Source: Selaginella moellendorffii
Lineage: Eukaryota > Plantae > Lycopodiophyta
DNA: 64,000 nt
Direction of reading: 5' to 3'
Assembly: GCF_000143415.4 (NCBI RefSeq)
Contig: NW_003314277.1
Coordinates: 1,749,185-1,813,184 of the forward strand
The translations under genes were made by a program, and so were the position numbers. The notes beneath the pieces were generated by a model. That model did not search any database. It had not been told where the DNA came from and saw only the letters and a program-made list of their open reading frames with translations. Below, in pieces: positions 1 to 64,000 of this stretch (positions are counted from its first letter, which is position 1; each line of letters starts with the position of its first letter).

Positions 1-304
1 TCCTCGTCGCCACTCCCAGTGTCTGGAGCTGCTGGATGGATTTCTCCTGCTGGGTGCTGCGCAAAGGCTCTACTAAGACATTTAGTTCATATCTGGACTG
101 TCCACAAGATCAGTCATGCCTAGCGAATGGAGGGATGCAAACGAGTGAATGATAAACCTGTAGCTTCTGGTGCTTGGCTACATCAAGAGATTTTTTTGTG
201 CAATCACGTAGAGAATATTGATTTCCTTGGAATCTGAAAAATTAATCAAAATTGCCATGAAATTTGATTTCCTTGGAATCTGAAAAATCAAACTTGCGGA
301 GTCG

Positions 305-331
305 AAACCCTAAATGGTGAATTTAGGGTTT
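305..331. promoter_or_regulatory. Inverted pair of telo-boxes (AAACCCTA) upstream of mTERF
   Basis: aaaccctaaat-ggtga-atttagggttt is a perfect 11-bp inverted repeat ending ~20 bp before the mTERF ATG. Confidence 0.55.
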
Positions 332-351
332 GTGGGACGAAGAAGAATGGA

Positions 352-1863
352 ATGGTGATCCGCCGGATCGTCTTGTCTGTGGCCAGGACGAAGAAGCGAT
401 CCTTGTCGACGGTAGGCCAGCTCGCGAAATGCGCGGAAAAATCATCGTCACTGGGAGCTGCAACAGCAGCAGCAGCGCCATCGCCGGCGCCAGATCCAGA
501 GCTTTGCAGAGCCTTGGAAGCGCGGGGAATCCCCATCGCAACCGCGGGCAAGCTCTCGGGGCTTAGCGGGGAGCAGGCCGCGCAGCGATTGGACGCGCTG
601 GAAAGAATCGGCTACCAGGGCGATGATCTCAAGAGCATGCTCTTCTGGGGCCCAATCGCGAATGCCGGCAGTGCTGTGGACGTGGAGCAGCGCCTCCAGG
701 AGCTCACGGCGGCGCTGGCAGCACTGGGCGTGGACAGGGAGATCTGGGCGACGATTGTGAGCCAGCACAAGCGCTGGATCTTCGCAGTGGATGCCGGCGA
801 GTTCCAGCAGAATCTCGCCAACCTCTGCTCGCTGGTGCTATCCTTCCAGCGATTCAAGGTGGATCTCAGCAAGTGGATCGTCCAGATGCGTCCCAGCGAC
901 AAGGAAACTCTCGAGGAGACGACGAACTTCTTGCTCGAGCAGGCCGGCAGCGAGAAGGCCTTCCGCAAGGTCGTCCAGTGCGTTCCCATGGTGCTCCAGT
1001 ACGACGTGGAGAAACACCTCCAGCCCCGGATCACGACGATGGAGAGCCTGGGATTCTCCCGCGAGCAAATCACCAAGATCATCTACCAGTTCCCAAAGAT
1101 CCTCACCGTCACCCCGGAGCGTCTCACCGCAGTGGTGGGCTATCTCACCGAGGAGCTGGGCTTCTCCAGCGATCAGGCGTGCCGGGTGATCACCATCTTC
1201 CCTCGCTTCTCCACCAGCAAGCTCAAGGTGATCTCCGGGAAAGTGGACTACTTCGTGAGCTTGGGCATGCAAAGGAGCAAGGTCCGGCTGATGCTGCGCA
1301 AGAATCCATCCATGGTCGGGCTCAACATCGAGCGAGGAGTGAAACCGAAGCTCGAGTTCCTGGCCAGCCTCGACTTCAAAGGCGACGATCTCGACTACCT
1401 CCTGTCCGCGCACTCGGGAGTGTTGACGAGGAACAGCCAGGCGATGGAAGGCCGGCTCAATCTCCTCCTCCGCCATGGATTGTCGCGCGACGAGTGCTCG
1501 CTGCTGCTGCGCAAGAAGCCCAGCATCTTCAACCTCGGGGACGAGCTCCTGAGTAAGAAGCTGGCGTACTACACCCGGGTGATGAAGCAGCCGCTGAGCA
1601 GCCTTTGCCACTTCTCGTCGTATCTCACGTTCAGCATGGAGGCAAAGGTGGTGCCGCGGACGACGTTCCAGCACTGGCTCTACATGAGCGGCCTGGCCAG
1701 GAAGGAGTTCTCGCAGCCTTACATGATCATGCTCTCGTCGGAAAGGTTCACGAGGAGATTTCTCGGCGGGGACGAAGCTCTCCAAGCCTACGGCAAGTTT
1801 GTGAGATCTCAGCTTGCTACTGCTCGACAAAGCACGAAAGCGGAAGCTCCCGAGCCTTTGTAG
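352..1863 (+). CDS. mTERF family protein, organelle-targeted, intronless
   Basis: 503-aa ORF with an R/S/A-rich N-terminal peptide and ~35-aa mTERF repeats (PMVLQYDVEKHLQPRI, NPSMVGLNIERGVKPKLEFL, YLTFSMEAKVVPR). Confidence 0.9.
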   Translation: MVIRRIVLSVARTKKRSLSTVGQLAKCAEKSSSLGAATAAAAPSPAPDPELCRALEARGIPIATAGKLSGLSGEQAAQRLDALERIGYQGDDLKSMLFWGPIANAGSAVDVEQRLQELTAALAALGVDREIWATIVSQHKRWIFAVDAGEFQQNLANLCSLVLSFQRFKVDLSKWIVQMRPSDKETLEETTNFLLEQAGSEKAFRKVVQCVPMVLQYDVEKHLQPRITTMESLGFSREQITKIIYQFPKILTVTPERLTAVVGYLTEELGFSSDQACRVITIFPRFSTSKLKVISGKVDYFVSLGMQRSKVRLMLRKNPSMVGLNIERGVKPKLEFLASLDFKGDDLDYLLSAHSGVLTRNSQAMEGRLNLLLRHGLSRDECSLLLRKKPSIFNLGDELLSKKLAYYTRVMKQPLSSLCHFSSYLTFSMEAKVVPRTTFQHWLYMSGLARKEFSQPYMIMLSSERFTRRFLGGDEALQAYGKFVRSQLATARQSTKAEAPEPL

Positions 1864-2105
1864 ACCACTGTGAAGATCATCCATCGTGGAAGGTCGTAGA
1901 CCACAGTGGAGAACTTCGTACACCACTTTGGAGATCATCCCTCTTCTCGAGATTTTGATAAGCTGTGAAGAACACGAAGATACAATGTAAGTTTCTGCGA
2001 ATAGTAGTAGCTCACAAAAATTCTTCATCCATTAATACCTTTCTTTCCTTTCAATCTGTTAGAAGAAGCTCTCGCTAGCTATGCTAGGCTATGGACTGCG
2101 CTATG

Positions 2106-3877
2106 CTATTCCGCGGCGTTGCTACGACCACCTCTGTTGCCACCACCACGCCTGTTCGATCTTTGAGAGTCGTACCGGCGAAAGCCTGCCTCGTCAGTGC
2201 TCTCCACTCGTCGGTTGTATCCTCGACCACCACCATCACGATCGCCATAGCCGCCGCCTCTGTCACGGTCGCCGTAGCCTCCCCTTGCTCCACCCTCTCG
2301 ATCACCATAGCCTCGTCCTTCACCGCGGAAGTCCCGTCCACGTCCTCGACCAGAGCCTTTTGGCAAAGAAACGAAATGCTCGTTAGGAAATGACAGAAAA
2401 TGCTCGTTAAGGACGTACCTTGGGCCCTCTTGTACTCCACCTTTACAAACCGGCCACCAATCTCAATGCTATTGGATGCCTTGGAAAAGCAAGGGATAAG
2501 GATCAGAAGATGCAAAGCATAATTCTAAATGTTTCTTTACCTCCACAGCGCTGGACGCGGACTGTTGGTCTTCGAAATCAAGGAAAGCGAAGCAATATCC
2601 TTGTGCCTGCAGAGAGATGGTCACCATCGCTGCGAGCTGGATCGAAGGAAAGGAACGTTTACCTTCATAGACCGGACCTGAACGGAGCCAGGCTTGACTG
2701 GCCCAAACTTCTCAAACTTGGATTCAATCTCTTGCTCGGTAGCGTTCAAAGGCAAGTTGGAAATGTAGACACCTGAGACAAACAATGGTCATTACACAGT
2801 AGAGAGAAAAACGAAGAACATACCCTCCTTGTCCTTGTCGCTGGGAGGTTCTTCTACTGTGCTGGCGGCCGGAGGAGGAACCACAGTGGCAGGCTGCGGA
2901 GGGGCGCTCACTGGCGCTGGTCTCGGAGCCACAGGCCTTGGTTGAGCGGCCCTACTCTGAGCGAGAATGGAAGCATACGACATCTTCACCGTAGTCGTCT
3001 TCACCTGCTCTTGAAACTCCTCAGGTTGAGTTTGAGTCACAGTTGTCTCTTGGGTGATCGTCTCCACTTCCACCACCGCGGGCTCCTCCTCCACAGCCTC
3101 TACTTCAGGCTCATCGGGTGCCTTGTCCTCGGCCTTCTCCAGCACCACATACTCTTCGGATTGGAAAGTTTCCTCTGGCACGAGTCCTCCGCCTTCCAGC
3201 TGCTCGTCTGATTCAGAGAGAGACACGCGAGTCAGTCACTGATCTCGAAGCGTAATGACACTGACCTGGCTCTGGGATCGAGGAGACTGTGGACTCGGCG
3301 ACCCCATTGGCCATGCTGTATGGCAGTGTCTTCGCGGCTGGTGCTTCGTCAGCGTAGCGCAGCACGTCGTTCAGGACAAAGTACCCCTTCTCTTGTGGAG
3401 CGAGGAAGAACGTCTGCACAAAGTTGCGTTTCCCGGTCGACTTACACGAGAGGGAGCCAGTCACCATGACAAGAACTCCACCTCCGAGAGAGTTCTGAGA
3501 GACCACAGACTTAATTTCGGCCTTAAAGTCGGTGAGATCCATCGACATGATCTTCGCGTGGATATCCTGGAGCAGAGTAGATCAACAAGTAGCACACAAG
3601 AAAAAAAAAAAAACGAGAATTTACCTGTTGAGTGGAGACCGTCTCCACAGGACCATCTGCGCCACCAGAGTCTCGCGTAAGCTGGCTTTGATCGGTGTAG
3701 AAGCGATGAACCACCGCTGGAGATTGATGTAGGACGTTGTAGTACTGATTGATGAATGCATTCCCGACCTTGGCACAAAGAGGGAAAGAAGAAAGAAAAA
3801 TCAGCATCTTCCAAGTTTCGAGAAGCTATGGTGCTTACCAGATTAGCAGACGCTGGAGTAGCATTCGCTGTCGCCAT
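2106..3877 (-). CDS. G3BP-like protein (NTF2 domain + RRM + RGG tail), multi-exon
   Basis: NTF2 motifs VGNAFINQYYNVLHQSP and NFVQTFFLAPQEKGYFVLNDVLRY; acidic/Pro linker; RRM exons (VYISNLPLNAT.., IEIGGRFVKVEYKR); RGG-rich C-terminus; ATG (MATANATP) at 3877. Confidence 0.9.
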
Positions 3878-4146
3878 TTCACCCCTAGAATCAAGAAAAC
3901 CGCCAGATCTGAGAAAGCCGTGGAGAAAAGCAGCCAAAATTTGCGATCATCCACACATTGCGCTATCGATTCTACTCACCTCAGCAGTGCCGTGATCGAG
4001 CGATCCGCGCGGAGGCGCCTTGAAAACCCTCGCCAAAACCCTCGCGGCGACGAAACAGCCCTCTCTACCCTAAGGCCCAACGGACGGCCTGGATGCGTCT
4101 AGACTCATATGATCGATCCATGATCCATGTTTTTGAATCTAGGGCT

Positions 4147-5395
4147 ATGGCGCTTCTCTTGGGGCGGCTGTGCTGCGCTCCTCCGCGATCGAGCTTCTTG
4201 CGTGGATTATCGCACAGGGGGACGAACTCTCGAGATTTTTCGCGGATTTCTTGCGCTGCGGCTGCCGGCGGCAGCTCCTTGCTCGATTCTTCGCTGGAGC
4301 ATTGCCTGTTCGTCAGGAGATCCGTGAATCGCGGCGAGATCGTCGAGCATTCGGGTGCTGTGGTGGCATGGAAGCGTTTTCTTTCTCTTCTTGTTCTTGG
4401 CTAAGTTGGAATTTTCTCTTCTTGTTCTTGGCTGGACTTCAGGTGTTTGGAAACATCGAAAGAGGAGGCGCTGTTCGTGCCGACGGGGATGTGATCGTTC
4501 TGGGAAGCTTGGAAGGGATTTGCCAAGCTGGACGAAATGGCAAGGAGTCGATTGTTTTCTCTCTTGGCCGGGGATTTTCTTCTGCGATCGAGATCGCCAA
4601 CAATCCAGACGTTTGTGTCCGTAAGCCCGGCGGTGGAGAGGCATTCATAGCGATGGCTTCGACAAGGTCTCAAAGTTTGTGGAGATTTTTTGCTTTTGAG
4701 AAAACCTTGTGCCTGTGCAGCGTAGAACGGGATCACGTTAAAAGTTTCTTTGCTCGCTTGTCGAGGCCTGCCCGAGCTGCTTTTTTCACCGGGATCTACA
4801 TCTCCATAGCTGGGATTTGTTTCTTCGTTTTCCCAGAGACGCTCTTTGGTGAGACAAGTATATCAATCTCGTGTCGTGATTTTGATCATGCTACATGCAG
4901 GTCTTCTTTTCAGGCTGGAACATGTAGCACGGGGATGGATTCAAGCAACAGGAATTCTGGCAGTGGTAAGCAAACAAGGAACAGTATGTGCCGCTTACAA
5001 TTTGTGACTTTCAAGGTTTTTGGTATCTATTACTTGGGAACTTCGCTTGGTGACAGCCTTGGCTTCCATGGATCCTCGGCCTTTTATGCTTCCACTGTCG
5101 CCGGACGCATCGTGAGTTTTTCTCGATCTCGAAAGATGAAAAGGAAGTTATTCTCAAAGTAACTGACTAACCAACTTGGCATGCCTCTCGCAGTTCCTCT
5201 TCCTCAGCTTTTCGTGGCTTGTCAGCCGCGGTGCCTGTCCACCGCCTCTTCTCATTGTAAGTCTTTTACCATTACGTACATTCACAAAAGGGTTTTTTAT
5301 TTTGCTTTCGTCTTTAGGTTGGAGTTGTGAATCTCGCGGGTGCTTTGTACATGCTCGCAGCACTGAGGAACCCAAAGAAGGAGATCCGTACGTAG
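4147..5395 (+). CDS. Predicted plastid-targeted protein with MinC C-terminal beta-helix domain fused to a multi-pass membrane domain (7 exons)
   Basis: Spliced translation: transit-like MALLLGRLCCAPPRSS.., then RRSVNRGEIVEHSGAVVVFGNIERGGAVRADGDVIVLGSLEGICQAGRNG (MinC_C pattern), then ~4 hydrophobic segments, ending RNPKKEIRT*. Introns at about 4366-4442, 4667-4720, 4849-4900, 4966-5015, 5112-5193 and 5257-5317. Confidence 0.8.
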
Positions 5396-5523
5396 ACCCT
5401 GGTCGGTTTGCCACAATAAAATCGTCGTACGCTACAGGTATGAGGTTTTCTCGCCTTTCGGGGCTCGGAATTTAGAATTCAGCTTTCCAGGGCATTGGGT
5501 CTGGTAAAGAAGAGCTTGTAGCT

Positions 5524-6848
5524 ATGGATGTGAAGCGGCTGGATGACGACACGATGTTACAGATTCTTGGGTGCTTGGATACCGACGAGGATATCGCCCG
5601 TGCCGGTGCAGTGTGCCGCTCGTGGCACAGACTCGGTAGGATCTTGTCCCTTGAGGCGCTCAAGTTTTGGCTAATTGTCGTGCCGCAGTTGTTGATGGCC
5701 GACTTTGGAGGCGGCTGTGCATGATCCGATTTCCAGAGCTGGAAGTGTTTCGGGAGGTGGCTGAGCAATCCAGCGGTGTCGACTGTACTACTGTAGAGCT
5801 TTCTAAATCGCGGTCTGTGGAGGAGGACATTCTGAGACGCGAGCACAAGGTGTTCTGTGACTTCTACTACTCCCTGACGAGGACATCGTCGACGAGGAGC
5901 AGCTACATCTGGAATGCACTGCATGCTTCGAGCACCGACAATCCCAATGAGGACGTAATTCAGACGCTCTATCCACACCCGAAGCGGCTCTCGTCAGGCT
6001 CGCCGTCGTACTGGTCTAGCACAGGCCAGAAATTGGAAACTGTTCCAGAGTTTTTGACTTACCGGATGGTCACACCTCTGTGTGTCGTGGAGGAGATAAA
6101 GTTGAGGCCTTTTGAAGGTATGCTTGTACTTCCTTTCTTTCTCTTTTCAAAGTTCTAACTTTGCAATATGCGCTGCAGCTTTCTTTCAGTACGGGAGCCC
6201 AATCTACTCGCCGAAATTCGTTCGATTCTACTTTGGATACCAGGCTTGCCGTGCTCCTGGTGGACACTCTTGGAGCAATCCTCACCCCGATGGGAACTAC
6301 GTTTGGAAGTATGTTTCGCCGATGTATCCCGTGGAACAGGTATGGACTTGTGTTGTGATATATAGAAGGTTTTAAGCTTCTCTCTTGTTTTTGCGTGAAC
6401 AGGCTGATTCACTGCAGACATTTCGTCTTCCAAGGCCGGTCGTGTGCATTGGTGGAATCTTCCAGGTGGAGCTCGTCGGGCGTGTCCAAAAACAATCCAC
6501 GGATCAGCTCTATTACATCTGGTAAGCTCCAACATTTCTTTTTTCTCGTCCTTTCTCCGTTTCTCGTTTCGTGTCACGCTGATGATCTGATCTTCTCCTC
6601 ATCGTGGCAGCATCTGTCACGTATCGGCGCAAGGCAGCTCGCTCCAGCGGTACGACTTCGAGATCAAAGATCCCAAAAGCTTCGTGCTCAAGAGCCTCTC
6701 GAAACCGATAGAAGAAGAGAAAGAAGAGGAGGAGGTCGAGGAATTCTTTCGCGACGAAGAAGACGAGGAGTTCTTTCGCCGCCTTCGCCCGGAATTAATC
6801 GTGTGGGGAAGGCCGGTTTTCGAGGATGACGATCTGGGAGAATACTAA
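5524..6848 (+). CDS. F-box protein (At4g00755-like), multi-exon
   Basis: N-terminal F-box (LDDDTMLQILGCLD..IARAGAVCRSW); ASSTDNPNEDVIQTL, SYWSSTGQ, AFFQYGSPIYSPKFVRF and GGIFQVELVGRVQ motifs; acidic C-terminus. Confidence 0.82.
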
Positions 6849-7193
6849 TGTGATCCTATCCTTTAATCTTAAAGGTCTTTCTATTAGGAACTCTCCAAGT
6901 ACTGTGCTAGGGTTTTTGGTTCTAGAGAGGGCTGGGACAGCGCAAGGCGACAGCGCGCACGCACGGATTTTGTCTCGATCTGGAAGATTGCTGATCGCTG
7001 TCAGGTATGATCGCTAGCTAGCTACAGCGCATTTGTTTAGTGGGAAGATCGCTTGCTTCGCGCTGATAAAATATTGCTCTAGAACTTGCCAGGAAATAGT
7101 GTTAGATCTCTTAGGTCTCGGCATTCCTTCTCTCAGTTCTTTCTCTGCTCACCGCGCGTGATCACAATGGGTGAAATTTTGCGCTCTGCAGAT

Positions 7194-9140
7194 ATGGTTG
7201 CTGTGGCGTCGCATCAATTGGCGCAATGCATCAGCGGCCACGCCTGGAATGTGGATCTGACAAGTAAGAATTCTTCCTCCTCTTGCGCGTTTTAATTTTA
7301 CATCAAACAATGTGTGTTCTTCGCAGTGATCGCGGTTTGCACGAATAACGAAGTCCACATTTACAATGCCTCGCCAGCTCCAAGCGCCGTGTGGGATCGA
7401 CTCCACGTCCTTCAAAAGGTAAGTAACGAGGTGGAAATCTCGCTCTTACTATCTCATTCTCTTTTGTGGCTTTAGCACGATCAGCTCGTTTCAGGAGTTG
7501 ATTGGGCACCTGTCTCGAACTACATTGTCACTGTTTCGCACGATAGGAATTCGTAAGTTGATGCGTACTTCGGGTTTTTCTTTGTCCCTTTTTCTGATGT
7601 TTTTCACCTCTTCTGCAGCTACGTCTGGAAGCTAGAAGAGAATGTATGGCAGCCCACGCTGGTGATATTGCGGATAAATCGTGCTGCTATATCTGTGAAG
7701 TGGAGCCCCAGAGGTAAGAGGCTTTGCTAGTTTTCGTTACTTAAACGCGGTTCGATGTTCCCAGAGAACAAATTTGCTGTTGCTAGTGGTGCGAAGAGCG
7801 TCTGCGTTTGCTACTACGAGGAAGATAATAATTGGTCTGCTGTCTTTGTCTGTTTTAAATTCTAGTTTTGTAACACAACTTTTCCCAGGTGGGTGAGCAA
7901 GATAATCAGGAAAAAGCACGGCTCCACAGTGACTGGTGTTGCATGGCATCCGAATAATGTTGTTTTCTTTTGTTTTCAGCTGTATGAACCTTATGCCAAA
8001 CGTTCGTTTAGATTGCAGGTGCTACTAGCTACGACATCTACTGACTGCAAGTGCAGGATTTTTTCTGCGTACATCAAGGGTGTTGATTCCAGGTCCGCTC
8101 TCCGTTTCGCTTTGTTTGCTTTTGTAATGACTGTATCAACTGCAGGAGCGCTGCAACTACAACGTTTGGAGAGATTCGGTTTGGGGAGGTAGGAGCTTTA
8201 TTCAGGATAAAGGTGTTTAGAAGTTTATTCTTTGCGGTTTTATTGCAGCAATTGGTGCAGCTGGATTTGGCATTGGGGTGGGCTTTCGGAGTTAAATGGT
8301 CACCCAGTGGGAGGAGTTTGGCATATGTTGGTAAGGAGAAGCATGCTTCTAGCTTTGAATGCCTCTTCTAATTTTTATGTTCTAGGCCACGATTCAACTA
8401 TTCATTTTATAGATGACGTTGGTCCTTCACCAATCGCTCAGACATTAGCACTCAGGGACCTACCTCTACGTGATGTATGCGGGTTTATGTCTGAAGCGTT
8501 TTTGTTTCTAACTCTCTCTTTCCATTTTTCTTTCAGGTTTTGTTTCTATCAGAGAAACGTTTAGTCGCTGGTGGTTTTGATTGCAACCCAATGCTTTTCG
8601 CGTCTGATGATACAGGAACATGGTTAGTATTAAGAAAATTTGATACAATTTTGAAGCTACATATTTTTTAGGAACTTTGTTCGTTTTCTGGACGAAGGGA
8701 AGACACCTGCATCAGACGTTAAAGCTTCGACACAAGTAAGACGGGTCAGTTTTGGTTTACTGTAAGCCGACAGATTTATTTTGGCAGTTTTCTGAAGCAT
8801 TTGGGAAATTCTATGGGCAAGCTAAGCGTGGTGTTGCCACTGAATCTCCCTCAAGTGCTCCAGGAACTTATCATAACAATTGCATTACGTGAGTATCACT
8901 CGGCTTTTCTAGGTACTGGTACCGATTGTTGTTTCGTGTGCAGACTTCTAAATCCACTAGCTCCACCTGGAGAGCAGGAGATACGAAAATTTAGCACTTC
9001 TGGTACAAAGCAACTGTAGATCAAGCTCAAAGCGTTGCTGATGTAAGCCCTGGCATTTGTTTTATGCAGGCATGGATGGGAAGGTCGTGATTTGGGACAT
9101 GAGCACCATTAGCGATGCGCTAGCCCGGCTTGGCATGTAA
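7194..9140 (+). CDS. ARPC1: Actin-related protein 2/3 complex subunit 1 (WD40), many short introns
   Basis: [78 protein letters not shown] and [14 protein letters not shown]. Confidence 0.93.
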
Positions 9141-9227
9141 CACAGGTGTGTTTATTAGCATTTCACAACAACATATTTTTAATCAAAACCCCACTTTTTT
9201 GTTTATTTCAATAGGAACAGATCAAAA

Positions 9228-9758
9228 CTAGTATGGCACTGGAGACTTGGGTTTCCCTGGAGGGGGTTTCCTTGGAAGAGACAGAGAGTCATCAGCAGAT
9301 GGATCTTCATTGGGAGAACCAGGGAGTGGCGTATTTGGATCAGGAATATTAGGGAATGGAGTGTCTGGAGGAGTTGGGTTCTTATTGCCAGTGTCATTGC
9401 CACTATTATCATTGCCATTGCTGCCACAGATGGAAGTTCCCACATCAGGATCATCCCCACAAAAGCTGCTCATGCATGCTAGTTTTCCAAAACATTCATC
9501 ATTACTGGAACATGTTGTGCCACATTTGCCTAGGCTGCCACCATTGCCACCATTACCACTTTTTGGTGGCCCTTCTTTGTGACTACCACCACATATGTGA
9601 GTGTTCATATTTGGGTCGTCTGCACAGACATTATCCATGCATGCAATCTTACCATCGCAATCACCATCTTTGTTACATGAAGCTCCACAATTTTTAGCAT
9701 CTACAACAGTGTAGAGACAAGCAAGAAGAAAAGATGCAACCAAGATTGTATATCTCAT
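9228..9758 (-). CDS. Secreted Cys-rich protein: signal peptide + two kissper (kiwellin N-terminal) repeats + Pro-rich tail
   Basis: MRYTILVASFLLACLYTVVDA signal; two C-x3-C-x5-C-x5-C-x4-C-x10-C units with DDP..xTxICG; Pro-rich tail; TATA-like element at ~9806-9814. Confidence 0.8.
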   Translation of the reverse strand: MRYTILVASFLLACLYTVVDAKNCGASCNKDGDCDGKIACMDNVCADDPNMNTHICGGSHKEGPPKSGNGGNGGSLGKCGTTCSSNDECFGKLACMSSFCGDDPDVGTSICGSNGNDNSGNDTGNKNPTPPDTPFPNIPDPNTPLPGSPNEDPSADDSLSLPRKPPPGKPKSPVPY

Positions 9759-10399
9759 TGCAGATGCTATGTTTGAAGACTTGTTTAGAGCCTTCATACG
9801 TAGCCTTTTATATAGAGTTAATTCATTTTATATTTGCAATCATGCCAAATTCTGCATTAGTTTCCATGTTTGAATACTTTTTAGATATGACTGTTGACTT
9901 TGACCAGAATTAAAGAAGCCTAATTTTGACATTTATAATATACAAAATATATAATGAATATAAGAATATTGGACACTTCACACATTGGGCACCAGCTAAA
10001 TGTAAGAATTTATTATATTTAGTGCCTTTAATAAGTAGTGACTCTCATCACTCAATCATGTTATAACAGAGAAACTTTGGCACCAGCACAACATTATGAA
10101 GTAATTTTTATTAGTTTAATTCATTTTCATAGTCTTAGTTTTTTGTGGAAAACCCTGAGAAACTCTTCCTTTAAATTAAATATTATAAGGCGGGAAGGAA
10201 TTATTTCATATTAATTTCTGTGATCGATCACAAATTCCAAGATGCATTAAATCACTACTAGAGCAGAATTGATTTAATTGGTAAAACCTAGAATAAGGGC
10301 CATGCTTGGTTTCTTTTGAAATCATAATAAAGTTTCAATACAGTAATCCACATAGATAGGATATCCATCAAGTTCACACAATTGTAGTCCCTATAATTC

Positions 10400-12550
10400 A
10401 AAACCAAGAGAATCAATGTTAAGGCCTGGTTGGGCACAGTTTGGATATGTGTTTCAACCAGGCAAACACGTGGAAACTAAAACAAAAAGAATCTTAATTA
10501 ATAAAAAGGGTTAGTTGTTAGTTTGTTTGAAACAATGTTACTTGCACTTTCTAAAGTGCCTGCCTCTTGATTGATGTTGTAGAAGGAAGAGCAGTGTCAA
10601 TATAGACCAAAAGAGTCATACCTTCAACATTCATAAATATCAAATTTGGCAGATCTTTTATATCCCTTAAAGAATGATTATATAATGTTTATGCATATCA
10701 TGGCTTGAACAAGTTCAATAGATCATCAGATAACTTAAAGAACTCAATGATATGGATGCACCTCATGTAAATTCCACATGGCAACCAGCAAGATATGTCT
10801 TTCCCAAGAGATGGTGCAAAAACACATTGTAGACTTTGCTTGTGCCACGTGTTAGAAATATTTAATATGTCAATATACTCCATACACTTGAATATTATAG
10901 AACCACACCACACACTTATAGAGTTTATGTCAAAAGTGCTCAATGTGCTAGAAGATAGGGAGGTTAGTGGTGATGAATATGCATAATAAAATATTAGGGG
11001 CAAAATTGGCTTCTTGTCGACATCCAGTGAATAAAATTCCTACCTTAAGGACCCTAATAAGATACTATATCATTCTCTATTGCATTATGTTTAGGAGCAT
11101 TGTACTTCTAATGTGTCTAGGCTGACCAAATCTGTGTACAGCCCACATGTATATGTTGAAAATTGCATGTGTTTATTTGGTGGTTGACAACTCACAAACG
11201 ACTATATAATGAGTTGCCCCATATATTAAAGCATGAATGTAAAATTCATATGATATAAGTTGTAGTATGCTACCATAGAGAATGTTTAAGTCTTGGACAA
11301 TTACAACAAAATTTACTCATAGTCCAGATGGCATAGTATGTAAGGCTCCACATTAGTGTAAATCCATCTTTGAATTCTAAACATATGCTTCTACTATAGC
11401 CTTGTGAGATCATGCATTGCCAATGCTTCACAAACTTCCTATCAACAGAATTTATATCCTATTGTTCAACAACTAAAGCATGACTTGATGGTACTCTAGT
11501 TTGCACTAACACAATTCATAACTAGATTAGTCCAAACCGAACTCAATACCTCTTTTGTTGGTACTTTGCCGTATACACCCCACCACATTGTACACCACCA
11601 ATACGCATATATTTGTATAATGTTTGCTTTATAATTTGGAGGTAGATTGTTAGATATCCTGTAGTTTTCATCTCAAGAATTTTGAGGTGTAATTAGGTGG
11701 CAACTAGACTAGCAAATCCTCTTGTTTACAATAATTTGCTGCACGTTTCATGTAGCAACACTTGGTTTTAGTGTCACTCTTGTTTAGTATTTTTGAATAA
11801 TTCAATTGATCGATAATTATAAATATGTTTATAATTTATAAATCAAGATTAATATTATTGCATTAGAATAAATAAAAATATAATAGAAAGTGTTTAGGAA
11901 AGTTTTAAAATTATAAACATGTTTGTAAATTATAAATACAAAATAATCTAAATAAATAGCAATCGTTAGATGGTAAAATATCCTAGAATATCCAAGTATA
12001 TCCTAGGTATATCCACTACCACCTCTACAAATTTTGCTTAAGCATTCAAATTTTTTTCTTATGGGTGTAACATTGTCTTCACTTCTTCCACACTAGAACC
12101 ACGTTTGGAAGCAAAACTGAAGGAGGACAAAACGTTATTTACCTCCTCACCTAGCATATCACATACAATTTATGTGATATGCTATTTATAAATTTAGCTA
12201 TTTGAGCTTACTCATTTTGAATCTCCTTTGCTCTTCCATACTCTAGCTTTTGGACTCAACTAAACTATAAACAGGACCAAATATGCCACTGCGACCAATA
12301 TGCTTTATATCTTGACCCTAATCTAAGACAGCTTCAAATCTAGAACACATGAGGAAGAAATCATGATTGATAGATGATATGAAATGGTTTCCATTATGGA
12401 TACCCATCTAAGAGTCATCTATGTATATTAGAAGTTGACAATTGGAACCCTTCTAGCTATTGAAGTGAATGAGCTCTGGAACAGTGCAGTGATTCACCCT
12501 GCCCTTGAGCAGGCAATTTGATTGGATGTGATATGGTGTTTCAATTGATA
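10400..12550. mobile_element. Probable degraded transposon remnant, class not determined
   Basis: AT-rich, CpG-poor 2-kb block with fragmented ORFs in a region where other intergenic gaps are short. No diagnostic motif was confirmed. Confidence 0.25.
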
Positions 12551-12719
12551 TATTTTCATGTGAAAAGTCACAAAGTAATATTAACTTAATATACCATTTA
12601 TTTTGTAGTCCATTTCTTTAAAAATTGTATTTTTTAATTTTTAATTTGTAAAATTTCAAGAGAAATTTATTACAGATTAAACTTAATATTCTTTTTATTA
12701 ATAAAGAATTAATAAAAAC

Positions 12720-13268
12720 TCACTCAGCTGGAGGAGGCGATTTTTTCCTAGGAGGGGGAGGACTTTTCTTCTTCCCCAATGGAGGGGCATTTGGTTTTGG
12801 TGATGGAATAGGGGATCCTGGAGAATCAGGGAATGGTGAAGGAATATCAGGGAATGGTGAAGAATCACTTGGAGTGCCTGGTAAATCTTCACTTGGTGGT
12901 TCAGCTGCGCCACCGCCACCACCACCACCACCACTACCACCACAAATAGAAGTTCCCCTATCTGGATCATCTCCACAAGTAGTACCCATACAAGCTAATT
13001 TTCCCAAGCATTGATCGTTATTGGAACAACTATCATTACAATTTCCAAGCTTGCCATTATCACCACCATCATCTTTTGGTGGTCCATCCTTTCGACTTCC
13101 ACCACAAATATGAGTTCGCAGGTCTGGGTCATCAGCACATTTGTGATGCATACATGCAATCTTATTATCACAATCTTCATCCTTTTTGCAGGATTGCCCA
13201 CATTTTTTTGCTTCTATAGCAGAGAAATACATAAGAAAGACCATACAAAAAACTTTACTAATACTCAT
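12720..13268 (-). CDS. Secreted Cys-rich protein: signal peptide + two kissper repeats + Gly linker + Pro-rich/extensin-like tail (paralog of 9228-9758)
   Basis: CGQSCKKDEDCDNKIACMHHKCADDPDLRTHICGG and CNDSCSNNDQCLGKLACMGTTCGDDPDRGTSICGG; tail KKKSPPPPRKKSPPP; TATA-like element at ~13324-13332. Confidence 0.82.
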   Translation of the reverse strand: MSISKVFCMVFLMYFSAIEAKKCGQSCKKDEDCDNKIACMHHKCADDPDLRTHICGGSRKDGPPKDDGGDNGKLGNCNDSCSNNDQCLGKLACMGTTCGDDPDRGTSICGGSGGGGGGGGAAEPPSEDLPGTPSDSSPFPDIPSPFPDSPGSPIPSPKPNAPPLGKKKSPPPPRKKSPPPAE

Positions 13269-13474
13269 AATTAGAAACTATTGAAAGAAAGAGGGGATGA
13301 GTAAACACTTCTAAAATCCAGCCTTATATATAACATTTATTCTGTTTTTTACAAATTCGACAACAATCCCAGCTGTAAAGTTTGGCAGTGTCCAAAACTA
13401 AATTCTAGCGGGCTGTGAACTAGCTCTAGATACATCCTATGATTAATTAATTTTTAATAAAGCAATTTACATAG

Positions 13475-14234
13475 TTAAATAGACACTCTTTCTGAATGGT
13501 AGTGTGCTATAAAGTGAGCTCTCAAGTCATCTTCCTTGGCTCCAGAATGAGAGTGAACCATTTCACCATTTTTAAAGAATCTAAATGTTGGCACAGCACG
13601 AATCTTCCATTTCCTCATCAAAGCCTGTTTAGTATACGCATCATTCTAGCAATTAGAATACGTAAGTAGAAAGTCTTACTCGTGTTTCACTGTCATAGTC
13701 CCCATTTATCTTCAAGAACACAGCATCAGGATAATCCTCACTCAACTTGACAAGCTTGGGAAATATGAACTTGCAAGGTCCACAAGTCTTGGTTGAGATA
13801 TCAAGAACAACCTATGATCGAAAGCTTGTGATAAATAAGAGAGAGAGAGGGAGAGAGAGTAGTAGTAAGAACATGAACTTACAAGCTTATCTCGCACAGT
13901 CCTGATGAACTCCTCGAGCTCGGAGGCTACAATCACCAAAGGTAAAAACAATATCAACTAGAGAAAACTCACCTTGTTCATCAAAGAGCACAACATTTCC
14001 CTGTTTCGTGAATGATTCATCAATGGGGCTTCTGGTGCCGCAAAAACACCTGCCGCTGCTCTCCACAATTCCTTGGGAAGCTCTCTGGCCCCAAATGATG
14101 AGCTGCGGCTGAAGAACCCGAGCCGAATCCCCCAAGATGCCCGCTCGATCACGGTGCCGGAGTGGAGACGAGGGCGACGATGCAAGACGTGGAAGTGCCG
14201 CCAAACAGGGCACCAATGCTGCCGTTGCTGCCAT
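13475..14234 (-). CDS. Plastid thioredoxin-like protein with TCGPC active site (Trx-f/CDSP32-related), 4 exons
   Basis: Transit peptide MAATAALVPC..; VVLDISTKTCGPCKFIFPKLVKLSEDYPDAVFLKINGD; WKIRAVPTFRFFKNGEMVHSHSGAKED. Confidence 0.85.
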
Positions 14235-14545
14235 GGCCACAAGAAACCCCCATGTCTCCACGTGTACGCGTGAATATGCCTCTCCAGATTCTTCGTTATT
14301 CCGGAAGTTCAATGGGTTTAACGTCGTTTGAGCTAAGCTTAGAGCAAGAAAAGAAGGCGCTCCACAAGATCAAATTCCAAGATAGCATGAGGCTTTGAGA
14401 CTTTCAAGAGCGAGCCCAATCCACACATCATAACTTGTGAAGTTAATCTAAAAATGTATTTATTAATGGGCATATTTAGTAAACAAGTGATTTTTTTGTT
14501 TAGTTCCATGGCCTGCTCTCCTTTGCAGCCAAAGCATTGGCATCC

Positions 14546-14827
14546 TTATTGACCTTGATTACCACTACCAGGACAATAAGAAGTTCCAAATTGTGGAATA
14601 TATCCCAAATCTGCCAAAGCATCAATATCAGTTACACATTTAGCATTACATTTCCCAACCATGCAAAAATGAGTGCCTAGATCTGGATCGTCATCGCATA
14701 TACGATCTATACATGCAAGTTTATCATTACAATCGTTATACGCATCGCAGAAATACTCGCATTTTCCTGCTTTAGTAACATAGAAATACATAAAACAAAC
14801 CATTAAAATAAATTTGGTGAAGCTCAT
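14546..14827 (-). CDS. Third kissper-repeat secreted peptide; second repeat degenerate, no Pro tail
   Basis: Signal MSFTKFILMVCFMYFYVTKA; CEYFCDAYNDCNDKLACIDRICDDDPDLGTHFC; the second unit keeps only 3 Cys. Confidence 0.7.
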   Translation of the reverse strand: MSFTKFILMVCFMYFYVTKAGKCEYFCDAYNDCNDKLACIDRICDDDPDLGTHFCMVGKCNAKCVTDIDALADLGYIPQFGTSYCPGSGNQGQ

Positions 14828-15437
14828 CACTTAGACGCATCCAATGATTCCATGTGGAGGCTTTAGATACAACAAGCGGGGATAGGAATTGAAGGCCTGT
14901 TGCTTGCACGATTAGCTCATTATAGCAAACACTGACATTCCTGGCATCTCCACGTAACCATACAAAATTCACGAGTCCTCTCCATGCAACACTTTTACAT
15001 TAGGTGTCTGACTGAAACAGGGAGATAGTATTTTCATACGTTCAAACCTTCATCCATGGGGGAAGAGAAAGACTTATTTTTCTTGAAAGCACCTTACTCT
15101 TTTATCTTGAAAGCTTCCATAATCAGTCGCAACTTAGTTTCCAAAATCTAGCACTGACATCATTGATCTTGTGGTCTACGATGTTCTTTGTGTTGTTTTC
15201 GAAGGCAGTTAACTGGGCATGACTAGGGTCTTCGTGGATCACAGGATCTTTGTCAAAGCAAAATCTACGATAATCAGCACCGCACCTAATCGACTCCAAC
15301 ATATGGCTGCTTTTCAGGACACTCTTGCTGTGCTCCAAGCGAAGTGTACGTAAGAATTTTCACTCCTTTTAAAGTTCTTTCGCTCCAGCTGACTATCTCC
15401 TGCGTTTTCTTTCTCAAACTCGTCTTCCTTGCTCGTC

Positions 15438-17343
15438 ATGATCCTCGCAATCCAGCTGCTGGTTCTGCTCCTCTCGCATGCTGTGCAAGCAACGCAGCAG
15501 CAGCAGCAGCATGTCTTCTCCTCCAATTCACGACCTCCGGAAGTCTGCCTCAACTTAACGCCATCTCCAACTCTGGAAAAGTTCGTCGATCGCCTGCCGA
15601 GACTGCCCACCATATCCTTGGTCCGGTATCCCCGCCTCACTATGGGAGCTTACAAGATCTACCAGGTATTCGACTCCTTCCTGTCACTTCTTCAAACCGT
15701 GATGAGTTTTCTTCCAGAAACTCCACAGGGACTTACCTGCGACTCCCTTGTACGCGTTTGGAACGAGCCAGAGCACGGCATCCTATCCCGGCCCAACGCT
15801 CGTAGCTCGCCAAGGCGTCACCGCGACTGTCCGCTGGGAGAACCACATCCGCGACTACGAACACATGCTTCCAGTGGACAAAACGCTGCAGTGGGTCAAT
15901 CCCCGCCACGGCTTCGTCCCGGTCGTCGTCCACAACCACGGCCAAGAGACCGAAGGATGGTCGGACGGTCACCCCGAGGCCTGGTTCACCGTCACCGGCG
16001 AGCACGGTGACACCTACGTGACGCAAGACTACGTCTACCCGAACGACCAGCGTCCAACCATGCTGTGGTACCACGATCACACCTTGGGCATCACCAGGCT
16101 CAACGTCGCCGCTGGTCTGGCCGGAGCTTACGTGATCGAGCCTTCATCAGAGATGGCGGAGCCGTCGTGGGTGCCGAGAGACTACCACGTCCTAGTCGTC
16201 CAGGACAAGGCCTTCTACGACGATGGCTCCATCAAGTATCCCACCGTGGGCTTGGACCCGGACGTCCATCCGCAGTGGTGCGTCGAGTACCTCGGAGACG
16301 TTGTCCTCGTCAATGGTGTCGTCTGGCCGTTCATGGAGGTTGAGCCAGCCATCTATCGCTTCCGGCTCGTGAACGCTGCGAACGCGCGGACCTTTGTCTT
16401 GGAGACGCGGGGCCAGCGCATGAGCTTCATCAAGATTGGAACCGATGGTGCAATGCTGCACCAGCCGGTCCAGCAGCAGCAAATGCGAGTCGGCCCCGCG
16501 GAGCGAGTGGACTGGCTCTTCGACTTTAGCAGCTTCGAGCCAAGCGACGAGATCGAGCTCTGGAACGTCGGTCAGGCACCGTTTCCAATCGGACCCCCGG
16601 CCAACCAGTCCGTCATGCTCTTCCGCGTCGTCTCACGAGCCCCGGACCGGGGCTCCTCCGGCTCTCATCTCATCCCAACACCGCTGGATCCGTCGCGCTT
16701 CCGCTACATGGCGCCGGTGGATCTCATCGGAGCCACCACCGGCGTCAACCTCTCCTTCGTGCCGTGGGCCGCCATCTACAGCCGGGGCCTGGAGCAGCGC
16801 ATGACCGATCTGGCCTTGTCCCAGGACGACCACCTCCTCTTCGACGATCCGGTCCGCGAGATCATCCGGCTGTACTCCACCGAGGTCTGGTCCTTCATCA
16901 ACTTCGTCCCGGTGGCTCACTTCATGCATCTCCACCTCGTCAACTTCTTTGTCCTGGAGCAGCAGCCATTTGATCCCGACCGTGTGGCGAACGGGTCCTG
17001 TACCTTCGGCTCGCCGTTCGGACGTCCGGAGAGCTGCTACACGGCCTACCCAACGGGGCCGGACGAGGACCAAGTGGGATTCAAGGACACCACCGTGTCG
17101 CTGCCGTTTTACGTCACCCAGATCTTTGTCAGGTTTGCTCCCAACCTTTTGCCGCGGTACCGGATCGATCCCACTGCTTATCCCGGCTACACTCACCACT
17201 GCCACCTTCTGGAGCACGAAGACAACGAGATGATGCGACCGATGCTCATGTCCCGCACCACTACACTCTATCCGAACGAGTCGTTCCCTCTGGACCAAGA
17301 CATCTTCTTCCTCACCATCACCAACTGGACTGTCTTCTACTAA
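15438..17343 (+). CDS. Multicopper oxidase, LPR1/LPR2 (CotA/bilirubin-oxidase-like) family; one intron at ~15666-15717
   Basis: Signal peptide; LEKFVDRLP, LTMGAYKI, YAFGTS..ASYPGPT; copper ligands HNHG, WYHDH, HFMHLH and HCHLLEHEDNEMMRP. Confidence 0.9.
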
Positions 17344-17443
17344 AGTTGTCGCGGAGGAACGCCCCGCTTTCTAGAATAACTATTATAACGAAGGTAAACA
17401 AGTACCTGATCACGGTGCTTCCTTGATTCAAGAAGCTCGACCT

Positions 17444-19945
17444 CTAGACTTCCCTGCCGCTCAGAATGTTGGAAAGCAATACGTAAGAAGCTCCATGCTG
17501 ACCTTGCTCAATCGTAGTCACTTGTCCGGCGGCATGGGTACCTCTGTCCGTATCCCCATACATTCCACACGCACCAAGCAGCGTGCTCCAAGCCAAAGAG
17601 TTTGGCTGGTACGGCATCCTGTTGATAAGCTCGTGAGCATTTTCTAGCCAGCCCGCTCGGCCCAGAAGGTCAATGACGCAGACGTAGTGCTGGATTGCGG
17701 GAAGCAAATTGTGATCTCTGGTGATTGAGTTGAACAGGTCGCAAGCTTGCTCGACGCTCCCGGCATGGCTGCAGGCATGAAGAACAAAGATAAATGTGTC
17801 GTTGTCTGGCTTGAGGCCTTGGTGAATCATGCACCGAAAAGACTCCAGTACCTGATAGGCGTGTCCTTGTTCTGCGTAAGCTCTGAGCAGGGAGTTCCAG
17901 CAAAGTTCGCTCCATTGAAGTTCTTCGAACACATCTCTTGTGCGATGCAGGTTGCCAGTCCTTGCATACGTGTTCATCAGCGCTGCCGCAATGAGAGGAT
18001 CTACCGTCAGTTCAGCTGAGGTTGAAATAAGCTCGTGAAGCCTCTTGCCTTGTATGAAGCTACAATTGCATCCAAGCAAGCTGATGAAAGTTACACTGTT
18101 GGGCTTGATGCCTTCCAACTGCATCCTTTGAAAGAGAAGCCAGGCCTCTTCAACTCCAGTCTCGTTGTTCATGCACGCTGTTACCATTGCAGTCCAGGAC
18201 ACCACGTTCTTATTCTTCAGGGCGTTGAAAACGTCTGTAGCAGCAGTTACATTTCCAAATCTGCCATAGAGTTCGATCAGAGACAACACTGCAACATCAT
18301 CGAGCTCATAACCAACGTTCATAAATCGCTGTAAGAACATCTCACCTTGTTGCAGAGTTGTGGATGCAGCAAACATGGCAGTGAATGTGTTCTTGTCTGG
18401 TTTGACACCTTCAAGATCCATTTTGACGAACCAGGAAGCTGCCTCCAAATCACTGTGGCACGCAATCACAGCATTCCATGAAACGGTGTCTCTTAAATCC
18501 AATGATTCAAATACTCGCCTTGAGTCCTCCAAGCTATCACAATTTGCGTACATACTCACGATGGCGGTTCCTAAAACGGTGTCTAGGCCGACCTTGGAAG
18601 CTGAAATACGCTCGTGAACAGCTTTAGCATTCCCAAGAACAGCCAAAGAAGAGCACGCATCAACAATACCCAGGAAAGTTACGACGTTGGGCTTGATGCC
18701 TTCCAAGTCCATTTCATAAAGTAAGTGAAGGGCCTGAAGGTCAAAACCATGTTGAACGTAGCCTGCTATCATCGTGTTCCAGGACGCAGCGTTCCAACGG
18801 TTTAACCTGTAAAAAAGAGACTCAGCATCAGCCAGCTTTCCACAATCACAAAGGGAGGTCATCAAAGCAGTACCTAGGAATAAATCATGAGAAATCTCAC
18901 CCTCTTGTGCTACCCGCTCGTAAATATGTTCCACGATTCGAAGCGCTTGCGTAGAACAGCAACCTCCAAGGACACTGATCAGAGTTACTCCAGACGGTTT
19001 CAAGCCTTCAAGTTGAAGCATCCCAAAAATCTCCAGAACTTTCGTGAGATCAGCTCGTTGAGCATGCGCTGCTAGAATGGAGTTCCACGAAACCAAACTC
19101 ATCTTCACATCAACTCTTTGGAAAAGTTCCCAGGCAGAGCCAAGACGTCCACATTTGCTGTACATGTTGACGAGTGCAGCAGCCAAGAAGCTATCCGCAA
19201 CCAATCCACTGCAAGTTATCTGTTCGTGGATCACAGTGCCCTGTTCTGAAAGCTCTGGCCTCGAGCAAGCTCCCACTACGCAGGTAAAGCTCACTACATT
19301 GGCTGCCACACCTTCCAGTAGCATCTTTTGAAAGAACTCCAGAGTTTGCCGGCCAGTTTTCTCGTGTTTAGCGTAAGCTGCGAGCATCGAGTTCCAGCAA
19401 ACCAAATCTTTCTCATGGAAACTCTCGAACACCCTTCTCGCATTTTCCAAGCTGCCGCAGCTGGCATACAGATTGAGCAAAGAAGTGAGCACGGCTGCAT
19501 CGAGAGAAGAAGGAAAACAAGAACCGCTTACCAAAAGGTTCTCCACTTGTCGGCCTTCTTCCAGATATCTCAGCTCGGAACAAGCCTTTAGAACACCCAG
19601 ATACGCCACTCTATCCGGCCGGATGCCTTCTAGCAGCATTCTTCTAAACAGCTCCAGCGTGAGCTCGCTCAATCCATTCTCTGTGCACGCGTCCATGAGG
19701 ATCGTCCACGAGAAGACGTTCCTGTCCTTTATTCTCTGGAACACCGCCATGGCCTCTTCCACATACCCGCATTTTCCATACATCTGGACGAGGAGATTAC
19801 CTAGATATGTGTCTTGATCGATGCCGAGGCGCTGGAGCTCTCTGTGAGCCGCTCTTCCAGCGGCGCAATCTTCCGATGCTCCGCAGCGCTTGATTAGCTG
19901 CGCGTAGAAGCTCCAGGAATTGCCGCCCAGCGGCAAAGCTTGCAT
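17444..19945 (-). CDS. PLS-class pentatricopeptide repeat protein with E domain (no DYW)
   Basis: Intronless 833-aa ORF with repeated LVxMYxKCG / SWNxMI / M..EG.KP..VTF units; ends HYVCVIDLLGRAGWL..AWSTLLGAC..SYVLLSNI. Confidence 0.93.
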   Translation of the reverse strand: MQALPLGGNSWSFYAQLIKRCGASEDCAAGRAAHRELQRLGIDQDTYLGNLLVQMYGKCGYVEEAMAVFQRIKDRNVFSWTILMDACTENGLSELTLELFRRMLLEGIRPDRVAYLGVLKACSELRYLEEGRQVENLLVSGSCFPSSLDAAVLTSLLNLYASCGSLENARRVFESFHEKDLVCWNSMLAAYAKHEKTGRQTLEFFQKMLLEGVAANVVSFTCVVGACSRPELSEQGTVIHEQITCSGLVADSFLAAALVNMYSKCGRLGSAWELFQRVDVKMSLVSWNSILAAHAQRADLTKVLEIFGMLQLEGLKPSGVTLISVLGGCCSTQALRIVEHIYERVAQEGEISHDLFLGTALMTSLCDCGKLADAESLFYRLNRWNAASWNTMIAGYVQHGFDLQALHLLYEMDLEGIKPNVVTFLGIVDACSSLAVLGNAKAVHERISASKVGLDTVLGTAIVSMYANCDSLEDSRRVFESLDLRDTVSWNAVIACHSDLEAASWFVKMDLEGVKPDKNTFTAMFAASTTLQQGEMFLQRFMNVGYELDDVAVLSLIELYGRFGNVTAATDVFNALKNKNVVSWTAMVTACMNNETGVEEAWLLFQRMQLEGIKPNSVTFISLLGCNCSFIQGKRLHELISTSAELTVDPLIAAALMNTYARTGNLHRTRDVFEELQWSELCWNSLLRAYAEQGHAYQVLESFRCMIHQGLKPDNDTFIFVLHACSHAGSVEQACDLFNSITRDHNLLPAIQHYVCVIDLLGRAGWLENAHELINRMPYQPNSLAWSTLLGACGMYGDTDRGTHAAGQVTTIEQGQHGASYVLLSNILSGREV

Positions 19946-19999
19946 GGCTCTCTCAAGAACCCTAAAATAAAGAAAATAAGGGTTTTGGAGCTCGGAGCT

Positions 20000-22900
20000 A
20001 TGTCGACGAGCGTCCCAGTGGCGCTCGCGAGCGCCATGAGGACAATGCCAGCGCCTGCGATGCCTGGAGTGATCGATGCGTTGCTGCTGGTGACTGGAGC
20101 GTCGTCATCGGTGGTGTTTCGCGATCTCCTGAGGATTCTCGAGCTCCAGGTAATTCAGGTTGATTTTTGGGCTAAATCTCTTTGTTTCATGGGCAGGAGA
20201 TTATAGAGCTCTTCGAAGCTTTCAAGGCAGCGGCGCTACATCTCTTGTTGTTGTCAGGTACGATTGATCGTATTCTGGAAATATTTCTTTGTTCATGTGT
20301 TCTTACTATCCAGAAGATGCTTCAGACGTTCTCGATGAATTGGTTCGTGCCGTGTGTCTTCCATTGCTTTCCACAGATTCTACAAAGGTTCTCATTGTTT
20401 AGTGTTTTCACTGGTTGTTCACTCCCTCGTTTTTTTTTCTTCAGGGATCTCGACTTTTCGCTGAAGCGATTGCTATAAAGTGTAACTGGGACTATGCCTT
20501 AGCTACATTGGTTCCAAGTTGCTTACGAGCTATGTCCGCTGCTCTAGATGGAAAAGAAGCCGTGGTGAATGGTGCCCAGGTTGTTCTATCTTTGCCAGCC
20601 ACTTGCCAGGTCGTGAGTCAGCTTCTCCTCGTTGCGAGCGACGTGACGATCAGCGATTTTTGTGCGAGCATGATTGATCAGTTTTGGTCTCCATGTCTCC
20701 GGTTATTGTCGGAGTCTATGGACGACTCACTCCGAAGCTTGGTCTTGCAAACATTACTGCCTTCACTTTTGAGAGCCTGCAAACTCTGTCAGCTGAAAAG
20801 GTATCTGTCTTGTTTTCTCCTTCATAACTTACAAGGTTATTCTTCTGCAGTGGCCTGGACAATGTTTGGCAATGCTGTCAAGTTTTGCTCTCTTCGAACA
20901 AGTCCCAGCGCCGGGACGCATACAGAATTCTTAGCATGATTGATGACTTCGGGGACTTGGGAATAAGGGAACCACAAATTTGGGACGAACTTCGCGCTGG
21001 ACTTGTACGTAATAACGAGCTTTCGTATTATGATTCAACTCTTTGGCATTCTTCAGATAGATGGCGATTCTCTGACAAGGAAAAGAGCACTACACGTGCT
21101 GAAGCATTTCTTGAAGTCCGTTAAGGTTCTGATGGGCAACAATAGCACTGCAGAGTCTGTGGAAGCATCCCGAAAAAATGGCTCAAAACGTGAACAATGG
21201 GCCAATGAAGAAGCGAAATCTTTAGGAGTGGAGTCCTGGAGCTCAGAAGTGTTGCTCATGAGTGAATGTCAACAATGGACATCCTTTCTTCTCCTGTATG
21301 ACACACTTGAAGAGTATGGTATTCATCTTGTCGAGGCTGCATGGGAAAAGCAGGTAATTTTATCATGCTTTGATCCAGTTCTCTGTGGTAATTTTGAGTG
21401 TTCTAGATAATTGCGCTCGTACAAAGTGTTTCTATCGAGGAGAAAAATCTTGTTAAACGTTTGGATTCACCATGGATTTTACTGCTTTTCGAGCGTGGAT
21501 TTAAGCATGGAAACCCGCAAGGTGAAATCTTATATACATGTTTCTTGGGGATAATCTTTTGGCTTTTGTAGTGAGACGGCATGTTTTTCAATCCTTTTTC
21601 AAAATAGAATGGGGCACGAAAATCAGCATTTCTCGTGAGTTTGTTCTTGGGCCTTTACTGTGTGCACTAAATGATCCGGTGCACCACAAAGATTTTGGTA
21701 AACATAATTCTTTAAATTTTTTCTTGATTTTACTATTATATATTGCAGGTGTAAATGGTATTTATATATCAAACACTGGAAAGCTAGCGAACCAATTTTT
21801 TAGATTCTATACCTCTTCGATGAATTTTAAGTATGTCATTTTCTTACAACTAGATGAATTTACAATTCTAATTTTCTTTTCAGCACTCGAGTCAACTTTG
21901 TTATCAATTTTTGTGACACAATGATTAAGGAGCCTTTGTGTCGAGCCGGATTAATGACCCTCACTTCATGTGTAGAAGTTGTGGCTGCCACGGGTTTTGA
22001 CAATGCTTTGCTGCATGACTCCTGCGAGAGTACACGGTTGCTGGATTCTTTAAGATTCATAGTCGAAAGCTCCAAGCATCATTTCAATCCACGATACCGT
22101 TGCCAAGGTACACTTTGTGTTTACAGTTTGTGTTGGACTTACGTTGGTGCAGTATGTAGTTATGCTCTTAAAGCGCTAAGCAGTCTATTCTCCATTACGG
22201 TGCTGGATTTTGGCTTGCTATCAATTTTTCTGGGGTCATTCCCTCGTGAATTTCTCGCCTCGGCAGGTGGTATACCAATTTTGATTCTTTATAGCTCATC
22301 ATAATTAATATTCATAATTCTATAGGACCACTTCGTTCCAGTTTTGATCACTGGCTAAAGCGCTCCGGTGAGAAGGGACCAGAGCACATATTTGATGGGC
22401 TCCAATCTCAACTCGTGGCATTTCTAAAATGTCCTGATAGTAAAGAGCAGTCATATACTATCACCGAAGGTGATATCGACTCTTGGCGGGAGATTGCTGA
22501 CAGATGGGCCAGAGTTCTGTTTATTGGAGTTCATACTGAGCAATATCAAGCTGAACTGCTGCTGGTTTGTCACATTTTACTCCATACCTTCGCTAATTTT
22601 CTTTCTCTTTTAAATTTTGTTTGCATGACAGCTACTGGAACAGTATGCCGCGGATATCTATGGTCGGGTGTACATGCCTGTAACAGTACCAGAAAAGGTT
22701 CTCCTAGTTCTTCAAAGCCTTATCAGAGAATGGGCAATTTCTGCGACTGGTTCATTCTTACAAGCTCGCCTGACGAACCTTTTTCGGAACATAATGGTAA
22801 CATGTTTTCTCTATAACAATGATTAACATAATGCTTGCAGGGAGAATTAGTACCCTACGCAGAGAAATCCGCTGTCGCATTGTGGGAGTTTGAATTGGAC

Positions 22901-25900
22901 AGTTCAATGCAATTAGCAGCAGCTAGTGGAAGATTAGGCGGTCCAAGTCTGCGACGGTTGCCACCTCGGGCTGCTTTGGTTGTGGTTAAAGCGGTAAGTC
23001 CGCGCTGTGGTTCGTCCTCGTGTTTCATTGGTAACATTTCACAAACAGGTGTTGGCTGTGGAGACGCTTGCTGAATGCTCGGTTTGGATTTCTGTGAACG
23101 ATCCTAGGGGCCTCCAGGACTCCACTGGAAAGTTTTTGTGGAAACTTTCGTGGAAACTCTTAGAAGCTTACAACGTGCAGGAGGACGTATGTTTCCTGTT
23201 TCGCTAATGCTTAAGGGACTGACTCTACTGGTTGATATTGGCAGTTGCGAGGAGAATTTCAGCTAGCCGGGCTGGAGGCTGTAGCATCTCTTTGTAAAGC
23301 CTTGCCTGTTGCAAACAACAAGAGAATGATTCATAATGCGATTGAAGAAGGCCTTGCAGAAAGTTGTTCGGATCCTGCACTGTTTGTGGACAATCTAGTG
23401 GCAAAGCTGCTTAAAGCCTTCGAAGATACAAAAGTGAGGCTGACCAGAAGTCGATGCGCTGTTTTAAGCCGCCACAAGGTAACTGGCTAATTCATACTAT
23501 CTAATTTAGCGTCCCGTTTTTTCTGCAGTGGTCTTGCCTAGATGGATTTCTTTCTCTTAAGAACTTAGGAGACGACATCAAAATCATGAGTGCTATTTCT
23601 GAACTTACTCTTCTTAGGATAATACAGGATGCTCTGGAAAGGTAATTGTTCTGGTTTCATCTTGGTATTGTAAGTGTTCTATTTATCTTTTAGCATTGCA
23701 AGCGCTGGTGAAGACTACGTGATACCAATCTTTAGGTGTGTCCGATGGCTCTTTCACTGGGGTTTACTGGATTTGCAAGAAGATCCGCACCAGGTACATT
23801 GATCCTTCGACTATTCGCACTTACAAAATTCTCTCTATATTCAGGTGGTGTGGGAGCTTGTTCGCTCCGGGTGGACCTGTATTGCAGATTGTAATAAGCG
23901 GAAAGTAGCTCTTTTTGCAGCATTTTTGTCATCTTTCTTCCATCCAAGGCTTTTCCCAATTGCTGATATGCACAACACAAATGACAATGAAGAGGGACCT
24001 CTAAAATGGGTAACAATATATCTCCTTCATATGCTGATTGACGATTTCTGTAGCTTCTAGGGAGGCTGATCGAACTCGGATCTCGTAGTCCTCGCACGAT
24101 GCGTCTTACAGCCTTACATGTGAGTGGGCTTTGGTTGAAATTTCCAGAAACTACAACCTTCTACATGAAAGAGATACAATTCATGTGTTTGTATGGTGGA
24201 GGTAAGAGTCATTTTACGTGTTGGCATGCCTGCATTACAGTCCATTTGGGAATTCAGAAGCCATAGACGAAGAGTTCGATGGTGAAATTTTCGACAAAGA
24301 GCCGTCATCGCGAGAATTTTCTGCGTTGATACAAAGCTCCGATCCGGAATTACAAGAGGTGACAACCACTATCTTTATGATGGTTTTTTAAATATTCGCT
24401 ATGTTTTGTAGGCCTTTTCGAACTCTGAAATGTTTGTCCGAGTTGCTATAGCTATAATGATGGATAAGTTTGCGCAGCTGGTTGAGAAGGGAGCAACACA
24501 TAGTTATGAACTTAGGATCCCCATTCCAGCAGTACTAAATTGTGGCCGAAGCTTGTTGTTTCAACTTTTAAATGCTGCTGTATACCATTTATTTCGCTGT
24601 CTGGATGGGCATAACACTTTCTTTTAGGTACATGATTTGGACTTGGCAAAGGAGCTCTACAAAAAAAACAGTGCAGTAAGCTATTTGATGTCAATCTGGC
24701 AAACTATAATCTCGTGTTTCTTTTTAGCTCCACAGGCGAAAAGTGAGGCTCTGGCAGATGTTGTGCATATTAACACGCTTTGTCGATGAATCCATGCTGG
24801 AGGACGTGATTTTACGTCTGGAACAATGCGTGTATGTAAGTAATGTGGTTGTGATTAGAACTTTAGTGACATTTCGTCCTTTTTTCTTCCCAGAGGAATA
24901 ATATGCCCTCGGTGCGGCAGTACATAGAGATATTTGCTGTTCAACTCTATCTGCGTTTTCCGGCACTTGTAAGCGACGCATAACTTCACTTTAGTTGCTA
25001 AATTTTCTGTTTATTGCTGTTGAAGGTGAAGGAGCATTTAGCTCGTCTTCTTTCTGATGTGAACATGAAAACCCAGGTATTTGGATCTACCATTGTGGCC
25101 TCTAAAACACGGCATTTGTTCTGTAGGCATTATCTTCATATGTGTACATAGCAGCGAATGTTTTAAGGTTCATATCTCCAGAGCACAAGGAGGCCGTTTT
25201 GCAGCATTTGCTACCCGTTGTTCTACCTCACATGACAAGCCATCATCATAACCTGCGTACTTTCACACAGGCATGCACACGTTGTACAGCCTTCAAAACA
25301 TTTTCTGTGTGCTTTCAGGTTCTCTTTTTCCATGTTTTCTCTATTTATCGGAACAATCCAGTGTTGAGCGAAAAATTGGGATCGTCATGTTTGACTAAAA
25401 TCTCTTCCTATTTGGAGACGAATACGGACTGCACAAGGCTTGTTTTCCTAGTCTTTAAAGCATATATGACTGCTAATGGTACAATTTTTAGGCTGCGGGA
25501 GTCCGTGGACCAATTTCTTTTTAAGCTTGAGCCTTCTGCAGCTTCCAAACCCAGGGGCCTTTTCTGTAACACGGCAGATGACGGGACGAAAGTACGAATC
25601 CTGTTTTATTTATTTATTCAAGTGTCTAATTATTGTTGCAGATATTGGAAGACCGACCTTTTGAATGCGTCCCCGTAGCCGTGCTAGATAAGGTTGCGGA
25701 GCTCCTCAAAGTAGGTATTAGTAGTTTGTTTGAACATCGTTTTGACGTTGTCTTTACAGGAGACAAGGGAGGAGTTACGAGGGTCTATGGCCGCTAACGC
25801 AGTTTATCTGAACTTCGGAGATGAGAAAATTGACGACAAGATTGAAACTAGTCGCGGAGATTACCAAAAGAAAGTCATTCCTTACAAGGATAAGGCAGAG

Positions 25901-26676
25901 GATGCAGAAGCTCGTTTGACAGGTACTTTTCCTCTGAGTTTCAAGTAACTAAGCATGTATCTTTAGATGTGGAGTATGAAGACAGTTTGCTCTTCTCTCT
26001 GATTGACAAGAAGGGCAGGGAACTTGCAAAAGCTTATGAAGGGCGTCAAGATCTGATAGTTGTAGCGTCTTTAGTCGAACGAATTCCCAACTTGGCAGGC
26101 TTAGCTCGAACCTGTGAGGTAAGTGTAAAACTGTACCTTGCAGTCTTGCCGCTTAGCCGTTTCACAGGTGTTTAAAGCCTCTGCACTTACCGTAGCTGAC
26201 AAGAAAATACTCGAAGACAGACAGTTTAAGTTGATCAGGTATGTCTCGGTCGTGAATATTTTCTTTTAAGCACCTGTATTCTCGAAACTTGTCAGTGTAA
26301 CGGCCGAACAGTGGGTTCCAATCCTGGAAGTAAAGGAAGGGGCTCTAATACGATATTTAGAACGAATGAAAGATGAAGGTTACGCTGTACTGGGACTGGA
26401 GCAAACGGCTAATAGTGTTGCTGTGAACAACTATTCCTTCCCTTCGAGAGTCGTAAGTGATTTTTCCTCGGTGCTGTTGTATACTGAACGTACCTATAGG
26501 TCCTAGTTCTGGGGCGAGAAAAGGATGGGATTCCCGTGAATTTAATCCAAACACTAGATGCTTGTCTCGAAATCCCGCAGCTAGGAATGATTCGCTCGTT
26601 GAACGTTCATGTAAGTGGAGCTATTGCCGTTTGGGAATATACAAAGCAGCATCTCCAAGGCGGTCCGGGCCTATGA
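20000..26676 (+). CDS. tRNA (guanosine-2'-O)-methyltransferase TRM3/TARBP1-like (long helical N-terminus + SpoU domain), many exons
   Basis: C-terminal SpoU domain [67 protein letters not shown]; upstream [19 protein letters not shown] and [14 protein letters not shown]. Confidence 0.9.
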
Positions 26677-27138
26677 TATGTGAGTAATCGCTCGTTTATT
26701 TCCTCGAAGCACCAGCGGCTTTCAAATCGATCCTTGCTGACAGTTTTCTCAGCAGGTCCACCACCTTTTTCGGGCGAAGGCAAGTGCCTTGTCCCTGGTG
26801 ACCATTTTGCTTGTCCTTGGAATCTTCCACTTTTTCTTTGTTTTGGAGCGTAAAGCTTGCGTCTTTTGCAGGAATTTCCTCTTTCTCGCGGACCATGCGG
26901 AATATTTACCACCTTTTGAGCTAGCAGGCTCGGAAATGTTGATGAATCAAACGACAGATTAAAATACTGCTGCTATTCCACTACCTCTTTCGTGAGTGCA
27001 CCATTTATGTTCGAAGAATTTCACACCACAGGATCACTCGTTGTCCTCGCCAGCATTTAACGCGTCACTTGACTTACATCCTTGCCTCCAGATCCAGGTG
27101 CCTCTCCCGGTCGGTCTCTCCACGCAACGCTCCACACC

Positions 27139-28686
27139 ATGCTCCACACTCGAGAGCCAGAGAAGAAACTCCCACTCTACTTCGACGATATTTCCAGGTG
27201 TAGAACTGATGGACGCGAGCAGAAGATAGCACTGTGCAGCCTCGACGGTACTTTGATCAGATCGACTTATCCATTTGCGTACTTCATGCTCTTGGCATTC
27301 GAATCAGGTTCTCTAGCCCGGGCATTCATGCTCCTAGCTGCATTCCCAGTTTCCTTACTGCTTAGATTCCTGGTATCTAACGAGGCAGCCATGCAGATGC
27401 TGGTTTTTATCACCTTCTCCGGGCTCAAGGCTTCCACTGTAGAGTTCCTGTCCAAGGCCGTGCTCGCGAAGTCCTACTTTCGCGACATGAACCCGCGGAC
27501 ACTCTCGGCACTGGTTTCTTTCGGGAAGAAGTACATGGTCACGGCAGCTCCCAGGATCATGGTGGAGCCATTTCTGAAAGAGTATCTCGGGGTTGAGTCC
27601 GTGGTTGGGACCGAGCTCCAAGTTCTAAGCAACGGTTACTGCACTGGACTCATTCAATCCGGAAGCCTGCTGCTCAGCGGGAGAAGGAAGCTGGAAGCTT
27701 TAAAAAACTTCTTTGAAACGATCCACGTCTCATGCCCCGACACTGGATTCGGCAGCAGCGACTCGGATTATCCATTCATGTCTTGGTGCAAGGTGAAAGC
27801 TCTTGTCTTTCTCGTGTTCTAACTCTCTTCTCCACAGGAAGCCTACAAAGCCATCCAGAAGAGTGAAGAGATCGTCCTCCCTTCCTCGGCTCAAGAACGC
27901 ATCAAACCTCTCGTCTTCCACGACGGCCGCCTGGCAGTCCTCCCGACTCCAGCAATGGCTCTCGCCATTTTCCTGTGGACACCTCTCGCCATCGTCCTGG
28001 CACTGCTCCGGATCCTCGTCCCGCACACACCATACAGCGTGATGCTCCCCCTGGCGGCGCTCCTCGGCATCAAACTCCGCATCAAAGGCTCATTCCCACC
28101 GAAGGATCCCGCAGCTCCAGGGAAGCTCCTCTTCGCCAGCTCTCACAGGACACTCCTCGACCCCGTGGTTCTCTCGGGGGTTCTCGGCCGGGAAGTGACG
28201 GCCGTCACCTACAGCATCAGCCGGCTCTCGGAGCTCCTCTCCAGCATCAAGACGGTGCGCTTGAGCCGCAACCGAGCCAGTGACAGCCGAACGATGCGTC
28301 GCCTCCTCTCTAGCGAAGACGTGGTGGTGTGTCCGGAAGGGACGACTTGCCGGGAGCCATACTTGCTGAGGTTTAGTCCTTTGTTTGCCGAGGTCTCAGA
28401 CAACATCGTGCCTGTTGTGATGTATGCGGAGATGGGATTGTTCTATGGAACCACTGCTCGTGGCTGGAAATGGATGGATCCATTCTTCTTTTGCATGAAC
28501 GTCCAGCCATCCTACACTCTGGAGTTTCTCCAGGCTTTGCCAGATGAGAGGACGTGCGGGAGGGGCAAGAGAACGAGTGTGGAGGTGGCCAACTACGTGC
28601 AGGAGGAGCTTGCTAGAGCTTCTGGTCTTAAGCCCACTGCCCTTACTAGGAAAGATAAGTATCAGTTTCTAACATTTGTTCAGTAA
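27139..28686 (+). CDS. GPAT: Land-plant sn-2 glycerol-3-phosphate acyltransferase (HAD-like + PlsC domains); intron 27793-27837
   Basis: LDGTLIRS..FAYFML.AFESGS, PRIMVEPFLKEYLG, KPLVFHDGRLA..PTP, SHRTLLDP, VCPEGTTCREPYLLRFS.LFAE and TRKDKY. Confidence 0.92.
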
Positions 28687-28767
28687 ATGTATAAAAATTT
28701 ATTTAAAAACTTCAAATGATTTGCATGAAAGAATTTATTAATATAATAATAAAAAAAAATATAACAT

Positions 28768-31700
28768 TGTGAGTGCTTAGAATATGGAAAGGGAATGCAT
28801 CTCAATTAGCCCAAAAACCCTAACTTATATACAGGAGTGAGTGGTCTGGATTGAAATCAATTTGACGGCTACCAAAATCCCACTACACTAATATTAGTAT
28901 ACAGCATCATAATCATACACTTGGCCCTTATATTATCCCCTCCTCTTAGAATAATGGAAAACTATCAAAGTTTTCTTGTAGATAGGTTAGGATTTGGAGG
29001 AACATCAGAAGGAGGCATCAGTGGATCTATAGGTGGTATTAACGCTCTTAATCCCTTTGTATGAAGCGTTTCAACCGCTACACATGCACAATCTTTGGAA
29101 GATTAGCTTACTGAATGTCATGCCGAACTTCATAAAGTTGTGGTCCAACTTGCCACAACACTCAATATGGTCCTTTTCACTGCACAAGGAGCCCCTTAGA
29201 TAAACCACATACCATAAGATGGGGAAAACGAACTAACACTAAATCATCCACTTTGTACTCCATAGGTGGACAATAATGGGAGTTGTAGTGTCGTTGTTGT
29301 CCCACTTGTACATAGCCTAAGTGTTTGGCAGACTCTACTGGACAAGTGGAAGAATGCTCGTCAAATACTAATCCCATGACCTAGCATCGGCAATTCGTAG
29401 CAATTGCAAAGGTAAAACCAGCTCCATTAGTAATATTGGATTATGACCATATAGGAGTTTATATGGTGAAACACCAATAGAACTCTGCACCTTTATGACA
29501 TATACATACCGAAGAGATGGCAAATAACCATCTCAATCCGAATGCTAAAATTTCATATACTTTGCAATCATCCCTTTGAATGTTCGAACAAGCCGTTGCA
29601 CTAGATCGTTTGATTGTGGATGATAAGCACTCGTGAAAGTGTGGCGTATCCCTAACGAAGACGTCAAAACATGAAATGCCTCATCCATAAATGCGGGACC
29701 ATTATCCGAAAGAATCCGCTCTGGACAAGCATGCTGGAACACCACTTGATTAAGGAGGAAGTATCCAATAACAGTTGCAAAGGCACTAGCAAGAGAACCA
29801 ACTTCCACCTAACGAGTCAAGTAATCAAAAACAATAATAACATACTCATTGCCAGCAGTCGACCGTGGAAAAGGTCCCATAAGATCAAACGCCACCAACT
29901 TAAATGGATGGGAAACTGCAATTAACTCCAATTGTCCTTCCACAGCACAAAGGGGAATATTATGAGCTTGGCACCAAACGCATCTATGCACATACTAGAT
30001 AATATCATGTCGCATTTCTGGCTAATAGAAAGACCTATGCAGCTTCTCGGTTACACGACGATGTCCCATATGCCCACCTAGAATAGGAGAATCATAGTAG
30101 GCATGGAGAAACCGCAGAATAAAGACAGAAGGCACCACTAACCATAAATGATCATTAGGATCTGTCCCCACAAAATAAAGAAGGCCGTCTTCAAGGTGAT
30201 ATTGAGAATGTAAATGCCAAAAAGGCAAGTCATCAGCAAGTGATGTAGGATTCTAAAACCCATCTCGAAGCCTTTGAATTTATGGCTCAATCTTTTGAGC
30301 CTCACAAACTTCATGAAGAGAAGATAGATCTTGCTCTGTGCCTTGTAGACACTAAACGTCAAGTACAACAACCGCCGATAGTATAGAATCCTCGTCTAGA
30401 AAATCCATAGATGCTGGAACAACAAGCTCATCAAAAACATGAGAAGAGAATGGAGAAGGAATAGGAGCTCGAGAAAGGGCATCAGCATCAGCCATAGAAC
30501 TCTTTGGGCGATGAACAACATCAAAATCATATATATAAAGCTTCAAAGCCCATCGAGCAGTACGACCAACTAGGTTCTTCCGCTTCAATAATGAAGTAAC
30601 AGCAGCATGGTCACCTTCAAGTAACGTCCGAGAACCATGTAGATATGCATGAAGTTTCTCGAAACCCCAAACTATTGCTAAACACTCTTTCTTTGTCGTG
30701 GAGTAGTTCATCTCCGCTGGTTGTAATGTATGGCTTATATACGCAATGGGATGGTGCTGATTAGGCACACTCGAGCTCTCTTGCATCAACACACCTCCAA
30801 GACCAATGTTAGAAGCATCCATACGCAAAATAAAAGGTCGAGTATAGTTAGGATATATCAAAACCAGAGGAGTCGTCAATAGCACTTTGAGATCCACGAA
30901 TGCCCACTCACAATCCGGAGACCAGATGAAAGATGACGTTGATGACTTCAGCAATGCTCGCAACGGTGCAATGCGATCAGAAAGATGATTCACAAAAGAT
31001 AGAGATACTACACCTTGCCCAAGAAGCGCTACACATCATTCACACACTTTGGAGTAGGGAACTTTAGAACAGCCACAAGTTTGTCAGGATCAACTTGCAA
31101 ACCCTTACGAGAAACACAATACCCAAGATAAATTGTGTCCTTGGACCCAAACACGCACTTCGACTGCTTCAGCTTTAAACCAACGTCGTGTAGCTGATTC
31201 AACACTTTACAAACATCATGAACGTGCTCCTCCCATGTCCCCTCTGAGTGGATCAAGACATCATCAATGAAGTTAGCTGTCACCTCTGGCATATCACAAA
31301 GAACCTCGTTCATCATCCGTTAGAAAGTTGAGGTCCGCCTTATCCCGTGCACATGCATATGTATAGCTGTTGCTATAAAGAATGAAAATTGGTTCCACCG
31401 CATGACGCAAATATAGATGGCAATGTGTGGCAATAAGTCAAGCAATAGAAGATAAACTCGAACCTGTATCAACCAACACGGAGAGAATAATATAAGACCT
31501 CTTGTTATAAAAACGAGTTTGGAAAGTAAACACTAGATGAACTGGTACTGAGTATCATCAAAAGAAAGATGGAGGAGTCACTGACTTATTCGCGCAAGGT
31601 CCCTCCATTACTCGTGCGACTCCTCATTTCCCGGATGCATCTCGGTGTCCAAAACTTCCACTGTAGCAGCACCAACAGGAGATTGCTGACGCTAAGGTTT

Positions 31701-32867
31701 CCACCCAGGAAATGGAAGTCGCCAATCTGGAAAACACCAACAACGTCAATAAGTATAACCAACTTTATCACACACCCAACAGCGAATATCACAGCCACAG
31801 CCATGACTACGTCCTTGCCCTTGTCCTTGGACTCGAGCAGCAATAGTATCAACCTCCATTGGAACAAGACCATCACCCATAGAAAGTGGAGCTGAAGGAT
31901 GTGCAGTGAGAAGTGGAAGAGGCGATGTCTCATAATATTGTGCCAAGCAAAGAGTATCGTCAAGGGTGGCGAGAGCAAGTGCATGCACAAGTCTGACAAG
32001 ATCTTAACAAAGTGCTGGCCACAACATTCCTAGCTTGATCCGCTTTGATATATTTGGCTTCGCACGAAGCAAAAGACTTCAGAAAAAAATGCCAAATTGC
32101 ATCACCAACTCAAATGGCCCTTGGCGAAGATGATGCAATTGTTGGAAGGCATAATCACAATCATTGGCATGTCTAAAGGTGCGTTTGAAGACATCCGGGA
32201 GAACACTCCAATCCCCACGGGTGGCTGCACTCAAACCATTGTACCACTACAATGCCATCCCTTGGAGACACGTAGGAAACTCATGCAAACGTCAAGTATC
32301 ATCTCAAGAATGATATGTAGCAATCACCATGAAGTGATTGAACCAATGATACATATCATCCCTAGGATTCCAGCGAAAAAACTCCGGCCAAATGCAAGGA
32401 TTGGCACCAAGAGCAGGAGGAGTTGTACCACGTGTTGTGAACGCTGCCATCAACTGAGTTTGGTTATTCAATTGCAAGTGCGTAGCATCAAGCAATTATA
32501 CCAATTGTTGCTCCAGAGTCAAAGGAGGAGATTGCTGATCTGCCATGAAAATGAACAAAAAAAAAGAGTAAAAGAAGAGAAATGACAAAAAGCTAGAAGG
32601 AAATGGTAGATCTAGATAATGCAAAAAGTTAGATCTAAACCAAAATCCCAAATCCAAGCACTCCTCAGGGACAATCAAAGGTTCCCCTCATCTCCACCAA
32701 TGTGAGTGCTTAGAATATGGAAAGGGAATGTGCATCCCAATTAGCCCAAAAACCCTACCTTATATACAGGAGCAAGTGGTCCAGATTAAAACCAATTTGA
32801 TGGCTACCAAAATCCCACTACGCTAATATTAGTATATGGCATTGTAGCCATACACTTGGCCCTCACA
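28768..32867 (-). mobile_element. Ty3/gypsy LTR retrotransposon with ~165-bp LTRs and tRNA-Ala PBS; decayed, with an internal deletion
   Basis: Direct repeats 28768-28932 and 32701-32867; PBS 32684-32699; PPT ~28933-28947; minus-strand gag knuckle remnant, protease (LVDTGS), RT (FIDDVLIHS), RNase H (DASNIGLGGVL) and integrase (ILSDNG, SAYHPQSN) fragments. Confidence 0.9.
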
Positions 32868-33075
32868 ATATGAAAATAATATTAATATATATAAATTTTG
32901 TTAAAAAAAGTGTAAATAATTGAGTAAAATATTTCTATTCTACTGTTAAAATATTTTAAGGCATAACCAAATATTTGAGGAATTCCATTATTCCATTTTT
33001 ACAATTTAAAAACTATATTTAAACATTATGATAAAAAAGTATCTGACAATAAAATAATATATTTATAATACATAT

Positions 33076-36000
33076 TGTGAAGTTGAAATGTATGGGTATA
33101 ATGCTGTATACTATTATTAACGTAGTGGGATTTTAAATTGGTTGTAATCTAGATCACTAGGGTTTTTGGGCTAATTGATATATATATTTCTATATTTTAT
33201 TTCTATATCTCATATATTCACATTAGTGAAGATGAGGGGTAGCTTTAATTGTCCCTAACGAGTGCTTGGATTTAGGATTTTGGTTTAGATCTAACTTTTA
33301 CATTATCTAAATCTCACCCTTTTTTATAATTTTTCNNNNNNNNNNNNNNNNNNNNNNNNNNNNNNNNNNNNNNNNNNNNNNNNNNNNNNNNNNNNNNNNN
33401 NNNNNNNNNNNNNNNNNNNNNNNNNNNNNNNNNNNNNNNNNNNNNNNNNNNNNNNNNNNNNNNNNNNNNNNNNNNNNNNNNNNNNNNNNNNNNNNNNNNN
33501 NNNNNNNNNNNNNNNNNNNNNNNNNNNNNNNNNNNNNNNNNNNNNNNNNNNNNNNNNNNNNNNNNNNNNNNNNNNNNNNNNNNNNNNNNNNNNNNNNNNN
33601 NNNNNNNNNNNNNNNNNNNNNNNNNNNNNNNNNNNNNNNNNNNNNNNNNNNNNNNNNNNNNNNNNNNNNNNNNNNNNNNNNNNNNNNNNNNNNNNNNNNN
33701 NNNNNNNNNNNNNNNNNNNNNNNNNNNNNNNNNNNNNNNNNNNNNNNNNNNNNNNNNNNNNNNNNNNNNNNNNNNNNNNNNNNNNNNNNNNNNNNNNNNN
33801 NNNNNNNNNNNNNNNNNNNNNNNNNNNNNNNNNNNNNNNNNNNNNNNNNNNNNNNNNNNNNNNNNNNNNNNNNNNNNNNNNNNNNNNNNNNNNNNNNNNN
33901 NTTATGGCAATGGCCATATACAAGCATGTGCACGGGATAAGGTAAACTTAGTGGTGCATGTGGGAATTTCAAACTTGAGTTATAGTTATTATGGGTGGTG
34001 CCAAGTTAAATTTTTGACCTTATCCTTGGTATGAATTGATTGCAACACAATTATACCAAATGTGACTTTGAACTTTTATTTCATATTTCTTTATATTTCT
34101 TCCATTCCTCTCACTTTTATTCCTTTTTTTCCTTTTGTGTCTACTTTTATTTCCATTACTTTTGTCCCCTCTTACTTCCTTCTATATTTTTGTCTTGTTC
34201 CTTTATTCCCTCTAGATTGCAACACGTCATTTTATTCTAATTGGGGATGCTCGTTCAATCATGGTTCTTGTTCGTCTTTAATCATTAAAAGAGATCAAAA
34301 TTTTATATACAAATATCAAAAAAATGTTGGAAAATGGTGTTATTCAAAGTCCTTAGGCTGATAGGTGTTTTTGCATCGACTATTACAAAGTGACAATCCT
34401 AGATATGTACCCTTTTCCTCACACTGCTAATGTTCTAGATCGTCTGGGAAGAAGTCATCAATTCACCAAATTAAATCTTGCTTTTAGGTGTTAACAAGTG
34501 TTGATGGCTAAGGAAAATATTCCCAAGATTGCTTTATATATACAATTTGGTTTGTAAGAGTTTTTGGTGATATCGTTTGGTTTGAACAATGCTCCAGTGA
34601 CTTTCCAGCAAATGATGAATGAGGTTCTTTGTGATATGCTAGAGGTGACTGCTGACTTCACTAATGATGTCTTAATCCACTCAAAAAGGATATAAAAGGA
34701 ACAAGTTCATGACATTCGTAAGATGTTAGATCAATTATGAGAAGGTAGTTTAAAGCTGAAGCGATCAAAGTGTGTATTTGGGTTCAAAAACACCATTTAT
34801 CTTGGGTACTATATTTTTTGTGAAGGTTTGCAATTTGATCTTAATAAACTTGTGGCTATTCTCAAATTCCCTACTCCAAAGTGTATGAATAATGTATAAT
34901 GCTTCTTAGGCAAGGTGCAATATCTCAGTTATTTTATTAATCATCTTTCTGATCGTACTGCACTATTGAAAGCATTATTAAAGTTGTTAACATTGTCCTT
35001 CATTTGGTCCATGGACTATGAGCAAGCGTTTACAGATCTTAAAGAGTTGTTCACGATTCCTTTAGTTTTGGTGTATCCTAACTACACTCGACCTTTCATT
35101 TTGCTCATGAATACTTCTGATATTAATATTAAAGGCATGTTGATGCAAAAGAGCCCAAATGTGTCTAATCTATGCCATCCTATTGCATATATCAATCATA
35201 CATTATAACTAATAAAAGTGAACTACTTCACTACAAAGAAGGAGTGTTTAATAATAATTTGGGGTTTTTGAGAAACTTCATGCATATCTACATGGTTTTC
35301 AGACTTTACTAGAGAATGATTATATTGCAGTTACTTCATTATTGAAGCATAAGGACTTGGTTGGTTATATTGCTTAGTGGGCTTTTAAGTTTCAAATATA
35401 TGATTTTGATATTGTTTATTGCCTGGGGAGTTCTATAGCTAATGTTAATGCCTTTTTTCGAGTTCCTTTTCCTTTTTCACTCTTTTATTATATTTTTAAC
35501 AAGTATGTTGTTCTAGCATCTGTGGATTTTTTGGACAAAGATTTCATATTATTCATAGTTGTTGTACTTAATATTCAATGTCCATAAAGTGCAAAGCAAA
35601 ATTTACCTTCTTTTAATAAGGTTCGTGATGTTCAAAAGGTTGAGCTATCAATTTAAAGGCTTTGGGATGGGTTTGAGAATCCTGCATCACTTGCTGATGA
35701 GTTACAATTTTAACTTTTACATTCTCAATATCATTTTGAGGACGATCTTCTTTATTATGTGAGGACTAATCCTGATGAGAATTTATAGTGGTGCCTTCTA
35801 TATTTATTCCATGCTTTCTCCATGCGTACTATAATTTTCCTATTTTAGGTGGGTATATGGGACATCATTGTGTGACTATGAAGTTGTGGAAGTCTTTCTA
35901 TTAATCAAAGATGCAACATGATGTTATCTAATATATGCGTAGTTACATTTAGTGCCAAGCTTGTAATATTCCCCCTTGTGTTGCAAAAGGACAATTGGAG

Positions 36001-37069
36001 TCAATTGCAATTTCCCATCCATTTGAGTTAGTGGTGTTTGATCTAATAGGGTATTTTTCACAGTTGACTACTGGCAATAAGTATGTCATTATTGCTTTTA
36101 ACTATTTGACTCATTTGGTGGAAGTCAATGCTCTTGTTAATGTGTCTGCAATTGTTATTGGATACTTCCTCCTCTATCAAGTGGTATTTTAACATTTCTA
36201 TCCAAAGTGAATTCTTTCAGATAATGGTCCCACATTTATGGTTGAAGCATTTTATATTTTAACATCTCGATTGGGGATATGTCACACTTTCACAAATGCT
36301 TATTATCCACAATCAAATGATTTGGTGGAATGACTCGTTCGGACTTTCAAAGGCATGATTAAAAAGTACGTGAATTTTTAGCATTTGGATTGGAATGGTT
36401 ATTTGCCATCTTTTTTATATGTGTATATTATAGGGGTATAGAGTTAACTCCGATATGGTTATAATCTGATACTACTAATGAGTTGAGTTTATCTTCATGA
36501 TTGCCACAAGTTGCCGATGCTAGGTCTTGGGATCAGTATTTGATAAGTATTCCTCCACTAGTTTGAGCAGAGTTTGTTGAACATTTGAGCTGCATATAAG
36601 TAGAACAACAATGGCACTAAAACTTTTATTATTATCCACCTGCAAAGTATAAAGTGAATGACTTGGTGTTAGTTTATTTTCCCAATCTTATGGTACATGG
36701 TTTTTCTAAGGGGATCCTTGCTTAGTGGAAGTAGCCATATTAAATATTGCAACAAGTTAGATCACAAATTTATGAGGTTTAGTATGACATCCAGCAAGCC
36801 AATCCTCTAGAAATTATGCATGTGCAATAATTAAAACGCTTCATAGAAAGAGGATTATAAACAGTTAATACCACTTATAAATCAACTAATGCCTTCTCAT
36901 AATGTTCTTTTATATCCCGGCTACAATGCCATATATTAGTATAGTGGGATTTTCATAACCATCAGATTGATTTCAATCCGGAGCACTCGCTCTTATATAT
37001 AATCTAAAGTTTTTTAACTAATTGATATATACATTTCTGTATTCCATTTCCATATTTCATGCACTCACA
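33076..37069 (+). mobile_element. Second, more degraded copy of the same short-LTR gypsy family in opposite orientation (spans the N gap)
   Basis: LTR-like 33076-33220 followed by a decayed PBS (TTAGTGAAGATGAGGGG); RT/RNase H/integrase sequence colinear with the reverse complement of 29000-31400; 3' LTR remnant ending CTCACA at 37069. Confidence 0.85.
33336..33901. other. Assembly gap (N run)
   Basis: Run of n characters. Confidence 1.
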
Positions 37070-37910
37070 ATTAAGTTTTTCATAGATATTAAAAGTTATA
37101 TTTGATGAAAGCTCAAAAGCCTTTTTATATTTATATTTGTCAGAATGATGAGATGGGTGTTTCTGGAGTAGAAGCACCTTATAAATAATTTTCACTCATC
37201 AAGCAAGTTAAATTTAAATGAAAATTTTATACATGTAGATAGAAAATTAATTTATAGTTTCTAAATGAAACTTGGTATTAAATGAGCTTACTCTGTATTT
37301 ATTTTAAAATATAAAAATTTGATGTATGGCAAATACATAATACAATGGTATAACAAAGTGATAAAAAATAGCAAAAATGAAATTAAAATAAAAATATTCT
37401 AATACTTTTCTATTTTATTTTTTCGAGGATAAAAAATATTTTTAATTGTAAAATTTTATTTTTTGCTAAAAAGTAGTTGGTCATGAATAAACTTTAAAAG
37501 TTTTGATTAATTTACTCATGTTTTTGTACCAGTGTATCATGTATTTGCTGTACAGTAATTGAAAATACTATCTTAATAACTACCTATAAAGTTTTTCACA
37601 GAATATTCTTTTAAATTTTCTTGCAATAAGTTTTTCCTTTTTTAAGTTAAATCATAATTTTGGAGAAAGTGTCACAACTTATTTGAAACCAATATTCTTA
37701 TGGGGGGCAGAGGAGAAGGCGAAGAGGATTTCAGCCGCTAGACACCTATTTGAACCTTTGAGTCTCATGCTCCTTGTTGGTGGGAGGGGGGACAGAATGA
37801 ATTATACTTATGGGATCTTTGAAAGAGAAGCTATGAAACGTGAAGAGAATAAATTAGTGGCGAGCCAGCAGCGGAGATAGGAACTAATGTCCTATTCATT
37901 ATATTATAAA

Positions 37911-39064
37911 TCATAGTGAGTCATTTTCATTTTGCTTGTGTTGCTGTGCTGCTTCTTCCACAAACCCTCCATACACGTAGGATCCAAAGCTCCAAATCGT
38001 AAGAAGGATTGACATTACCTTAAAGCCGCTCATGTTGTCCCCAAAAGACAGCACCGCCGCCACCGCTGTCAATGGAACTCTAGCCGCATTCAGAACTCCA
38101 GCAAACAAAGCCGACGTCAAGTAGAGCACTGCCACCCCGGCAAGAACCCCCAGCTGATTACTCACCGAAGCCCAAACGAGCACCATATAGTAAGCCACGG
38201 GGCCATGCTTGAACGCCTGGGACTCGCCACCCATGTCTCCAAAGTCACCACTGGCGATCACTCCCACCACCGTGAACAGGCACGCAAATATCGAGGTGAC
38301 CACCTGGAGCTCGAGCACCAAGTGCACAGCGGACCCAACCTTCCTGTCCAGGAGCTTGACAAAGACGAGCTCCGAGAGAACAAAGATGAGGCCGTGGAGC
38401 GCTGATCCAGCAACGTCGAGCACGAAGCCGATGAGGTACTGCCTGCTCGTCGTCCCTGGCGGCCTGTCGGAGCTCGAGTCGAGGCCGAGGATGACGGCCC
38501 CGGCCGTCATGATCGCGATGGAGTTGACGCTGGACGCATTGAGCTTCTTGTGGACGAGCAGCCACGCAAAGATGGCGGTGAAGGCGAGCGAGCTGGAGGC
38601 CAGCAGCGTGGACGTGGATGCCGGCAAGTAAGCGTAGCTCCAGGCGAACATGAAGTTATCGGCGGCGCTGAGGAAGCCAATTACCGCGTAGGCGAGGAGG
38701 AGCGTCCAGGTCGGGCGTGTTGGGGCGATGCCGCGGACTGGATAGACGAGCAAGAGGATGATAGCCGGGAGAGGCCACCCGGCTGATCCCACCCATGTAA
38801 GGAGCCAGCGATGGGAGCCGCCATTGACGTAGTAGAGCCGGAAGAGGATGCTCGACACCGGGAAAGCGACGAGCATTGTGAGCGTGCTTAGCACGAGTAG
38901 GATCCAGAAGCTCGCGGACATTCTCGAGTAGACGGCCCATAGCGCGGAGAATTTTGATTGTACTGCTGCGCGGCTGCTGCCACCTAGATGGATGCAAATC
39001 CAAGCAAAGCTAGGCTTTATGGAAAGAGTTAGAGGAGCTACTTACCATCCTCGTGTTCCGCCAT
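37911..39064 (-). CDS. Purine permease (PUP family, PUP5-like; DMT superfamily), 2 exons
   Basis: LVAFPVSSILFRLYYVNGG..WL..W...AGWP, GFLSAADNFMFAWSYAYLPAST and ~10 TM segments. Micro first exon MAEHED(G) at 39046-39064; intron 38984-39045. Confidence 0.9.
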
Positions 39065-39394
39065 AGCCAACAAACACTTCTTTAGGCCTGTCATTCTCCT
39101 TGCGAGCGAATATACCTGGTAGAGTTTGGGACTTGTCCCAATGATGCATTTGCAGTAACATAGAGCATAGAGCGAAAGTTTCTACTTCAGGTGCTACTTA
39201 ACAATATACCTTTTTGCGATCGGAATGTTCCACCAGAAAACATCTCAATCTTCCATCTTGTAAAAGACTCCCAAGACGTCCGCTGCGCGCCCGCACTTTC
39301 CATACATTTCTCCATGACAAGGAACCTAAATGCCGCTGCCATACTTATTTTGGAAGAGGGGAATATCATTCACCACATTCTCATACGATTGTTT

Positions 39395-41324
39395 TCAAAA
39401 GCTGTGCCGCATCGAGTGATGGATTTTCTTGCGCGTCAAACGTTTTGAGTTACACATCCGCGAGAGTAAGTCCTTGCTGCGATCATCACACATCATCTGT
39501 AATGTAAGAAAAAGATGGTTTTCAAAATCGTTTATTTGGAACATGAGTACTGTTCTAACCAGCTGCGAGACAAGCGTGTAGAGTGGTAGTGTGTTATAGC
39601 TGCAAAGAACTTGGACAAAGATCCTGAAAGCTGAGCAAGTTAAATATTTAAAGAAGATAAATTACTTTACCCGATAACAACATGAACTATCACCGCTATT
39701 TTGTTGTCTAAAAGACATGAATCGATCCCAAACTCTAGCTATAAAACAAATAAAAATATAAAAGAAGAATAGGTGACGACGACATTACCCAGATCCAGAA
39801 AAATAAAGTCAAGCCAAACGAGTTCTGCATGTCCACAGTTTTTCCTCAGTTTTTTTTCATTTTATTCCAAAATACCTGGAAGATAATGAAATGAAAGACG
39901 TAAAGGAAGGACTGGGACTTCGGTTGCATTTCCTCGTTGAACTTAGCATTACGTAATTCAAGCTGGAGTTTAGTGCCCATGATCAAAAGAAGCTGCATTT
40001 CAACGAATTAGCTAGCAAATTAGTATAGAAGTCACGCTTAACTCCCAATGGTATGAATGCCATCCACACGAACGTGTGCCACCCTGAACAAATACTATGA
40101 GAAAATTGTATTGCAACATGCAAATGGGGCTTACCATTGATGTTTAGAAGGAGAAACAAGATTACACAAATCCAAAAATAGGCACTGCCATCGATTACGA
40201 GAGTGAGAACCAAAATCAAACACAGCGATTTCTAAGAACCTGATTCCAATGACCGTTCGAAAGTCATCACCCAGTACCATGCATAAGTACTTGTGAAAAT
40301 TGAACTGCGGGATCAATCCATGTTTCTAAAAGTTAAAAACGCGTTAGATCTTCTGGAGAGTGTTATATTTGAAGCTTTGCAATACTCGGATGAAAGCTTG
40401 ACGGATGGCTTGGTAGTCTGACTTAGTCACAGAGATTCCAAGTTGCTGGAAGCAACAAACCTGTAAGCTTGGGACAAATGAGAATTCTTTGATAAAGTTC
40501 TGAACAGAAACCCACAGTGACGGCAGTCATGGTTGAGAAACACAGGTGGCTTAGGGAAGCTGGAGGTGATGTCTCACTTGTGTCATCACTGCATTTGCTA
40601 AGTTCTTTCTCCCACTTCCACCATGACCACATCTGATAGACATACTTGGAAGAACAAAAATAAAACCCAAGTTTTTACCTTTGCTCTACTTAGTAGCAGG
40701 GTCAAGCAACAGCACGAGAGATGAAGAGCTCCCAAAAGGAATATCAAAATGTGAAGGTAATGGATATCTTCGCTCTCGATCAGTGTAACTTTGCCCTGCG
40801 AAAAGACAGCACCAAAAGTAGAAAAACCAAAGTAACCAAATGGGACTTTATGTATATACGAACATTTCTTTCGCAAGTGTTCTTCGAACGGCTGTGTCTT
40901 CTATAGCTTTCACGGCATGGAGTGATGCGCGCACTGACCCCAAGAGTCGATGAGACACAAAAGAGTTCCCCCAGCAATTGGAAAGCTCCGAGAAGAAGCG
41001 AGATGGAGCCAAGCAGCATTAACTCTATCGATTGATATAAGTTAGAAACTTACTAGACAATAGACAATGCCATTTACCTTCTTTCAATCCTTGCAATGCA
41101 GCATCTACTTGGATCCATTTGCGTCGCTTGAACCACTGGAAAACAAATCATGGAATTTATATGGCATTGTGTTATTACCTCCAAGAGAGCTTTAGACCGG
41201 CTTTAGAGCAAACCATGGTAGTAAAATGGACCACATTCTTGATGGCGAGGGCCAGAAGAACAATGACAGAGCACACAGCGGCAATGGCCCAAGTTGGAGC
41301 GTCCTGAATCCTCAAAGCTTGCAT
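39395..41324 (-). CDS. MLO: MLO family seven-TM protein, divergent, multi-exon (3' end uncertain)
   Basis: DAPTWAIAAVC, LKEELMLLGSISLLL, HYLHILIFLLGALH, FNFHKYL...GDDFRTVIGIS, LLLNINGWHTFVW, GTKLQ, FQNSF and QVLCSYNTLPLYTLVSQ. Confidence 0.85.
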
Positions 41325-44300
41325 TGGAACCAATCACACTTTTGGGGGAATTCGTAAAGAGAGCAAGAGAGCTTTGCCTTTTACTCTTCGTAAGAAAGGG
41401 AGTGAGAGTAGCAAAGCAAGAGATGCCCACTAGACGGCTGCGGCCTATGGAAAGGAGACATAGAGTCGAGCACATTTAAGCGGCATCCATTTTCTTTTCT
41501 TACTTTCTCGCAAGTCTCTTTCATCTGGCTCCGACTTGGCACTTTGGAACAATCAAACAAATCTTTAGTGTAGTTCAAAACCAAACACGGAGATTGGTGG
41601 AGTCCACAACTTCTGAGGAAGATCTTACGCAAGGCCGCTGGAGTTTCGTAGACAAGTTTACGGAGTTCCTGCTTTGATTGGCAAGTTAAATTTGAGTGAG
41701 GACTATTTCAGGAAACTTGGAGAGACGTTTCGCAAGATTATATTATGACCTAGATTCTGGTTGGGAGTTATAGAACTCCACATTAATTTGCAATTCAGTA
41801 GTAACAATGGAAATTTACTTGAATTATTTTGAATACTCAGTAAATATATACATTAAAGTTACACTCAAACCTTATATTAATATGCTACACTCAGCAATAA
41901 CACCAGGATTACATAAATGTTTTACATAAATAAAGTTTATATTACAGATTGATATGATATGGGTTTGATGAATTGATTGTTTTGGTGTACAATTGTCAAA
42001 AGTAGAAGAATACTCTAAAATATACTTAGATATTCTAAAAGTATTCATTAAATAAAATCTTTGTTACAATAGGACTCACCACCAAATGAAAAGTTATTTA
42101 TTGTAAAATTTTACCAAAAGCATATCCAAAAGCATACATAATGAATATAAACAAACATATATTTGAGTGAGCTATGCATTTCATGTAGATAGGGTTTAGA
42201 ACCTTGCTTCATAGTGGGATATTGACATCTCTCCAAGTTTCTTAAAATAGTCCTCACTCTTCAAATTTAAATTGCCAATCAAAAACAATGTGCCAACCAA
42301 CCTTTATCAAACTTATTCAAACTTAGATCTTCTTTAAAAGTTGTAGACTCCTAGGTCTCTCTTTCTCTCTATGATAAGCTTTTGACAAATTGAACACTCT
42401 AATATCAATAGTTTTCTTAGATCCTTTTCTTTAGCTCTAATTAGGTCTTAATACTCTACAGAAGTTATATAAAGCATTAGAGCAATTTAATATAATACTT
42501 CACTCACAACTTAACAAATTTATTCAACACCAACTTTCTAATTTAGAGCCAAAGATTAGTATGCCAATCCAGTAGTGCAGGAATTATTGTCACTATGGAA
42601 CTATAAATCTTTAGAACCTTTGGGGATCAATAAAGATAAAATAGTTATTAAGAGCTTTTTCATTAAGTAATTTCCCTTTTTCTAGTTTACTTAAGGAAAA
42701 AGAGATAGAGTATGCTACAACATCTAATCCATATTTTTGGAATTCCTTCTTACGATACTGATCTGCCTCTTGAACTTAGGGTCCTTGTTAGATTTGCTTT
42801 CACTCATCTGCTGTTGCAAAATATATTTTATATATTTGATCACAAAAATATAGGAATTGTTCAATTGGATAAGTTATACCTCCTCCTTATTTTGGCTCTA
42901 GTTTCTTCTTGATGGATCTTTAAGCTTTTTATATTATTACTCACTTTCAGTCCACTATATCTAACTTCTCTTTTTAAAAGTGTTAATAGAAATTTCAAGA
43001 TTTTGTACTTTCTCATTGTATTCTCTTTTGACTAGCATAAAGTCTAACTTATATTAAAGTGGTGAATGGTTAACAAATCTCCTTTGGTTTTATCACACAT
43101 GAGAGTAAGTTGGTAAAAATGATAACATTTGAAGGTCTTCATCATTCTTAATTTTCCTTAATTTGAGTTGGTGACTTAATAGCAGATTGGAAGTAGCGAA
43201 TGAACAATTATCCCCTTCTCTAAGTCTTTGTTCTTCTGCTTTTACAATCTAAATTTCTCACATTTCTTTGCATGAGTTATGAGTTCTAACACTTTACTCT
43301 TTATAGAGCTTACATAGCTCTTTTGCCATTATGAAGATCATCATTTAGGTTCTTTGGTTGGATGTTATACTCCCTATGACCAATATTGTAAACTAACAAT
43401 ATATTGACATAGAAGAATATTTGGTAAAATTGTTGAGGTAGAGTGTAAATTTCTTAGCAGGCAATGTTGACTTGATCACCTTGGGCTCCTTAGTATTGAT
43501 CTCAAAGTAGTATGATCCCATCCTTTCTAAGAACTTATGATATAAACCTAGAAGTACTAGCACTCTTTTCTCTTTCTTCCATGAATTTATGATATTAACT
43601 TGGAAAAATTAGCTTGATCTGCTCTGACATATTTGGCTCCACATGAAAGTCTAAATTGTCAGTCTCGAAAATAGGACTTCAGAATTATAATAGTGTTAGA
43701 ACCACTTGTATATATAATAATGTCTTTAAGGCTCAATTGCTCATCCTTCATCTCCACTTCAAACAGGTGCTTATTTCCTTGAAATTGATATCATACTTAT
43801 GAAATATGGCAAGGAGAGCTATTTGGTGCTTGCAAAACATTGGTCAATTAGTGTTGTTATAGAGATATGCTAAAAATGCCTTCAATAATTAAAATGATAT
43901 ATCCTCCATCTCAATTATGAAAGTCTTCCTCTCTCAAGTCAACTAAAAAGTGCTCAAAATCTAACTTGTGCATTACAAAAATATCATGCCTATACCCAAT
44001 GCTTAAACTCTATTGATATGCAAAATGAACTGATAGGATTCCCACTTTATGCAACACTAAAAAAGTCATATGTGATATTGATATGGATTTTACATGAGGT
44101 GGCATTTGAAGAATTCATATATGTACAAAACCATCATGCATGCATTCCAATATATGCCCATACCTTGAAAAAATGTTGTATCCAAAAGATTATTTTTGAG
44201 CCACATATCTGTTTAAACAATTTAAATATACATGTTTTAAATTGATTTGTCTTGCAGTAAAATTTTGAGCTCTTTGCAATGTCACCTACCTAAGGTACAC

Positions 44301-44359
44301 CTCCTTCCAAAACATGCCTACACATCCATAAAATTTTTTATCACTTGGATAATATTATA

Positions 44360-44780
44360 GTGTATATGGTTTTCACCCTTTATATTCCATATATATACCT
44401 CATAAGTAGATCTAGATACTTTTTATAAATAGCCAATAGAACTGAATGGGACCAACATATGGGAAATGATAGTGAGGGTGTCTTAAAAGATATGGCAAAC
44501 TATCATATAGTGATATTGAAGGATTAGTGCTCAATACATGAGGGTTCTTGTTACTAGTGAGATAAATTTTTTTTACTGAGCTAAGTCTACTTAAATAATA
44601 ACACATAGAAATTATGTCTTTATGCTAGTCCAATCTAAATGACTTCAAAATACCCATTTAACTTTAATTATAGAAGGACTGTTAAAAGGCCTACCAATAC
44701 TAATTTTTTACCGTCATAGTAGTAAAAGAAGAATATTTGAAAAAACTTGCTGACTTATAACTTTTAATACCCACAATTAC
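44360..44780. repeat. Degraded copy of the LTR-like repeat also present at 47340-48290 and 48440-49395
   Basis: Shared block GATAGTGAGGGTGT..ATGG.AAACTATCAT and colinear flanking sequence. Confidence 0.6.
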
Positions 44781-47339
44781 ATTCGTGATATGCTCCCCTC
44801 TTTAAAAACATCAATATCCTCATAAATGCATACTTTAGTTTAAACCACCACTAAGGAAACAACTCCACATTCAGTTCAAAAAATAATTAACCATCTTAAA
44901 GAATGGCAAAATCATCAAATATCAATGATAGTCAGGCAAGACCTTTAACAAAAATAATCGGCTATCCCAAATAAAAATCAATTATTACCAATGAATGCAA
45001 GATATAGAAGTTAATTTGAATATCAAAGATAATGAGCCAAAATACCTTTTCTAACAACTCTTAACAAATGAAATAATAAGTATGAAAACTCAAATAACCA
45101 AAACTCAAAGAAGTCTATAACCAAATCTTGTATAATAATGATCATAAATTTTGCATTAATTAACTTTAATACTAAAGATGAATTCATAATATAACGCACA
45201 ACATGTTTCCCAGCACATCTAAAGCTTTATAATGCAAAAGCTAATGAAGAATATATATGCATTTATCCAAAAGCTAAACATAACAAAGCATATTAGTTTT
45301 GCAAAAGGAAGAGTTAGTAATTGATAATTGGAATTGTTAGATCATTGTTAAACTTGAGTTGACATTATCAATCATTGATGATCCTTATTATGCTTGTTAG
45401 CAAATGGATTTATAAAGGATTAATTTGATGAACACTTATTAAGTATAGTTCATAACTAAATAATTCTTTCAAGGAAAAACCAAAGCTTAAACCTCTACTA
45501 AGCAATCTCATCTAGAACATAGTTAACCCAACTTACCATTCAGTTTATTTGAACATTAATATAGTTGTTAACTAGCAAAATACATGAATGCTAATGATAC
45601 AAAGATATGGCCTAAATAATCAACACCATCTTACGAGATTAGTGAAACAAAATATCAATCTCCAATAAACCCAAATAATCATCAATCACTATAGATGAAA
45701 AATTTAACATCCTCAATATGCCTATAAAGAAATATTTTGTCTCACTTTAGTATCAATGTCAAGGCATCACTTCAATGCCATTAACACCAAAACAAAGCAA
45801 AAGTGAACCACCACTTAAAACTCTTTAACAACCAACCTAACTAAGATCAAAGATACCTTATTGAATATTTAAGACCAATATTTTAATAATATTTAACTAT
45901 AAATAACAAATCATCAAAATGTAAATCGCCATGTCTAAGTAAAGTGTCAGCAGTAATTAATAAAGTCTACAAGCAATCACTAGTTGCAAGTAACTAACAA
46001 TTACCTTTTAACTTATGTTCATAAGACTCCAAACACTAAACTCATATAATTGAGTCATATAAGAAAACGCTTTAGATACAACATAAGGATCATGAACAAG
46101 TATAGATAAAATAACTACTCAAATTCAATTATACAATGATAAGCCTATCAATATGTTTAGCTAATGACTTTAAGTATAATTAAAGAGCTAGTTATGAATG
46201 ATCAATGCTTAGCCAAAACTAAAGTAAGGCCCATTAGAATAACTAAGTTAAACATCACTATCCTTAGTTAAGGCATGCTATTAAGACTAAGTCAATATCA
46301 AGGAGAATTCACTATTCTTATAGAGTTTAACCAAATATAAAGTGCTCAGAAAAAAAAGCATATAAGGTCATCTTTCTAGAGAAGTGCAACAATGACTTTT
46401 CTATTCTAATTCTAAACTCTATTTAACTCAATTGATTTAGATCTAAAAGTTAACATCCCTTAAAGTCACATCACACAAACTACTTACTAAGTTAACTGAA
46501 GTAATTACTAATCCTTTCACCAGTTTGTAATGGTTTATAAAAACAAAATGGTTTTTGAGCAAAATGATCAATAAATTAATCATTGGAAAAGCTTAAGAAA
46601 ATTTATGGAAAATCTTCCATTCTAGAGAAAGAATAACCTTCAATCTATGAATGTAAATTTTCAAAACTCAACTAACTTCTTTTTATTTATAACTTCACAT
46701 AGGTTCACCTCAATACAAATTCCCATGACCCATTAGTATACCTAAGTGATGAACACCATGCTATATATCTGATATCCAATGTTGATTGTTACAAATGCTA
46801 ATAAATACCCAAGACTTTATCTTAAATACCATATCTTCAAATATTTATATCATACTAACACTCTTCAATCATTTTCAAGATTTAGTATAGAATCAAAAAA
46901 TTAACAAAAAAAATAATATGAAAAATCAAACTCTAAGATAAACTCCCTATCACTTGATATAGCTATATTATTTCCACTAACACAAATGCTAGCAATACCA
47001 ATGCACAATTTCTTCATTTAACAATTTACTCTAAGTGGTAATAGATCCATTAACAAGCTATAGTAAATGAATGTTATAATTTTTCCAAAACCTCAATAAG
47101 CAAACTCTTAAGGAAACAAGGTACTCTCACCAACTTAATATAATAGATCACTTTTGAGAATATAGTTAAAGCTAATACAATGCTACTACTTGTAAGTAGA
47201 CTATCATCAACCACTTTGGGGTTAATTGTTATTTGACCAACTAGCTTTACAAACACATTGCTCATGATCTCAAGGATATAATATAAAAATTAAAATAACG
47301 TGATCACCAATTGAGCAATATTATAAACACATTCATGTC

Positions 47340-48290
47340 ACTTATAGAGCACTTGAATTTAGAGCCGAACTCCAAGCCTGTTGTGCTACAAAACGAGGGT
47401 CTGATACAATCCCATGAGCATCAACTCCTCACATCCAACACTTGCACAAAATGGTGTTAGATGGCATCTAGCACAATTTTGGTATACTAGTGGCCTAACA
47501 CGAGGAGGAGGGTACCTCATCGACTAGAGTAGCATGGAGTTTGGGCTTAGACCCAAGCTAGATGCAGAACAAGAAACGATACAGCCTAGCAGGAGCCAAA
47601 TTAATGTTTCAGGTGGTTGAATATGCATTCCAACCACTATCCCTACTATATATTTGGAACCCCTTACAGTGCCCCCCCGCCCCCCCCCCCCCTCTCCCCC
47701 GCTCTTGAGGAACACATGCTTTGGGCTTTCACCCCAAACCTCCCTTAGTACTAGAAGTTAGTCTTTGGGACAAGCTCGAAACTTATTAAATATGGAATGT
47801 CTTTAGATTGCGAATTTAGATATAAGATGAACACCATTGTGTTCAAGACAATTTTTACACTCTGTAGATATGCCAAATGAGCAAATCTAGACACTTTCCA
47901 TAAATAGCATTTAGCCCAAAATGAGACTAACCCAAAGGGCATGATAGTGAGGGTGTTTAGCAGACATGGTAAACTATCATTTAACGAATATTAAGGGACT
48001 AATCTCAATATTATGGGGGTTCCTAACACTAGCAAGTACAAGCCAACAACATGAGTTTCTCGTCACCATATCAAGTATGCTTGACTTAATGACAACTTAA
48101 GATTTCCTTCCTTAGCGCCCTTTTGGTCTAAGTGCACATGTGTTGACTAGTTTTTCAACTAGCTTGGGTGGAGACCATAAAAGGCAACTAGCAATACCGA
48201 CCTCCTATTGTCATGGCAGTAAGGAAAGAGTGTCTATAAGGATTGGCCGACAAATATCTTTCAATACCTAAAGTCACATTTGCGACTACA
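47340..48290 (-). mobile_element. Solo-LTR-like repeat; inverted partner of 48440-49395
   Basis: Reverse-complement similarity to 48440-49395; contains the poly-C + GCTTTGGGCTTTCACCC block found in other LTRs of the window. Confidence 0.6.
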
Positions 48291-48439
48291 AAGATTTAGT
48301 CTAGTATCTAATATTCACTCAAACAATAGAATGCAACACAAATGCCACATCCCATCAATAAAGATTTATAACACTTAACACCATCAATTTTAAACTCAAA
48401 GTTAATCTAACACTAAGCAATTCAAATGTCAAGAATATG

Positions 48440-49395
48440 ACTTTAGGTATCAAAAGATATTTGTCAACCAATCCTTATGGACATTCTCTTTTTACTTCTA
48501 TGATGACAGAAGATTAGTACATCTAGTTCCTTTTATAGTTCCCATTTGAGCTAGTTGAGAAACTAGTTAATACATATGTATTTAGATTAGATAAACATAA
48601 GGTAGGAACCCTTATATATTTTTTGTTGAGCATACTTATTTTGGTTTGAGAAACTCATGTTATTTTGCACTTGTTAGTATCAAGAACTCCTACAATATTG
48701 AGCTTTATCCCTCAATTGTTATGTGATAACTTATAGTGTTTGCCAGACACCCTTACTATCATGCCCCATGTGTTGGTCCCATTTGATTCCATATATTATT
48801 TATAATAAGTATCTAGATCTGTTCAAGAGGTATATTTATGGAATGTAAAAAGTGTCTTGAATACTATAGTGTTATTTCTGTGTCCCAATTTGCAATCTAG
48901 CATCATTCCATATTTAGTAAGCTTTTAAGCTTATCCTAGAGATTAACTCTTAGAATTGGGGTGAAAGCCTAAAATATGTGTTTCTTAGAGGGGGTTATGG
49001 GGAGTTCCAAATATAATATGTATAGTAGGGATAGTGGTTGGAAGCACAATTGACCATATTAGATATTAGTTTGGTTTCCACTAGGCTGTGTCACTTTTTG
49101 CTTTACATTTGGCTTGGGTTTAATTAGTTTAGCTTCTATTGGGCTCTATCACTCTTTATTCTGCATCTGGTTTGGGTTTAAGCCTAAATTCCATATTGCT
49201 CTAGTCTGTGAGGTATCTTCTTCTTCGCGTTAGGCCATTGTATGCTGAAATTATACTAGACTTTGTCTAACACTATTTTGTATGTAAGAGCTAGATACAG
49301 GGAGCTAGTGCTCATAGAGGATATTGAGTGCATACTAAACTTTCACTTCATAGCACAATGGGTTTGAAGCTCATTTCCAAATTCACGTGTCCTAC
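48440..49395 (+). mobile_element. LTR-like repeat ending ..GTCCTACA
   Basis: Inverted copy of 47340-48290; GGGTGAAAGCC..TTCCAAA..TATAGTAGGGATAGT block; followed by a decayed PBS-like TTTGATATTAAAG. Confidence 0.6.
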
Positions 49396-49419
49396 ATTTG
49401 ATATTAAAGGAATTGTTTC

Positions 49420-50280
49420 TTGAGCTTCTTGACAAAAGTCATATCTAACTAAGTGAGTTAACTTATGGAGTGTTAGTCCTTTTTGTTATGAAAAAGGATG
49501 GTACTATGAGGATATGTATTGATTATTGAGCTCTCAACAAGATCACAGTCAGAAACAAGTATCCTCTTACATTGATGACTTGTTTGATCAACTTTTAAAG
49601 GCTAAATATTTTACATGACTTGATTTGTAGTCCAATATCATCAGATACGAGTGGTAGATCAAAATGTGGAGAAGACAATCTTTAAGACTCATTATGGGTT
49701 TTGTGAATTCCTCGTTATGCCATTCGGGTTATTAATGCCCCAGCTATGTTTAGTACAATGATGGATAGAATATTTGGAGATTATTTGGGCACATTTATTA
49801 TTCTATATATTAACAATGTTCTAGTCTTCAATGAAGTGATGGAAGATCATTTAAAAAAATTAGAGTTTATGTTTCAAAAGTTGCAAGAGAACAAATTATA
49901 TGCTAAGGAGAGTAAATGCATTTTTGATCAATTGCATGTGAATTTCCTTGGGCATATAGTTGGTGGTGGTGTATTCGAGGTGGATCCAAAGAAAGTGGAA
50001 GTGGTGAAGTCCTAGGAAGTCCTAACCACTATATTAAATGTTTGTTTCTTTATCAAATTTGTTTACAATTTTGCAAATATTGCTCTTTTGTTAACTAAGT
50101 TAATGAAGGGTAGTATATCGTTTCATTAGACACTAGCTTATCAACATGATTTTGTATGATTGAAAGAGATTTTGACTACAATTCTTATTCTTAAGATTCC
50201 AAATCTTGATAAACCCTTTAAAATGCATTATGATGCATCTAGCTATGCCATAAGTGCCGTGTTACAGCAAAATTGTGATA
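49420..50280 (+). mobile_element. Ty3/gypsy RT/RNase H remnant
   Basis: LFVMKKDGTMRICIDY*ALNKIT, YINNVLVF, KLYAKESKCIF and YDASSYAISAVLQQ, with stops and frameshifts. Confidence 0.85.
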
Positions 50281-50299
50281 ATACAGTTAGTGTTACACT

Positions 50300-52330
50300 A
50301 ACGCAATGTAGTTTATAAGCAACTAGAGAACGACTTGAGAGACGATTCATGGAGTTTAAATATAGAAGGAAAGGGCTCATAAATAATAATGCACCCCTTT
50401 TTCCATTTGATTAAGGGTTTTAGGATACTTGGGGTTAAGTGTCCTTGGGTTTGAATAGTACTGGGTTGAGTAACCTCTTAAAAAGTCCAAATTCATGAGT
50501 TTATAATTTGGTATCAAAACCTTTTTCTTAATTCTAGTGAAAGTTAGAGGCGGATTGCTAGGAGATGGCTAAGGTAGGGCATAAGCAAAATAAGGCACAC
50601 ACAAAACCTCCTCCAAAGATAGAGCCTTTAGTTGAACAAAAAGTTATGGATGAAGAATTTTTGCATGAAGAGGACTCCAATGAGAAAACTTCCAAATAGG
50701 AGTCTGGTGGTGAGGTTTAGTTGTCCAAGGCTCAATTAGACTCTTTAGAAGGACAATTGATACAGACCAATGCCTTACTAAAGACCTTCATAAGTAAGTT
50801 AAAGTGTGATGAGGGAAGAAAAAGTAAAAGACTGCAGATGCTAGTAATGTAGAAGGCATGGACCCTTTGGCGGGGACTGAGGCTAAACTAAACAAGATCG
50901 AAAAAACCAAAGTAGAATTAATCCCTTAAGCAGTTCCCAAGTACAAACTAAAGCCCCCATCGATCTTCAAGGGAGTGAATGATTATAAGGTGAGGATTGG
51001 TTTTACAATATGGAAGATTTTTTTAAGCGTTGCAATTATTGAGCTAAGAAAAGATCCCATATGCAAGACCATACTTGTCAGATAGAAGAGAACAATAAAG
51101 GCCAACAAAGGACCAGTGGCCACTTAGGAAGTGATGAAGCCAACGATCTGCGCAACTTATATTCCTTAAAATGCTACTCTATATCTAAGTAATGAGCTAA
51201 ATAAGTTAAAGCAAACAAGAACCATTCAAGAGTATGTGAATGTGTTTATGGCCAAGAGAATCCTTATAATAGCATAGATACATTCTATGCCTTCATATTA
51301 GACTTACAATCTTGGGCTTGACATGAAATAATGCGTTGGAACCCTACCAACTACAAGGAAGCATTTGATATAGTTATTAAGGTGTATTTTAATGATAACT
51401 TACGAAAAGGGAACACAATAAGGTTGGGATCCACATTTAGCAAAGAAGCCAAACCAAGAGGGACATATGGCAAAAGGAAATTTAGAAAGAGTTCCTTTAA
51501 GAATGAGTCTTTAGGGTTTCGGAAAGGCAGATTTAGTGGTTAAAAAGTAAGTATATGGGGGAGTCAAGTGAAAAGAAATAAACCCACTGATAAGAAAATG
51601 AAGTCTACTAGTAGCATGGGAAACAACATATGTTACAATTATGGTGAAGTAGAACACTTTTAGAGAAAATGTCCTTATTCGAAGAAGGCTAGAATCAATA
51701 TGGCCATTAAGTCGAGTGAAGTCCAAACTAAGGTATGTAATCTAGTCTTAAGCTCAAAATTACTCATTACACGAGCAACTTTGATAAAGAGTTGTTCACA
51801 ACATCTACTAGCCCTTTGAAAGAAGCTCAGAGGTAGATTTGTTAAAAGTTTTATTGACATAAGTGCTTCGGATAATTATGTGGCTGCAAATATAATATGG
51901 CAAGATGAACTAACAATGCAACAGCTGGGTGAACCAAAGACCATAGAGTTTGTTTAAAGTAGCCAAAACACTGATGAGGTACTTAAGTCGAAGTAGGGAC
52001 ATAGAAATTGGATATGGATTTCATTGTTTTAGACATGGAAAGATTTGATGTATCTTTAGAATGAATTGGTTCAATTGGTTTGTAATAGCTTTGCATGGAT
52101 AAGATAGGAATCTAGTGGTATTGGCAAATGCCCGAGAAAAACGATTTAGAGTGGAAACACAAAATTTAAAGGTAAGGCAATATAAGGCTAAATTGAACCC
52201 AATGTCCATGAGAGAATAACTCACTAGAGGGACTAAAGCTTGGGATTTAAAGGGTCCTATGATCAAGTCTTGTTGTACCAAATGATGTTAAGAACCTAGA
52301 AGTTTGGTGTGCTTGGCTACTTTGTAAGCG
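50300..52330 (+). mobile_element. Degraded gag-protease copy of the chromovirus family at 53892-60787
   Basis: PBS TGGTATCAAA at ~50509; 50520-52220 colinear with 54510-56240; heavy transition decay. Confidence 0.85.
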
Positions 52331-52719
52331 ATTAAATTTTCCATTCTACTTTAATCACTTAAACATATTTTCAACCATTTGGAGGTATCTCACTCATAAC
52401 TTCTATAAAATTTATTTTCGACTTGGGGCATGCTAACCTTGTGAATGGCATTTATGCCACTTAGTCTTTGCTTAATGCTCCACGTGTCCAATCCCACTAT
52501 AGACACCCAAAGGTACCATTAATACATTAGCCTATTATACTAAAACTATATCCATTCATCTTTGTCTTATTGGTACACCCATACCATAGACCCATTTCCT
52601 ATGTGGTCATCCCTCAACCACACCTTAGCATAATGGACCACTATTGAGAATCCAGTCAAAGCTACTACAATGCTACTACGTGCAAGTAGATTAGCTTCCA
52701 CTCCAACCACAATAGTGTT

Positions 52720-53686
52720 TGCTAACACCACCACTAAGTTAGGGCCTGAAGGCCCGACCATTAAGTCTTATTGACATTTAGAACTTCCTCACCACATGAC
52801 TATGCCTTTTGTCACTATGCAAGAGGACTATTCCTCTTCCTTTCCATAGTCTGGGACTTTGGGATAATATTTCAAAACACTATAACCCTATATGAAGCTT
52901 GTGGGTACTCTCCCCACCTTTCGCCTTTGGGTGCCCTAGCCATATGGTTAGAGTGAAGTTCCGATGAGACACACTAGATATCAAAGTAGGTAGTGCCACC
53001 CACATTTGGATTGGGAGCATCGACTATTCAATCTCCCAGGGGAGCTAGAATTGGCTCTTGAACACTTTACCAAGTTACCCCACTTATCTGTTTGTGTTCA
53101 CTCTAACTTTGGACTCCTCAATTGTTATATCATCACTCACCACATGAATATAGCCTTCCTTGGTCACACTAGACTTTCCAAGCAAATTAATTCCACTAAA
53201 GTCCTCCTTTCTACTATCCTTTTGGAGCTCACCAAACCCCCTAGGCTCTGGGAGATGATTGCTTTGGGCTTTTACCCTTAGACTCGGATTTAGACTTGGA
53301 CTTGAAGTTGGACTTGGACTCGGTTTCGGACTTAGTCTCAGTTTTAGTCTTGATCTCGGTCTCGATTTCAATCTCGGTCTCGGTCTCAGTCTTAGTCTCA
53401 GTCTCGGTCTTGGTCTTGGTCTCAGTCTTGATCTTGGTCTTAGTCTCAGCTTTAAACTCAAACTTGATCTTGGTTTCCATCTTGGACTCAACCTCGGGCT
53501 CCATCTCGGACTCCATCTCAGGTCCATCTCAAACTCCTTCTTGGACTCCATCTCGAACTCCATCAAGTGTCCATCTTAGATTCCAACTTGGACTCCATTT
53601 CGGACTCCTTTGTAAGCGACTAATTTTTCCATTTTACTTTAGTCACTGAACCACACCTCCGACCACTTGGGGGAATCTTACTCACA
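52720..53686 (-). mobile_element. LTR of a gypsy-like family (minus strand) with hexamer array
   Basis: Starts TGTGAG at 53686 after a purine-rich tract; 52728-53300 colinear with 60790-61390; (GTCTCG/GACTCG)-type array at 53280-53610. Confidence 0.7.
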
Positions 53687-53791
53687 ACCTCCATAAGTCC
53701 TATTCCGGACTTGGAGCTTGCTACCCCCGAGAATGGCATCCATGCCACTCAACCTTTGCACTTGGTCCAAGTGCTCCACGCGTCCGATCCC

Positions 53792-53891
53792 NNNNNNNNN
53801 NNNNNNNNNNNNNNNNNNNNNNNNNNNNNNNNNNNNNNNNNNNNNNNNNNNNNNNNNNNNNNNNNNNNNNNNNNNNNNNNNNNNNNNNNNN
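53792..53891. other. Assembly gap (100 N)
   Basis: Run of n characters. Confidence 1.
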
Positions 53892-56800
53892 AGTGAGCAT
53901 GGACTCGGGTGGTGCCAGAGGGGTGAAGTGCTCAAGAGCAGCTCCCACTCCTGAAAGGGAAACCGAATGCAGTGCTCCTGGCTCATGTGGAGTGGTGCCC
54001 CACTTGAGTACTTTCTGGTTCATTGGTCCTCGCCCTTCTTAGGGGCTTGGACCTTCCCTTCGGGATGGAAGTGGGGGGGTAGAGGTACTCATACTGGGCC
54101 ATTAGGCCACGGTGTTTCGTCCCGGCGTCCTGAAGCATGTGTTGCACCCAAGATTTGGGATTTAGAGGGTCCCATGATCAAATCTTGTGGTACCAAGGGA
54201 GGTTAGGAACCTGGAGGCTTGGTGTGCTTGGCTGCTTGTGCTTGCAGGGAGTGTAGCTGAACCTTAAGTCCAGTCTAACCCGAGGAGGGGGATTGGGAGA
54301 GATTTGGGAATCTGTGGATGGATGGCTAACACTTCATTACTCGTGCAGTGAGTAGCTGAAACCAAGTAGGACCAAGTAGGGGCTAGTACCATAGGCGGGA
54401 ACCTTAACAAGGAACTTAGCTAAAGCCAAGGCAGTGTTGATTAGATAGACGAGGTAAGCTGGCAAATTGAAAAGGAAAAATTTGTGGCTTACATTTTGGT
54501 ATTGGAGCATTTTTCTCAGTTCTAGCGAAAGATAGAGGTGGATTGCTGGGAGATGGCAAAGGCAAGGCGTAAATGAACCAAGGTGGAGACAGAACCTCTG
54601 CTAGAGCTGGAGCCTCTGGTTGAACAAGAGGCTATGGATGAGGAATCCTTACATGAGGAGGACTTCAGTGAGGAAACTTCCAAACAAGAGTCTGGTGGCA
54701 AGGTTCGGTCGTCCAAGGCTCGATTGGACATTCTAGAAGGACAATTGGCACAGACCAATGCCCTGCTGGAGACTCTCGTACGCAAGCTAAAGCGTGATGA
54801 GCAACGGAAGAAAAAGCAAAAGACTGCGGATGCTGGTAGCGTAGAAGATGCGGACCTTTCGGTAGGGACTGAGGCAGAACCAAACAAGGTCGAACAAACC
54901 GAAGTGGAATCAGTCCCTCAAGCAGTTCCAAAGTACAAATCAAAGCCCTCACCGGTCTTCAAGGGAGTGAATGACTATAAGGTGGTGGAGGATTTGTTTT
55001 ACGATATAGAGGACTACTTTCGAGCATTATAGTTACCGAGCTCGGAGAAGGTCCCATGTGCAAAACCATACTTGGCAGATAATGCCAAGTCTTGGTGGAG
55101 AATGACAGAGGCCAATGAAGGACTGGTGGCCACTTGGGAAATGATGAAGGCGAGGATCCGGCTCATCCCTTAGGTGCAGAGTAGCATTTAGAGGAACGTG
55201 AGTAGGCTGAAGCAAATCGGAACCATTCAAGAGTATGTGAATGGGTTTATGGCAAAGAGGATATTGGTCACGGATATGGGTGATATGGATGCATTCCATG
55301 CCTTCATATCAGGGTTGCGGTGAGGTGATGCATTGGAACCCGATCAACTACAAGGAAGCATTGGATGCGGCTATCAAGGTGCATTTCAACAATAACTTGT
55401 GAAAGGGGAACACGACGGGGTCAGGGTCCACGTTTAGCAAAGGGGCCAAACCAAGGGGAACATATAGCAAAGGGAAATTCAAGAAAAGTTTTTCTAAGAA
55501 TGAGTCCTCGGGATTCCGGAAAGGCAGATCCAATGTCCAGCGAGCGAGTACGTGGGGGAGCCAAGCAAAAAGAGACAAACCCATGGATAAGAAGGGCAAG
55601 TTGGCTAGCAGCATGGGGAACAACGTATGCTACAACTGCGGTGAAGCGGGACACTTCTCAAGGGAATGTCCCTACCCGAAAAAGGCTAGAGCTAATATGG
55701 CCATTAAATCGGGTGAAGTCCAAACTGAGGTATGTGATCCGGTCCCTAGCTCAAAATTACTCATTACACAAGCAACTTTGGTAGAGAGTCGTTCGAGACA
55801 TCTACTAGCATTCCGAGGGAAGCTCGGAGGTAGCTTTGTTAAGATCCTTATTGACACGGGTGTTTCGGATAATTTTGTGGCTATAGACATAGTCCGGCAA
55901 GCCAGACTAACGGTGCAGCAGTTGGGTGAACTAAGGACTATAGAGTTTGTTCAAGGTAGCCAAAGCACCGATGAGGTACTTCGACAAGCGAGAGTTGAAG
56001 TAGGGACATAGAAAGTAGACATGGATTTCATCATGTTGGACATGGCGGGATTTAACATAATCTTCGGGATGGATTGGTTCAATCGGTTTGTGGTAGCCCT
56101 GCATGGATAAGGTAGGAACCTTGTGGTACTAGCAAATGCCCAAGGAAGAAGATCCAGGGTGGAGGCCTAGGATCTAAAGTAGGGCAATGCAAGGCCAAAG
56201 ATTCTTGCCTAAACTTGGTGTTCATGAAAGGACAATTCACTAAAGGAACCAAGGTAGCATTTTTGTGCTTACTCTCGGCGAAGAGTGACAAAAAGACGGG
56301 AATGGAAGAAGTACCTTTAGTGATCCAGCGGGTGTTGGACCAATTCCAGGATACCATGCCGGAGGAGCTACCAGTGAGGTTGCCCCCCGCATGACCGATA
56401 GAACATAAGATTGAGTTGGTCGAGAGTGCTGAGGCAGTGGTTCGTCCCCCTATTGTTTGAACGAAAAGGAACTCGAGGAGCTCAAGGGCCAACTAGAGGA
56501 GTTGGTGGAAAAAGGGTATGTTAGGTTGAGCAAGTCGCCGTATGGGGCGTTAGTGTTATTTGTGAAAAAGAAAGATGGATCTATGCGCATGTGCATAAAC
56601 TATCGATTGCTCAACAAGTATACAAAGAAGAACAAATACCCTTTGCCAAGGATTAAGGACCTGTTTGATAGATTGGGAAAGGCAAAATACTTATCGAGGA
56701 TTGACTTAAGGTCAGGATACTACCAGATCAGGGTAGCAAAGGAAGATGTCGAGAAGACAACCTGTCAAACAAGGTATGGGAGCTTTGAGTTTCTGATGAT

Positions 56801-58401
56801 GCCCTTCGAGCTATGCAATGCGCCGGCAACATTTTTGGCATTGATGAACCACATCTTTGTACTTTATCTGGATCACTTTATTGTCGTCTATATTGATGAC
56901 ATCCTGATCTATAGCGAAACGCTAGAGGAGCATGCCAAACACTTGACGAAGGTGTTTGAGAAACTAAGGGAGCACCAGTTGTATGCTAAATAGAGCAAAT
57001 GTGACTTTGCTCAATAAGAGGTAAAGTTTCTCAGGCATGTGGTGGGCAAGGACGGGCTCAAGGTGGACCCCAAGAAGGTCCAAGCGATCCAAGATTGGGA
57101 GCGACCATCGAATGTACACGAGTTAAGGGCATTCTTGGGGCTATGCAATTACTATCGAAAGTTTATCAAACACTATTCGAGAGTAGCCCTACCCTTAATA
57201 GACCAAACAGGAAAAGGGAAGATGGTATGAACAGCGGAATGCGAGGCGGCATTTGTCCACCTCAAAGAGAAGTTGAGGAAGGCTCCCGTGTTGGCGTTAC
57301 CAGACTTTGGTAAGGACTTTGAGGTAGAAACGGATGCTTCAGACTTTGTATTGGGCGCAATTTTGAAGCAAGACAACCATCCAGTAGCATTCTTCTCGAA
57401 GAAGTTGGACAAGGTTCAAAGGAAGTGGCTTGCCCACGAGAAGGAATTGTTTGCAGTGGTCAAGGTCCTCAAGGAGTGGCGACACTACCTTGGGAGACAC
57501 TCTAAGGTTTACATGGACAATGTGGCAACGAAACACTTCTTGTCACAGCCCGACCTGAGAGGGAAACATGGTCGGTGGGCCAATGCTTTGGCCGAGTTTG
57601 ATTGTGAGATTCTATACAAGCCTGGGAAGAGCAACATCGTGGCGGATGTGCTAAGTCGACAAGCGAGCTTGAAGTTGGTGATATCCAGCTCGACAACAAC
57701 CTTTTGGGATGATGTGCGGACAGCATATGAGAACAATGGTCTAGCACAAGAAGTGTTGCTGAGGAATCTAGAGGCACGGGAAGCTCACCAAAGAGGTGAG
57801 CTGCCAACGGAAGAGAAAATAGGCTATGCGGAATGCAACGAACTCATTTATTACAAGCAAACAAGGGTGTATGTTCCAAAAGGGGGACTAAGGAAGGTAG
57901 CCTTAGAAGAGTGTCATGACGGACCTCTTGCAAGACACGGCAAAGTGCCCAAGACGATGGGCTTACTCAAGAGGAAGTACCACTGGCCAGATATGGCTAA
58001 GGACATCCAAGATTATGTAAAGACATGTCCAACATGTCAGCAGGTCAAAGTCGTGATTAAGGCTAGTGGGGGCTTGTTACAAAGCATCCCAATTCCAGAT
58101 CCTCCGTGGAAATGTCTTACAATGGATTTCATCACGGGACTCCCCCCAAGTGAGGGGTTTGATGTGATATTCGTGGTGGTGGACTGATTTTCTAAAATGG
58201 CACATTTCATACCCACCACAACAGAAGTGGATGTAGAAGGTGTGGCGAAGCTGTTCTTTGAACAAGTGGTTCGAGTGCGGGGAAGGCTAGAGGAGATCAT
58301 CTCAGACCAAGATAAGATCTTCACCAACAGGTTTTGGAAAACTCTCCTGGAACAGTATCGCACCAAGTTGAAATTCAGCATAGCTTATCACCCATAGACA
58401 G

Positions 58402-58448
58402 GTATTGGGTATTAAGTCAAGTTTGATGGCACTAACACTTCTTGACAG
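58402..58448 (+). other. Predicted spliceosomal intron 1 in chromovirus integrase (47 bp)
   Basis: GTATTG...CACTAAC...TTGACAG; removal restores the integrase motif AYHP(*)TDGQTERVN. Confidence 0.75.
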
Positions 58449-58866
58449 ACGGACAAACAGAAAGGGTGAATAGGCAGCTGGAGGATTATTTGCAATACTA
58501 TGTCTCGGGAGACCAGATTGATTGGGTAAGTCATTTGGGACTTGCGGAAATGTGTTATAACAACTCACCATATTCAAGTATCGGGGTGAGTCCATGGGAA
58601 GTCATCAATGGGCGAGCTATTGAAGGTCCTGTGGAACTCGGCGTAGTTGAGTATCATGGAGAGCTACCCGCAGTGGAGGCATTCACGGTGGAAAAACTCA
58701 ACATTTGGAATCTAGTGAGGGATTCCTTAGAATGGGCTCAATAAAGGCAAACCAAATATGCAAACCAGAAGTGTCGGGACGTAGAGTTCCAACCTGAGGA
58801 GAAGGTGTGGTTGAACACCAAGAACCTAAGATTACCAAGTGGGATCAGCCGGAAGTTGACCCAAAG

Positions 58867-58917
58867 GTAAGGTGCATGTATTCCTGGAAATGAACTGATC
58901 TTGAGTTCCTTAAGCAG
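58867..58917 (+). other. Predicted spliceosomal intron 2 in chromovirus integrase (51 bp)
   Basis: AG|GTAAGG...CTGAT...AAGCAG|G; removal restores KLTQRFTGLYKI (GPY/F module) and removes an in-frame TAA. Confidence 0.8.
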
Positions 58918-59784
58918 GTTCACGGGGCTTTACAAGATTGAGGCACGAATTGGTAAAGTGGCTTACCACCTCTAACTTCCTTGAGAGATGGGGAAGATGC
59001 ACCTAGTGTTCCATGTGAACCTACTCAAGCCGTACTTTGAGGATCCGCTTCGCAAGGACCAAGTGAGACCTTTACCTGAGGTTATCCAAGGGGAAGAGGA
59101 ATATGAAGTGGAGGCCATCCTCAATGTGCGCAAGAGCAAGTGACAAGGACATGAGTTGAGAGAGTTCCATGTGAAGTGGAAAGGATTTCCACACTACGAA
59201 GCAACATAGGAACCGGAGGAAAACCTAACGAACACGCAAGGTCTAGTGGAGGAATTTTTGCAATGCAGAATTCTATGTACTTATGCAAAGTTCAATTAAA
59301 AGCATCTATTTGTGAAGTTGAGCAATGGCATATGTTGGGACCCGAAGGCGCGCTGAAGGTAAGTTAATTAGCATGGGTTAGCTAGGTCGACCAGGCGTAG
59401 AGAACTATGCTCAACTCCCCACCGAGATGTCAAATCCGTAGACGTATTCTACGGAGGTTGGGTTCGAGTCCCAACCCCTTAGTAAAGCAAGGCTGGGTTC
59501 AAGTCCCATCCCCATACTAGGGCGTGGTGGGGTGAGGGGTATAGGGACACCTATATTCCATTGTTATGGGCTCTTGGCTGGGGAGGCTAATTTAGGCACA
59601 CCGCTAAGTGGGGGGATGCCCTCGGAAACATGGTCAACAAGTCGTAGGATTAAAAAGAGACATTTGATGTGGGCATCGAACTTCTTTTATGGGTGGTGGA
59701 GTTGTAAGGAACCAACTCCCCGAGGTGTCGTAGGCTAAAGAATCCCCGAAAGCATGACCAAAATGACAAAGAGTTCATCGGATG

Positions 59785-59980
59785 GGACCGAATCTGAGAT
59801 CGAGTCCAAGACCGACTCTGAGACCGAGTTCGAGATAGAGTCCGAGATCGAGTCCGAGGCCGACTCGGAGACTGAGTTTGAGGCCGAGTTTGAGACCAAG
59901 TTCAAGACAGAGTTCGAGACCGAATCCGAAGTCGGATCTGAAATCGAGTCCGAGATCGAGCCAGAGACTAAGTCCAAATA
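59785..59980 (+). repeat. Degenerate hexamer tandem array (GAGACC/GAGTCC/GAGATC) in the 3' LTR U3
   Basis: Visible 6-bp periodicity that yields ETE/ESE pseudo-ORFs. Confidence 0.85.
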
Positions 59981-60787
59981 CTAATACGGGTCAAGGGGTG
60001 AAAGCCCAAAGCGTGCGTCTCCCAAGGGCAGGGGGGGGGGGGGGGGGGGAGGGGGTGCAGTGGGTTCCAAAGTATAGTAGGGATAGTGAGGTCCAGGAAC
60101 CAGTCTTGAAGGAACTCTCTAGTGGTGCTTCCAAATTGACTTGAGGTTGAGATTGGGGTCGAGGGGCCTTGGGTGGGAGTGAGCATGGACTCGGGTGGTG
60201 CCAAAGGGGCCACCCAAGGAAGTGCTCAAGAGCAACTCCCACTCCCGAAAGGGAAACTAACTGCGGTGCTCCCGGCTCATGTGGAGTGGTGCCCCACTTG
60301 AGTACCTTCTGGTTCATTGGTCCTCACCCTTCCTAGGGGCTTGGACCTTTCCTTCGGGATGGAAGTGGGGGGGTAGAAGTACCCATACCGGGCCGTTAGG
60401 CCATGATGTTTTACCCCGGCATCCCAAACATGTGTTGCACCCAAGACTTGGGATTTAGAGGGTCCCATGATCAAGTCTTGTGGTACCAAGGGAGATTAGG
60501 AACCTAAAGGCTTTGTGTGCTTAGCTGCTTGTGCCTGCAGGGAGTGTAACCGAACCTTAAATCCAGTCTAACTCGGGGAGGGGGATTGGGAGAGATTTGG
60601 GAATCCATGGATGGATGGCTAACGCTCCATTGCTCGTGTAGTGAATAGCTAAAACCAAGTAGAACCAAGTAAGGGCTGGTACCATAGGTGGGAACCTTAG
60701 TGAGGAAACTTAGTTAAAGCCAAGGTAGTGTTGGTCGAATAGATGAGGTAAGCTGGCAAATTGGAAAGGAAAAATTTGTGGCTTACA

Positions 60788-62004
60788 CACTGCCACTGAA
60801 TCAAGGCCCACAGGCCCGACCACTAAATCCCACGGTCCTTTGGGACTTCTTCACCACATGACTATATCCTTGGTCACTACACCAGAGGACTACTCCTCTT
60901 CCTTTCCACAACTTGGTACTTTGGGACAACGATTTGGAACACCATAGCATTACACGAGCCTCATGGGTACTCTCCCTGCCTTCCACCTTTGGGTGCTCTA
61001 GCCATAGGCTTAGAGTGAGGTTCCGTTAAGCCATGCCAGGTATCCAAGTAGGTAGTGCCACCCACACTTGGATTGGGAGCATCAACCATTCGATCTCCCG
61101 AAGGAACTAGAGCTGGCTCTTGAACACTTTACCAAGCTACCCCATTTGTCGATCCGTATTCACTTTAGCCTTGGACTTCCCAGTGGTCATCCCATCACCC
61201 AACAACTGGGTATGGCCTTCCTGGGCCAAACTAGCCTTTCCTGGCCAAATTGGCTCCATTGGGGTCCAGGCCCCACACTCTCCTTACTATACTTTTGGAA
61301 CCCCCTGCAGCCACACCCCCCCCCCCCCCCCCCCCAAGGGGACGATCGCTTTGGGCTTTCACCCAACAGCCTGTATTAGTATTCGGACTCGGACTCGGAC
61401 TCGAACTCAAACTCGGACTCAGACTTGGTCTCGGTCTCGGATTCGGACTTAGACTCGGTCTCGGTCTCGGATTCGGACTCGGACTCGGTCTCGGTCTCGG
61501 TCTTGGTCTCGGTCTCGATCTCAGATTCAGACTCGGACTCGGTCTTGGTCTCGGTCTCGATCTCAGATTCAGACTCGGACTCGGTCTTGGTCTCGGTCTC
61601 AGTCTCGGTCTCGGTCTCGGTCTTAGTCTCGGTTCCATCTTGGACTCCATCTCGGGTCCATCTCAGACTCCATCTCGGGTCCATCTCAGACTCTATCTCG
61701 GGTCCATCTCGGACTCCAGCTCAGGTCCCTCTCAGACTCCATCTCGGACTCCATCTTAGGTCCATCTTGGGTCCATCTTGAACTCCATCTTAAGTCTGCT
61801 TGTGTCCCTTTTCTAGAGGCTTACTTATTGATCACTTCATGCTCGTTCCGCAAGCACTTTATTAGGAGTTCCACTCCCACTCTTGACTTTTCGAGTGGGA
61901 GCTTTTAGTCCAAATATATTAATGCTTGTTTGGCCTCTGCTTTGGCCACTACCATGTGACACCCTCTTGGCTCCACTTTAGGGCTTAGGGATTTGTGTCT
62001 CACA
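60788..62004 (-). mobile_element. LTR (minus strand) related to 52720-53686, truncated at the chromovirus 3' LTR
   Basis: Begins TGTGAG at 62004; hexamer array 61380-61790; poly-C tract ~61315-61335; similarity to 52728-53300 starts at the chromovirus end. Confidence 0.75.
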
Positions 62005-62464
62005 ACTTGATTGTAAAAAACTAAAGGGAATAATTTGATAGACGATCCATACGGTTAAGGGTCTTGGGATATTTAGGGTTAAATGTCCTTGGGTTCAAAT
62101 AGTACTTGGAGTGACTTCTTAGGAAGTCCAAATTCAAGAGCTTATATTTGGTATTAAAGAGATCTTGACTCTGACTTTATTGGTTAGTTTACATGTTGAG
62201 ATTGACAGTTTAGTTGCCTCCAATTGGGCTCGACCCAAGGGGTAGGGTGTTAAGAGAACAAGGCTCTCAAGAGAGCTACGGCTCTTAGCTTCCGTTCACG
62301 AGGGTGTGAATTTATAGGGAAGTTTGGTAAATTCTAAGCAACCAAAAGGAACAACTCGAGAGATGATCTATATAGGCTTTAGGATATTTGGGGTTAAACG
62401 TCCTTAGGTTTGAATATTATTGGGTCAAGTGATCTCCTAGAAAATCCAAATTCAGGAGCTTATA
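62005..62464 (+). mobile_element. TRIM-like miniature LTR element
   Basis: Partial LTR 62005-62146; PBS TGGTATTAAAG at 62149; ~100-bp non-coding interior; PPT AAGGGGTAGGG; LTR 62248-62464 (TGTTAAG..GAGCTTATA). Confidence 0.65.
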
Positions 62465-62935
62465 TGCTTGTGCTTAAGTCTAGTCTAATCTAGAGAGGGG
62501 GATTGAGAGAGAATTTGGGAATCTATGAATGAATAGCTAACACTCTATTTCTTGTATAATGAGTAGTTAAAACCAAGTAGGACTAAGTAGGAGCTATTAC
62601 AATAGGCAATAACTTTAGCAAGTGAACTTAATCAAGGCTAAGGCACTGATGGTCAAATAAACAAGGTAAGCTAATAAATTGTGATTTATAATTTGGTATC
62701 AAAGTGGGTCTTGGATTTAACTCTATTGGTTGGCTAGAGGAATCACACTAAATGTTGAAATTGACATTTGGCAGGTTTAGTTTGCCTCTGGCTGGGCTCG
62801 ACCTGAGGGGTAAGGTGTTAAGAGAGCAGGCTCTCGAGAGAGCTGCAGCTCTCAACTTCTGTTCACAAGGGTGTAAATTTGTAGGAAAGTGTGGTGGATT
62901 GTAAGCAACCAAAGAAAACAACTTAAGAGACAGAA
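62465..62935 (+). mobile_element. Chimeric fragment: chromovirus-type U5 + PBS + TRIM interior + partial TRIM LTR
   Basis: 62470-62690 resembles 54260-54493; PBS TGGTATCAAAG at ~62694; 62700-62930 resembles 62160-62360. Confidence 0.6.
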
Positions 62936-62999
62936 ATAATATTAATAAAGGAATTGATATACCACCATGGGAAAACCATACAAGCCACGACATGATCCT

Positions 63000-63640
63000 C
63001 CGCAACACCATTTAGTAAAACAAGTTTATCATTGCTAGATCATTATCGAGTAAAGCAAGTATCAATGGTCTTTAATAAAGTTTACTAGCAATCATTAATT
63101 GCAAAGAAACCAACAATCATTCTTCAACTTACCTTCATAAGACCCAAACACTAAACTCATGTCATCGAGTCATATATTTATCCAACATGAACGTAATACC
63201 CCAGGTATGAAATAAAAGCTCATGAACAAGCACAAACTAAATGACCACTCAAATCGAATCAAACTGCAATAAACTCACTAAAACATTTAGCCAATAGCTC
63301 TAAACATGTCTTGAAGAGGCTAGCTATGCATGATGAATACTCAGTCAAAACTAAAGTGAAGACAATAAAATGGATTTATAGTGGTACACAACCTCCTCAT
63401 AGACAAAACTATATTACAAGTACTAACATTTCAACTTTTTGCAACTTCAAAGGTTTATATGAATATCAAGTGCCAATTCAATTTGACAAAATGTAACATA
63501 AATGCCACACCCCATCAGTAGAGATTTATAACACCAAACACCACTAACTTTTATTCACAACTCAAACAAGTTTATGCTATCTCTTTTTGACCAAACTCAA
63601 AACTAATCTAACACCAAGTTACTTAAGGAGCAATAGCAAG
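63000..63640. repeat. AT-rich dispersed repeat related to 45880-46240 and 48320-48420
   Basis: Shared strings such as CCAAACACTAAACTCAT, GAGCTAG.TATG.ATGAT and CACA.CCCATCA.TA.AGATTTATAACAC. Confidence 0.55.
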
Positions 63641-64000
63641 GTTTCCTATAAAAGAATTGAGCAACTCAAGTCTTCAATAGCAAGCCTAAACAAAATGGTT
63701 TAACATTTCACCACTATCCATTCCACAACTCATCATTTGTAAGACCATCATTTCCAACATGCACCAAAATAAAGGTTCTTAATTGCATGATATGAATATG
63801 AGCAATAAGTTAACATCTTGTTGTAAATCATTTCTCCCAAAAGAGAAAATGATTTATGCATTTGATCCTTTGTCCTTGAGGACTCTCTTTTCAATCTCAT
63901 CTTTAACCAAACCTGAAGCTTGTATTTGCCCTGTCTTCAGTCCAATCCAAGAAAAGTTTATGAAAAAGCACAACAAGAACTACTTAAATTAATAGATTTA

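Follow-up and report, generated by a model that had tools for sequence, protein, structure and literature searches.

In bacterial MinC, the dimer interface and an FtsZ-inhibitory activity both reside in the C-terminal domain, and in E. coli MinC a conserved RSGQ motif mediates the binding of MinD (PMC6803595). The functional analogue of MinC in plants is ARC3, which negatively regulates the assembly of plastid FtsZ at places other than the division site (PMC13650779). According to current reviews, plants have lost MinC and use ARC3 instead, and a 'MinC-like' sequence of moss appears in them as a footnote. The moss gene has featured in reviews of plastid division from Yang et al. 2008 onward; the sequence in question is evidently Physcomitrium patens XP_024395735.1. 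A Chlamydomonas MinC homologue is listed in one paper. A full-text literature search returned no description of the missing N-terminal domain (MinC_N), the membrane domain, its stand-alone relatives or the decay of the MinD-contact motif that are reported here. Green-lineage MinC-like sequences as such have been noted since 2008.

The gene analyzed here lies at 4147-5395 on the forward strand of a 64,000-nucleotide stretch of Selaginella moellendorffii DNA (contig NW_003314277.1, positions 1,749,185 to 1,813,184), referred to as the window. Its product, specified by a single transcript, joins a MinC C-terminal domain (MinC_C) to a membrane domain and lacks the MinC N-terminal domain. The spliced translation from an ATG at 4093 is identical to NCBI XP_024531668.1 (LOC112346587 isoform X3, P0002, 308 aa), which carries the label 'uncharacterized'. 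The gene is compact, with seven exons separated by short introns of 50-82 nt, and both the ATG at 4147 and the stop codon at 5393-5395 are exactly where a first-pass annotation of the sequence had placed them. The features are as follows.

4093 to 4146, + strand: upstream in-frame ATG and 18 codons, MRLDSYDRSMIHVFESRA (NCBI model; RNA contig coverage).
4147 (4093) to 4365, + strand: exon 1; from ATG 4147, a transit-peptide-like N-terminus (4147-4308), then the first MinC_C beta-helix turns.
4309 (residue 73), + strand: start of MinC_C within exon 1 (Pfam match).
4366 to 4442, + strand: intron 1, GC-AG, 77 nt (joint 4364→4442, shiftable by 2, in runs X1 and X6).
4443 to 4666, + strand: exon 2; MinC_C core and its divergent, shortened end, residues 92-165 (Pfam; model).
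4721 to 4848, + strand: exon 3; amphipathic linker helix (residues 167-178) and membrane helix 1 (RNA joint 4666→4721; model).
4901 to 4965, + strand: exon 4; end of the short surface helix (204-211), loop, and start of membrane helix 2 with the conserved W221.
5016 to 5111, + strand: exon 5; membrane helix 2 and the first half of helix 3, with the conserved G233, Y236, F253, Y254 and T257 and the invariant R261 (RNA joints; model).
5194 to 5256, + strand: exon 6; end of helix 3, loop, start of helix 4 (RNA joints; model).
5318 to 5395, + strand: exon 7; helix 4 with the conserved N288 and A292, basic tail RNPKKEIRT, stop codon.

The gene model was checked against contigs from four runs, each belonging to a different study, aligned to 4000-5600. 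The runs were only guessed to be RNA, but the contigs skip the introns and so are RNA-derived. All six predicted splice joints were found in them, and the joint that connects the MinC exons to the membrane exons (4666→4721) was present in all four runs. Both domains are therefore on one mRNA, and the earlier concern that they might belong to separate transcripts is removed. The protein tail GVVNLAGALYMLAALR is present as previously read. The exon 1-2 junction had to be corrected: intron 1 is of the GC-AG type, and the protein continues from SGAVVV directly into FGN. Both haplotypes preserve the reading frame, and only one substitution separates them inside the MinC_C region.

Some contigs depart from this structure. 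An alternative 88-nt form of intron 1 (joint 4353→4442, read as GT..AG) occurs in run X5 and would shift the frame, and intron 1 or intron 2 (4667-4720) is retained in some low-depth contigs. Intron 2, 54 nt long, contains no in-frame stop, and its retention would lengthen the linker between the domains by 18 residues. For the second haplotype (LOC112348022), NCBI annotates two truncated isoforms. The 212-aa P0001 stops after membrane helix 1; the 170-aa P0003 ends in AMASTRTGSR, consistent with the use of an acceptor 5 nt into exon 3, and would contain MinC_C only and be soluble. The alternative joints for these isoforms were found in none of the four runs examined.

Contigs with the last exons of the MinC-like gene pass the stop codon, splice out 5435-5487 (GT..AG, joint 5434→5488) and enter a downstream gene with an ATG at 5524 and an F-box-like N-terminus (MDVKRLDDDTMLQILGCL...). 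Either the 5' UTR of the downstream gene overlaps the 3' end of the MinC-like gene or transcription reads through; the contigs fit both. On the other side, a divergent neighbor is formed by a minus-strand ORF at 3461-3937, reading ...VGNAFINQYYNVLHQSPAVVHRFYTDQSQLTR, which we take to resemble an NTF2-type domain. A contig of depth 651 runs from this neighbor across 4000-4357, indicating that the 5' ends of the two divergent genes may overlap. Farther away, 32000-52000 is markedly AT-rich (GC 0.29-0.36, compared with 0.44-0.54 in the remaining window) and may be repeat or transposon sequence.

There are two candidate in-frame starts, at 4093 as in the NCBI model and at 4147, either of which is possible; the start codon of the Marchantia protein aligns with the methionine at 4147. 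The N-terminus is Ser/Arg-rich and acid-poor, with 11 S+T, 6 R+K and 2 D+E among the first 50 residues, and is disordered in the AlphaFold2 model. The protein is nuclear-encoded and, as this transit-like composition suggests, probably targeted to the plastid.

The MinC pattern noted on first reading is real and lies far above the level of chance. In a Pfam search, residues 73-143 match MinC_C (PF03775) with an E-value of 3.9e-13 and 49.7 bits (cut-off 33.2), and exon 2 by itself clears this cut-off (35.6 bits). A phmmer search of PDB sequences retrieved the MinC proteins of T. maritima (E 3e-9) and Aquifex (E 2e-8). An AlphaFold2 model of the whole protein was built from a 33-sequence alignment of the family. 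In this model, the beta-helix of MinC_C is predicted with pLDDT >90 at residues 70-125, and the confidence is low at residues 125-165. The top Foldseek matches in the PDB were all MinC C-terminal domains (4v02, 5xdm, 6riq and 1hf2, probability 1.00 each), and 5xdm superposes on the model at 1.4 Å over 76 columns. The last third of the domain is shortened compared with the liverworts, the Pfam match covering positions 1-71 of 102. The Selaginella MinC_C is the most derived of the family, with a terminal branch of 2.73 against a median of 0.16 and an odd composition, and its ancestral activity may be partly or wholly gone.

Only 72 residues precede MinC_C (54 when counted from the ATG at 4147), which bears out the earlier view that there is no room for MinC_N. 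The Selaginella protein gave no Pfam match to MinC_N (PF05209) at E-values up to 1. A profile of the MinC N-terminal region, made from 80 bacterial proteins that are mostly cyanobacterial, recovered all 80 of them and gave only negative bit scores on 33 family members. The NCBIfam whole-protein MinC models also stayed far below their cut-offs: TIGR01222 scored 40.6 against 95.25, and the best scores of the equivalog models TIGR01222 and PRK00513 were 40-47 bits against cut-offs of 95-486.

Compared with bacterial and cyanobacterial MinC, the right-handed beta-helix of the C-terminal domain is the shared part: sequence and predicted fold match the solved domains, and algal members of the family are up to 54% identical to cyanobacterial MinC_C. 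The differences lie in the FtsZ-inhibitory N-terminal domain, which the Selaginella protein lacks, in the RSGQ motif, which is degenerate, and in the fused four-helix domain, which is found in or beside none of the 80 bacterial minC loci examined. RSG is present in 79 of 80 bacterial sequences and in E. coli. Several algal members retain R-x-G-Q (Mesostigma RGGQ, Cymbomonas RAGQ), and Chara (ATGQ) has lost the arginine of the motif, as have all land-plant members (Selaginella NRGE, Marchantia CDGE, Riccia GDAE, Calypogeia HNGE, Physcomitrium SSGE).

The Physcomitrium protein XP_024395735.1 is a known protein of the same family and architecture. It shares with the Selaginella protein the transit-like N-terminus, MinC_C, linker and membrane domain and falls in the same land-plant clade. 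Pfam recognizes a complete MinC_C in the moss (82 bits, positions 2-99 of 102), whereas that of Selaginella is shortened and more divergent. With ARC3 the likeness would be one of proposed role only, negative regulation of plastid FtsZ assembly. The two proteins have no sequence relationship, and ARC3 is described as stromal while the Selaginella protein is predicted to be membrane-integral. Neither an FtsZ-like domain nor MORN repeats, the features of ARC3, were found in a Pfam scan of the Selaginella protein.

The 'about four' hydrophobic segments of the first-pass annotation are four long helices in the model (about 184-202, 221-242, 251-272 and 280-299, pLDDT >90), accompanied by one short surface helix. 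Modeled alone on 65 homologues, the domain (residues about 181-300) gave a mean pLDDT of 94.6 and a pTM of 0.87. Over these 65 sequences, Y192, P204 and R261 are invariant and T189, G190, W221, G233, Y236, F253, Y254, T257, N288 and A292 are nearly so, which is more conservation than a simple anchor needs. The identity between Selaginella and the liverworts is 50-59% in the membrane domain and 37% at best in the MinC part. The proposal that the protein has its own membrane anchor is thus correct as to the presence of a membrane domain, but a mere anchor does not account for a domain that is better conserved than the MinC part and also exists alone. The charge distribution around the helices carries no clear positive-inside signal.

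The membrane domain matched no Pfam or NCBIfam family, and searches of the PDB and the ESM Atlas yielded no convincing structural counterpart. Soluble prenyl synthases were considered as fold relatives and rejected: in a VIA-align run on 48,161 PDB chains the best Z was 9.9, below the chance level of ~13 for helical bundles. Tim22 and respiratory complex I chains of 131-142 residues appeared as weak Foldseek matches (probability 0.4-0.66) and were not taken as evidence. A structure search of the ESM Atlas gave TM-scores of 0.52 or less, and a feature search of the same resource gave a score of 0.85, which is a lead only.

To determine the range of the family, a membrane-domain profile was run against 1.84 billion representatives of 50%-identity clusters and gave 342 proteins. 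In a local iterative search, MinC_C was found upstream of the membrane domain in about 40 of the 150 listed among these 342. The two-domain members include the liverworts Marchantia polymorpha (annotated as MinC), M. paleacea, Riccia and Calypogeia, the moss Physcomitrium patens (XP_024395735.1), and Chara, Mesostigma, Cymbomonas and Tetraselmis; one marine metagenome cluster also belongs to the fusion family. All named eukaryotic members found are of the green plastid lineage. The alignments and the iterative search show that the fusion is conserved across this lineage, including the moss 'MinC-like' gene, in line with the mention, when the locus was first read, of MinC-like sequences in some non-seed plants and algae. 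A word-index protein search with the 33-sequence alignment was swamped by low-information words, returned only 3 matches and was uninformative on the taxonomic range.

The membrane domain also occurs without MinC, behind a transit-like N-terminus, in Volvox, Picochlorum and many chlorophyte-like sequences, and two distant homologues lie on metagenome contigs, one of them in a typical bacterial gene neighborhood. These stand-alone proteins of core chlorophytes, such as Volvox XP_002952444.1, and of uncultured bacteria are homologous to residues about 181-300 of the Selaginella protein, with profile E-values of 1e-10 to 1e-28 and the same conserved residues. They differ from it in having no MinC_C and belong to no Pfam family.

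Separate trees were built for the two domains, as suggested at the outset, and both place Selaginella with land plants. In the membrane-domain tree, the eukaryotes form one clade with 100% support, and Selaginella falls in a nine-sequence land-plant clade with liverworts and moss (98% SH-aLRT). The support for the land-plant grouping on the MinC_C tree is 83. Judged by these relationships, the Selaginella protein is orthologous to the green-lineage 'MinC-like' proteins. The stand-alone forms lie mostly in one chlorophyte subclade with fused forms at its base, a pattern consistent with an ancient fusion and later loss or duplication among chlorophytes. Five proteins, P0009, P0012, P0013, P0016 and P0021 (loci L001-L003), with full-length MinC_C and membrane domain on intron-free transcript contigs, form a well-supported clade inside the land-plant group, apart from mosses, liverworts and Selaginella.

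Bacterial relatives of the MinC part were collected from 185,579 prokaryotic species, one genome per species, with patterns derived from four algal MinC_C sequences, yielding 561 relatives. Of the best 80 of these 561, about 70 are cyanobacterial, with 47-54% identity to algal MinC_C, and the rest are mostly Chloroflexota. Algal-derived patterns bias which genomes enter the set, so the closeness to cyanobacteria is supportive rather than decisive. In a 115-column MinC_C tree, 28 of 29 green sequences group together (87%) and the cyanobacterial sequences with three strays form a clade (95%), and the branching order among the green, cyanobacterial and Chloroflexota groups has no resolution. The cyanobacterial-type origin proposed earlier thus holds insofar as the nearest bacterial MinC proteins found are cyanobacterial, but the tree cannot separate cyanobacteria from Chloroflexota. 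Descent from a bacterial MinC, with a cyanobacterial source, appears most likely. No gene for the membrane domain was found within 3 kb of the 80 bacterial minC loci.

The architecture suggests a plastid membrane-tethered remnant of MinC that acts on the division ring without recruitment by MinD, a reading to which we assign a probability of about 55%. A bacterial MinC ancestor would have lost its N-terminal FtsZ-inhibitory domain, and the C-terminal four-helix membrane domain would have been acquired early in the evolution of the green lineage. After import, the four helices would become embedded in a membrane of the plastid, with the inner envelope as the most plausible choice. The even number of helices would leave both termini on one side and so keep MinC_C in the stroma. 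There, the beta-helix could still dimerize and contact the FtsZ ring, as the bacterial MinC C-terminal domain does. The built-in membrane domain would replace MinD as the route of MinC to the membrane, and the decay of the MinD-binding motif in streptophytes may reflect that recruitment by MinD became unnecessary once this domain was fused. Unlike an oscillating inhibitor, such a protein would stay fixed to the membrane and regulate or tether plastid FtsZ filaments from there. A partial loss of function of the Selaginella protein is a real possibility.

The alternative that survives best places the working part in the membrane domain, with MinC_C serving only as a dimerization or scaffold module and having no role in the placement or inhibition of the division ring. 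The better conservation of the membrane domain relative to the MinC part and its survival alone in chlorophytes hint that the main function lies there. The invariant or nearly invariant Y192, P204, W221, Y236, F253, Y254, T257, R261 and N288, the distant stand-alone forms in a bacterial gene context and the disappearance of the MinD-contact motif point in the same direction. However, MinC_C, its glycine/GD core intact, has stayed beside the membrane domain all the way from prasinophytes to a vascular plant, and a mere dimerizer need not remain as recognizable a MinC as the 82-bit Pfam match in Physcomitrium. Reviews also suggest that in moss the MinC-like gene may make up for the absence of ARC3 (PMC10030945). 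On balance, a function confined to the membrane domain is rather unlikely, but it deserves serious weight.

It is considerably less probable that the Selaginella gene is a decaying relic, its MinC part on the way to being lost, as it is in seed plants, and the gene itself persisting only by virtue of the membrane domain or by chance. The long branch, the odd composition, the shortened last third of the beta-helix, the lost RSG motif and the truncated isoforms annotated on the other haplotype (P0001, 212 aa; P0003, 170 aa) would all be expected of such a gene. Yet the frame is intact in both haplotypes, which differ by one substitution in the MinC_C region, the transcript is correctly spliced in four independent studies, and the core of the beta-helix is modeled at pLDDT >90.

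A mitochondrial Min system of non-cyanobacterial origin has been proposed for some heterokont algae, where predicted-mitochondrial MinC- and MinD-like proteins have been reported in Nannochloropsis and Ectocarpus (PMC3499364). Applied to the present family, this explanation is very improbable and was rejected, since the best bacterial matches are cyanobacterial rather than proteobacterial and the named eukaryotic members found all belong to the green plastid lineage; the same study treats the green-lineage proteins as presumably cyanobacterial (PMC3499364). That two adjacent genes were misjoined, a general risk of automatic models given some color here by the contigs that also continue into the downstream F-box gene, is refuted by the exon 2-exon 3 joint in spliced contigs of four studies and by the recurrence of this domain order in about 40 representatives of distant taxa, several being encoded on intron-free transcript contigs, and has next to no chance of being correct.

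A bolder reading, to be taken with more doubt than confidence, concerns the green lineage as a whole: early in its history, recruitment by MinD would have given way to covalent fusion with a strongly conserved and hitherto undescribed family of plastid membrane proteins, one that also stands alone in chlorophytes and, at a distance, in bacteria, and plants up to at least the lycophytes would keep a membrane-integral, MinD-independent regulator of the plastid FtsZ ring. Were this true, the MinD-contact motif would have decayed once the fusion had made it redundant, and the final loss of the fusion protein would coincide with the sole reliance of seed plants on ARC3. The membrane domain, for its part, would define an uncharacterized family of plastid membrane proteins. 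The moss MinC-like sequence of the reviews is one member of a family spread through the green lineage as far as a vascular plant, and where ARC3 is missing, as in Physcomitrium, this family could be a candidate regulator of the plastid division ring.
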